DNA from: Anthoceros angustus
Lineage: Eukaryota > Plantae > Anthocerotophyta
Reading direction: 5' to 3'
Assembly (NCBI GenBank): GCA_010909165.1
Contig: VJWM01000255.1
Span: 62,001 to 126,000, forward strand
Length of the DNA stretch: 64,000 nt
Part shown: positions 1 through 64,000 of the stretch, piece after piece
Layout of the letters: each line of letters opens with the position of its first letter
Position numbering within the stretch: the first letter of the stretch is position 1
The notes under the pieces: generated by a model
What the model was told of the DNA's origin: nothing
Databases searched by the model: none
What the model saw: the letters and a program-made list of their open reading frames with translations, nothing else
Position numbers and translations under genes: made by a program

Positions 1-2630
1 CTATCTTCTTTGTGAACTTGGGGAAAAACTCGTTAGCAAGAACTGCATCAAACAGAGACACAGAGGATGTCTAACAACAGCTGTGAAAAGAGAGAAAGGT
101 ATGCTTCATTTAGACTTTCGAAGGTCCTACCTCCAATAATGGTGGGCACCAAGACCACTTGGAAAGTGCTAATGGCCAGACCCTGTGGAAAAACACTTCA
201 TGCCTCAGCAAGTGTGAAGAAAGACGTGAAACAGGAAACACATTTGGCATATTTTCTGAGAAGAGTAGGACAGTAAGTAAGAACATACCACGGCATCAAC
301 TGGGACCAACTGCCCAGCGAGCAATTTCGTGAGAAGTGGAGTCATGAAAATGGCACCAATGGTAGACGCTCTGCAAGCACAGGTGCACTCATCGTCATCT
401 CATTGACGGCCCCCACGTGAGAGTGGGATCCAACGCTAACACAACATCAGCCCCTTGCGAGTTAGATCAATTTGGAGACATACGTTGTCATGAGGACTGA
501 CAGAGCAACGTTCCCCTTCGAAATGTACGTCGCAACATTGGACGCTTGACCCCCAGGACAGCATGACACCAAAATAAGGCCTGTAGCGAGGGGAGCTGAC
601 AGCTTGAGACTCTGCCGCACAGTTCAAACAGACAGCAATCAGTCTAACTGTAGCGGCCAAGAACTCACCTGGCAGCATCACAGTTATGAGTGACAGGGTT
701 TGAGCACTAGACTCACCAAGGCAATCAGAAAACCAAGGATTGGCTTCACACAATACTGAGCTAGAAATCCAACTCCAACCTGTGTACCAACCACTCTGGC
801 TGTTAGTACAACCACAAAGGTCAAGAGACCAGAGTACTCTGCCCCTGAGTCAAGACCTCGAGACACAGCGAAAACTTACAGTCCACGGATTTCTTGCACA
901 CCGCCTGAAATCATCGAACGTCAGTGTGAGTCCCATGGACAGCATAAGGAAACCCAAACCGAGGGTAAACAGATCAGTCTGGAGCCACGTCACCTGTAGT
1001 AAGACAACGTGGAGAGTTAAAATTGGAGAAGGTAATTCAGAGGGAATGCTAGAGAACGGACACGTAGCTAGCTGGTGATGTACTTACTGCAGCTGGTTTC
1101 ACGATCCCAATAATGGTGCCCAGAATAACCTGGCATAGTCCAGAGAGTTCCAGAATCAGCAAAACGTTCTGACAACAACAGGGAGCTCCTGGAGGGAGCA
1201 GACTGACTGACTCCGATGGAGAAAGGATGCTACATTCCTTCTTACCCAGATTGGAAACATTGTGGTCAACAGTTCCACAACCTTGGTGAACGTGGATGTC
1301 TCTTCTGCATGGCTGGGAAGGTCAGAACCACCAACCGCACCGGCCTCGGCCTTGCATGCCACCTGGCTCCTCCTGCAGATTCTTGCAACAACAGAATGAG
1401 TGTTCTCTCTCGAATCTGGATTACCCTAGTCCACCAACTCAGCACACATTCCACACAATAGCCGCGGGCCCGAACACCTGATACAGCGGTGCACCCGGTG
1501 CTGGGAAAGAAAAAGAAACCAGTCACGAACCTGCGCGCAAATGGCAGACCCGGCGTTGCAGCCACAGCCCTGGACTGCGCTCCTCCAAAGAATGCTGACA
1601 AGGAGCTGGAACTCCTGCCATCCGAGGACGCCCGCTGAGCACCTGCGAGCACACATTGTGCGGGTGTAAGCTCCCGCCACCGAGACCAGACTGTCAGAGG
1701 ACAGACTAAACGATCTCCCCCGGCCCCCACATTCAGGAGCCACAAATACCCCTCACAGGCCCAGAAAGGCCGCCAATGCGTAAGGAACAAGGAAGGAAAA
1801 CACGTACCAGGCAGTCCCTGCAGAGCCCGAAAGCGCACTTGGCACGGGGCGGAGGAGGCGATGCTGCGCGGCTGCGGGCTCTGAGCAGCAACCTGGGCTG
1901 GGGAGACGGCGCTCATGGCGGAGGCCATGGCGAAAATGAGCCCCCGGGAGGCTGGATCCTGCAGCGGCTGACGGTGTTGCTGCTGTTACTGCTGCTGCTG
2001 CTGCTGATGGCAGGTAAGGCTCTACAGGGCCCGACCAGATCCCTCTGAAGAACGTAGCATGAAGGAGTTCGGTTCCGGACAAAGCGTCTGGCCGCCAGCA
2101 GGTCGGCCCGTTCGAGGGGAGAGACAGAGCAGAGCACGAGGCGCAGAAGGCGGGCCGGAGCCAGGGACAAAGGGAATGAGCTTGCCACGTGCATTCCACC
2201 TCGCGCACTTCGCCACCTAAATCCCTCGTAAACCCAGCGCCCAGCGTATTTACCACATGCTCATCTCGGAAGCCTTCTCGCATTATTGACGACCGAGCTG
2301 CAACAAACAAACCCAGCATTCTCGCTTCGAACTGGTCTTCACCGTCTCTCTGCCAGTGCTGGCTCTGCATTTTGCACCACAAGTCCTCGTCAGTTCAGGC
2401 AGGACTGGTTCACCTGACTCCTCACAGCTATGTTGTGGCCAAGGTTGTAGGACTAGTACTTGGCAGCAGGAATTGGGTGGTGAGCAAGTTGCCACTCCAG
2501 CCATTTCTAAGCGGCCATTTACGTTTGCAGGGATGGTTGTGGGCGGCACTGCACGTATTGGACATTTTGGTGGTGCCTGGAACTGGAGCCAGGGCTGCCC
2601 GCTGCAAGCATGCATATGGCTTGTGATTTA
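1..2630 (-). mobile_element. Degenerate Ty3/Gypsy LTR retrotransposon gag-protease remnant (continues off the left edge)
   Basis: Minus-strand fragments: gag-like 'QRDGEDQFEARMLGLF...GFRDEHVVNTLGAGFTRDLGGEVRE' (~2200-2360), an eroded CCHC knuckle 'HQGCGTVDHNVSN' (~1250-1290) and the aspartic-protease signature 'LDSGAEYS' (~830-855). They lie in gag-ZnK-PR order with many stops and frameshifts. Confidence 0.7.
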
Positions 2631-2919
2631 AGCTTGCCACTTCCCCAGCCGAGAGAGACTTTGTCAGTCTAGTGGTCTGTGTATCTGAGTCTGGCTTGTG
2701 ATCGTGTTATAGCAGAATAGGAAAGTCAGAGAGTGTTTTCCTCCTAAATATTTTCCTACGGCACTTCTTAGGTGACTGGCCATAGCTGGCGCGACGTGTT
2801 CCGTATCCTTACGTAGAGTGTGTGGTGAGTGTAGACCGCTGCCCTGGATGTTGGACATCGAATTTTGCACCTGGAACAGGGGACTAAGAGAATTCGGCCC
2901 GGGAACGTTTCACACTGCC

Positions 2920-2997
2920 CCGGACTTTGGCTTGGTAGGCTCGCACATTCTGATCACTCCGGACTTTGGCTTGGTAGGCTCGCACATTCTGATCACT
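2920..2997. repeat. 39-bp direct tandem duplication (2 exact copies), probably within an LTR or leader remnant
   Basis: ccggactttggcttggtaggctcgcacattctgatcact occurs at 2920 and 2959. Confidence 0.95.
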
Positions 2998-3030
2998 CCC
3001 GAGTGAAAATTGTTTGCTACTTCAAAATGT

Positions 3031-3235
3031 GTCCAAATGGCTTAGGCCAAATGGACACACATTTATAACAACGTCGTTATTAAGCATCCTGCATTTGGAT
3101 CGGTACTTAGATGGGGTGCCTAAAGGAAATCGGTGCAAGGAGCTTAAGCACACCATGGTACAAGTTGTCAAGTACCAAGTCCCATGATGGAAATCCGTCC
3201 TTAGTGGACTTCAATAAAATTCTTCTTCTTCTTCT
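3031..3235 (+). mobile_element. SINE- or LINE-3'-end-like dispersed repeat ending in AATAAA + (TTC)n
   Basis: About 205 bp ending ...gtggacttcaataaaattcttcttcttcttc. Reverse-complement homologues lie at 32128-32167, 42497-42888 and 44210-44390. Confidence 0.7.
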
Positions 3236-3525
3236 ACTCACATATGGATGGTACTCACATATGGATGGTAATCCTCGTGGGAAGAGCGGAAGTGTGCATG
3301 CGGTGGATGTCCATGGGGTCCAAGAAGGGTAAGGTAGCATAAAAATGGTACCCGGCATTGGGGAGATGGTTCTGATATTTCTCCCTTATAGTAGCGTGGA
3401 GAAAGGTTCTCATATATGTCGATTTTTAAAGAAAGAACAACTAGAAGTCGAATCAATATTATTTTAAATAAACAATACAAAAAAACTTAAATATATCTTA
3501 TAATGAGAGAGAAGAGTAGACGTTA

Positions 3526-6380
3526 TTAATGATTAGGTTTTTTCATATGTACAAGTTCCTTGAATACAAAAGCAAGAACCGCTTTGGCAGCTTCCCTAAC
3601 ACCAAAATCTGGAATTCCAATGACCTACAAAATATAAGAAGATTTTTCTTAGATTATATAACTTTTTAGGTGAGCAATTTTCTGCACCAAGTAATAATGC
3701 ATCTTATTTGTAGAAGTACTTTTAAAACACAACCTTAGCTGATAAGCCCAAAATTGATGCTGCTTCTACAATATATAATTGTAGATCTTCAGCATCTGTG
3801 CTTTTACACTGCGTAAGGTGAACATAACAACAGCCATTTAAAAGTATCTTTCTCTCTTATTCTAAAAGTTTATGAAGACAAAGATTTTTTTGTGATAGTG
3901 ATGGATTTATGAAGACAAAGATAAGGTCCCCTATGAAAGGGGTATATTTTTTACAAAAATCAATGGATCACTAAATCTACTCTATAACATACATTAAAAA
4001 GTATGAAAATATAATAAACTATATTATTATGATGATTTATTTTTATTACTTATTTTAGAATTATACCTTGTTTGTTAATTGAGAAAGACAAATGGAACGT
4101 GAAGCAAAACAATCATCAAGATCAAACAAGTCTAAAGCAGGCGGTGGTGGCTCCTTAAATGTGGGTGGAAAAACTGCAGGTTGTAGAGGAGGTGTAGGTG
4201 TCTCAAACTGTGCATAATCAGAATGTTAGATTAGATAAATTTATGTTAGAATTTTAAATTATTATCTTTTAGCGAAACAAACATGGAAACAAAAAGAAAG
4301 TGTCTCACTTGTGGTGTGATAAGAGTTAAAGGGGCATATTTGACCCCAAGTTGGTCATATAAGGTGATAACTTCTGGCAGTAAATTTGTATGATACTTAA
4401 ATAAGGAATAATCTCCAAGTTTTGTAAAGTCTTTTGGCAATTCATCTGCCTCCTGCAACATCCGAAAATAACAATACAAGTATATGAATGCAATGCACTG
4501 TCTCTTCGATGGAGTAAATGAGAAACTTAAACTAGTATATTCTTTCAAGTGTTAGCACCTGTAAACAACAACGTAGACAATTTGAAAGAGCTTCTATGTT
4601 TGGTACATATTCCACCTCGTATGTTTCTATTTCTTCACCAATAATGCTCCCAAACTGAATGCATGAATTATGCCAAGTATGTACTTAAAATTCTTTCTAG
4701 TTATGGAATAAAATTTTAAATGTAGATCCTAAACTAAAACTAAAAATCATGAGATTATATAGTAGAAATATTAAATTAATTTTTGAGAATAAAATTATTT
4801 AAAAGAACCTCAATAGTGTTCTGCTTCACAAGCCACATAAGCAATATATCAAAAAATCTTCCATTATTTTCTTTGTCAAGCCAAACATCTTCGAACATTG
4901 CTACACTCCCAATTACTGCTATCCTTCCATTTCCCTTTGTACTCTGCCAAATTGCTCCTAAATGCCAGAGTATACCATTCAATTACATTGTATCTCATAA
5001 CTACAAAGTTCCACATATTGCTTTTAGTACTTCAATACCTATAGGTCGATGTGTAGGATAAGTTAGTACGCCCGAAGAAAGGATTGTAGTTGCTGGTTTC
5101 TGAACTGTTAAAGTTGCTCCATGAGAATACAAGATATGAAACTTTGTCTCTTTTAAATTCTCAGTATTTTCATCCTGTAAAATATATGGCCTGTTTCAAA
5201 CCCCGATAAATTTAATTTTGTAATGTTGTAATGAGAATTAATGAGAATTACAGGAAAAGATAGGTTTCAACAATAACTTGTGGGCTTCTCTTTTACATGT
5301 TTCTTCAGCTTCTTTTGTTTCGGTATTAGCAAACTGCAACAATATTCAAATTGTTAGTTATGTGCATTAACTTATCGATACTTCACAAATGAAAGTATGA
5401 AAGATTCTTTTACATGTTTAACATGTCTTGCAAGTATGCCATCTCCAATTAAGGCCTCTTTTGGATGAAAATATTTTTCTTGAACAGTTTTGAGCTATTG
5501 TACCATTAAAATAAGAAGGTTTTAAAACATGAGATATGAAAGTCAAAAATGTCTTGCTAACCTTTCAATTAGAAAAGAAAAATCTTATATTGTTTTTGAA
5601 AGGACAACTTACGACGCAATCACGATTTATCGTAATTCCATAACCATGAATAAGATCATTGATATTGCAATGTTCCGGAACATCATTAGCCTCAGATCCT
5701 AGTATAAGAAGACATCCACCTTCATCAACGTATTTTTGAATGACTTCTCTCTGTTTGCCAAAACAAGATAAAATCGACTAATTATTCAAATTTGGTTGTA
5801 TTCCAGATTTTCAGACTTAGCATAGTGGTGCCTAACATTCACACAAAACTTTGAAAGAGAAAGTACCTCCGTCTTTGTAAATTTTTCTTTTGGACAACCA
5901 AATACTACAACATCACCCTCCCTTAAAATGTCAAGAGAAATTTCCTCCTTATTCCTACAATCAATGTCATTGAAAGTCTTGATACTTTTCAGTGAGTTGG
6001 CTTAAACTCTCAGCAATTTTATGTAGTCTGCAAAAGAACGGAGGCACTACAATCAACATATACGACAGACCATAAAACAAAAAGTTAGAGTTAGAGGCTT
6101 AGATATAGTAATACAAAATTCGCTTACGAAGAAACACGAAAAGAGCCTCGCAATCGTCTAATCAAGTGCTTAAACCCTTGTGTGGGTGTATGTGTTTCTG
6201 AACCACCAAAAGAAACATACTAGTATCAAATAACAAACTTCAAAACACTTCATAATGCATTTACCAAACATAGTTCTTTGTATATATTTTAGCTCAAGTC
6301 TTTCTACCTTGTTTGCAACAATTGAATATGATCATGGGAAGAGGAGGAATGGATGCAACATCTTTCACGACTATCTCCAT
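3526..6380 (-). CDS. IFT52: Intraflagellar transport protein 52 (multi-exon, ~13 exons)
   Basis: Spliced exons read MEIVVK...IIFNCCK / GFKHLIRRLR / VVVFGCPKEKFT / YFHPKEALIGDG / YSHGATLTVQKPA...SSG...YPTHRPIG / GRIAVIGSVAMFEDVWLDKENN / LYDQLGVKYAPLTLITPQ / FETPTPPLQPAVFPPTFKEPPPPALDLFDLDD / ...KKPNH*. These are diagnostic IFT52 motifs, with GT-AG introns. Confidence 0.93.
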
Positions 6381-6674
6381 AGGAAATTTTCTCTATTGTT
6401 ATGAGCTTCACCTCTGAGCACGTCTGAGCAGATACAGTAGTGAACTTATTAGGCCTCTCGCCTAGAAATGTATTTGATTTCAATATACCTGCCTGTAAGA
6501 CAGAGGAGAGAAGTTAAGAGTTTGGAGATCTTTTACTTTTATAATTTTATAATTCAGATATTTTAGGGCTCCGGCTACGTGGACGTTGGAATAGCCGGTA
6601 GCGCGGGCCGCATATCCCGCTTGGTGGTGAGACGTCTCGGTTGGCGGGGCGTGGAGACTGGGAACCCGGCGAAG

Positions 6675-9600
6675 ATGGCTGCCGTGGCCCGCTTTGCTCG
6701 CCTGCGGCCACTCGACATCGGCTGTGGCTGGACTCGGCAGCTCGATTCCTGTAACGGCTTGCGTGGTACATCAAATGCGTCCACCCTCGCTGCCTTCCCG
6801 CCTTCCCGCCTTCCTGCCTTCCTGCCTTGCTGCCTCCCTGCCTTGAATTTGCGCTGGCAAGTACTTCTTCAGACCCACGGGCCGTACTGTCGGACTGCCG
6901 ACGGGAGCTTCGCTGTGGGGCCTGCTGGCCTTTTGCGTCAGTCGCACAATGTCCTGCGTCTTCTTTGGACCTGCCCGGTCACGGGCGCCTGCTTATCGCC
7001 TGATTTGGATAAGCGCCAGTGTAATGTCCGATCTGGCCGTCTAGCCCCGAGCTGGCCCGCACTGGCACCGGCACACGGCACGCGGCACCCGGCACCCGGC
7101 ACCTGGCCTCGGCACGGGGCTTACTGGTGCCTGGCCTGCCTGCTCGCCGTGGCGATTCCTGTCTTGAATTGGGTCCTGCTAGTCCGGTGCGTGTTGCTGG
7201 ATTGGGCTGCCCGGGATCGGGACGCGGCTGGACGGTGCTTCCCGGACGCTGATTGTGGGCGAGATGGCTTTGGGTGTGGGGAGCTCACCTTTGTGTTCGT
7301 GTGTGTGTGTGTGTGTGTGTGTGTTGGGTCTGATGGGATTTTTGCTGCCTGTGTTGGGTGGCGGATTTTCTGTCTCCTTGCTGTGTTGGGTTGTCTGACG
7401 TGAGCTGATCTGGTGGGTTTGGCAGTAGCAGCGCGGGGGGCGATCGGGGAGAGCGTCGCGGGGGTAGGTGGGGCAGACTTCTTGTTGCGTCGCTTTTCTG
7501 CCGGCGCTGAGGGCGTGGTGGGGGCTTATCGGGGGCTCGTTACTGGAGGGAAGCTCCAAGCTGGTGATCGGGCGCAGGTATTTGGTGCGGTGTTTTTTTG
7601 TGCGTGTTGGGGTGGGAGATGTGGGCGTGTTTGTGATGTATTGACACCGTCTGTGCGTCGATCTCGGGTACCAGGAGCAGGTCGTGTCATCGTTAGACGT
7701 GCTCTCGAGGGAGATCGCTGATGGAGAATCACCAAGGTAGGGGACTCTGTTGTTTTGGTTCGGATTTTTCTTTTTTGGTGTGAGAGGTTTGGGCAGAATT
7801 CGTGGAGGAGTAGGAGATTTTTGTGTTGATGTGTGATCGTTGCGGTTGCCAGCTGGCTGCGAGGCACCTTCTCTGTCTTCTCACCGTACTACAAACGGCT
7901 TGTTAATAAAACAAGGGATCCCGTGCGCGGGATCTATATGTATGGTGGAGTGGGCACTGGTAAGACCATGCTTATGGATCTCTTCTACAACAGTGCTGAA
8001 GTTCAGAAGAAACGGAGGATGCATTTTCACGCCTTTATGTATGATACTAACGTTTGACTCGTGTGCTCAGTGGAAAGCCAACCATGTCATGTGCATCTTA
8101 GACCAGATGATGTCGTTTCTGATCCTGTAGAAGCTGTAGGCACCCCGTTGTACATGCTGATCAGTTATGAGCGTTTCCTCAGGCTGGAGATACACATGCG
8201 CCTGCATAGCCTAAGCGCTGGGAAGGACGTCGGAGACGGATCTGATGAGCCCATAAAGGCGGTTGCCCAGCAAATTCTGGATGAAGCTCGGCTTATCTGC
8301 CTGGATGAGGTTGAAGGTGCATGTGATCTTGAAGTTCAGTGTGTGATGTTCTTGCAGCTGGGCACTGTTTGGGTTTTGACCGGGTACACCTTGGTTTTGC
8401 AGTGACCGATGTTGCAGATGCTCTCATCTTGAAAAGGCTGTTTGCTGAGCTGTGGCCCGAAGGGGCTGTTCTTGTTGCGACATCAAACAGTACCCCAGAT
8501 CAGTTATATCGGAACGGTCTCAATAGGCACCTGGTTTGGACTTGCGTTCCTTCTCCTTTCCCTGAAGGCTGCTAGCTTTCTCATCCTTTGGTAGTCTTTA
8601 CTTCAGGTTTAAGTGGCATATTTTGGGTAGGAAGCTGCTCTGTTGTGTCCCTTCTGGTCCCTTTGGCGAACTACCTGTTCTGATGCATTGTTTTCATACG
8701 AGGGCCTCATTTTGCTTTGGATGCAGTTTGTGCCTTTCATCCAACAGCTAAAGGAGTACTGCCATGTATTCAGTTTAGATGGTGGTAAAGACTACCGGAG
8801 AGGGCATACCAATCTGCGACAGGTTTACTTTTATCCTCTGACAGACGATACTGATGCAGCAATGCACAGGGAGTTTCTGTCATTAACAGGTGAGTCGGCG
8901 GCCTGCTCCTGCTCAACTTTCTGGATCACTCGATGCTTTTTGACAGCTGCTGACCCAAAAAACTTAATAGGAGGACATGAAGGAAGCTCCATCCGCATAT
9001 CCGTCATGATGGGCAGGTACTTGCAGATCGTTTCTGCACAAGGTGTAGCCCGCGCCCCCTTCTCGTACTTATGTGGAGGTGCATACGGAGCTGCAGATTA
9101 CTATGCAATTGCTAAGAATTTCCGAGCCTTAGTCCTTGACAGGTAAAGTTAGGACTTGATAACATAGGCTGCTGTCCCTTTTGGAACACACTTGGGATGC
9201 TAACAACTGGCTTTTATGAATCGCAGAATCCCATGGCTGGGAGATCCTGCAAAGGAGAACGAACTCCGCCGATTCATCAATCTTGTGGATATTCTCTACG
9301 AGTCCAACACCATACTAGTGTGCTCTGCTGCCCTGCCTCTCGAGAGGCTCTTCGACGAGTCTGCACACCCTGATGCTGGGACGTCTGCTCTTAAAGATAA
9401 CAGGGGCAGGTCGGAAGTGGAGAAAAACAGCCAGGAAGCGACATTGCAGGTTGTGGGGGAGGGTGGAAGCTCGGGCAGGTCGACTTCCCTATTTGGAAGC
9501 ATGGAGTGGAGTGGAACGGGCAGGCCTGGGGCATCCATTGCTGGCCTACAACGCTCGAGTTTCACAAGATTAGCCACTGCCCGCAGTGTTTCACGGCTTA

Positions 9601-9734
9601 TGGAAATGCAAAGTGAGGCCTACATTTCTCGAGCCGAGCAGAAGAAAGCCACAACAGCCGGCTTAGTTCCTGGCCAAGGGCCAGCCAGCATACGCCAGGA
9701 ATCTCAGGACACCCGAAGTGTCAACCAGTCCTGA
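6675..9734 (+). CDS. AFG1L: AFG1-like (LACE1/ZapE family) AAA+ ATPase, probably mitochondrial
   Basis: Walker A '[20 protein letters not shown]', 'RMHFHAFM', Walker B 'LICLDE', '[14 protein letters not shown]', 'VATSN', 'GAADY', '[12 protein letters not shown]', '[11 protein letters not shown]'. The N-terminus [12 protein letters not shown] is Arg-rich and presequence-like. 5' exon structure is approximate. Confidence 0.9.
7299..7324. repeat. (GT)13 microsatellite, in a probable intron of the AFG1-like gene
   Basis: Directly visible GT run. Confidence 0.95.
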
Positions 9735-9950
9735 TATTTATTCTCCTTTCATTTTTACAAGTTATTGCATCCCGGTATTGGTCGAGGATGTAAGTTGTAA
9801 CTCATTAATCCAATTGGGTTCACCAATGGTGAACACCTTATTGTAATAATTGATGCTCCTGGCAGGGAGCGTGTTTACTTAAATGAGCACCCATAAATTC
9901 CTGGCCGAATAATCCCCATGTTGGTACACCTCAAACAAAGTGAGGGCTGT

Positions 9951-12015
9951 TCAGCCCTCGGAAGTCGGAATGAACTTCTTAGCGAGGCCCACTGTATGCA
10001 CCATGTCCATGTCGCCCTTCTGCTTATAGACGGACTGCGCTTGCATCAGGTGCCCAGTTGCTGGCCCATACTCCTTGTCCAGAATGAGAGTGAGAGCCAA
10101 CACAAAATCCGTCTCCGCTACTTTTACATGCACTGCCCCACAGAATTTCTTCCGGTGTGTCAAGATCTCCTGAGGCAGGCACGTTTTCAGCATAAACACG
10201 AACAGTTGGCGTGCAGAGGAAAAGCTGATAGCACGACACCTATGACTCCTTATTCAAGGAGAGCACTCACTCGAAACATGTTTGCAATTTCCTTCAGGTT
10301 CATGCTGTCTACAGTGGTGGCTGCCTTTGTCGGTGGGTTAGGTGCCCCTGGATATCGCTCTCCACAACTTGCAAGGCATGTCTGAGGGAAGCCCATCACT
10401 ACTTCTTTCAGGGTTGAAAGCCAAATGTCCACCACGATGTCAACACATGCCATGCTGCTGGGAACATTTCCCTGGACGACATCAACGAGCAACAATTATT
10501 ATGCACCTCAAGGTGCCAGGGCAGGACTGAAGGGCGGGTAAACAAGGGGAGGCAGTATCAGTCTGCAAATCTTTTTGACAAATCATTTCACTTGAACCTG
10601 CACTTACAACACAAAGGAATACATTGGACAAGCTGTAAAAGCCAAGGCTTGTCCGAACATCCATCACGCCATACTCCAGAGAGCTGTAGTATACCTCCTC
10701 TGAAAATGCCTTCAACGCCTTTTTGAACTTCTCCTGCAACCATGCTTGCGTATGGATAGGAAAGCAGATGGTTGGTAATGGAGGAGCGCATGGAAGTCTC
10801 ACATGCATACTTCGTGAGAGAAAAACAGCAATGAACTTGAATTAGCTCTATTGTGAGCAGGTGAGCGGATAATCCATAGATAGGACACTGCTATGCATTT
10901 CTGTTCCATGCGAAGTACATCTAAATCAGATGGGTATAGGAAAACCTCGAGGACATACAACTGGCCAAACAGGCGGCTCAGCTCAGATCTTATACAGTTT
11001 GTCCCTTCATCTGAACTGGCCTGAAGGAGAAGCCAGGCTGCCACTCCCAACAGATCCCCGGCCTGTATAGTTCGTCCTAATCCTAGATTTGCCTGCCAGC
11101 CTCAACCACGTCTCCCTTTATGCTTGAACAGCTCAGGTTTAAGAAGAAAAGAGATGTTCAATGGTTCCCGTCCTCAGATTCTGATGTACCTGAATTGCAA
11201 CCAGATAAATAGGCACAAGCTCCACTGTGGCCGAGGGATAGAAAATTTTCTGGCCTTGTGAAATCGCTTCCATGGCCACAGGAAGTGCAGCTTCATGCTG
11301 ACCATTACCAATAAGAATGGCTGCTTCTTCTGCTACCAGCTTTAGCATGCCAATCTTCAACTTTGGAACTAGGTCATCCTACAAAGAAGAACGTCATAGA
11401 AAACCGATAAGCAAGCTCACCAAGTAGGTCTTTCTCCTCCTTCAATCTGGATACCATTCATCTCTGTTCGCAATAGGTGAACGAGGTTAAGCAAACGATT
11501 GTCCGTGGCCCATACCCTTCTTTTGTCAGTCAAGACAGTCTGTAATGTTTCTGGTGGGATGAGAGTAGCGCCCGGCACAGTATGCGACTCCGAAGCGATG
11601 TGCAGTTGAGATATCCTTTGTAACACTTTCGGCTCAAGAGTGTGCAACCTCTTGTACCGGCCTAGTCGCAACTCCTACAACAATTCGGCATCTTAAACAA
11701 CTGCATTTGTGATCCCAGCCACAGAGTGATTTTGTATATCTGGAACCAGGACGGGTTACCTTTACAAAAGCACCAGGGTTTTCTCGGAAGAGCTCCACAG
11801 CCACTTCACTCATCGAAAACATCTGAGCACCGAATGTTCAGTTTTGCTTGGAATCTCAGCTAATATGAGCTAACCTTGATTTCCAAACAATCTGCCGAAT
11901 TCAGAGTGTTCTGACTGGTTGAGACTCTGCTCACCTTTCCCTTGGCAGTGAAGAGCACATGAAGAACCACTCCATCTCCAAGATCAATCGATTTGTCATC
12001 GGAATTCAACGCCAT
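9951..12015 (-). CDS. ZMYND12: ZMYND12-like TPR-fold ciliary protein (multi-exon)
   Basis: Exons read MALNSDDK...HVLFTAKGK / GQHEAALPVAMEAI...SATVELVPIYL / ANLGLGRTIQA...RSELSRLFGQLY / FSEEVYYSSLEYGVMDVRTSLGFYSLSNVF / VVDIW. These match the ZMYND12 pattern (A-P-A-L; S-ELVP-YL; LGLG; G--D-RTS-G-F-L-N-F) as I remember it. Confidence 0.8.
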
Positions 12016-12549
12016 TTTGTGTACTTAGAAAGAGGTGACTCTTTTACACATGGAAGCAAGAATGTGCCCACTAACTCAACCAAAAGGAAGCGCCTGATTC
12101 TTCCAAATCGCAAAATTGAGGTAACTTGAGGAGGCGTGTAACTGAGAAGGATGAGCCTCCAACATGGCGTGATTCTTCGGTTAGTGCGTTCCTGCAATTG
12201 CAATGAATGCCATTGTAAATTCAGCGTTTCTGGTCGTAACATGTGCCCAAGATTCTGAAACGCGAGCGTTGGGTGCTTGCTCTCAACGCACCAAACTTGC
12301 ATTGACTGCACAACGGGTTGCAGCAGATGTAGAGAGGCTTTAGCGGCCGACAGAACTTCTGTTGCTAATACAGCAATCAGGCACATTATGCCACTCACGT
12401 CCACACATCTTTTCTGCCTGATGAACCACGCGGGCCACGTCAAGTCTGGGTGTCAAATTCATGGTTTGCATTCTCTGCTGTACTAGTCCTCATGTTTTCA
12501 AAATGCTGACAATGCTGGCAGAGGAGTATCAGCTGCAGCCCCTCACATA

Positions 12550-12656
12550 AATCCACATCCCTTCCGACCTGAACTCCAAACCCTAACCACGAGCGGAGAA
12601 GCGAATCCACATCCCTTCCGACCTGAACTCCAAACCCTAACCACGAGCGGAGAAGC
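12550..12656. repeat. 54-bp tandem duplication, each copy containing a telo-box AAACCCTAA
   Basis: aatccacatcccttccgacctgaactccaaaccctaaccacgagcggagaagc occurs at 12550 and 12604. Confidence 0.95.
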
Positions 12657-12976
12657 AAGCAGCAGCAGCAGACACAAGGTACAGACCATGCAGACAGCCC
12701 AGCACTTCATCAGTTGCTGAGAAGACCCGACCCTCTTGTTCCCTCCCCAGGGCGGCCACGCCCTGGCCGCCCTAGCGAGGAAAATCTTCTGATTTTATTC
12801 ATTTTTAATAGACATAAAAGTTATTTTATGGTAGACAAATAAAACTCTTATCAGGAAAGTTCCGATTTAGCCCGGAGAAAAAGAAGGATATTCCCAAAGC
12901 GGATGGGAGGCCGAAAGCGTTAGCTGACCAAGCCTAAGGCTAAATGAGGCGTTGCGCTGCTTCAGCTTCGGCACCG

Positions 12977-12985
12977 AAACCCTAA
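12977..12985 (+). promoter_or_regulatory. Telo-box (AAACCCTAA) upstream of RPL19
   Basis: Exact motif about 120 bp 5' of the RPL19 ATG. Telo-boxes are characteristic of plant ribosomal-protein promoters. Confidence 0.7.
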
Positions 12986-13104
12986 AAGTAGAGCGCCCTA
13001 CCGGTCGCCGCTGTTAGCTCTTTAACCAGGTTCCAGACCTAATTTGTTCCTCTTCTTCCCTCGCCACTCGCCGGGGTGTGCGGTGCCTGCTGCGGGCGGT
13101 CGCC

Positions 13105-13971
13105 ATGGTGTCACTCAAGCTGCAGAAGCGGCTCGCCGCTAGCGTGTTGAATTGCGGACAGCGCAAGGTGTGGCTTGATCCCAATGAGGTCAATGAAATC
13201 TCCATGGCCAACTCCCGTAAGTTCGCCTGTGCCCCTTCATCTGCGAGGTTTTGTTGAATTTCGTCCTGCTTTGCAGTGCGTGGCTTTGGCTCTCGAGCCA
13301 CCCTCCTTCACTTTTTTTTTGGTTGTTGTTGCTGCCATTTGTTGTTGTTGCGATATGCGACTTTCAGCTGGGAGAAGCCTAACAGTGGAGTCTGCCACGG
13401 TGTCCAGGGCAAAACATCCGGAAGTTGGTCAAAGACGGTTTCGTGATCAGGAAGCCACAGAAGATCCACTCCCGAGCCCGAGCTCGGCGTGCTCTAGAAG
13501 CGAAAAGGAAGGGTCGTCACTCTGGATACGGTGCGGAGGCGGAATTCTGTGTTCCGCTCGGCTGCAGTAGAAGCACGGGGGTAGGGTTTTAGATAGCAGC
13601 AGGTTGACACCATGTGTAATGCTTGCCTCGCAGGTAAGAGGCGCGGAACACGCGACGCGAGGTTGCCACAGAAGGTGTTGTGGCTGCGGCGGATGCGTGT
13701 GCTCCGCCGTCTCCTCCGTAAGTACAGGGACGCGAAGAAGATCGACAAGCACATGTACCATGACATGTACATGAAGGTGAAGGGTAACGTGTTCAAGAAC
13801 AAGCGGGTGCTGATGGAGAGCATCCACAAGTCGAAGGCTGAGAAGGCCCGTGAGAAGACTCTGTCAGACCAGTTCGAGGCCCGGCGTGCCAAGAACAAGG
13901 CCACTCGGGAGAGGAAGATCGCCAGACGGGAGGAGAGGTTGGCGCAAGGTGCCCTTGTCGCCACCGCCTAG
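13105..13971 (+). CDS. RPL19: 60S ribosomal protein L19 (eL19), at least 3 exons
   Basis: [37 protein letters not shown] / [24 protein letters not shown]...RKGRHSGYG / [16 protein letters not shown]...[17 protein letters not shown]...EERLAQG. A further short 3' exon near 14030-14075 is possible. Confidence 0.98.
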
Positions 13972-14314
13972 GCTGCTAGTACCATTTTCTTGCACAGCAT
14001 AGCTCTGTTTTGTTGTGCCGCTAAGGTGCTTAGGCAGAGGATCCCGAGTGGACAACTTGAAGGATGAAGGCAAGGTTCTTAACCTTCGCGTGAGCCACTA
14101 TTTTTCCTTGTGAGGCTGTTGTAGTGAAGGAACCTATGCCTGTTCTTCAATCTTTTGAGCTTCTTCCTTCCCCCCTGTTGAGGCTATGGCAGTAAAATTG
14201 TCACTTTTTGTGTTCCGGCAGTCTTTTCCGCCAAATCTTGCATTTTGCTGTTGTCGAATGGGCTTGTTTTGAACGGAGATGGATGGTTCTGATGAAAATG
14301 ATTTGTGAGGGGAG

Positions 14315-17300
14315 TCAGAAGTCGGCGCAGCCAATCGGCTCGCCGGTGATGTGGTCCACTGTGACAACCTGGTTGCGGTGGCAAGGGATGACGTCCTGGC
14401 CGAGCTTGGCCCCCGCCGCCTTGAGGCCCTTGAGCGAGGTGAGCTGGTTGAAGAGGTTGAGGACAGGAAGGACGGGCGCGGCGGGTAGGCGGGCCTGGGG
14501 GAGCAGGGGCACGAAGTGGCGCGTGAGGAGCGGCACCTGGAAGTCCTCCTTGAGGTGCGGCACCCTGTTGTCGGAGGCGTTGATGTGCGCGCCGGGCTCC
14601 ATGTGGTTGGTGCTGAAGCTGGTCTGATTGTGGAAGTTGGGGTAGAGCGTGACGTAGCCGCGCAAGTACATGAGGTCGATGAGGAACTTCTTCCAGGAGG
14701 CCTGCCAGCCGTTGGTGCGGGAGCGCGGGATTTGCACCGGGTTCTGCTTGGGGTCGACGGTGAAGCGCTGGCCCATGTAGCGGTAGAATTCGCGCCAGTG
14801 GCGGGGGAAGAAGAGGGCGCCCCAGCTGCACGGCAACTGGTGCAGGTACGGCGTGCTGGAGTTGAAGAATTGCGTTCCGTTCCAGCGCGGCCGTTCCTTC
14901 ACCACCTCCACCACCCGGGGCGTGTAGAGCGCGATGGAGTTGAGCTCGGGGAGGTTCACGGCGGGGTCGTAGTGGTAGGCCAGCAGCGCGTACTTGAGCC
15001 ACATGTAGAAGAAGGGGGAGACTTCGATGTCGTCTTCCAGCAGCAGGCCGAATTCGTGGTCCGACGCCGGGTACCTGGAGGCAGGGGGGGCATGGCGGAT
15101 TAGGGCACGCTGGGATGCTTGTTCAAGCCTCTTTGGGTGGAAGGGAGTTTTGTTTGCTGCTTGCTTACCAACTCTCGCTGACGGCGCGGATCAGGCCGCC
15201 GGGGATGATGCGCCTGCGGACGGTCTTGGGGCCGTGCGGCCAGGGGAAGGAGTGGGCGACGCGGAGCGTGTGGGCGTCCACTGCACTGTCCATGTTGAAG
15301 GAGAGGGCCACCTCGTCGCCCAGGTAGAGGGATTCCTGGAGGGAGTTGAGCAGGCGGAGCAGGGAGGATGGCCGGTTCTGGGTGATGATGTTTATCGAGA
15401 TCTTCATCTGGTTCCATTCTGCAGGGCACAAGACAAGGAGAGGAGATTAGGGTGGGTGAAGGAAGTTTTTGATGGCTGCCATTCATGGAAGTGAAGGGGA
15501 GGGGAGGAATGGTACGTCGGAGGGCTGCAGGTTTGATGTCCGCAATCCACAGGGCGTGGGGGACCACTTGCCGGGGGAGCTGCACCAGCGTGGTGGCGTT
15601 CTGGAGCTTGGTGATGGCCAGGCCCAGGGCCTGCCGGACGTGAGCTGCCAGGTCGGCCACCACGAACATGACTGTCGGGGAGTGGATCTGCAGCAGGCCT
15701 TTCACTCCTGCGTACACTTCCTGTATTACGGCAATCTCGGCGGCGTCGCTGCCGTATGCGATGGAGCCCACCTGCACGGACAGTGGATGGGAGCGTCAGC
15801 ATTGCCAGGGAGTGGGATGTGTGCTTCCGGGTTCCTTGCTGGTGGAGCTGCATACATACCTGCAGGTCGAAGATTTTGAAGCGCCTGTCGTGGCAGGACC
15901 TTAGGCTCCAGCCCAGCACTGCAGCGGTCTCCTCGCATGGGCAGTTCTGGCCGCCTGACACAACCACGAAGGCCTTCTTCCCCGGGGTGCTGCGGAACTT
16001 GAGGATGAGGGGGGCCAGGTCCCGGGCCTCGTCCAGGGAGTTGACGAGGAAGAGGGCGTCGCTCTGCTGGGGGTGCATTCTGGCCCACTGCGTGATGTAG
16101 CCTCGGGACAGGGCCCTCCACCACTGCTCATCTCGGATCTGCACTATGTCCTTGTGGATTACCGTGGTCTCGGCAATGTAGGCCAACCGGTGCTCGCTGT
16201 CTCCCCATGTCTCCTTGTCCGACGGGTCTATAGGTAGCACGTATGAGTAAGCATCTCTGTATTTCTGAAGCTGGTAGCTGGAGACGGCAACTGGTTAGCA
16301 GCATCTTTTTCAAGAGGCACACATTTTTAGTCCAAGCTAGGGACGGGAAGGTTGTGCGCCGGTATTTGCTCACCTGAGATGCAGGTCCTCGCCTGTCACA
16401 AACGTGAAGGGGGTCTCGATGAAGAGAGCCTTCACCAGGTGGGCAGGCAGGAACCAGGAGCTGGACAGGAAGTCGACTTGCATCATCCTCTCCACCACAA
16501 TACCGTAGGCTGGATCCGGCAGGTAGAGCCCTGCCTCCCTCGATCCGTACTTGCGGTAGCTGGGAAAGCTGTAGTCCTTTTGGCGGAATGGCAGAATCCT
16601 TCCTATGCTTCCGAGTACTGAGTTGTGATACTTATCTGTTCCAGCCACATGTGCCAGAATTTGCAACACCCGGCGGCCGGGTATCATGTCATCGTCCAGT
16701 ATGTATACAAAGTCAGCATCTGCGGCCTGACAAGCAAGTGCACATGCAGACAGTTTTCGATGAGGAGGTTCAAAATGGTAGGATCAGGAGAGGAGCAAGT
16801 GCAAGTGCAACACTACTTACCTGCAGAGCCAGCTGGAATCTGCCGTAATACTTGAAGTCATAGGAGGAACCCATGAAGGAGATTCGGGTGTCGTTGTAAG
16901 TTTGTGCAATCCGTCGAAGAGAGTGTGCCCTCGGCGATCCGAAGGCCAAAATCCACAGAGAGTGGAATGGAAGCGTCTGACGCAGAAGGGCGTCTAGTTG
17001 CGAGCAGAGTGTCCTTCGTTTGAAGTGGTTCAGTATTACTGTTATCTGCGTTGGAAGTAGGGAGCACTTGTTGGTCAGCAATTTGGCAAGGTGGGTGTGG
17101 TGGTGAAGTCAAGGTGGGGTGATAGGGTTCATAGTTAAAAACCTTGGCAGGAGGAGATGTTGGCAGCCCAGACCCGGTGCGTGTGGTGGATGGCAAGGCC
17201 AGCAACTCGGCCAAAGTCTCAGCACCGCCAGGCCCGCTCCTCTGCATCTGGAACTCCAAAATGGATTGGTATATATCCCTTTTGATGGCAACCATCTTGC

Positions 17301-17853
17301 TGTCATTGGACTTCTTCTGTGTGAAATCAATTTCCTCAAACTCACATACCACCTCCTTGGTGTTGTCATCCCTTACTGGCGGCAGATGCCTGGCACTTTT
17401 CCTGTGCGGCTCTGAGGTGGAGTTGGGGACCAAAGCATGGTGTGGCAAAGACATGAGGGCAGGACTGTCCTGGATGGAATATGGCTGCACATGCCCATGA
17501 CCATGCCCATGCGCATGTGCTTGCTTCGCCTGCACAGCAACCAACTCCCGCCACTGCCTGGCAATCTGGGAGGCCCAGGAGATGTCAGGCCCCGTCATCA
17601 AATCGACTGTTGGGCTCATGAAGTAGAGCAGAAAAGTGGCATACAAAGCGAAGGTGAATTGCAGACAAGTCAGGGCAGCTGCAAGCTTCATGTTCTTGCT
17701 GGTGCCCTTGAGACCCCGGCCCTTGGCGGAGGCAGGGCCCAGGCTGAAGGGGAAGTGCTCTCTGAAACTCATGATCGCTGGAGCTGCTGGGGCAGCTGCT
17801 TCTTGCGCTCCTTGATCCAGCAGGTGATGCTCTGCGACGGCGGCTGCTGCCAT
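14315..17853 (-). CDS. Plant glycosyltransferase family 2 protein (At5g60700-like), multi-exon
   Basis: 'KLAAALTCLQFTFALYATFLLYFMSP' TM anchor; 'ITVILNHFKRRTLCSQLD'; 'YDFKYYGRFQLALQ'; 'YILDDDMIPG'; 'ISINIITQNR'; 'GLIRAVSESWYP'; 'LLLEDDIEVSP'; 'QLPCSWGALFFPRHWREF'. Confidence 0.9.
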
Positions 17854-18621
17854 AGCTGAGCAGCACACCTCTTGGAAGGAATTCCTTCACGGCTGCCCCA
17901 GCCCAGCCCAGGATGTCCCACTGCAACTCACTCTGCTGCTGCCCACCATGTCTTCAATTCTCACAAGCCACCTCCCGCACCTGCTTGGCATGACTGGGCC
18001 AGGATACATCCTCATCCCAGCTGCAGCGGATCTGTGCATCCTCAAATCTCTCTGCTTGCAACCAACAACCCCGAGCCATCCGGTGTCACCGTTCTCCACC
18101 ATCTCCCTACCCCTTCCGAGCCTTTCATCTGGTGCGCCATCCCGTGTGCACACACGCAGCCTTTTATCTCCTCATCGGGGCGTCCGGAAGGCCACAGCAG
18201 CAGCAGGCCAGCGACACGGATGTGCACAGCAGCTTCCAAGGCTGCAGCCGGGGAGCGGCTCGTTCCATGCGTTTTGAACGCCGTGGCGGGTTCGGCGCCG
18301 AGCCTCCGCGTTCCGCACAGCTCGTGCTGCAGGCCAAGAAGGCGGCCAAGCCGCGGCGTGAGGCCCGGCCTCCCGAGCCTGCCGTGCCCGGGTAACGGTC
18401 CCGCCAAAGCCCGGACGCCGCACTCGCGTGAAGTTCGTATGACCGTTTGCGCAGCCGTGGCACCGCGCCTTCTTTGCACGGGTAGCTAACCGGCCCGGGT
18501 ACAGAGTACCGTGTTTTAACTGGCCGGGCAGGGCGCAGGGCCCGCGGCCCGCCGGTTAACCGGGACACACTCCTCCCACACCGACACCAGCACCTCCAGA
18601 TTCCTGCATGCGCAAGTGTCG

Positions 18622-20866
18622 ATGGATGTTTCGTCTCCATCCAGGCTCCAGCCCTGCCCACTGCGGTACCAGTGTCTTGTCTCCTCTTTTCGATCTGCGT
18701 TTAATCCCACCCACTTGTTCGTCCTCGTCCAGCGGGACAGCTCCATTCCCACTTCTGGATGGCTCTCTTCGGAATCGTGCATGTTGGAATCAGAGTTCCC
18801 GGCTTCATCCGTGGAAGAAGCCGTGAGCGTTTGGCTTCCGAGTCTCAGCTCAGGCATGGAAGCTGTGAGAGGAGCCTTTCGTCTCGGCCGGCCCCTTTTT
18901 CAGGCAGGTGGAGGAAAGGGAGAGCATCTCGTCTTGGTTATGCGCTGGGCGGGGTTTTTGGTGCACCAGGATCGATTAGAATCCCGGGACTGTCACGTTC
19001 GCCCAGGGCTCTAGGGGGGAGTGGAACGGATGGCTTGGAGGATGAGGCGCGGACTCGTACGAATCTCATCGAGCTTGGTGATGTGCACGCAGATGTAAGA
19101 GTAGGACGGGTTGGGACTAGAGTGATGGAGAAGCTGGGGGGTTGATATCTCATGCTCGTTGGTAATCTCAGGGTACAGACTGGAGTGTGCAGCCAATTGT
19201 TGATGGGTCGGAGCCGACCTGGGAGCACGTGAACATGCCTGTCAGGGTGGTACATGCCGCTGGTAAGATAACGTTGTGGATGTCTATGCACTTGCTGAGC
19301 TGCAGGAAGGGGGGCTGACTGCTGTGGTTGCTGTTTGTGACAGTAATGTACGGAGGATTAGCCTTTGCTGGCAACGCATTGTGCAACGTGGTTGGGGTGG
19401 ATTGCTGGGGTGGCTTTCATTGGGACATGGAGATGGCAATGACGGGCCTTGGGTATGCGGTGCCCCCCATGATTTTGGCACTTGCAATCCTTGAGGTGGG
19501 TGCTCAAGTGCGTCTTCTGGTACGAGCTTGGTGATGCTAGATTCTATTTGAGGGTGGAACAGCTGGCTCGTGCTGGTGTCAGGATGACGTGGTGAAAGCC
19601 TGGCCTGCCGCAAGAGCCGTACGAGAGGTGGAAGACAAAGATCTCATTAGCTTTTTCTCTGGCATGTCACCTTGGCAGGTCCGTTTCCATTCGCAAAGTT
19701 AGAAATTGTTATGAGAAGGTTAATGGTTGTTGCATAATCTTGTCTCCCAAATGGTCGACCTGGGTGTGAAACTGAAGTGTAGATTTTCTTTCTGGTTGTT
19801 GCATAATCATGTGTCCCAGATGGTTGGCCTGGCTGTGAAACTGAATCGTACATTTTCTCTCTTTGCCAGTTTGCTTCAATTGCTGCAGCTGGAGCACTCT
19901 CGGAGGAGCTGCTCTTCAGGGTGGCCATTCAGGTCGGTGGCATGGCATATTTGCAGAACCTCAATGACATTCAATTCTCATGCTGGGTCAAAAGCTCCTT
20001 GTCGTGCACTTGCATTTTGGAAGAAAAGACGTTGATTTCAGTCTCGGCCACAGGGCACTCTTGCACATGCACTGAAGATATCTGGGACTGGCGGTGTGGA
20101 TGAAACTGTGCATGGAATAGCAGCACTGGTAATCTACTTATCCCTTTTGTGCCTACTCATTGCTTATCTCTGACTGCGCCATCTTGTGGGAGAACTCACT
20201 GCTTCGGTGCTGGGATTGTCACAGACTGGCTTCATGCCGATGTTTGTGCCCTTCGCGCAAGGACTGGCAGCATTTCTGACCTCCTCTCTCATAGGCTCTA
20301 TGTACTATATCACTACTTCCCCGAAAGGTACCAAACATGTTGCCTGGTCTGGGGGTCGGTATTCCCAACTTTATCACTGACTAGTTGCAGGCAATCACGA
20401 AGTTAGAGCTGTGGATCATTTGCTGCAGATCCCAAGTACATTATATCCTACAGCAACCAAGGCAGACGAGATCTGAAGAAACGTGTCGAAGGTGGTAGCT
20501 TTCTTCCCGTTGTTGTCTTCGGACAATGCTTATCCTGTCTACTCCTCATCCTTACTCCTCTTGCCATTGAACAGTCTGGTACGAGCGTCATCAATCTCGA
20601 AAGATCTATTCCCCTCTGATGGAAGCATTGTTGGCCTTGTACCTGGGCCTGGAATGGGTTCAGGTACTCTACACCTAGTGCTTATCACAATGTTTCAGAG
20701 ATGAGAAATTTCATGTCTACGTTGAGCTAATACTAACTCACTGCCCGCATGTTTGCAGACTGGCAACATCTTGGCCACCATGGTCACCCACTCTCTGTAT
20801 TCCACAGTCATGGTGGGAAGTGGCTTACGCAGAATCCGTGACCAAAGAAGAAAGCTACAAGAATGA
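18622..20866 (+). CDS. BCM1/BCM2-like chloroplast CAAX-protease-family (Abi) membrane protein
   Basis: 'GLGYAVPPMILALAILE/DDVVKAWPAARAVREVEDKDLISFFSGMSPWQ', 'LSEELLFRVAIQ', 'FVPFAQ', 'SPK/DPKY', 'WYERHQSRKIYSPLMEALLALYLGLEWVQ/TGNILA..THSLYS' resemble At2g35260/At4g17840. The N-terminus is Ser-rich and transit-like. Confidence 0.82.
19724..19862. repeat. 69-bp imperfect tandem duplication inside a BCM-like intron
   Basis: tggttgttgcataatc...tgtgaaactgaa...attttct occurs at 19724 and 19793. Confidence 0.85.
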
Positions 20867-21215
20867 GTAAGCTACGACCTGTAAAACGAGCACTAACTTC
20901 TAACGCCCTTTCTAGCTCAAAAACCCCGTAGGTATTCAACTGCGAAGTAGCTTGTACCATAACATGCACCTAGCTAATACCCAACTTCATTCTAAACGTT
21001 CTGATCTGGATGGAAAATTTATGCTAGATGTAAAACGTCCAGGAGGTAGGTAACTACCGTTATGACGGTTGGGTCCGGGTCGTGTGACGCTGTAGTCTCT
21101 CCGTTAGGCTTCGCAGAACGCGGAACAGTGACCGCTTTCACAGGAGCTCCAGGCTGCCATCGCGATCGGAATCGGGGCGGCGGGTGCCAAGCGCATCGAA
21201 TTGCAGGACAGCAAG

Positions 21216-22950
21216 ATGTCGAAGCCACCATGCTGCAGGGCGCGGTCCAGGTCGACTGCCAATTGCGAGACTCTGATGTCCGAGATCGGGCAGCAGCTGC
21301 TGGAATGCGGGCAGTTTTGGAAGGACCCGCAGTATCAGCGCAGCAGCCACGTGCGAGCTCTCAGGCTGGCAGTCCGGCAATGGGCGCATGAGACCAAGCG
21401 TAGAGTCCTGTCCATTCCCATGTTCCGCAACGGAAATGTGCAATGTGCAAGTGGAGGAGAAAGCTTGGTTGCATCCGGTGTTGAGTGGTCAAGTGCTGTG
21501 CACGGCGCAGGGTTGAAGAAGGTGGACATCGAGCTCTCCACTGCTGTGCAGGCCTGTGCCCGTTTGGAGCAGATGCTGTCCCCGCAATGTGATCCTGAGC
21601 TTTTCCAGATCAACCGTGGGTGCCTACTGTCTACTGTCTCCTGGCCAGATGGGTTGCTTCTCCTGGCTGGCTTACGTTTTGTGAACTGTGCCCCGCAGAG
21701 GAGCAAGTTGGGAGCCTGCTGGCGGCTGCCGAGGCCATTCTGGCCATGGAGGAGCTGCGTACCTTTATGGTAGGTCTTGTCCCCCGAACCGCACGTGCCT
21801 CTTTGATGGTCCCTCGGAACGGGCAGCAGCTCATTTTTCTTGCATCTGGTAGGCTGAACGAAACAAGGCAGCTTTGGATGCGTCAGCTTTGTTGTTTGGA
21901 TCCAAGGGAATCATCAAGGTGCCTCTTCAAATGCATCTCCGTCGAGCTAGGTCTCCAGCAGGAACAGGGTGAACCTTCTCCTTATTCTGATTGTTTGCCA
22001 TCAGCATCCAGAATGCGGAGTCATACCCACAAGGAGGAATGAGGGGAAGCCGGTGGTGAAGGCTATGTCAGATGGGTGGCAACCTCGGTGGCCTGGTGAC
22101 TGTGGAGACCCATTCGAGCCCTACCAGGTTGTCCTTTCCCGTGCCCTTGCCCTTGCCCGAACTTTTTCCACTTTGAGAAACAGGATGCAAGGAACACAGC
22201 CTGCTGACAAAGGTCACGATTGTGTGCAGCAACTGATTGAGCAGTTTCTGCACAGCGCAATTTCCTATCATTCTAGGGCTTTGGAGCAAGTGAGCACAGC
22301 CTTTGCAGCAGTGCGCAAGGCGAGCAAAGCAGCTAGGGATGTTGCCTACGTCCGTACCTTGGCAGCAAGCGCAGGGGTCTCTGTGAAGGAGTACCAAAGG
22401 TTGTTAGAGATGTTCAACAAGATTGACTGCGAGAACTCTGGGTAAGAATTTCCACAACACTGCCCTGCAACCTAGGAAGGCCTCGTGCTGTTTTTGTCTT
22501 CGTGTGCTTCATGGAGTAATCCTGCTGCCTGGATTGGGACCTGCAGAACTATCAGCAAGCCACAACTAATGGATGCCATGAAGAGGGACAAGGATGTGCG
22601 TCTCTTCCAACGGCTTGTCACAAAACCCTCTGTTGCATAAAGCGAACATCCCAGCATAGGTTCAACATGGTGTTTCCTTGTGCAGATAGCAGCTTTCATG
22701 CAACTCTCCAGGGCCAAGGGCAAGGATGGACGGCGAGAGTCCTTCGAGGGGGTTTTCAACCGCATTGACGTGGAGGGCATGGGCGCTGTGACATGGGAAG
22801 CCTTTCTCCGTTTCTTCTCCAGTGAGAGGTCTCTGGCTGGAGACGGTGCTATTCAACCACCCATTATGTGCTTACAGCCTGCAGTGTGTAAAGCCAAGAT
22901 CACCTTGTGCAAAGCTGGTCAGGGCTGCGGCCCTGCTGTTAAGCCAGGTA
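21216..22950 (+). CDS. Uncharacterised protein with a C-terminal pair of EF-hands (multi-exon; donor of duplicated fragments downstream)
   Basis: 'LLEMFNKIDCENSG/TISKPQLMDAM' and 'FEGVFNRIDVEGMGAVTWEAFLRFF' are EF-hand loops joined across GT-AG introns. The 5' exons and the 3' end are uncertain. Confidence 0.65.
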
Positions 22951-23499
22951 CCGCACGTTAGTGTGTATTTTCTGTTTCTCGAAAGCAACGTGCTTGATCT
23001 TTTCAATTTGTGACTGTTCTTTCCTGCTTCTTTGTAGATACGCTGGTGTCCAAGCTTGTCCATCCATGTGGGATGGGTGCACCCAGTGTGTGTCCTTTTG
23101 TACCTTGAATTCCACCAAGAACTGCAAGTGTGCACTATTGAAGTGAAGTTGAGAAGGGCTTGAGAATACTCCAGGTTGCTGTGAGTGTAGGGCCTGTACT
23201 GCTGAAATCGCCCGTGCGCTCTCTTGGGGGATTAACCTCCCACCATAAGTGAGTGCCGACTGTCTGATCCAGCTCTTTGTTCGGGTTTGCTCGTTTGCTC
23301 TTTGTCCATCCTCCCCTGAGATCTACCATCATAAAGTTAGATGTTAACTCTATGATAGTCAACGGCAGAACAAAACAGAGGGTGTAGAATCATCATCTTC
23401 GACGATATATCACATTGGAAATGGACAGTAGAGTCACCCAAAGGATCCTATTGGAAACGGGTTGCTGGACAATTGATATATTTTTTAAAGCCATTTAAG

Positions 23500-24665
23500 G
23501 GTTTTATAAGTTTAGTGACTTTATCTCTAGTTTTTCTTTCTCAACTTGGAGATTTTCACAAGCAAGTTATGTAGTCTCTGAGGGACATTATCGGCCCAAG
23601 TTGTTTAGCGTTGTGCTCGATCTTGAACACCCATTTGGATCCTATGCACTAACTTCCTTGGGGTAGAGGAGTGATTTTCTAAGTTTTGTTCTTCATAAAT
23701 GAGTTATACTCACTATCCAGGGCTTCTTTCCACTTCTTCGCCTTTGGCCCTTCCAAGGCTTCCTTCAAGTCTTGCGGCTCATCAGCATATGTTAACATAG
23801 CCTCTTCGTATTTACATACATTCATGGACTCCAAAATTTGCTGCAAAGGTTTCCTTCGCCTTGTTGATCTCCTGATCAGGGTTGGCGGCTCTTCTTGAAT
23901 TCTTCGATCTCGCTCCTCTTCATCATCCTCGACATCCAGGGCTTCTCTGCCTCCTATGTGACCTTGTGGTAGAGCTTGCTCATGCTCAAGAACGAGTTGA
24001 GCATGCTCAAGAGTAGGTTGCTCAAGAACCAGGTCTTGTGCTTCTTCACGCTCCTTCAACTCCTTGATGACAACTTGCGTTGCTCCCACTCCTTTGTTAG
24101 GTTCCACAACCTCATGAAAAACAACATCCCTACTAAAGATTACTTTCTTGGTTGTAGGGTCGTATAATCTATACTCTTTTACTTCATCAGAGTACCCAAG
24201 CATGATGCACTGGATGCCTTTAGGATCCCACTTGGTTCGGTTTTGCTTTGGAACATCAGCATAAACCTCAGAACCAAAGATCCTAAAATGACTCACGTCA
24301 GATTTGACACCAGACCATGCCTCCTTCGGGGTCATTCCAGATATAGCTCTGATTGGAACTCTATTTAAAACATAAATTGCTGTAGCAACATCCTCTCCCT
24401 AAAAACGTACCTCCAACCCACTTTGATGGAACATGCACTTGGCCGCCTGCACTAGGCTTCTTAGCTTGCGCTCCGCCACTTCATTTTGCTCTGATGTATC
24501 ACGAATTGTTAGTTGCTGAATGCCATGCTCCTTGCAAAAGCTTTTGAATTGAGAAAGAGTGTATTCTCCTCCTTTGTCACTCCTCAGAGTCTGGAGGCAT
24601 TCTGCAGTTTCGTTCTCCACAAAGACTTTCCACTCTTTGAATGTCTTGTAGAGTATATCCAATGT
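23500..24665 (-). mobile_element. Ty1/Copia pol fragment (integrase core, GAG-pre-integrase/SH3-like region, start of RT), degenerate
   Basis: 'LRSDKGGEY...FCKEHGIQ...EQNEVAERK', 'TPKEAWSG...SHFRIFGS...KWDPKG..C..LGY', 'EP.....A....KWKEALDSEYNS', 'IGSKWVFK', with in-frame stops. Confidence 0.92.
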
Positions 24666-24674
24666 ATACGGTGT

Positions 24675-24798
24675 ACTAGACTTTACCACGAATACTAATG
24701 CTATGTGTTTACTACTGATATTTTACTATAGAAGTAGTAATATCCATTGTAAAATCCATAGTAATGTCCATGGTAAAAGTATACTTTTCCTAGTAGTG
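24675..24798 (-). mobile_element. CACTA (En/Spm) transposon terminus
   Basis: The reverse complement of the right end reads CACTACTAGGAAAAGT. It is preceded by clustered subterminal repeats (tttaccac / tttactac / ccatggtaaaa), and it truncates the Copia fragment. Confidence 0.7.
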
Positions 24799-24879
24799 AC
24801 GGTTGACGCCACTCCGACATGTAGCTCTCACAACATTTGCAACATGGGTCCCTAGTTGCTTCTTAGTTGATGGTTGTTT

Positions 24880-25173
24880 AGCAGAGATAGGTGCCTTAAA
24901 ACAAGTACGAGGGGCGGCAACATACATGTTGTGTTGCGCTTATGACATGTAAGGAAGGCATGGCAGCGGAACCTTTTGAAGAAGGTAAAGTGCATTATTG
25001 CAAGGAAGAAGATCTGGGCAGCTCTTGCGGAGATCATGTATGTCGTAGGCCACAATACACAAGATGGTACTGTCGCATGGGGTAAGGTATTGTTAGACTT
25101 CTTCTATAAGGAGTGGCACGGAAGTCAACCAACCTTTGTTGAGTATTTCAAGAAGCAGTGGGTGACTCTATAA
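24880..25173 (+). mobile_element. MULE (Mutator-like) transposase fragment
   Basis: 'L*HVRKAWQRNLLKKV...FVEYFKKQW' matches the MULE C-x-W-H-V-x-K-A-W and F-x-x-Y-F-x-x-x-W motifs; contains a stop. Confidence 0.65.
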
Positions 25174-25342
25174 GTATTATTCTCAGCCTTAAGTGCACTA
25201 ATTTCCTTGTGCGGTAAGGATTGCTTGAATGGATGTTGACATGGTATCGGCTATGTGTAATGTTTCACATTTCTTTATGGCAGACATGGCATTGAAGAAC
25301 TGCAGGATGTTTCCCCATGCTGGACAAGACACCACGTCAACT

Positions 25343-25622
25343 TTGGTGAGTTTGTATCTCTGGAGGATTCTGGGAATCACGGTCTTGGCTTCCATGGAGC
25401 GGAAGTTGAGCCCCAGACAAATCCGTGGCCCAGCGCTGAAAGGGATGTAGACCAGCGCGTTTCGGGAGGTTGCCGCGGACACTTCGTGGGGCTTGAAATC
25501 CAAGTAGTCATCGCCCCAAATCTCCGGCAACTGATGCATCACGACGATGGGAATTTGCACAAATGTGCCAGGAAGCATCTCCATGTTCCCAAGCTTGTGC
25601 CGCTCCTTCACCACCCGTGACA
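25343..25622 (-). pseudogene. Cytochrome P450 C-terminal fragment (CYP72-clan-like)
   Basis: 'RVVKERHKLGNMEMLPGTFVQIPIVVMHQLPEIWGDDYLDFKP...YIPFSAGPRICLGLNF..MEAK': intact heme-binding FxxGxRxCxG, damaged PERF motif, and no N-terminal ~350 aa. Confidence 0.88.
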
Positions 25623-26343
25623 AGCTGCAGGCCGCCCCGGCCCCGCTGCGTTCGGCCGCGCCTCGGCCTCGCCTGTCCGCGCCCTCCCGTCCCGCGGCCT
25701 CGACCCGTCCGCGCGCTTCGACCCGCGCCCTCCCGTCCTCGCACCTCCCCACCCCGCCTCCCACAACACCACGCCCTCCCCGCGTCCCGTGCCCTCCCGC
25801 CACACCACGCCCTCGCATCCCCGCGCCCTCCTCGTCGTCGCCTCCCGTCCTCGCACCCTCCCCGCCACAGCGCACCTCCCGTCCCTACCCACCCGCTCCC
25901 GACGCCAGGCCATGCCCTTCCCCACCCACCATTCTGTTCCCCGTCCACTGCGCCCCCATCCCAATCCGATTCCCGCTCTTGGATCCCTCTCCCGCTACCT
26001 TTAGATCGCTCCTGGCTTCCGCTCCCCGCTTCCTTCAGATCCTCGCTCTTGGCTTCCGCTCCACTCTTGGCTTCTGCTCCATGTTTATATGTTTGTCTTT
26101 GGCTTTCGTTTGTTTGAAACAGCCTAAGTTTAGTTCATACTCCTCGCGCACAGTTCTGAAATTAAGCATGGTTTATATCACAACCTCGTTGTGGTGTGGG
26201 TGCGCATACTAGGGTTGTGCCGTGCGTGCTCGGTAAAATACGGCAGTGACCGGCCCTGTATGGACCGTTACTGGTGTTGTGTGCAGTGCATACTATGATG
26301 AGAGAGAAATCGTGATACGTGGGGCATGGCATGCCACATGATA

Positions 26344-26885
26344 CAGTCCACCCCCCCTAATTGGGACTGGATCGGAGTGCCTTTAGAGGTCCCATTAAGG
26401 GAGGTGTCCCGATTATATTTTCCCTATTTAAAAATAATAAAAATATTATAAAATCTAAAAAATCAAAAAATACCCAAAAACAAAGAAAATTTTAAATTTT
26501 GATTGATAGGTTTCACTAAAAATAACTTTTACCACTTCTCTATATAGTTGTTTGAAAGCTAGCGCTTTCTCTAAGCAACATCAAAAAACCTATACCTATC
26601 ATAAAGGAAAAAGCTTAGCTTAAGAGTCTTCAATCACACCTAAAAGTCTATTGTGCTTTGAAATTATCGATTCTTTTTTCTTTCTTTTTTAATTTTTTTT
26701 AGTAAAAAAAATAGAAATCCCATTTAGGGAGGTGAAACTAACATGAATGTATGTTTCAAAAGGTCCCAATTATCATTTAGGGAAAAATCCCATTTATTAC
26801 ATTGTAAACTAAAGGGAGTAGGATGGGAGGTCCCATTTAGAGAGGAATCCCATTTATAGAGTTCCCAATTAGGGGGGGCCGACTG
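26344..26885. mobile_element. Tc1/mariner(pogo)-type MITE, 542 bp, TA target-site duplication
   Basis: TA|CAGTCCACCCCCCCTAATTGGGAC ... GTTCCCAATTAGGGGGGGCCGACTG|TA, with an AT-rich core and repeated tccca(t/a)tta subterminal motifs. Confidence 0.88.
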
Positions 26886-27989
26886 TATTCTATACACGTG
26901 AAGCATTAATTGCTTCGGAGATTGAGACGCAGGCGTGTGGCCTCGACCGCAAGTCCACCGGGAACTATGTGCGTAGATATTATTAAGTATAATATAGATA
27001 ACCACGCATCATGGCATCTGACGCCACTTCATGAAGGCACGAGTATAGTCTCTGGCACGAGTATAGTCTCTTCCTGTTGGGATGATACGATGTGTAACAT
27101 AGGGGAATCCGAACCCTTGCTGAAGATTTCTCCCCCGGGGTTGTTTTGATTTATTTTTAAAATACTAAATTAAAAAAAAATCTGACGCCACTTGGCACAA
27201 GGTCATGCCATGTGGCAGTATTCACGCCACGTAATCGTATTATATATTTCTCAGTATAGTATACGGAACCCCGGTTTGTACGCGGGGAGCTGCAGCATGT
27301 GCAAGCCCGCAGGTTGGGTTGAGGACGAATAGTCGACACCGAAAAAAAACGAAAAAAGCTTGGGTTGAAGAACAGGTCGTTCGCTTGGATAGGCAGATTG
27401 CCTTGGTGGCTCCACTTGGACGGATAAGCTCGAACCTGGCAGGCGTGTCAGCATCGGAAATACGTAACTGCTGGAACCGGATGCATATATGTTATGTCGG
27501 CAGGCTAGGGGAAGCTTTCTGAGGCCGTTGGAGCCCTGGCATTGCTGGCGCAGACAGACTCAGCTATATCTCAAGAACTCTGTGCAGAGAATAAGGGTTT
27601 GGTTGTGTATTGTGTGGCGACGAGTGCCTCACCAGCTCACTGTCAAACTTGGGTACCACATTTCGACTGGGGAATCCTATCTTGCGGATGTATGCATGTG
27701 GAGATAGGCTTCAGAAGGCTGCATTGATGTGATTCACAAGCGTAGGCAAACCAAATTTTTCCATGTGATGTACCTGCACTGCTTATGGACAACCCAAATG
27801 TCTCCATGTGCACTTTAATTGGTTGCACAGTGTCCTCTTCACCTGTTTGTTGGCACCTACCCGGTGGACATGCATGCAAAATTGGGGAACTGGAAGATGA
27901 CCGCAGGGTTTTGGGCGCTTGGCCATAAAAGTTCCGTTGACACGGACCGTGCTGATTGCTGGGTATTCCCAGCAAGAGCTCGGACATAA

Positions 27990-28285
27990 GGCACTAGTAA
28001 TCCTGGAGTGGTTTATTATGTCGATGGAATCCTCTCCTCCCTTGTAGATAGAAGGACATCGCATCGTTACAGAAGTTAATCGCATTGATGATCAGGTCGA
28101 GGACCATCGGATAAAGCTGGTTGTAGAAGAAATAGTCCTCTTGCGAGGCAGAGCCCGAGGACGATGTGTGCATGATGACGATGTATGTGTGACCTCAACA
28201 TGCCGGACTTGTAGCGCGCGAGGAATCTGGGGAGCTGAGTCATATATGTCAGGACTGTGCTGAATCGGATGCCCTCGGATGCTCC
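27990..28285 (-). pseudogene. MTPSL pseudogene fragment (C-terminal half)
   Basis: Frameshifted 'HPIQHSPD..QLPRFL.RYKSG...SSSGSASQEDYFFYNQLYPMV.DL...NFCNDAMSFY...EDSIDIINHSRI', homologous to 30543-31823. Confidence 0.88.
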
Positions 28286-28295
28286 TCATTTTCCA

Positions 28296-28690
28296 CATCA
28301 ACCGTGGGTGTCTGTTGCCTCCTTGCCAGATGGGTTGCTTTTCCTGGCTGGCTTACGTTTTGTGAATCGTCCCCCGTAGAGAGGAGAAGGTTGCGAGCCT
28401 GCTGGCGGCTGCAGTGGCTGCATTCTGGCCATGGAGGAGCTCCGAACCTTTATGATAGGCTTGTCCCCTGAACCGTGCCTCTTATTTTGGTGGTCCCTTG
28501 GATCGGGCAGCAGCCCATTTTCTTGTATTTGGCAGGTTGAGAGAAACAAGGCAGCTTTGGATGCGTCAGCTCTGTTGTTGGGAGCATCCAGGTGCCTCTT
28601 CAAATACATCTCCGACGAGCTACTAGGTCTCCCGCAGGAACAGGGTGAAGCTTCACCTTATTCTAATGGCATGCCATCAACATCCGTCTC
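28296..28690 (+). pseudogene. Duplicated fragment of the EF-hand gene (copy of ~21608-22010)
   Basis: Near-identical DNA: atcaaccgtgggtg...ccagatgggttgctt...atggaggagct...caggaacagggtgaa. Confidence 0.85.
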
Positions 28691-29314
28691 TTCCCGATGA
28701 CGTAAAGCGACCTCAAGACCTGGACATGAGAGAGAAACAGGCAATCGTCGTGGACAGATCTAGAGTCGAACCCTTCCAAGTTTTGTTCTCCCTTCGACAT
28801 GGTTGCGGAAACTGATACCAGGGCTCTCCCAATCGTCGGACTCGATTTCGTGTGTTTATATTTCAGAGACATGATGTGCTCCATTTCGTGTCTGTGATTG
28901 AGACATGATGTATCGTTCTACTTACATACCTACATTGCATGAAAAAATGTCACCCCTGGTGTCGGAAGGTCTCATCAAATGCTTCCTCAAAGTCGACAAA
29001 GCAAAATTATACAAGCTTCCCCACACATGCCCTCCTCCACCATCCCCTCTGGAATGAGCCATCTCATGCCTGGATCCGCCATAGCCTGGATGCACCCGGT
29101 TCCCTATAGCCGTTTTTTTACCGTGACCACGGTTCTGCCTGGTTGGGGACGTTTTCTCAACCATTCCTTGCGTCCTGCCCCGCGCTGGATGCGCCTTTTC
29201 ATCGCGGTCAATACGGTACAGACCGTGGCTTTCTGCTTTGAAAATAGGGGGCACACAAAATGGGTGGGGCATCCCGCCTCATGGTTTCGCGGTGAGCAAG
29301 CTTCTCGTCTCTGG

Positions 29315-30410
29315 GATAGTCTTGTGAATGGTGCCCCGCAGAGGAGCAAGTGGGGAGCCTGGTGGCGGCGGCAGAGGCCAGAAGAGCTGCCCGCCTTTAT
29401 GGTAGGTCTTGTCTCCTGAACCGTGCCTCGTTTTGGTACTCCCTTGGAGCGGGCGGCAGCTCATTATCTTGCATCTGGCAGGCTGAAAGAAACAAGGCAG
29501 CTTTTGATGCAGTCAACTTTTTGTCCGGATGGAAGGGAGCATCAAGGTGAGTCTTCAGACACATCTCCGTTGAGCTACTAGGTCTCCAGCAGCGACAGGG
29601 TGAACCGCCTCCTTAGTCTGATTGTTCGCCATCAGCATTCACAATGCCGAGTCTTGCCCACAAGGAGGAATGAGGGGAGCCGGTGCTGAATTCGAAGGCT
29701 ATGTGGGATGGGTGGGAGCCTCGGTGGCCTGGTGACTGTGGACCAGGTGACCCCTAGCAGCTACCAGCTTGCCTTGCCCTTGCCCGAGTTTCTTCCGCTT
29801 TGAGAAACAGGATGCATTGAACACAGCCTGCTGGCAAGGTCACGAATTTGTGCAGCAATTCGCCAGTGCGGAAAGGAACTCATTTCTGGCCGAACACGGT
29901 GCTATTGAACCACCTATCATGTACTTACAGCCTGCAGTGAGTAAAGCCAAGATTGATCATCTTACAAGTGCAAAGCTGGTCAGGGCTGCCCTGCTGTTAA
30001 GCCAGGTACTGCACGTTAGTGTGTATTTTCTGTTTCTCCATAGCAACTTGATTGATCTTCTCAAGTTGTGACTGTTCTTTCCTGCTTCTTTGCAGTTATG
30101 TACTCTGGTATCCAATCTTGTCCATCCATGTGAGACGATGGAGAATACTACAGGTGGCTGTGAGTGTACGGCCTGTATTGCTGAAACCGCCCGTGCGCTC
30201 TCCCGGATGCCGATGTCTCAGCATGCTGAGCCAGCTCTTTGTTTTTTGTTTTGTCCAGCCTTCCTGAGATGGATTCTAACATGGTAAAGCTAAATTTTAA
30301 GTCGATGAAAGTCAAAACGTAACGGCCAACCAGAAACCAGAACGGAGTGTGAAGAGTCATCATCTTCAACGATACATAGATACATTACCTTGGAAATGGA
30401 TATTAGAGTT
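29315..30410 (+). pseudogene. Duplicated, internally deleted fragment of the EF-hand gene plus its 3' flank (copy of ~21680-23430)
   Basis: Shared blocks: tgccccgcagaggagcaag, cctcggtggcctggtgactgtgga, gcaaagctggtcagggctg, catcatcttc..cgata. Confidence 0.85.
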
Positions 30411-30542
30411 AAGTGAGATTTCATACTTATCTAACAATCATCATTACCACACCCACATTGCACTTTCTGCTCGTTCTCAATCTGGATAGTACAGAAGTAG
30501 CTGCAGTGAGCACACTCTGATTGTCTTGTACGTGTTGAAAGC

Positions 30543-31823
30543 CTATGCCCAGAAGCCGCCGTCATACCACCCACCCAGAACTTCGTCCAGTCGATACCGT
30601 TTGATCCCGATATGCCAACTCATGTATCCCTGAAAGAATTTCACAATCCTGTCCTTGATTGCATCAGAACCCGTCCTATCGGCCAGGGCCATCACTCTTG
30701 TCCTCGCCAGGATGACAGCCTCCACTCTGTCCCGAAGAGAGTGAAGAAGCGGCAGGCTGTGAATCCTGGAGTGGCTCACAATGCCGATGGCGTCCTCTCC
30801 TTGCTGTAGCTCCTTGTAGAAGGACAACACATCGTTGCCGAAGTCGAAACAATCCATGAGGTCGGGAACCATCGGATACAGGCTGTTGTAAAAGAATCGG
30901 TCATCTTGCGACGCAGAGTTCGAGGACGATGGTTGCATGATGACGAAGTATGCGTAGACCTCAGCTATGCCAGACTTGTAGCGGAAGAACCTGGGGAGCT
31001 GAGGCATGTCAGAAGTGTACTCAATCGGATGCTCCTCATAGTGCTGCTCCTGCAGGTTGGCCTCCATGAAGTCAAACATGGCCTTGATCATGAGGCTGTG
31101 CAGCCGGATGTCCGTGGGCAAGAAGGGGTTCTGGTCCGTCTTGAGGAAGACGATGAATTTCTCCAGCACCTCGTGCAGGTCGCCCCGGCCGGGGTACCGC
31201 CTCGCGTATCCCTCTGGGTCGGTGAACTTCATCTGAAACAAGCGCAAGTCCTCCAGGTATCTCTCTCGCGCCGCCCCTTTCAGATTCCCTGCCAGATCGT
31301 CCACGAATATGGCCAGAGCCGTGAAATGTCCGATCTTTGCTTGCAGGTCGACCGGGTGGAAGCTGTATATTAGATTACCAAAGCCAGCGGCCACTTTGAT
31401 TAACCCTTCCGGCAGGTGGGATCCGCCGTTTGCTTTCAGCCCTGCGGCGACGGTGTCCAGCAGCTCAGGGTAGCAGAACTGCGGGGACTTGGAGAAGGAC
31501 ACGCTTTGCAGGAAATCAATATACACACGCCTCAGCACGCTGGTGTTCATGCCACCGCCACCTTCATCGCTCCTCACAGGCCTGCCAACGGGAGCATTCT
31601 TGGCAGGAGCAGCGGACTCTTCCTGGCGTCTCATAGAAACAGAAAGAGAATCAACACGCGGGGCCTTGTGCTTCAAGCTGGAAGCAACTGGAAGTCTCAA
31701 GACCAAAGAATTCGCAGCGGCTTGTTCTTGTTGTAGCAAAGCAACTGCCCTGCAGCTCCTGCTACTTGTAAAGACACACATCGATATCACACTGGCCGTG
31801 GCCGTTAACCTGCACACATCCAT
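30543..31823 (-). CDS. Microbial terpene synthase-like protein (fungal trichodiene-synthase/Tri5 fold), intronless, 426 aa; MTPSL copy 1
   Basis: Asp-rich 'IFVDDLAG', sensor Arg 'FRYKSG', NSE motif 'NDVLSFYKE', C-terminal 'KRYRL'. About 90 aa of Ser/Ala/Arg-rich N-terminal extension. The ATG was chosen by homology with copy 2 (MDVCRL). Confidence 0.92.
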   Translation of the reverse strand: MDVCRLTATASVISMCVFTSSRSCRAVALLQQEQAAANSLVLRLPVASSLKHKAPRVDSLSVSMRRQEESAAPAKNAPVGRPVRSDEGGGGMNTSVLRRVYIDFLQSVSFSKSPQFCYPELLDTVAAGLKANGGSHLPEGLIKVAAGFGNLIYSFHPVDLQAKIGHFTALAIFVDDLAGNLKGAARERYLEDLRLFQMKFTDPEGYARRYPGRGDLHEVLEKFIVFLKTDQNPFLPTDIRLHSLMIKAMFDFMEANLQEQHYEEHPIEYTSDMPQLPRFFRYKSGIAEVYAYFVIMQPSSSNSASQDDRFFYNSLYPMVPDLMDCFDFGNDVLSFYKELQQGEDAIGIVSHSRIHSLPLLHSLRDRVEAVILARTRVMALADRTGSDAIKDRIVKFFQGYMSWHIGIKRYRLDEVLGGWYDGGFWA

Positions 31824-32327
31824 ATTGGGCCCAAGAATATACAAGGAACAAAACAATATACAGGGCCTCAGCACAAAGAGGCAGCGTCTGTACTCTCCTC
31901 TGCCAGTTGGTGGGCACTGGGCACACATGATCTCACCTATTATACGTACTCTCCTCTTCCACTTGGTGAGCACTGGGCAGACATAATCTCACCTGTTATA
32001 TTATATTATATTATATTATATATATTTTTTCGGGAAGACGGTATGCTGAAACGATTCTTGGCAAGAACGATATGCTGAAACGATTCTTGGCAAGAACCTC
32101 CAAGGTTCTGGACAGAAGACAAAAAAGAAATGGAAGAAGAATTTTATTGAAGTCCACTAAGGACAGACTTTCTAGGAATGGCCCTTTCGAGATTCCCGAC
32201 CCCTGACATATGTTACTGTATCGCTCCACCCCTTTCACATATTCCCAGGCAGCGGACTGCATCTGTACTTGTCCTTACATAAGCGCCGGCCTTTCACATA
32301 TTCCCAGGCAGCGGACTGCATCTGTAC

Positions 32328-32764
32328 CAGGGTGTCATTTTGACCGAGTACTAGCTCAGTCCCCGGGACCGCCTAGCCTGGCTACGCTCGGTCCCGGACC
32401 GAGCAGGGACCGTGCCTTTTTGCGACCCTTGGTCATTAAATATAATAAATATTAAATAAATAATTTATAAATAATAATATAAAAGACTGCAGACTGCGGA
32501 GTCCACAGGCTGCAGCCCAGCCGGCAGACTGCAAACTGCGTCCATAATAAGATGTCCATGTGTCCATAATAAATATAAATCCTTGGATATAAAATTAAAT
32601 AATTTACTAATTTTAAACCGTACCTTTTATGAACCCTCGGTCCCATAAGGTAATAGGAGACCGAGGGTGGGGACCGGACTCCTGAAGAACCTCCGGTCCC
32701 GTGTTTTTTTTAACACATGCCGGGACCGGGACCGAGCTTGGGACGGGGTCAAAATGACACCCTG
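32328..32764. mobile_element. hAT-family MITE, 437 bp, perfect 18-bp TIRs and 8-bp TSD
   Basis: ATCTGTAC|CAGGGTGTCATTTTGACC ... GGTCAAAATGACACCCTG|ATCTGTAC, with GGGACC/GGTCCC subterminal motifs. Confidence 0.95.
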
Positions 32765-32869
32765 ATCTGTACTTGTCCTTACGTTAGCGCCCGCCTGGCT
32801 GCGCCACCCAGCACCTATGCCGCGCACCTTGACACCAACTGCAGGCAGTGCCCAGCCCAACTTGTCGGG

Positions 32870-34745
32870 CAGGGGGCAGGAGGCATGGGGCAGGGGGCAG
32901 GCGGTTTATTTGTCGGCAATATGACCAAGAATCTCCTAATATGGAATACCGATGTGGTCACTCAGCATCGTGTGTGTGACTTTGTTTTTTATGGGTGTAC
33001 GCTACGGAAACATCTTTCATATACTTACGTACAATACACATATAATACGTGCCACATCAGCTTGTGTAGTTTACGCGGGGCAAAGCTTTTCTAGGACACG
33101 ATGATAGCATGGTGTTCCGATTGCGTCATGCACATGTTTTCTTTTTAGGGTTTTGGGGTTCCATGTTAAACAGACGGCCAAGACACACATACTGCACCTC
33201 CATATGGGGCAGGCCTAGGAAACGTTGCAGTCCTGTATACAGCCAATGCCAAACATTGCAGCCTTGCACGTAAAGGCAAAGGCACTCAGCCGCGCCGCAA
33301 ACATAGATGATGAGTGTAGCACAAATGCAATTGCAAACGGTAAGCGCAGCGCAAACGCAACCACTCACATATAGCGCCCAGTGCCGTAATGGCGCGCAAT
33401 GCAAATGACCCCAAACTCAACCCTAAACCCAAGAGATGAAAATTTTCTGTGTATCGTGAAAGCTTTGTGTGCATCATGGGGTAGGTTGACAACATCGGTG
33501 CACTGGGGGCCGCAGCCCCGACCGATGAGGTCATGCGTGACATACCGAAATAGTTCCGCCGTATGCAGCGGGACTATTTCTTTTTGTCCACAACCCTAAA
33601 AACCTGTGGATGCCGCGTGACCAGATCGGTATTCCATACTCCTATGTCTACATCGATGTGGACTTTTTAATGATTCCTTTCCGTATGCAGGGAGGCTTTC
33701 AAGGATACCATCTCTTATTGCATGTTGCTCCTCAGCCACATGGAAGGCTTAGAGCGCCGGCCAGCCGGCACCCAGATTGCGGATGCCCAAGACACACATT
33801 GCGGAGAGGCGATGGGCGGCGGGCGGAGGCATGGGGCGGGCGGCGGTTTATTTGTCGGCAATATGACCAAGAATCTCCTAATATGGAATACCGATGTGGT
33901 CACTCAAAGATCGTGTGTGACTTTGTTTTTATGGGTGTACGCCTTTTAAACATCTTTCATATACTTACGTACAATACACATATAATACGTGCCACATCAG
34001 CTTGTGTAGTTCACAGGCAAAGCTTTTCTAGGACACGATGATAGCATGGTGTTCCGATTGCGTCATGCACATGTTTTCTTTTTAGGGTTTTGGGGTTCCA
34101 TGTTAAACAGACGGCCAAGACACACATACTGCACCTCCATATGGGGCAGGCCTAGGAAACGCGCCTGTGATATGTAATGCCAAACATTGCGCCTTGCACG
34201 TAAAGGCAAAGGCACTCACGCTACAATAAACATAGATGATGAGTGTAGCACAAATGCAATTGCAAGCGGTAAGCGCAGCAAACGCAACCACTCACATATA
34301 GCGCCCGGTGTAATGGCGCGCAATGCAAATGACCCCAAACTCAACCTAAACCCAAGAGATGAAAATTTTACATGTATCGTGAAAGCTTTGTGTGCATCAT
34401 GGGGTAGGTTGACAACATTTGCTTGGGGCCAGCCACCGATGAGGTCATGCGTGACATCGAAATAGTTCCGCCGTATGCGGACTATTTCTTTTGTCCACAA
34501 CCCTAAAACTGTGGATGCCGCGTCATTTCCAGATTCCATACTCCTATGTCTACATCGATGTGGACTTTTTAATGATTCCTTTCCGTATGCAGGGAGGCTT
34601 TCAAGGATACCATCTCTTATTGCATGTTGCTCCTCAGCCACATGGAAGGCTTAGAGCGCCGCCACCGGCGGCACCTGATTGGATGCCCAAGACACACATC
34701 GCACTCCATATGGGGCGGGCGGGAGGCATGGGGCGGGCGGGAGGT
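32870..34745. repeat. ~940-bp tandem duplication (2 copies) of TE-like sequence
   Basis: ggtttatttgtcggcaatatgaccaagaatc occurs at 32903 and 33845. The second copy is colinear but carries many 1-3 bp deletions. Confidence 0.92.
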
Positions 34746-35749
34746 CGAGGGGGACGACCCATGGAGGGGCCTACAGTGTCCTCCAGATTCACGGGTATGA
34801 AGACAGGGACTCGTGTGGGAAATGAAGGCAGGGTGGGAACGATGCAACAGGTTATAGTAGTCGGTCATAAACCGAGGCTCCAGTTGGCGGCAAAAAGAAA
34901 AAAGAAGTCCAAGAAGGATACAGGGAGTGAAGCTCATCAGGATAACATAGCGATTGTGCATGTGCGGACAAATGAAGAAGGACTCGAAGATGCCATTCCG
35001 GAATCGGAGCCATTGACAAGAATCAGGGACTCTAACAGCGTCTGTGTAGAAAGGGGTTTCTCCTGTCAAAAGGGGTTTTGGAAAAAATCCCCACCCTATT
35101 TCGCCGGAAATTGAAGTTGTTTTTGTAAAATTGTTGGTTTTTGTAGGTCTTCATCCATCGGTTTCGGGAATTCTCGGCTCCGGCACCACTTCCTGTCAAG
35201 TCATTTACACCGCGCTGGCGCCTTGTACTCAGGTTCATGGCGATTTGGTCAGTGTGATGAAGGGCCAGTGACCTCATTGTTCTACAATTTCGTCATGTCC
35301 GTAGTTTCTGCATTTTGTGTGGTTTTGTATGTTTTTGTATACCAGGGGGGCCTAAGCGCGCATAAGTGCGCGCCTAAATAACGCTATGCGCAAACTTGTG
35401 CACGCACTGTGCAAAAAGAACGCAAAAAATGATCTTCTAATGGAGAAACATGTCCTTTTGGAGGTCTGAGGATGTGTCGGAACTCCCGACAAAATAAGAA
35501 GTAGTAGACATCGGCGGAGGTTTACCGAGACTGCTCTCATATATCTATCTTATGTCCTAATGCGACGAAGAACACCCTATCCCCTTTTTATCCTTTACGG
35601 TATTTCCGTCTCTTGCGGCAGTGATCTAGTACCGGGTTATCATCAAACATGCCAGGGGGGCCCAGCTGGGTGAACAAGTGCGTGCACCAGGGGGCAAGGG
35701 GGCCCAGGTGTGCGCACCAGGGGGCAAGGAGGCCCAGGTGCGCGCACCA

Positions 35750-36375
35750 AGGTCAAGACCAACTTGTCTTGACAATACAAGTTGGTGGTGTGCCCGTACC
35801 AAAGGCCTCTCGGATTGATGATGAAGTTCATCAAAACATTCTCCAAAGAAGGAGATAGGATTCTGGACTGTTGCGCAAGAAGTCGGACTACAACACTGGC
35901 AGCATTGCTTTCTGGACGCAATTGTATTGCCATAGAAGCTGACCTCCTCTGTACTGGTTATATCCCACAATGCATCCATGGTTTCGAGGTTTTGCCAGAC
36001 TAGAAAGAGGAGCTCACATTTGATGCCCAGCGGAGAGGAGCAGCACAGTTCTGGGCCAAAGAGGTTTGTATAAGTGAAAAAAATTGTTTGAAGGCTCAGG
36101 TTGTTCCCCTTAGTGCAAGGAGGATGAAAACGCAAACAGGTGACTTGCTGGAGGAAGGATAACAAACCCTGGATACTGTATGGTAGTCTGCGGGTGGTGG
36201 GGACAAGGAGGAAGGAGACAACGAAGAGGATGAAGACGCGAAGGCTTTGGCAGAAACTGACAACTTTGACGCAGTAGAATTGGAACGCATGCGCAACCTA
36301 ACAGTTGTTTTAGATTCAGAAGCCACCCAAGCCCAATATGTGTCTCAGATCAGTCCGCATGAGCGATCTTTGTAG
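35750..36375 (+). pseudogene. Decayed beta-class N4-cytosine/N6-adenine DNA methyltransferase (N6_N4_Mtase C-terminal half) with an acidic tail
   Basis: 'VVCPYQRPLGLMMKFIKTFSKEGDRILDCCARSRTTTLAALLSGRNCIAIEAD' aligns with the consensus P-x-QKP--L---LI---S--GD-VLDPF-GSGTT--AA---GR--IGIE-D. The frame continues through TAG/TAA stops into an E/D-rich tail. Confidence 0.75.
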
Positions 36376-36549
36376 AGGGAAGACTATTTTTGGCAGACAC
36401 AAGAGGTTTTTGAAACTGTGAGATCCTGATTTCCTTTGAGTACTTGTGAGAAACCATAGCCGTGGGCAAAGAAGTTACTGGGCTGCGCCAACTAAGAACC
36501 TTTTGTTTCATTCAATTTTGAATCTGTAGTTTTCCGCTAAGAAGAGTTT

Positions 36550-37075
36550 CTAGCATGGTCCAGTTGACAATGGAATCGCCATAATGCGCAATTCTGGAAC
36601 GGTGTCTTTTTTGTGAAGGGGGTTTCGGAAGTGTGGAACGGGGTTCGTTATTAACCCCCTTCCAAGATTATCGTGTTTCACGTTCTTCCTGTTCATGGGC
36701 CTTAGGCTCTTGTAGAGATGTTTGCCCCTGACCAGGTCTGTAGGTTCACTGACCTGGTCCCTTTTGCCTTTAGGTAGAGCCTTCATGGCTGTGTGGCATC
36801 GATAGCTCTGCTGCTTGGAAGCATGACACACTCAACCTGGCACTATTGTATTTCCACTACTAGACTTTTCTGGAAAGAATCTCATCAGCCATTTTCTCAA
36901 AGTCCCAAGGACCTTCAATATCTGCTCTTACGGTGGACTCAAGCAACCTTTTGATTTCCAGAGGCTCTTGCCAAAAATTCCCAATCACTGGGTTCATAAA
37001 CTTGCACATGGCCTAGTGAAACCTCTTCTTCAGTTTCTGTGTGAGTGTGTACCTTCAACTACCCATCTTGCACAA
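36550..37075 (-). mobile_element. Degenerate transposon accessory ORF, possibly CACTA TnpA/PTTA-like
   Basis: Stop-riddled frame 'KLKKRFH*AMCKFMNPVIGNFWQEPLEIKRLLESTVRADIEGPWD...'. The resemblance is weak. Confidence 0.3.
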
Positions 37076-37289
37076 CAAAAACACTTAGGCCAGTCAAAGT
37101 AAAGGTCAAATTAAACCAGACAACAACCTGGAATGAATTGGACTGACAAGTGGCTTCGTCGAGATCTGAGGTAGGGACTTAATAGTGCTCGTCCCTATCA
37201 ACCTTGGGCTTGGTAGCCCCATCGAGCTCGCGATCGGCCTCCATATGCATGCCATGGTGAACCTATGTTGCACCTTCCGCCCGAACTCG

Positions 37290-37845
37290 CAGCCTTTGCA
37301 CTATGTGCAAGGAGAGCAAAGGAGCTGCTAGGGATGTTGCCTATGTCCACACCTTGGTTGCTAGCATGGAGATCTCTGTGAATCAATATCAAAGTTTGTT
37401 GGAGATGTTCAACAACATTGATGACTTGGAGAACTATAGGTAACTTCAACATGTACGTCGCCCGACAGCCTAGCTAGGAAGGCCTCGTGCTGTTTTGTCT
37501 CCGTTTGTCGTATGCAGCAATCCTGCTGCTTGGATTGGGACCTGTAGAACTATCAATAAGCCACGGCTAATGAATGCCATGAAGAGGGACAAGGATGTGC
37601 ATCTCTGACAACGGCTTGTCACAAAACCCTCTAGATTTGTCACATTAAGTGAGAATTCCACCATAGATTTAAAATGGCGTTGCATTGTGTAGATAGCAGC
37701 TTTCATGCAACCCTTCGGGGCCAAGGGTAATGGGGGACGACGAAAGTTTGAGGGTGTCCAGTAGCTCAGGATAGCAAGACTACGGGGACTTGGAGAAGGA
37801 CGTGCTAGCTTTGCAGAAAATCAATATAACACTGTTGTTCATGCC
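37290..37845. pseudogene. EF-hand gene fragment (+, 37290-37752) fused directly to an MTPSL fragment (-, 37753-37845)
   Basis: A copy of ~22298-22752 is followed by ggtgtccagtagctcagg...ggggacttggagaaggac...gttcatgcc, which matches 31452-31553. Confidence 0.85.
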
Positions 37846-38240
37846 TTTGCATGTTCATTCTAATCAAAACTTGTGGCCGCATATCCCTTTTTGGTTGCAC
37901 TCGCCCAATCGATTTTTTTGGGAATGGATAGGGTAAAAAGAAGAGAGAATAAATGTACACATACGTTTTTACATTCATAATTAAAAAAAAGAACTAAAAG
38001 CCGGGTACAGCAGCAAGTCTTAAATTCCTAACAGACCTCGGCTCCCGCCTCGAACGCGTCTCGGCCCCAGACTCGGCCGCTCCCGTACGCCAGCGAACGG
38101 ACGCGCGTCGGGGCGCACAGCCTAAAACGGTCGAGGCCGTTAGTTCTCGGCAATGACGCCTTTCCACGCGCCCGTTCCCTAATACATTGCATTTCTTGCT
38201 TGTTCTCAATCTGGATAGTACAGAAGTAGCTGCAGAAAGC

Positions 38241-39512
38241 TTATGCCCAGAAGCCGCCGTCATACCACCCACCCAGAACTTCATCCAGTCGATACCGTTT
38301 GATCCCGATATGCCAACTCATATATCCCTGAAAGAATTTCACAATCCTGTCCTTGATTGCATCAGAACCCGTCCTATCGGCCAGGGCCATCACTCTTGTC
38401 CTCGCCAGGATGACAGCCTCCACTCTGTCCCGAAGAGATTGAAGAAGCGGCAGGCTGTGAATCCTGGAGTGGCTCACAATGCCGATGGCGTCCTCTCCTT
38501 GCTGTAGCTCCTTGTAGAAGGACAACACATCGTTGCCGAAGTCGAAACAATCCATGAGGTCGGGGACCATCGGATACAGGCTGTTGTAAAAGAAGCGGTC
38601 ATCTTGCGACGCAGAGTCCGAGGACGATGGTTGCATGATGACGAAGTATGCGTAGACCTCAGCTATGCCAGACTTGTAGCGAAAGAACCTGGGGAGCTGA
38701 GGCATGTCAGCAGTGTACTCAATCGGATGCTCCTCATAGTGCTGCTCCTGCAGGTTGGCCTCCATGAAGTCGAACATGGCCTTGATCATGAGGCTGTGCA
38801 GCCGGATGTCCGTGGGCAAGAAGGGGTTCTGGTCCGTCTTGAGGAAGACGATGAATTTCTCCAGCACCTCGTGCAGGTCGCCCCGGCCGGGGTACCGCCT
38901 CGCATATCCCTCTGGGTCGGTGAACTTCATCTGAAACAAGCGCAAGTCCTCCAGGTATCTCTCTCGAGCCGCCCCTTTCAGCTTCCCTGCCAGATCGTCC
39001 ACGAATATGGCCAGAGCCGTGAAATGTCCGATCTTTGCTTGCAGGTCGACCGGGTGGAAGCTATATGTTAGATTTCCAAAGCCAGCGGCCGCTTTGATTA
39101 ACCCTTCCGGCAGGTGGGATCCGCCGTTTGCTTTCAGCCCTGCGGCGACGGTGTCCAGCAGGTCAGGGTAGCAGAACTGCGGGGACTTGGAGAAGGACAC
39201 GCTTTGCAGGAAATCAATATACACACGCCTCAGCACGCTGGTGTTCATGCCACCGCCACCTTCATCTCTCATGAACGGCCTGCCAACGGGAGCAGGCTTG
39301 GCAGGAACAGCAGCCCCGCCCTGGCATCTTACACAAACAGAAGGAGAGCTAAACCACGTTGCCTTCCAGGCCTTGTACTTCAAGGTAGAAGAAACTGGAA
39401 GTCTCCAGCCCAAAGAAATCGCAGCGCGTTGTTGTAGGAAAGCCACTGCTGTGCAGCTGCTGCTACTAGTAGCGATACACCTCACACGCGGGCTTAACCT
39501 GCACACATCCAT
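38241..39512 (-). CDS. Microbial terpene synthase-like protein (trichodiene-synthase fold), intronless, 423 aa; MTPSL copy 2
   Basis: Same DDL, RYKSG, NDVLSFYKE and RYRL motifs as copy 1. The core from MNTSVL onward differs from copy 1 at about 7 residues. A TATA-like GTATATAT lies about 100 bp upstream on the minus strand. Confidence 0.92.
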   Translation of the reverse strand: MDVCRLSPRVRCIATSSSSCTAVAFLQQRAAISLGWRLPVSSTLKYKAWKATWFSSPSVCVRCQGGAAVPAKPAPVGRPFMRDEGGGGMNTSVLRRVYIDFLQSVSFSKSPQFCYPDLLDTVAAGLKANGGSHLPEGLIKAAAGFGNLTYSFHPVDLQAKIGHFTALAIFVDDLAGKLKGAARERYLEDLRLFQMKFTDPEGYARRYPGRGDLHEVLEKFIVFLKTDQNPFLPTDIRLHSLMIKAMFDFMEANLQEQHYEEHPIEYTADMPQLPRFFRYKSGIAEVYAYFVIMQPSSSDSASQDDRFFYNSLYPMVPDLMDCFDFGNDVLSFYKELQQGEDAIGIVSHSRIHSLPLLQSLRDRVEAVILARTRVMALADRTGSDAIKDRIVKFFQGYMSWHIGIKRYRLDEVLGGWYDGGFWA

Positions 39513-40629
39513 GCTGTGCAAAGGATTGAAGATACAAGTAACAAAAAAAACCCGTCAGCAGCGCAAAAGAGGTGGCTCCCGTTCTCTCGTCCGCCACTGG
39601 AAGGGCACATATATACTAGCTCTTAGCAAGTAGTCTCGTTCTCGTGCTTCGAGAAAGAATTATTATTCCCGGGAATTTTGGATTTCGCTTCTTTAACGGA
39701 GCGGTGCGCTCTACCTTTCGGGTCATGGTGGTGGTGTTCACTTGATCTTGTTCGGGCTATGATCCACTTGGATCCTTTTCGGGCTATGGTGGTGGTGTTA
39801 AACCGGATCTCTTTGTGCGGAGCTTCTCCCTGTGGCCGAGAACTTCCTTGATCTCTTGGTTTCTATGGTGGTGGAGCAAGGAGTTCACACGTGGATCTCT
39901 TTGGGCGGAGCTTCTCCATTGGATTCTACGCCTGAGAACTTCCTTGAATCCCGTTCCAGACTTTATGGTGGTGGTGTTCTTTTGTATGGTAGATGTTTCT
40001 CACTTCTCAAAACATGTACAAGCAAAGGCCTTTTCATGCCTTTTGTTTTCGCTCTGCAAAGGTCTATGATGAACCCTATCCTATCTGGCCTAGGTGTAGC
40101 AAAACATACACTACGTGGGCATGGGGCGTGTCCGGCCTAGGTGTAACCAAACATACTATGTGGGCATGGGGCGTATCATGAAGATGCCCCATGCAAATGG
40201 CTATGGCGGTGGTGTTCCCCCATATCCCTTTGTACATACGGAGATTGTGTATTGGATTTTGTGACATGTAAAGTGAAATAATTTGATCGAGATAATATTT
40301 ACCGTAGACTGTATAAGGTATGACGGTGTCCTTTCACAGCAAAAGGCGAGCCTCTCCACACATGCCCTCCTCCACTTCCCCTCTGGGATGGAATGAGGCC
40401 TCAATCCGCCGTAGATCGGTGTAAGCAACGCCCCGTTCCTTATATCCGTTTCTTTCCCGTGACCACGGTTCTGCCTGGTTTGGACGTTTTCTCAACCATC
40501 CCTTGCCTCCTGCCCCGCGCTGGATGCGCCTTTTCATAGTGAAGTACGCAAACCATAGCTTTCTGCTTCGAATATCGGGAGCACACGAAACTAATGGGGC
40601 ATCCCGCCTCACGGTGAGCACGCTCCTCG

Positions 40630-42305
40630 TCGCTGGCTTAAGTCTTGTGAATTGTGCCCCGCAGAGCAGCAAGTTGGGAGCCTGGTCGCGGCTGCAGAGG
40701 CCAGAAGTGCTGCGGACCTTTAGGGTGGGTCTTGCGGCCCGCCCGACCCAGCCTCTTTGGTATACCCTTGGAGCGGGCAGCAGCACATTTTCTTGCATCT
40801 AGCAGGCTGAAAGAATCAAGGCGGATTTGGACGCAGTCAACTCTGTTGTTTCCAAGGGAGCATCAAGGTGCCTCTTCAAGTACATCTCCGTTGAGCTACT
40901 AGGTCTCCAGCAGCAGCAGCGTGAACCTTCTCCTTATTCTGAGTTTTCGCCAACAGCTTTCACAATGAGGAGTCATGACCAGAAGGAGGAATGAGGAGAG
41001 CGGTTGCTGCAGGCTATGTCGGATGGCCATGGGTGGCAGCCTTGGTGGCCTGGTGACTGTGGAGACCCATATGGCCCCGCTAGCGACCAGGTTGTCCTTG
41101 CCTTGCCCTTGCCCTTGCCCGAGTTTCTTCAGGATGCATTGAACACAGCCTTCTGGCAAGGTCACGAATGTGTGCAGCAATTCGCCAGTGAGAGGTCTCT
41201 GACCATGTATGTACGTACGTATTTTATTTTAACCGTATAGTTTGACCTTTGTCGCTTCATATCGTTTTAGGGTTTACCGTTCAGCCATGGTACGAACCGA
41301 GTGGTGAGTGGGTGTCCGAACCGGCGGTGATGTGGAGAAACCGGAGAGAAGGGGGAGAGAAACGAATGAGATAAAAGTAAAAGGTTTTTAATTTAAAAAT
41401 TAAAGTAGTAAAAAGTAAAATATATTTATTATTTCATCTCAATTCAACCAAATAATGGAGAATTTGCAGATAATTTAATTTATAAATCAGGTAGATCTAA
41501 ACTAAATTACACCCCACTACATTAGTTAACTACATGCCACATCGTCTTTGTTGTAGTTCATGTTGTTCAAATTTGTCCAATTAGTTCATCTAGTTCAAAT
41601 TTATCACACGGCCAACGAGCAGCAGAGCTGCAATTCAACTAGACCCAAACCGTCAGGGGTGCTTAGTGTATATCGATTTCTCACTTTAGGATTGATATGG
41701 TGACAACTTTCATGGCATCTATTCCAACTCACCGTTTATCACCCATCAACTAAGGCTCTGTCGGATGAGTGGCATCCTCAATGGCCTAGCTAGTGACTTC
41801 GGAGACCCATTTGAGCCCTACCAGGTTGCCGTTTCCCTTGCCCTTCAAGCCCTGGCCCGAACTTCTTCCGATTTGAGAAATAGGATGCATAGACTACAAC
41901 CTGCTGGCAAGCGCAAGCCCAGAATGTGCGCAACAACTAATAGAGCAATTTACGCACAGCACAATTTCCAGCTGTAATTCCAAGGCTTTGGAGCAAGGGA
42001 GCATAGCCTTTGCAACATGCGCAAGGACAGCAAAGCAGCTAGGGATGTTGTCTACATCCACACCTTGGTTACAAGCGTGGGGGCCTCTATGAAGGAGTAG
42101 CAAAGGTTGTTGGAGGTGTTTGACTTGGAGAACCTTGGGTAACTTCAACATGTACATTGCCCGGCAGCCTAGCTAGGAAGGCCTCTTGCTGTTTTATCTC
42201 CATTTGCTTCATGCAGCAATCCTGTTGCTATTGGGACCTGCAGAACTATCAGCAAGCCACGACTAATGGATGCCAGCAGCTCAGCGTAGCAGGACTACCG
42301 GGACT
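40630..42305 (+). pseudogene. EF-hand gene fragments (40630-41203 and 41755-42272) split by an AT-rich MITE-like insert, ending in a ~30-bp MTPSL remnant (42273-42305)
   Basis: DNA identity to 21680-22830. ccagcagctcagcgtagcaggactaccggg matches MTPSL ccagcagctcagggtagcagaactgcggg. Confidence 0.78.
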
Positions 42306-42496
42306 CAATTCATTTCAATTGTGGCGCTTTCTGTCGCATGTCCCTTTTTGGTTGCACTTTCATAGCTTAGGCACACCACAAAGTCTTACGTTCAAGTATG
42401 TGTCCAGCTTCTCGTGTGGCTTACCGAGATGGTCCCCACCACCAAAGTTGTTACATTTTTTTTTATATTTCTCATGGTGAGGGAAAACACTAGCTG

Positions 42497-42888
42497 AGAG
42501 AAGAAGAAGAAGAAGAATTTTATTTAAGTCCACTAAGGACGGATTTCCATCATGGGACTTGGTACTTAACAACTTATATCATGGTGTCCTTAGTGGACGG
42601 ATTTCCATCATGGGACTTGGTACTTAACAACTTATATCATGGTGTGTCTAAGCTACTTGCACCAAGGGCATCCACTCCCTTTAGGCACCCCATCTAAGTA
42701 CCGATCCAAGCTCAGGATGCTTAATCACGACGTTCTTATAAATGTGTCCATTGGCTTAAGCCATTTGGACGAGCACCAAGGGCATCCACTCCCTTTAGGC
42801 ACCCCATCTAAGTACCGATCCAAGCTCAGGATGCTTAATCACAGCGTTTTTATAAATGTGTCCATTTGGCCTAAGCCATTTGGACGAG
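42497..42888 (-). mobile_element. Copy of the (TTC)n-tailed retroposon-like repeat, with internal 58-bp and 114-bp duplications
   Basis: Reverse complement of 3031-3235 (gaagaagaagaattttatttaagtccactaaggacggatttccatcatgggac...ccatttggac). Duplicated units start at 42537/42595 and 42659/42773. Confidence 0.85.
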
Positions 42889-42950
42889 CTGTGGAGAGTC
42901 TACCTAGTGAGCTTGTTCTTGATTCAAGGCATTAACTAGTTGAGTACTAC

Positions 42951-43055
42951 AGACTCAAGTGTGTATTCTGTCACCAATTGGGCATACATAGCCAGACTCA
43001 AGTGTGTATTCGGTCACGAGTTGGGTATACATAGCCAGACTCAAGTGTGTACTCT
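42951..43055. repeat. 43-bp tandem repeat (~2.4 copies) that replaces the 3' end of MTPSL copy 3
   Basis: agactcaagtgtgta occurs at 42951, 42994 and 43037. Confidence 0.85.
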
Positions 43056-43104
43056 TTGACCCATTGAACGTAGACTGACCAATTGGGTGGAGATGCCACA
43101 GCGC

Positions 43105-43928
43105 CCCAGGAGGAACCTGGGGAGCTGTGGCATGTCAGCATTGTACTCGATGGGATGCTCCTCGTAGTGCTGCTCGTGAAGGTTGCCCTCAATGAAGTCG
43201 AATACGACTTGATCATGAGGGTGTGCAGCCGGAGCTCCGTGTGGAAGACGGGGTTCTGGTCCGGACGTCTTGACGTAAACCATGTATTTCTCCAGAGCAT
43301 CGTGCAGGTCCCCCCGGCCGGGGCACCGCCTCGCGTATCCCTCTGGATCGGTGAACTTCGAAAAAAGAGAATTCATCCGGAACAAGCGCATCTCCTCCAG
43401 GTATCTCTCTCGCGCCGCCCCTCTCAGCTTCCTTGGCAGATCTTCCACCATCATGGACCCATCGACCTGCAAGCCAAGATCGGACATTTCACGGCTCTGG
43501 TGGAAGCTGCATACAAGAGTCCCCAAGCCAGCTCCAGTTTTGATGTACTCTTCCGGCAGGTGGGATCCGCCGTTTGCTGTCACCCGTGCGGCCACGGTGT
43601 CCAGCAGCTCAGGGTAGCAGGACTCCCGGGAATTCGAGAAGGACATCCTCTGCAGGAAATCCGTGTACACCTGCGTCAGTACGCTGGTGTTTATGCTATG
43701 GCCACCGTCATCGAGGATCACCGGCCTGCCAGCGGCAGCGGCCCCGGCCTGGGATCTGATACAAACAGAAATACACGTCGTCTGGGGCTTGTGGTTCAAG
43801 CTGGAAGAAAGTGGACGTCTCAAGACCGAAGAATTCGAAGCGCCTTGTTGTAACAAAGCCACTGCTCTGCAGCTGCTGCTACTGGTACCCACACACCCCA
43901 GACTCGCTGTAAACACGTACAGATCCAT
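43105..43928 (-). pseudogene. MTPSL copy 3, pseudogene (micro-inversion, DD changed to ED, frameshift, 3' truncation)
   Basis: MDLYVF...NTSVLTQVYTDFLQ...CYPELLDTVAA...GGSHLPE...FTDPEGYARRCPGRGDLH...HYEEHPIEYNADMPQLPRFL, then lost. The NSE and RY motifs are missing. Confidence 0.9.
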
Positions 43929-44209
43929 CCTGGGCCCAAGAACTGAACATTCAAGTAACAAACAGCCCTTTTCAGCACACAAGAGACTGCTGCTGTTGTC
44001 TCGTTTGCCACTTTGGTGGGGAGACTCCTCCAATCCTAGGCCGTAGAATGGTGTTGGCCTAGGCCTACGTAATCTCACTTATTTTTATACTGCTGGAGGA
44101 AGTCTTAGAGGATATGCTCAAACAGTATCTTGGCAAGCACGTCCAAGGTTTTGGACAGACATGATTCCCAGGAATTTCCCTTTCGAGTGTCCCCGACTGA
44201 TATGAAGCA

Positions 44210-44390
44210 TTTCCGTCATGGACTTGGTACCCCACAACTTGTACCATGGTGTGCCTAAGCTAATTGCTCAAGGGCATCTTTGCCCTCTGGCACCCCATCT
44301 AAGTACCCATCTAGATCTAAACGTAGGCAAATGCTTAACAGCTACGGTTATTATTATAAATGTGTGACCATTTGGCCTAAGTCATTTGGC
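44210..44390 (-). mobile_element. Diverged copy of the (TTC)n-tailed repeat family
   Basis: ggacttggtac...caacttgtaccatggtgtgc...ggcaccccatctaagtacc...catttggcctaagtcatttgg. Confidence 0.75.
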
Positions 44391-44917
44391 CACTAGACTT
44401 TATTGCAGACCCGACTGATGACTTATAGTGTCCATCCAATCCTTCATTGACTTTAGGCAGGTTATGCCAAGTTCTAATCACATCGTATCAATCGAGGTCT
44501 CACCGACACGAAACTCCTGAACAACTCTAACTGCCTTAATAATGAATCGTCCTGCAGCCATGGGGTCCTGTGCGACTCAGGAGGTCTCACACAAAAGCCA
44601 GGACGACCTGCAACAGGGACGGTCCAGGGCACAGGAAAAAGCACGAGATGTCCTACAGTTCCTCGTGTTTTTTTTTGCTATGAATCTGTACACACGTTAG
44701 ATAGGCTATTTCAACACAGCTCTGCGCAAGAGCACAAACAGAGCACACAAAGTCTGCAGCACTGAGACAGTTCCTCGTATTCTAGTGTTTCGATTCCAGT
44801 GCCAGGCTATATAAAGTAGATGATTTAGTTTCAGTTCTCTTTACACTCAGGACCTGAAAACCAGGACATCACCGTCCCGCGCAAGGTCCGTTGATTCTTG
44901 ATTCTACACGATGTGGC

Positions 44918-47585
44918 CTACCTGCTTTTGTGGCCACTTTTACCCAACTTCCTCTTCAGAGACTGGACCATGGATGTAATTTCAGCCTTCCTCTTCCTGG
45001 ACGGCTCAGCTACTTTGTCGCTGGGGTCGTTCACTGTTTCAGTGGTGCCAGCTACGACTGCCTTTCGTCTCTGCTTCTCTGCCATGATGCCCATCTGGGC
45101 TGACGATCTGCGACAGGCATAGTAGCAAACAAGTGAGCATCTTGAAAGAAAGGTTGGGACAAGGATGATCGAAGTAACCATCATTAGAATTGGGATTACC
45201 TTCTGAACTGTGGATCCGTCGGTTCAATGGCGAAGTTATGGTTATCGAAGAGCGGAGCAAAGCGAGGGTCTTCCAAGTCAGCTGCTAATGTGGTTTGCGC
45301 CTCATCCTGCGCAGTTTCTCCCTTCTGCTGCGCCTTCTTGTCCCTCTTTCCTTTTTGCTTTTTGATATTAAACCCTTTAACTCCATTTTGCACACCATGG
45401 TCATCCATGAGTAGAAGCTCCAGCTCTGCTTTGCTCCTTTCTTCCTCCTCCTTTGCACTCGCCTTCTCTTTCCTCCTCTTGGCCCTTCCCTCTTCCTTCT
45501 CAGATTGCTTCGCTCTGCTCTGCAACTTGTTTCTTGGAGCACGTTGGATTGTATCCTCCGCAGGTTGGCCATCAGCAGAGGTAAAGAAGGGGTCATTGAA
45601 AGGATCATCGCCTTGATCAAAGAAGGGATCATTTCCACCCCTTTTCAATTCCCCCTTACCCTCATCACTATCTTCGACGTCACTGTCAGTTGTCTCATTA
45701 CGCTTCTTCCCCCTTGCTTTCTTCTTCTCTCTCTTTTTCCTTAAAAACGCTTCCCACACAGTCTCCTCTCCCCTGTTCTTTTCCTCTTTCTTCTGCTGGA
45801 GCCGTTCGCTCAGCTCATCCAGTCCAGTGTGAAAAGTGACTTCCATCTCTTCCTGCTCCTTCTCTTGATCTTCGCCACTTGGGTCTCCTAACAAGAGGCT
45901 TCGATACTTCTCCTTCTTTTTCTCCTTTATCTTGCTGGCTATTCCAGCTTCCGGGCCTGAAGGGCTGGTGTCAGGCGCACCAGCTTCAACCTCAACCTCC
46001 TCATCACCTTCCTCATCACTATCAGAAGCCAGATACTCCGCAAAGTCCATCTCATTCAGCTGCAAGTGAATTAGGGTCAGAACTATCATGACACAGCTTA
46101 CAAAACTACATCATAACTTCAAAAATGATTCGTCTGAACCAGCCAAGGTTACAGCCATTCACCTGATCTGCATTGAAATTCCGCCGCAGAGCTTTCACAC
46201 GGACAGGTTCATCATCATCCCAAGTTAGTTTTACGGTGCTATGCTGGAGAGCTCTTGTCTCAAACTCTGGTGCTTTGTACTCAGCCGGAACCTGCAAAAA
46301 CCTTGCACCTCTTAAGTCTTTACAGCCACAAAAAACCATTCAGTGCCAAAATTTCAGCTGCTTGATAGCTCCCAAGTCCGTTCGAAAGGGAGGTCTTTAC
46401 CTCCGTGGCAGCATCTCGAGGAGGGTGTTTGAACTCCATCTCTTCCGGAATAAAGCGCAAGTCAAGAGTGTTTGATGTGCGTTCAAACTCCATCCCATCA
46501 CACGCTTTATACAACGAATTTGCAGTTGCACTGGAATCACACTCAACTACTGCATAATAGTACCTAATGCCACAAATACCAGACAACCACGTAGCAATTA
46601 GCACAACACCCCCTGGATGTAGGCAACACACCATATCTCAAGTACTCAACGCAGTGACCATAATAAAGCAGTTTCAGCAACGGAACCTTAATTTTGCCTT
46701 CTCATATTGTCTCAGCTTCTCCATATTTTTATCAGGGTCCTCATCTTCTTCGTCCGCATCAAAAACATCAGTTGGACCTTGGACCTCCTCCTGCTTCATC
46801 TGCTCGAGGCCGAATTCTGATGGATAGATCTTCACGGAGGTTATATCACCTCTCTTGGGCAGGAAGGATCGCATCAGGACCAGCAAGTCAACAGCCTGTA
46901 CAGACACCGCAAATGTGGTCAAAGTAAGGGCTATAAGGCATTCGCCTAATCTATCTTCTGCCAGCCACAGGAGACCAACAAGCTCTTCATGATATGAAAC
47001 CGACCTTGATGTGCTGCCAGTCCATGTTGACCATGGCCAACCGTCTTGTCTCCTCATCCGTGGTGGGCACCTTCTCCTCCTGGGCAATAAAACCTAAGCA
47101 TGTTTAATAACTCGAGCAGAGCTCTGCAGCAAGACGGGGAACCCGCACATCCAGGCCCAAACCCGTACCTCCTCTGCCGGATCCTCTTCTTCCAGCTCAC
47201 TCTCCTCATCCGAGGACGAGGACGACGACTCTGAGGCCGAGGCTTCAGCTTCCTCCTCCTCCTTCTCCTCTTCCTCCTCATCATCGCTCACTTCATTCTC
47301 TTCAGCTGCCTCCTTTTCCTCATCAGCCACTCTGTAGTAGCGGCGCAGGGAGTGACGGTCCTTCTTCTCCGTCTTGCGGCCTCGCTTGTCCAGAGCATGA
47401 GGATCGGCAAAATCCTTGTCCTTGAAAATGTGCTGGAAGCGAGCATCGATTGGAACCTTGGCCTCTTTCTTTGGCATGCGCTGGAAGCGCGGATCCGCAT
47501 GCAGCCTCGCAAACCGGGGATCTTGCACGACCTCGTCAATTTTGCCTCTGGGCTTAGAACCCCGTCCTCCATCTCTGCGCGCCAT
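44918..47585 (-). CDS. ESF1: Pre-rRNA processing protein ESF1 (NUC153 domain), multi-exon
   Basis: 'DPRFARLHADPRF...IDARF...DKRGR', 'TRRLAMVNMDWQHIKAVDL', 'V.IYPSEFGLEQM..EEVQGP', 'LRQYE..KLRYYYAVVEC', 'DGMEFERTSNTLDLRFIP', 'LTWDDD', NUC153 'DPRFAPLF..HNFAIEPTDPQF'. Confidence 0.95.
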
Positions 47586-47941
47586 CTTCCCTCGAACAGC
47601 GAACAGCGAACAGCTTCAGCTACTGTGTGAAGGACATACGTTCTCCGATTCCTCCGCTTTGAACACCTATGCTTTCTTCAAATTTTGAAGTATTAGATAA
47701 AGGTGATATATCCGGCTCCTAACTCACATATGTAGCAGCTTTCTTGTGCAGTTTCAGCGGAGAGTGGCGGAGAGGAACCTTCTTTTCGAGGAAGTCATGG
47801 ATGCTTCGCGCCCAGCTCAGGGCAAGGCGAGCCGCCGAGACAGAAGACAGGCAATCCTGTGGAGGAGGAAATGACGATGTTACCTGGCTACATCTGGCCC
47901 TAAATCTGAAGCCAAGGGAGAGGCAATCGAATTGCTCGGAG

Positions 47942-49165
47942 ATGAGTTTCCTAGCAGGCCGACTGGCAGCCTCGGAGGGCGCCTACTTCAAAGAGACGTC
48001 CAAGTCTGCGCTGGTGGCGCTGAAGCAGAATTTGGAGAAAAGGGGGGGAGTGGCAAAGCAGGCAGAGAGCGGATCCGGAGGAGGGGAACACGCAGACGTG
48101 CTGCCGGAAGTTCTGCGCCATTCGGTTCCGCTGGTTGTCACTCCTGCTGAGGTTGCGGCTTCGGAGTCCTTGCCGCAGTCCACCTCCCTTGCCGCTGTGG
48201 CTGCCAGGAGCGCGGCTCAGGCTTCTGCGGAGCCTGCAAGGCTGGGTGCTACCGGCCAGCGGATTTTCGTTGCTGTACCGCAGACTGCGCTAGGGCCTCG
48301 GAAGTGAGTGCCTGCCTCTTGCGTGGTTATTGGAGAAATGGAGTATGTGGCATAGGTGTTTGATGTGATGCTGTTTGCTGCAGATGGGAGATCGATGCGC
48401 AGGCGGTCAAGGTGGTGCCTTCGACGGCCAATGCAGCTAGAACGGATGTCGATGATACGCGTAATTTGAAGGATGCGGTTGAGGGATATCTCTCGAGTAA
48501 GTGCATTGCCCTGGTTTGGTTGCCGACACGATCTGATCAGACGCGTCTCGTTGTTTTCTAATTTACGCGGTCTGGCAGTTACCAAGGCTTTCTTTTTGGC
48601 CACGGCACTGGTGTTTGGTGGTGGCACACTTGCAGTGGGAGTGACAGCCTCACGCCTCCAGATGAAAACGGTAAGCAGAATTGTTTGTTCGTGGGGTGCA
48701 TGAGAGTATAGCCAATCTCTCTGCCTTGGATTGGGGGCTCTGATCCTTTGTTCTGTTTCCTGTATCTTTGCAGTTTGAAGACGTGAGGATCAAAGGCAAG
48801 GAGTTGATGAGACCTCGCGTTGAAGCATGGCAGAACAGATTCGAGCCCTTGAAAATCTGGGTGCGTGTTCCAGCCCTTGCGTAGTGACAAAGAGAGTCTC
48901 AGTTCTGCATAGTCACTTGTTTGCATCAGGGATTGAGGTATACTGGTAGTATTCCCCTAGCCTCCCCTGATATCTAATAAAGCTTTCTGCGTACTGCAAG
49001 CAGGTACATGGGCTGTCTGCACGTGGACAACGAGATGAATATAGGCGTCACGAACTTGGTGCAGTGTTTGGCCTGGCTTCTGGTGTCTCACAGAATTGTG
49101 TTCAAAGCGTCAGCGGTGTCAAGGCATCTTGTTCTTCTTCTGAAAGGAACGATGTCCTTGTGTAG
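47942..49165 (+). CDS. Conserved plant protein of unknown function (At2g45060-like), ~5 exons
   Basis: 'MSFLAGRLAASEGAYF', 'ADVLPEVLRHS', 'PQTALGPRKW', 'STANAAR', 'KAFFLATALVFGG', 'DVRIKGKELMRPR'. The last exon and stop are inferred. Confidence 0.75.
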
Positions 49166-49373
49166 GGGTGTGGACCCCCTTTCTTTCACTCGGGAAGCTG
49201 TGCCTCCCTTTGTTTGTAGTGCACCGAGATTCTGACCTGGTGGTCTACAAGGTGAAGGAGGTAGTATTTCCTGTATATTGTGCTTAGTTCCTGTTGTCAT
49301 CGTACGGGGAGGGCGGCTTGCTCCTCACACAAGGCTTATTGTATGTACATACGTACTGCATCTTGTACATGTT

Positions 49374-50814
49374 CTACTCTTCGTACTTGGGAACAGCAGG
49401 CTTCCCACACAAGGCTTTTACGATTTCCAGAGGAGTGATAATACCAAGAAGCCGTCCATCCTCCTCGGTCACCCACACATGGGGAGCTCCATGAGAAAGC
49501 ATTTGAGCAAGGACTGCAGCGAGGGAGCTCCGTGGTCGACAAGTCACAAGCTCACTCATCAAGGGCCTTCGACTCCACTGGCCAAGACGGTCAAGCAAAG
49601 CCTCTGTAAGCAGAGGAGAATTGCAGAGACAAGTTGCTTTTTCAAGCCGTCCTAGTGCAACAGATGTTCTCGTACTGAGTTTATGTACTGACACATGAGC
49701 GCCGTCTGCCAGGTCTTCCCCTGAGTTCCTGGCAACCTTTGAGGATAACTGTGGAAGACTGCAAACACCTCTGTAGTAGCTGCAGTACATTGTAAACTCA
49801 GCCGCCGACAAGGTTGCAAATGCAGCGACCACCCAGTCCTCACAACCTGGTAAACTATGCCTGGAGACCTCCCCAACAATTCGGTAATCACCTGAACCGG
49901 CAACACAGTCCTGCGAGTCCCTGCACACAGTTTCTTCCACCACTGCAATGGCAGCGTGGTTCCCTCGTGATCTAGCTTTCTGGAAAATATCGGCGGCAGC
50001 CAATGCCTGCAAGTACAAGTGAAGTGAGTTTCAGGCAGCCAGCACCAAGGGCCATCAGAAGCTTTGGTGAGTGAATACCTGAGCTTCCGCATTCAGCATG
50101 AGGAAATCTCTCGTTATGATTCCGAGAGAGTCTACAGACGTCAAAGGGATGGGCGCCAGAGCACCCAAGCACCCAGTCAGGAAGCGAATTATCTCGGGCA
50201 AGCAAAGGCAGCAGTACTCCTGTTTCTCCATCAGAAGTGAGCTAAACCGTGTGGCAGGTGGTGATACTATCCATTGACCATTGTATACGACCGAGAAATG
50301 ACTTGATAGTCGTTGGTCTTCGGAATTCAAGGGCACCAATAACCTCTCCGCTCCTTGTAAGAACAGTTCCAGAGCGTCATACAGTCTGCATGCACCACAA
50401 GATCAGGTTTTGAAGCCTATGACATCAGGAGCTCAGCAGCGAATACAGGAAATCGAACCTCGTTGCAGGATCCACATACTGGATGAGCCCACGACTAACA
50501 CGTACGATATCAGCTACTGGGCACTGAAGAGCCCTCTCCGGGTTCTGCAGGCTTTCAGGTGAAGCCAGAAAAACCATAATATCCATCAAGGAGATGATAC
50601 CTAGAAACCTGTCAACCCTCCCTTTTGGATTGTCCTCCGCACCCTGTCCCATCGTGTACCTCCTGGGCGTCTGCCAGACAGCTACTTCCACTTGGTTGGT
50701 CGACTTCAACGTCGTAAGGGCATGATGGACTGAAGCTGAGTGAGGAAATTCTTTCATTCTTGGCTTTCCAAGAGTTATATCACCTACGACATGATAAAAG
50801 AGAACAGCTGACAT
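49374..50814 (-). CDS. CBS-domain protein, CBSX6-like
   Basis: 'MSAVLFYHVVGDITLGKP', 'YCCLCLPEIIRFL.GCLGALAPIPLTSV', 'C...SSLAAVLAQMLSH..PHVWVTEED..L.GII'. Confidence 0.85.
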
Positions 50815-51912
50815 AGATGACAATGTAAAGCACCCAGTGAATCCCGCTCACTTGCAGAGTGAATGACACTCGGATTCAACCGCTTGGACCTTCCACAGAG
50901 AATGGGTACCAAAGCTGCCCCTGCCAATCTGCGACCCAATCCAATCGCTTTCAGACTTGCACTGCCTAGCTCTCTCATGCTTATATATCAGCTGCCTGAG
51001 ACACCAAAGCATCGTACGAGCTTCATGCAGTTCGTCCTCAAAAGTCCGATTCATCGCGCTCGGATGCAGACCACTGCACCTGCCTAGCTGCTGCAAACAA
51101 CCTGGCATATGTCACCTAATTTGACAAACCAAATGTGTGCTACCATGTCGCTGTGATCTGTCTCTCAAGCCGCCAGAAACAAGCACGCAGGGCACAAGAC
51201 AGGATGCACAGGCATTCGAGGATAGACAAGCATAGACTACACATCCTTCGCCTTGAAAGACCACAATGAGCACCTCCGGTGTTTCCATCGTTTTTCCCCT
51301 CAATAAAATAGATTTCAACAAGTCCGGAGAAGGAAGACAGGGCACAAACCACGCCACGTAGCTTAGTGGGACCTTAGGATAAGCATGCCATGGGGAGTTT
51401 TCGTTGTCCATGGCACACAGATGCGAACCTGATAGGGCGATGCTCTGTTTTGCAAAAGCTTCACCGCTTTCACCGACTGAACAGCTGTGTCGTACGTCAT
51501 TCAAGGTGCTACGACCGTGGGCCCTCTCTTGACTGGACCGAACAGGGACGACCCCGCCAAACCTACATTCAACGGGTCGTTTGCTTAAACTGCCAGACCA
51601 GAAAACCTCGTCTCGTTTGTTTTATCCTTCCACTACAACCGACTGCAGGTTGTGACCGACACGCATGCAATACAAAACTCATGTACAGCATGACTGTTCA
51701 AAGGAGTGTATGTCACGCATAGGTGGTTCCTGACCTATTATTACAATAACACGTTCAAGCAGCTGAACAATTCCACCTGTAGCAGCATGAGCTCCGACTG
51801 ATGCGATCTGAACAGCAGAGACTAAGGGTCTTCAACCTGCAGTGGTGATACAAGGGTATGGGAATCAGGACACCCAGAGACAGAAATCCTAGCAGATGAG
51901 AATAAGACTATA

Positions 51913-54900
51913 TTAGGAGGGCTCACCTTCAGATCGGATGATAAACTCCGTCAAAGCTTTCCTGACCTCCACGGTTGTAAACACAAGACTGTTAAAATTT
52001 TGTTTACAATATGTCATGAGGTCTCTTAAAGTCTCTAGAAAGGATTCGGGTGCGTTGCGCAATATCAGCTCGAGTAACACAATCTCACTTTTGAGACTTT
52101 CCAGGGCTTCACTCAAGCACTCTGACAGCTGTGGCATATCCGGGAGCGTCCTTTGAGCTTGCCCCAACTTCATTATCCTGTCAATCCCATCACGGATCGA
52201 CTTGAGAAATCGGGGTAGAACCAATTGGGGGTGGCATTGGCAGTTGCTGCAAGTGAAATACACCCCTGCAACCTGTTCACCTGCAAGGTTCAGAAACGGA
52301 TCACCTGAGTAACATTAGGTCATTGCAATGCATGCATGCCTGAGATAGAGACCAACATTTCACTGACAATGTTACCCTGCTGGTTGGTCGAGACTGGTCG
52401 CATCATTGCCAAGAGACAATTTTCCAGTGCACAAGCTGTGTGCAGTCCTGTCTTGCAGACCATGCACTCAACCCTGGTGCCCAGAGATAGCTTCCCGTTC
52501 ATTGATTTCTGATCGGACATACCAATGGTTATATACTACTTGACATAGTCCAGGGACAGATTACTTTCGTAAGGAAGGACATGGGAGACCAATCAGGAGT
52601 GGCTACGCACAACATCTGTGCCTGTAAGAGAAACAAATTCATTATGGGCATTTGAGTGGAGACTTACCCGGCAGCCACGACAGATATCTGCCCAAAACCC
52701 AACCGCTCCCTGTGTTTGCCTCATATCCGTCACATATTTGTTACAGTGCAACAAGCTCTGCATCTGTTGGATTGGAGACATTGGAATACTCGGCATTCCA
52801 ATCGCCGTAATTCCCACAAGATGCTGCTGAGTCACTTCAGGCGGACGATGGCTGCTGTACTGCAGCTGTAGCAGATGATTTGCTGCTGAAACATACGGAT
52901 GCTGTAGTCCATGATGTACAAACTGCTGCAAATTTTGGCTTGTCTGCTGAGAGCTAGCTGCCTGAGTTGGGGTGCCATACAGCAAGCTCTGCCCCTGCCT
53001 GACAAGAGGAGCTGCTCCATGGACGTCATTCCTTGGAGTGATTTGGTTCAAGTGGGGACTTGGAGCACCAGTCAACTGAATTAAGTCTTGCTGCACAGTT
53101 GGACCTATTGCTCCCTGGCAGGAATCCTGACGGTTCACAGCAGACAGCAGGATCGTACAGCTTCCAACAGCAGTTGATGGCTTGCTCTTTTGTTCCACTC
53201 CTGTGCAGGCACCAGCATCAGTTCTAGAGTACGTGATCCCATGTGACGTAACAGGGTGTTGAGACGGGGACATTGAACCACCATTAGAAAACTCTTTGAG
53301 AAGCTGCAAAACGGTTTTGTCAAAAGACAAAAATGTGTCAGCAATAAATCTCCATATAGAGCAAAAACAAGACATGATAGTTGGCAAGCCCAAAAGCTGC
53401 TAACTTCAGCCAGAAAACATGCCACAATCTTTAAGCAAGAAAGTACCTCTGTGTTCTTTGACACGTGTGTAACAGCAACCCTCCACTGATTGCCATTTGA
53501 CTCAGGGAACTTGGCAGGCGGCAGATTTCCTTCTTTCGCTGCAAGTGGAGTGCTGGGACTATCAACAGTATTGGTTGTTCCACACGGATTATCCAGACAT
53601 ATAATTTCTGCTGGGCCTCCTTTACAGACGTTCAAACGGGCCACCGCAGTGTGGGGACCAGAAACCTCATCTGAAGTCTCACCAGGCTCATCCAGACATA
53701 TTATAGGACCTGTTACGTACCCTTTAACTTCGTCCGACCTCCGTCGGTCAGTTAACACATTGGTCACTCTAAACACGTCCCTCTGGGCTGAATTGAGATC
53801 AGTCTGCATGCAAGCCTCCACAGTTGATTTTCTGGTGGAGACATGCTCTACAGGTGGCTGCGCCAGGGCGGCTGGTACAGGATCTATGCCAATAGGGCGA
53901 TTGGGCATACTAGCAGCTGGAATCACACCATTTCCTGGATGCTTACAGGGCTGTGCTGCTTCCGCTGCTTTTGTTGCTGCAGGGGCCTCTCGTACAGCGC
54001 TATCAAGAGGCTGTGGACCATCATCTATCAAACCTTGCACTGCATTACAAATAGCACTAGCTTCCCCCAAAGTTTTCACATATGCAAGAATGATTTCGTG
54101 ATTGTTCCGGGCAGCATCAAGACCAATCACCTGCCACGCAGCTCCATCCTGTTCAATTCGAAATTTCATGCTGTGCCTGTTCTCAGTTACATCGTCCAAA
54201 GATCTTGCTGATTCCAGAAGACTGAGTTCTTGGCTGTTCAGGTAACTCTTGTAAATACCCGTAGCTACCATGATTCCAGATTCATATATATCCAATTGCT
54301 CCATACACCGGGCACTAGAAAATACTGCTGGGCTTATTCCTGCATACGCCGGACCAGTGTCACTGTTACTAACCAGCAGACCTACAGGGTGGTCACTTCT
54401 ATCAACCAGATCCATGCCTTCTATACTGTCTACAAAACTTGGACCAAGTTTGTCAGTTGGGGCCTCTGATTCCTTGCTACCAGCCCTTACAGATCCGCCA
54501 GAGGGCTGGGAAGCTGTCCCAGAAGCATTGATGTTAGCCTTCATTTCAGTCTCATCTACATGTAGGTTTAACCCTTTGACACCAACTATATCGGGTTCGG
54601 GCACATCCTGAAGTTGCTGCGAGCTCCCAAAGGTCTTTTCTTCAGATACCCACCCTGATTCAATACAAGATGATGTGGCACTTAAGCCAGCACCTACTTC
54701 AACTTCTCCAACAGACTGGATTTGCTCCTGACGAGCAACGGAATCATTGTCACCATTGTCTGCTCTACTTTCTGATACTTGATCAAGAACACTGTCAACA
54801 CCTTTTGGACAACTCTGAACCTTGATGCTGTCAGCCCTTTGTCCAGAGCCATGTTCTTCTGCCCAAGCTCTCGAATTTTTCAAGGGAGCTGTAAACCGGC

Positions 54901-56724
54901 TATGGATCAAAGACTCCAGTGGTGGTACCTCCTGTTTCAGAACACTTCGCATGGTAGTTATCTGTCCCCATAACATCTTTGAGACGTCTGACACAAGTGC
55001 ATCCTGCTCCAACAAATCAGCACTGATTAACTGCTCCATCCGCTCGAATGACACTGCATCTGTGCACTGAGATCTGACAACCATTAGAGCCAGAAGTGAA
55101 CGGCATAGATCAGCAAGGAGCAACAGTGCTTCAAATCCTGCACACATGGAATGTACTATCTTGAGAGACATATGCTTCATGGTGTCACCAACATACCTTG
55201 GGACGCTTCCCATGTGAGCAGTCCAATCCACTTTGAGTGTCACTCAATGTCTCACCCTGACCAGCGCCTGTTGGCACTCTTTCCCAGGTCTGTTCTCCAT
55301 GAGTGTCATACTTCCTTTTAGTCCATAAGCTATTTGATCTCTTTGAGCGTTGAAGCACCTCTTCAGCCTTTGCGAGTTTGCGCAATTTGCAAGGTCGTAA
55401 CCTTGGTCTCTTCAACAGGGCTTTTGCATTTGCAGAACATATTGCTAGTTCTTCTTGTTTCTCATGGCTGACCCCTAGAGAGGCATTCGTTTCAGGCATA
55501 TCTTGAATCTTATTGACGTCTGTCATGGTCTCAGAATCTGAACTCCTTCGTCCACCTGCAAGTTGACAGAGGCACCAACTGTGACCCTCAATCTCAAAGC
55601 CTAGAGTGGGAAGCCCCACTGCACGATTGCTACCCACTTCCATAAATTGCCAGATCCCTTTATAATTCGCCCATGAGTTTAGTAGCTGACTGAGTGCATG
55701 CAAGGCCAGCAACAAAAGAGATGATGAGGCAAGCTGACGCACACATTACATTTGAGATGTTCTGCATTGCTGGGACAGTGATCTCCAGACAAGTAGACAA
55801 GTTCAACACGAGAATTCGATAGGCAAGCCTGCTAAAACCCAGAGAGCAAATTACTTAGATTAGAGATTTGAAATGCCCTGCAGGCTCATTCCCATTACAC
55901 TCTACAAAGCATGGCTAGACATGCTGATCACACCAACCTGACTTGGGTTGTAACGGCCGTTGTAGAAGTCCTCCACATACCACGTGTACCCCACAGTCCA
56001 ACCGCTTGCCACACTCCAGCTCAAAGAAGGACGCAGATGCTCGGGTTCCACAAAGTACTTGTCTTCCACCTTTCGCTCACCCTGAGGTGGCCAGTGTTGT
56101 CGAACCTGCCCAACACCATCTCGTGAGCCAGAAACTAAAAGTGAAGAGCATACTTCAGCCAGGTGTCACACAGCGAAGCATCTATCGGCAGGGATTGGGG
56201 TCACCTCCACCATTCCATCCTCACGGACAGAAACGACTTTGGCCTTCCACCAGGTAAATTGGTGAAGCCATTCTACATCCTCGCCCACTTTCCAAGGATC
56301 CTCACTCACAATTCCTAACTGAGCAGGACCAGATAGTCTGACGACCTCGTGCTTTCGAACAAGTTTTGGAGGCAAGGGCCTACACATCAAGTACTTCTGT
56401 TTTTGCCTTCGCCTAGGGATAGCTTGATACAAATCCATCCATTCCCTGGCTGCATGCCCACCAGCAACCCCAGAAAGCAACAGGAGCTGAAATTTCTACA
56501 TTACAGGAGGTACCAAAGAACCTGTAAGACCGTAACGTATCAATAGACCCACCTTGTCCAGGGAAGTCCAGATACTCAATGTACATGGACACCCGCCTGT
56601 TGCGTTTTTCCTGGATGTCGTGAATCTTGCACCTGAACCACCCACCTCGATACCCTTCTAAATGCGACAGCACCTCTACCTCTTCGGCAAGACCGAACGG
56701 ACAAATAGCCTCCGACATGGCCAT
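51913..56724 (-). CDS. Agenet/Tudor-domain protein with a long low-complexity middle and a C-terminal Cys/His (PHD-like) finger
   Basis: 'EEVEVLSHLEGYRGGWFRCKI', 'WKVGEDVEWLHQFTWWKAKV', 'LRPSLSW'. C-terminal 'CRGC...CMVCKTGLHTAC...FTCSNC'. Internal splicing is approximate. Confidence 0.72.
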
Positions 56725-59700
56725 AGACCCTATCCACCAACTGCAACACACAGCAGGACATGAGGAACTTAAAAAAGAAGCCTCAAGCCAGAGGCCATCT
56801 CCTCCGGATGCAAACAAAAAATCTACGACTTCTACACTGATCACACCGCTACCTGCCAATTAACCACAAACGGATGCTAAGATCACAAGGGGATGGCTAC
56901 ACTCGGAATTTCCCACCATGCCTGACAAAGCAGACCGGTACATTCCCATCACATGCGGTCACTCAGCGGTACGGAGTGCAACGCAAAAACAGACAGCCAG
57001 CGTTGCATGTCGCATCCAGTGCACATGCATGAAAGGGAAAGCGCGGTGCATTGCGACTCCCTACTAAATCCACAGACAAGGCCTTGCTCTGCGAAAAGGA
57101 GGATGAAAAGCTTCTTCCCAGTGCACAATGAGGTCCCCAAAGTTCTCCAGCTTACCAGGCCACGCCAAGTCCGAATTGATCGGGCCGGGGCCCGCCGTCG
57201 CCTGGGCTATCAGATCAATTCCACCGCAGAAGGAGAAACACATTCCTCCGACGAAACACGGCCTATAAGCCGGCATCATGCCATCCCTCTGACTTGCAGA
57301 AAGCCACTCGGCGAACGCTTCATCGGGAAGGGGGAGACAGAAGCGCAACCGCACGGAATCCGAGAAGCTGCAAGGCCGGTGCCTCCATCGAGGCTTTCCT
57401 CAGCGGGGTTGCGGGAAGGAACAGGAAGAGACACGCAGGAGCAAACTGCAAAGCTCGCTTACCTTGAAGCCGGCTCTACCATCGAAGCACCACGACAGCC
57501 TCGGGCGTAACTCGTAAGTTCCGGAAGACCGTATCAAGCGCCCAGCCTATACGGATTCGAAAACACCCATATTCCTTTGGAGGATTGCCTGGAACCTTGT
57601 AACCGTTGTCGCTTACGAGGGAGCAACACAATTTCGTCGCCTACGGAATTTCACCTTCCAATTTTCCCTCGTCTAGCTTCACAGTCGGATGACAGCCTTC
57701 TAGCTCACGCTCCAATTTCCGATGACGGGGTCCCCAACGTCACGCTGAAATGATCCGGTAAAACAAATCAGCGCCTTAATCCATTTCAGATTTTAGGGTA
57801 TCTCTAGAAGGCTGTGTCCTAATAAGTGATCTCAATTTCATCACTGATTGGACACTACGTCGGCCCTCGCGGAACAACTTTTAACCACCCAAAACCTTAA
57901 GCCAAGAAAATCACAAAATATTACATATTAATTAAAATAAACTAAATATATTATATATCAATTGACATATCATCTGTGTGTATAAAGCTTCTTACCTCAG
58001 CATGTTTATGTGCACCCCTGTTCTTTGGGCGAATGTCGTCGTACTTTCTTGCTGTGGTTTGTGTTCTTTTATGATCAGTATCATGTGGCACAGCACAAAG
58101 ATCAGTTGTTTTACGACACGAAGATCAGTTGTCTATCCAAAGTAGATCGGGCATTCACAATCTACGTGATTTAGAGGACCCAACGGTTTACAATAACGGA
58201 GATAACCGACTTGGATGCCCAATTGTTGCAAGAACCTAGCTCTAGGAGGGAAGTAGAAAGGAGGCTTGACTACTACTGTGAAGCCCAGCATTCATCGTGT
58301 GCAATTGAAGACTTCAAGGTGCTGCGAAGGTCCATTGTTGTTGCTTTGAAAGCCCATTGTTTTGAATGGTTCCCTTCCCTGCATGCCTCTAGAGCTAGTT
58401 GGTCCTTGTATGCGTATAATTTATGGCTACACCAAATAGGTGCAGCTTCAAAAGTTTTGAAAGTTGACGGGACTTTCTTTGATCATGTCCATCCATCGAA
58501 CCATGCCAACCTCACTGCATGGCTGAATATGTTGGCTGAATATGTTGAGAGTTTCATGGGAGGTCAAGGGTGTATGCAAATTGGTAGAGTTTGATTGTAC
58601 CTTTTTGCTCAATGTTGGGAAAGAATATGTTGTTGTTTGCTGGAAGTGGTCCGATGAGTGGGAAAGAATGTATTGTTGTCTGTTGGAAGTGGTCCGCTGA
58701 TTGTCTGGTCTTGGCTACGTACTTTTGGCGAAAGTAAAAACCATGGCTACTGCCAATGTTCCATCACTATACCTTGCCAAGACAAAAAAAACCAAGTGGG
58801 CAGCTATCACCTAGTTTAGTTGGGAAGATGAAAGAGCTAGTCAAGGATTGTGGCGCTTCACAAACTTGATGTTGCAAATGAAGAAGAGTCAAGTGACTCT
58901 AAGAAATCCATATACTGTGAAGAAGGAGCTGGAAGAATTTGGAGAAACTGGAGGAACTTTGAAGCTAGGAAGCTGCGTGCTTGCAGGAGTGTGTATGCTA
59001 AGCATTTTTTGCTGTCTTGATACGAGTCTTGTGTATTTTATGGCTAGATGGTGTAAGTCATTATTGAGCCGTGTCAATTCTCTATCATCGCTGTTTTTAG
59101 ACCTGGAGCACCACTGTTTAGGTTGTGCGGACTTCACTGTCTGAAGAGTTGGAATGAAGAGTTAGAAAGGGGAAGGGAGGGTTTGCACTGGAAACCTGTG
59201 TGCCTATATGTGTTGAGACAATGTGAGTGCCCGCTATTGTCCGATTTCTTTGTAAGGAAGAGTTAGAAAGGGGAAGGGAGGGCTTGCTCTGGAAACCTGT
59301 GCGCCTGTACGTGTTGATACTGTGTGAGTGCTTGCTATTGTGTGTCTTGCAGCATCTGACCTCAGCGCAGAAAAGAGGCCAGGCCTTAGCACGGGGCATG
59401 CGACTGTCAAGTGAAAAGATCAAATTCTGTTTAAGAGATGATGAGAACAAGTGCTACTTGGTGATTAGGGAATAATAGCCTGCCATCTTGCAATTCAACA
59501 TACCTAGTATTGGAATCAATGGACCTGGACTATGATGCTCCCTTTTTCTCATAAAGATGTATTTTGAGATTGGTCAAATTCTTTTCTTTGAGATACGTAC
59601 CTATTTCCATTAGTGGCAAAAGAAGGATGGTCGTATTTTGCATCTTATATACGTTGAGGGAGTTGGAAGGAATACGACTCACGAGGGCTATGTTCAATCA

Positions 59701-59892
59701 AGGGACATCAGAACAAATTTATGAAAATATGGCTACCAAATTTTTGGTGGGCAGTACATATTTCCATTGGCGCTTGGCGCCCACTTGGTTTGGTTTGAAT
59801 GTGGCGAGCGATGCTGCATCCGGAGCAGCTGGAAGACACCGGATCACGACCTTGCTCGCCTCGTCCTGGATGGTGGGTCGCGCAGGGGAGTG

Positions 59893-62800
59893 ATGGATGA
59901 CATGTCGCCTCCCGACGATGGGGAGAATGGACGTTGTTGCGCGTTCCTGGTGCCTGCTGATGCTCCCGCACTGGTGAGAATTCTGGGAGGATAGCAGGGT
60001 TTAAGAGCGCCAGGGGTTTAGTGGTCGAGGAATCGAGTGTCGGAGGTGATGGGTTCTGGAAATGCGGACTAGTGACTGGGTGGGAGTGGGTTGCAGGCGT
60101 TGAAGCATGGGGTAACCTGGATTGGGCGAGGCTCGTTTCCCGCCTCCCCTGCAGCTCAGAAGGCGTGCAGTAGGCGGCAAGCTCGGGTTGTGTGTAGAGA
60201 TGGCGGGTTGACGATCGAGTGCCACGGCTTGCGCCCACTCTACTTTGTTAGATGCCAGTGTTTGAATTTCTATGCCGAGCCGGTGAGATGACCCTTCTTG
60301 GCTCACGCAGCGAGACCGCGGGCTGTGTTCTGGGCTGCTGACGAGTGGAAGAAGTCCGTTTGTGGCTGCGCAGGAGACAGGGTGGGCGGGACTGCGGAAG
60401 TTGTCGAGAGGGGAGAGCGTCGTTCTTTCGGATGGTGACCTCTTCCATCTCGCGCATTCCCAGTGCTTGCTGAAGGTCGTTGTTGGACCTGCCCTGGAGA
60501 CTTCCAGCCAGCGGGTGATGGACTCTCCGGAAGTGCCACTTTTGCACGCAATACCTGCTCACGGTCCCGGAGCTCACGAAGAAGTTCGTCCTGAAGTTTC
60601 AGGAAGGAATGGCTTGTTAGGTCTGGGCTGAAGAGTTGATAGCTCTGGTGTTGGATGCTTTGCTCGGACAGATGGATGTTTTCAGTGGAAGGATTTGCTG
60701 AAGGGAGAGCCTGCTCTTTGTCTTTGTGCAGATGCAATGGACTCTGATCGTCCTCCTCTGTGCCCAGGGGGGGCCGCCTCAAGCTCAGCGGCTGCAGAAA
60801 GCTCGGCCGCTGAGTTTCGGAAGGACATGGAATCTGTAGTTGCCTCTATGACAGGCTACGAAGGGCTGGAGAAGATGAAGCTCATTAAACTTATTAATAA
60901 GACAGGTGCTGCCTTTACCGGCAAATGGACAGCACGTAACACACACTTGGTATGTATAGTGATCCTATGACGAGAGAGCAATTTCAGGATAATGGCAATG
61001 ATCTCATGGTATGCCAGGCTGTGGGCATATTTCGGACTGATGCAGGTGTGTTGGAAATTTTCGGGACCGAAATACAATATGGCCATTAGATCAGGAAAAA
61101 CAATTCTCATCAATCACCGATGGTTTGAAGATTGTTTGAGTAGAAATCGCAAGCTTCCCGAGCACTCGTACACTCTTCAAAGGTCAGGCTTTGCTTATTT
61201 GTGTGTTCTTCAGTTACAATATGCACATTATCCAGAAGTGTCGAGGATTGTGCAACGCTGAGCCAGTTTCGTGCGAGATACAGTGGTGAGGAGGTTGGGC
61301 CCTTGCTGTGGAATGACTTGGCTGCCGATCCTTCAGTCAGAAAAAAGCAAGGTAAAGATTCATTTGGATGCCTTGCATATCAGCTCATTTCCACACTTAG
61401 TAATGGTTTCTTATTCAAAACTTGATCACTTCTCCAGATTTGGATCTTAAAGGCAAGAAGATAGTTGATTTAACTGATGAGGCTGAGCCTTTGCAACCCA
61501 GCATTACCACATTGCTTCCGCAAGCGCAGGGTATTGATGAAGCTGGACCTTCAGCAGTACATGAGGTGAGGGGACTTTGATCCCAATGTCAACAAATTTT
61601 GGTTGTCATCTGGAAGTTCTGTGTTGTTCACAGGAGGTCTTAATCCCATGTCCCAGGTCGATTTCGCCAGATACAGAAGCAGGAGAAGACAGCGGGGTAA
61701 CACAGTTTCCGGGCAGCAAAGGTCGATGGAGCAAAGTTTGGGGCGATTGTCCCTATCTCCCGTCGATTCTGACACTGGGAAACGTCCACACCAACCAACA
61801 GGAGTTCCAGAACACAGAACCAAATTCAGAAGGCTTGCTAAGAGAAGTACTGCCGACGACCGAACAGGGCCTCAGCAGCCACGGGGTGGTGCCGATTTGG
61901 TTGAAGCTGTTGTACCTGAGGCAGTGATTGACTTAACCACTCCTCCAACGGCAAGACCTGATACCTCAGCGACCACATTTCAGCAGCAGCCGATACCAAT
62001 AATCGGCAGCCCAGACTACAGGACTCGGATAGCTGCTACAACGGATCCTCTGGAGTTGGGCTCTGACCTTGAGAGTCCAGACCACAGGATTCCGACAGGT
62101 AGTACAACAGGGCTCGTGGAGCTGGGCTGTACTGACCTGGGCATAGTGTCACCGTTGGTAGGACCAGCAGGTGGAACCTTGAACCATGCTGGGAAAGGTA
62201 GTCCCGAGGCAGAGATCGTGTGCGTGATCTGCTATGCTGACAAGCGAGCAGAGAATGGAGGAGTACTGAGCTGTGGCCATGAGTTCTGCTTCATTTGCAT
62301 CCATAAGTGGGCCCTTGAAGCCGTATGTCACTTCCATCGTCTTTCTACATCATGATGCTGAAAGGTGTGGTGATCTAGAGGATTGACGTGGTGCTAATCC
62401 TGTCGTGAATGCAGAAATACAAGGATCCTTTATGTCCTCTTTGCAAAGCACCCTTCGACAAAATCACCAAAAGGAGCCACAACACTCCAAACGGAGTATC
62501 CTGCCAGGACGAGGAGATCACTGTCGGTGTCATTCCAACAACTGCTTCGTTTCCCCCTGCAGTCACAGTGAGTTTCTCTGCCTTTGCCCATGCCAAGGTA
62601 GTCAGTCTTCCAAATGTTGAAGCAAATTTCTCAAAAACTCAAGCCTGCAGGAACGCTTCTGCATTACTTGCGGCAGCACAGACAGCCCCGACCTTATCTG
62701 CGTCTGCCGTGGCTGCTCCCAGAGAGCCATCCATATTTTCTGCATTGATCCTCCTGGCCACGTGAACGACGACTGGTTCTGCCCTCGCTGCCTCCCGCGG

Positions 62801-63151
62801 CGCCGCAGGTGAGGCCCATCCACTTTCCTTCTGTTTTGTTTTTCTCTCTTCGTTCGTCAAGTCCTAGTCCGACTCAAGCTTGTGATGCTTCTTATGGGGA
62901 GAGATGGGCGCAACAGAGAGCAATGGCAAAGTCTGCTCCCCGGCAACGCTGACTACCCGGGCTACCCCTCCAGGTCGAACCCACCCAGTGGCCGAGCCAT
63001 GAGGTCTATTAACCTGGACGAGGTGGAAATGGGGCGAACCCCCAGACCGCCCCCCGCTGCTTCCGCCGTCATCCCAGGGTCTAGCAGACATAGCAGCAGA
63101 TCCATGCAGCCGAGACAACAGTCGATCTCCAGTTTTGTTGTTAGACGTTGA
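59893..63151 (+). CDS. FHA-BRCT-RING-PHD protein (At1g67180/STUbL2-like core with an extra N-terminal FHA-like domain)
   Basis: FHA-like 'TWIGRG...CSRRQA...L.DGD.F.L'; BRCT 'SMTGYEGLEKMKLIKLI..TGA.F....NTHL/VCWKFSG.KY...NHRWFEDCL'; RING 'CVIC...CGHEFCFICI..W...CPLC'; PHD 'CITC...CRGC...HIFC.DPP....WFCPRC'. The stop is at 62952 or 63151 depending on the last acceptor. Confidence 0.8.
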
Positions 63152-63426
63152 GGAGTCTTACATGTTGAAGCCACTGCACCTAAACACAGACACACAGCTT
63201 GATTCGCAGGCTCAATCTACGCATCTTCTTCACAAAACTGGTGTCTGATGATGCTTTTGCACATGCTTCGGTCCTGGTAGAATCATGCTTCGGTCCTGGT
63301 AGAATCTCGTGTCACCAAGGTAATCCTGTGGTGTCGGGACAGAACGAAGCTCAGGTTGGAAAGGGCATCTGCCGGAGTTGTTACTTTCGGGGGCCAGAAA
63401 AGGCCTTCTTGGTACTCTGTCGATCT

Positions 63427-64000
63427 TTAATTAGTTAATATGTTATTGAAAACATTAACGGCTAACCTAGTTGCAGTCCGAATAAGATAACTGCTGGCGT
63501 CCACTTGCCGAACACTGGTTTGCTCCACTTCCAGTAGAACAAAGCTTTCCCTTTTGATTGTCCGTGAGGTCGGGGAGGTCCTGTTACAAACGCGTGAAAA
63601 TGGCTTCGGAAGAAGAAGGCCTACTACAGCTTGTGCCAGTTGAGTGCGTGCGCTTCTCTTCCGCAAACATTTGATCCCTGGAAATAGTGCGTGGGAGGGA
63701 ATTGAGGGATCGGAAGACCTGGTGCTGTGTGGTCCAAAGCGGTCGGAATTGATTCTGATCGTTGGAGAAAGTTCGGGCAGCTTGCGTGAGACAAGCAAAC
63801 GGAAAGAAGTGAAATCTTGCTCCTGAGGCTCGAAACCTGCGAGAATTGTGACTATATATGCTAGAATTGAATTCAAGACGGGGTGGAGGTTGCGCCATCA
63901 CGATCTGCGGTGTTTCGGGTTGTGAATTGTGCTTGTGTGAAGCCTAGCCCTAGGGGACCTGATCTCCAGCGCTGAATGGGATACCAGTTGGGATGAGGGC
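63427..64000 (-). mobile_element. Possible LTR retrotransposon 5' end (PBS-like TGGTATC followed by a degenerate ORF)
   Basis: The minus strand reads ...CAACTGGTATCCC at ~63990-63978, like LTR-end CA + a Met-tRNA-type PBS. An ATG follows at ~63898, but no recognisable protein motifs. Confidence 0.25.

Follow-up and report, generated by a model that had tools for sequence, protein, structure and literature searches.

The closest described systems to the locus considered here are tandem, fungal-derived MTPSL genes of bryophytes. In Marchantia polymorpha, five fungal-type MTPSL genes (Mp6g04580-04630) lie on chromosome 6, with the same transposon residues flanking each gene (PMC12890914). For Anthoceros angustus, the genes AANG014095 and AANG014097 on scaffold128 were presented as intronless, tandemly duplicated TRI5 MTPSLs derived from fungi by horizontal gene transfer (Zhang et al. 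2020, PMC7027989), at least in the parts of that work on which we draw, Supplementary Fig. 85 and the table of tandem duplicates. The phylogenetic placement that we adopt, with liverwort MTPSLs and fungal (ascomycete/Dikarya) enzymes, comes from that figure and from PMC12890914. Additionally, the passage of PMC13364417 that deals with assayed enzymes, citing Xiong 2018, gives all functional Anthoceros MTPSLs as sesquiterpene synthases. Terpenes are not mentioned in the Anthoceros paper of Li et al. 2020.

The DNA that we analysed, a window of 64,000 nucleotides, covers positions 62001-126000 of A. angustus scaffold128 and contains six minus-strand MTPSL traces: two intact genes, one truncated pseudogene and three fragments (278, 83 and 33 bp). 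We read them, with a probability of roughly 85%, as a tandem array of TRI5-family MTPSLs of fungus-to-bryophyte descent, shaped by duplication of a larger unit, by decay and by later gene conversion of the core. The two intact genes are those already published: coordinates are offset by exactly 62,000, strand and stop codons are the same, and the spacing (7,698 bp), the lengths (1008 and 1032 nt) and the ATG-to-stop extents all agree. The locus has therefore lost the novelty that a preliminary description gave it, since both genes have been in print since 2020 as fungal-HGT tandem duplicates in the consulted part of PMC7027989, and only the fine anatomy is new. This anatomy is an incremental addition, consisting of dead copies, copied pieces of an EF-hand-like neighbour gene, a conversion tract and the N-termini missing from the published models. 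In the consulted parts of PMC7027989 and its supplements we found no mention of the conversion tract, of the gene pieces duplicated along with the MTPSLs, or of the pseudogene and its three fragmentary companions.

The first intact gene (AANG014095, hereafter the 30.5-kb copy) has its coding sequence, stop included, at 30543-31823 on the minus strand and encodes 426 amino acids from a conserved MDVC methionine; the open reading frame spans 30543-31973, and conservation indicates that translation probably starts at that methionine, at 31823. The second (AANG014097, the 38-kb copy) occupies 38241-39512 on the same strand, encodes 423 amino acids from the conserved MDVC start at 39512, and lies in an open reading frame of 38241-39521. 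Compared with four of five Anthoceros MTPSL protein entries, these genomic reading frames run collinear along 97-99% of their length, and the neighbouring RPL19e, AFG1-like and NUC153/ESF1-like genes are split across several pieces, as expected from the initial view of intronless genes among intron-rich neighbours. CBS and RING genes, also intron-split plant genes, flank the array as well. The array is thus encoded among plant genes of a non-seed-plant nuclear genome.

The other four traces are decayed to different degrees. The pseudogene (43089-43928, minus strand) corresponds to codons 1 to ~276 in a DNA alignment to the 38-kb coding sequence, and tblastn with MTPSL protein finds it at 53% identity (E 4e-89). 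It retains the ATG and carries two in-frame deletions (12 and 18 nt), a 15-nt insertion, a +4/-1 frameshift pair and a change of DDL to EDL; the NSE motif and RY pair are absent because homology stops near codon 276. Within it, ~60 bp at 43440-43499 are inverted, so that the stretch coding VDLQAKIGHFTAL now lies on the plus strand (tblastn, 93% over 14 amino acids) and the alignment to the 38-kb coding sequence breaks down there. An internal fragment at 27993-28276 (minus strand), equivalent to positions 778-1053 of the 38-kb coding sequence, is 76% identical to that copy in DNA (blastn) and 55% in protein (tblastn, E 2e-13), includes a degraded NSE region and abuts the EF-like piece that we call A.

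The two smallest remains are stubs on the minus strand. The 83-bp stub at 37750-37832, equivalent to coding positions 286-365, is 82-83% identical to both intact copies (blastn; tblastn E 2e-5) and is joined directly to EF-like piece C. Its counterpart in the sister unit is a 33-bp mini-stub at 42273-42305, which blastn with a word size of 7 aligns to the pseudogene at 43601-43631 (94%), to 31457-31489 (88%) and to 37758-37790 (85%); the two stubs are collinear, with a 24-mer at 42335-42358 matching 37878-37901. The mini-stub was not detected by tblastn, even at relaxed thresholds (E = 8). All six same-strand traces of the preliminary description were thus recovered in their places, and its proposal of birth and death holds, because intact, truncated and fragmentary copies adjoin one another. 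Such a pseudogene and fragments can confuse copy counts at this locus. In a protein tree of eight rows, where the pseudogene and the fragment near 28 kb were read through with X at each break, the pair of intact genes is the sole resolved group, and the order of duplication is left as a polytomy.

Profile and structure-database searches support the view, first suggested from the fold family, that this plant genome harbours terpene synthase genes of fungal type (TRI5 family). The Pfam TRI5 model (PF06330) matches the 30.5-kb and 38-kb proteins with E 1.4e-11 and 7e-12 (44.3 and 45.3 bits against a gathering cut-off of 25.2), the match being confined to profile positions 148-308 of 362. In the PDB, the hits of both proteins are confined to fungal enzymes of the TRI5 family; for the 38-kb protein they include SydA (E 1.7e-13) as well as trichodiene synthase (E 2.9e-7), and profile searches returned SydA (1.9e-19), trichodiene synthase (4.6e-13) and the longiborneol synthase CLM1 (1.6e-9), all of that family. 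The NDxxSFYKE and RYRL motifs, earlier taken as the Tri5-family signature, bear this out: N330-D-V-L-S334-F-Y-K-E338 is invariant in seven hornwort MTPSL sequences and K408-R409-Y410-R411-L412 in all those aligned. When query residues 307-415 are aligned by phmmer with residues 202-310 of the trichodiene synthase chain, the NSE motif is in register with N225/S229/E233, and R409/Y410 are in register with the diphosphate-sensing pair R304/Y305; NDVLSFYKE also aligns to NDILSFYKE of SydA. Word-index protein searches with the whole protein, a seven-sequence profile and the C-terminal region all gave the same four or five Anthoceros MTPSLs, five database relatives in total at 48-73% identity, with ApMTPSL6 closest to the 38-kb protein (73%).

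The Asp-rich motif was described at the outset as reduced to DDL, and an invariant D175-D176-L177, followed by A/T/S and then G/T/V/E, is indeed the sole Asp-rich element. Its TRI5 counterpart would be DDxxD (D100-D-S-K-D), but the TRI5 alignment stops short of it: Pfam, PDB phmmer and PDB profile searches gave no sequence alignment of the N-terminal half, DDL included, to any solved TRI5 enzyme. Non-canonical DDx3 motifs have been reported for MTPSLs (PMC6779861). An AlphaFold model built on a seven-row alignment is all-helical but poor (pLDDT 47), and Foldseek with this model ranks SydA, CLM1 and trichodiene synthase first over ~340 columns, with TM scores of only 0.33-0.44, a ranking no more than consistent with a class I cyclase fold. 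Given so poor a model, it is the invariance of DDL that suggests a metal-binding role.

In a self-blastn map, every MTPSL copy is accompanied by pieces of the same neighbouring gene, an arrangement that indicates amplification of a composite unit, in agreement with the [EF-hand fragment + MTPSL] unit proposed beforehand. The template is the 3' part of an EF-hand-like plant gene at 21601-23434 on the plus strand, with open exon reading frames. Piece A (28289-28685) copies template 21601-22009 (blastn 82%, K 0.144); piece B (29014-30409) copies 21656-22232 and 22832-23434 and converges on the 30.5-kb gene; piece C (37290-37747) copies 22297-22740 and converges on the 83-bp stub and the 38-kb gene; and piece D (40349-42275) copies 21656-22232 at 40622-41180 and 22059-22578 at 41752-42275 and converges on the mini-stub and the pseudogene. 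All four lie on the plus strand as dead copies of the neighbour gene, and the exons copied in B, C and D carry stop codons. The claim that every trace lies near converging EF-hand sequence needs two amendments: piece A sits on the 5' side of its fragment, so there is no convergence at 27993, and the pieces are copies of one gene whose EF-hand label stays weak (EF-hand_7, E 0.035, under the Pfam cut-off), since the search was made exon by exon with the exons unjoined.

In the pseudogene unit, a very high-copy repeat at 42495-42889 with two 114-bp tandem units (word depth, TRF and blastn) takes the place of the 3' end; its word depth is ~28,000 against 14 in unique DNA, and related pieces occur at 3029-3242, 44209-44393 and 32125-32170. 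This repeat adjoins the pseudogene and is found again upstream of the 30.5-kb gene, the copies are patchworks with abrupt junctions at 37747/37750 (stub and EF-like piece) and 28276/28289 (fragment and piece A), and each gene of the Marchantia fungal-type cluster is flanked by the same transposon residues (PMC12890914). Such features could reflect amplification by a fragment-capturing transposon of the Pack-MULE or Helitron style instead of unequal crossing-over or segmental duplication. We regard this as unlikely, as no inverted repeats of at least 40 bp (TIR-like pairs) were found in 23-45 kb and the copies form a single local array, all in the same orientation. Additionally, the copied pieces have single-copy read depth and are thus not a repeat family.

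The intact genes differ from each other very unevenly along their length. In a 100-nt identity profile, the catalytic core and ~90 bp of 3' flank stand out as a tract at 30455-31567 in the 30.5-kb copy, with its partner at 38184-39265 in the 38-kb copy (both minus strand). The cores are 98% identical and only 7 residues apart: their 1022 nt hold 17 differences, compared with 47 in the 269 nt of the presequence (Fisher p 2e-17, all sites). K and dS are 0.019 and 0.045 in the core and 0.20 and 0.275 in the presequence (Fisher p 3e-5, synonymous sites). Flanks have K 0.14-0.225, presequences and flanks together 0.14-0.25, and the boundary near 39265/31567 is sharp, the mosaic divergence that characterizes interlocus gene conversion. 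To judge from these substitution patterns, the core is under purifying selection (dN/dS ~0.2) and is homogenised by gene conversion over a tract of ~1.1 kb. The picture of a rapidly evolving locus thus fits copy turnover and the presequence (dN/dS ~1), but not the core. The chemical-defence or volatile role attached to the locus in the preliminary description is hypothetical.

If the gene body alone had been duplicated very recently, and later rearrangement or fast divergence had set presequences and flanks apart, this would account for the near-identity of the cores without conversion, and for homology that stops, rather than merely decays, ~90 bp past the stop codon. This account is improbable: the presequences are homologous and collinear at the divergence of all other unit pairs, neither is closer to that of the other copy than to ApMTPSL6, and pasting a 1.1-kb segment into an older paralogue is gene conversion itself. 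With gene conversion, dating the duplication from coding sequence would be misled.

Upstream of the core, both proteins carry an N-terminal extension of ~87-90 residues, basic, rich in Ser, Thr and Ala and absent from fungal enzymes, which looks like an organellar targeting peptide. The published models begin at internal methionines (30543-31550 for AANG014095 and 38241-39272 for AANG014097) and are without 91 and 80 N-terminal residues, respectively, that are conserved in other Anthoceros MTPSLs. Anyone expressing these genes from the annotated models would miss this conserved presequence of ~80-90 residues. The two presequences are 60% identical to each other and 62-65% to ApMTPSL6. Because conversion keeps the core the same while the presequences evolve freely, the same cyclase might end up in different compartments, or its import might differ in efficiency, an idea that we consider decidedly speculative and probably wrong. 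If true, one enzyme would reach different prenyl-diphosphate pools and make different products, and the published models without the presequence would have concealed the effect.

Sequencing reads indicate that both copies are real. Pieces shared by the two cores reach a word depth of ~27-30 and unique flanks ~14, the five alternative letters seen in the core all correspond to bases of the other paralogue, and paralogue-specific bases each occur at ~13x. Read contigs extend unbroken over 39237-41734, starting within the 38-kb gene and crossing its 5' flank and the greater part of piece D, and others join the 3' part of the pseudogene to the adjoining repeats. Differences of one base between read contigs and the window in two homopolymers of the 38-kb coding sequence (38691 and 38972) are probably technical. 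The possibility of mis-assembly raised by the preliminary description is thus countered for the two genes by depth and paralogue bases, with short read contigs and a hole at 41.8-42.2 kb on the other side. An assembly artefact (duplicated haplotigs or a mis-join) or fungal contamination, for which the near-identical cores, the short contigs and the hole might speak, is highly improbable, given that depth doubles on the shared core only, that flanks and presequences 15-25% diverged do not belong to haplotigs, that read contigs from the 38-kb gene into piece D are unbroken, that neighbours are intron-split plant genes, and that the published annotation, in the consulted part of PMC7027989, finds the same genes. 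Two sequencing runs were examined, neither confirmed as RNA; the one possible RNA run gave no contig on either intact gene or the pseudogene, a result not informative on silence.

Under our preferred reading, the array would go back to the transfer from fungi to bryophytes that earlier studies describe. A composite unit, the 3' part of the EF-hand-like gene on the plus strand converging on an intronless MTPSL on the minus strand, would have been duplicated several times (K ~0.14-0.25). Its copies may then have decayed differently, through deletion, small inversion, frameshifts and repeat insertion, to leave two intact genes, a pseudogene of the 5' two-thirds and three small fragments. Later interlocus conversion over ~1.1 kb probably homogenised the cores of the intact genes while presequences and flanks stayed diverged. 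From what is known of the family, each intact protein would be a single-domain class I terpene cyclase, in which DDL and N330/S334/E338 would hold the Mg2+ cluster and R409/Y410 would clasp the diphosphate group of a prenyl diphosphate substrate. FPP is the likeliest substrate, given that the functional Anthoceros MTPSLs assayed are all sesquiterpene synthases, and ionisation of the substrate would start cyclisation.

As a discovery, the locus carries little weight, with fungal origin, lack of introns and tandem duplication in print and a comparable Marchantia cluster described. MTPSL2, 5, 6 and 7 of Anthoceros punctatus and A. agrestis, reportedly from Xiong et al. 2018 (Phytochemistry 149:116), are 64-73% identical to the window genes over their full length, fall in the same clade and have the presequence, DDL, NDVxSxYKE and KRYRL in common with them. 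They belong to other species, however, and the tree is a polytomy without one-to-one orthology. Fungal trichodiene synthase (1JFA), SydA (8YZX) and CLM1 (8H4P) align significantly with the C-terminal half of the window proteins, with the NSE triad and Arg-Tyr pair in register, and both groups would be single alpha-domain class I enzymes. Identity is ~20%, though, the N-terminal half is unalignable by sequence, DDxxD is replaced by DDLAG, and the window proteins have an extra N-terminal extension of ~90 residues. The Marchantia cluster resembles the array in its tandem fungal-derived bryophyte MTPSLs, in the same residual flank at each copy and in structural variation. Genetic association with pathogen resistance is a feature of the Marchantia cluster; and where the liverwort has transposon remains in its flanks, the hornwort has dead pieces of a host neighbour gene.

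[quoted passage not shown] The A. angustus genome paper lists them in its supplementary table of tandem duplicates, both with PF06330, at scaffold128 92543-93550 (-) and 100241-101272 (-), respectively (PMC7027989). Subtracting 62,000 gives window positions 30543-31550 and 38241-39272, where both models start with ATG, share the stops of the window ORFs and contain no internal stop, and the spacing of 7,698 bp is identical in the two pairs. These matching coordinates, stops and spacing therefore identify the window as scaffold128:62001-126000. In Supplementary Fig. 85 of that paper, four MTPSL genes group with liverwort and ascomycete homologues and are presented as a bryophyte-specific transfer from fungi; AANG006699 alone among the four has introns (PMC7027989). 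The preliminary description was correct in its observation and largely right in its interpretation; its central finding had been published before, and our additions are incremental. The published models begin at internal methionines, dropping 91 (AANG014095) and 80 (AANG014097) N-terminal residues that are coded at 31551-31823 and 39273-39512 and align with the N-termini of other Anthoceros MTPSLs. Database relatives number only five, all MTPSLs of Anthoceros punctatus and A. agrestis (48-73% identity).

All six MTPSL traces described earlier are real, two of them being merely 83 and 33 bp long. On the minus strand, the ORF listing holds long ORFs at 30543-31973 and 38241-39521 and an interrupted one at 43041-44078. 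Searching the whole window by tblastn with both intact proteins recovered MTPSL-like sequence at 27993-28191, 30546-31973, 37708-37845, 38244-39521 and 43089-43982, with no further locus in the window; the trace at 42273 gave no significant tblastn match even with relaxed thresholds. It was detected by blastn at word size 7 as a 33-bp piece (42273-42305) that shares 94% identity with the pseudogene and 85-88% with the other copies, and is followed by a short second match collinear with the stub at 37750. Just upstream of the conserved ATG of the 30.5-kb gene lies a 56-bp tandem duplication (31890-32000), which makes its GTG-initiated ORF artificially long, at 476 aa; TATA-like runs occur at ~31945 and ~32020. 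The pseudogene (43089-43928, -) carries EDL in place of DDL, a 60-bp inversion (43440-43499), in-frame indels and a +4/-1 frameshift pair; everything past codon 276 has been lost, and the sequence there gives way to tandem repeats and very high-copy repeats. The very high-copy repeat at 42400-42900 includes two 114-bp tandem units, has a summed contig word depth of ~28,000 versus 14 in unique DNA, has related copies at 3029-3242 and 44209-44393, and is plentiful too in X2, a run we guess may be RNA.

We compared two runs with window positions 38000-43990. Word depth in the DNA run (X1), whose sample may be the assembly's own source, was ~14 on unique flanks and ~27-30 on shared core pieces, and each of the five alternative letters seen within the core matched the base of the other paralogue, three at ~13 of 25. 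Thus, both copies exist in the reads. X1 contigs are one or two bases short of the window at a dozen places, a systematic length disagreement; the inspected sites are mostly homopolymers (38691, 38972, 39543, 39565, 39669, 40217, 40378, 43250, 43310 and 43361, with 39687 and 39886 outside such runs), and two fall inside the 38-kb CDS. As the window's version keeps both MTPSL ORFs open and collinear with homologues, we take these differences to be probably technical. X2 gave no contig over MTPSL genes in the compared interval.

Across the catalytic core, identity between the two intact genes is 97-99% per 100 nt; over the initial 280 nt of the CDS it drops to ~70%, and homology ends ~90 bp beyond the stop. 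Divergence is uneven (core dS 0.045, dN 0.009; presequence dS 0.275, dN 0.267), a contrast that is significant at synonymous sites (Fisher p 3e-5) and at all sites (2e-17). Core DNA K is 0.019 between the intact genes and 0.168 between the pseudogene and either of them, compared with 0.20-0.25 for presequences and 0.14-0.225 for the EF-like flanks; presequence identity is 60% between the intact genes and 62-65% to ApMTPSL6. The simplest reading is that old duplications were followed by recent interlocus conversion over a tract of ~1.1 kb (30455-31567 and 38184-39265). The core is under purifying selection (dN/dS ~0.2).

Self-comparison traced the co-copied sequence to a template at 21601-23434 (+), which covers the 3' portion of a plant gene with open exon frames. 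The EF-hand label given to it earlier fits those frames, which are EF-hand-like, although the Pfam match is weak (EF-hand_7 E 0.035, exons searched one by one and unjoined). Partial template copies lie at 28289-28685 (A), 29014-30409 (B), 37290-37747 (C) and 40349-41180 plus 41752-42275 (D), with stop codons in their exon remnants. The claim that such sequence converges on each MTPSL holds for B, C and D, but piece A lies directly against the 28-kb fragment on its 5' side. In both units C and D the order is EF-like piece, stub, spacer, so the stub was part of the unit before its duplication. A 698-nt X2 contig matches piece D exactly at 40550-41247; if X2 is truly RNA, this dead EF-like piece is transcribed.

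Both intact proteins match Pfam TRI5 (PF06330) at 44-45 bits (cut-off 25.2), and among PDB sequences they best match SydA (a sesquiterpene synthase), trichodiene synthase from Fusarium and the longiborneol synthase CLM1. Searching with a seven-sequence hornwort profile strengthened these matches (E 1.9e-19, 4.6e-13 and 1.6e-9, respectively), the alignable part being the C-terminal half only. Query residues 307-415 align with trichodiene synthase 202-310, placing N330/S334/E338 in register with N225/S229/E233 and R409/Y410 with R304/Y305; all five residues are invariant across hornwort MTPSLs. An invariant DDL (D175-D176-L177) is the sole Asp-rich element and may be equivalent to the DDxxD motif, a question for which the AlphaFold model (pLDDT 47) is too poor. 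Foldseek with that pLDDT 47 model ranked SydA, CLM1 and trichodiene synthase at the top, with TM only 0.33-0.44. By homology, the intact proteins are predicted class I terpene cyclases. As the functional Anthoceros MTPSLs with assays reported in PMC13364417 were all sesquiterpene synthases, our best guess for their reaction would be FPP cyclisation. Their N-terminal extension of 87-90 residues is basic, rich in Ser/Thr/Ala and poor in acidic residues, and SydA, judged from the alignment offset, is without it; this composition and absence are consistent with a putative targeting peptide.

The 5-kb insert separating the two intact units contains a ~0.95-kb local tandem duplication (32867-33843 versus 33814-34740, 89% identity) and a relic of an N6/N4 DNA methylase of bacterial type (35782-36003, +; PF01555 E 3.7e-8, covering profile positions 163-212 alone). 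The genome paper describes bryophyte DNA methyltransferase genes derived from Actinobacteria (PMC7027989), so genes of two horizontally acquired kinds lie no more than 5 kb apart here. Elsewhere, a lone cytochrome P450 last-exon fragment (25201-25629, -) spanning the heme-binding region (Pfam p450 E 4e-17; best PDB matches of CYP3A type) adjoins a Ty1/copia integrase fragment (23679-24689, -). Visual inspection of 25.9-28.0 kb revealed no P450 exons upstream; the fragment is therefore probably dead rather than a partner enzyme. In architecture, the nearest precedent for this locus is a cluster of five fungal-type MTPSL genes in Marchantia, each flanked by the same transposon residues (PMC12890914).
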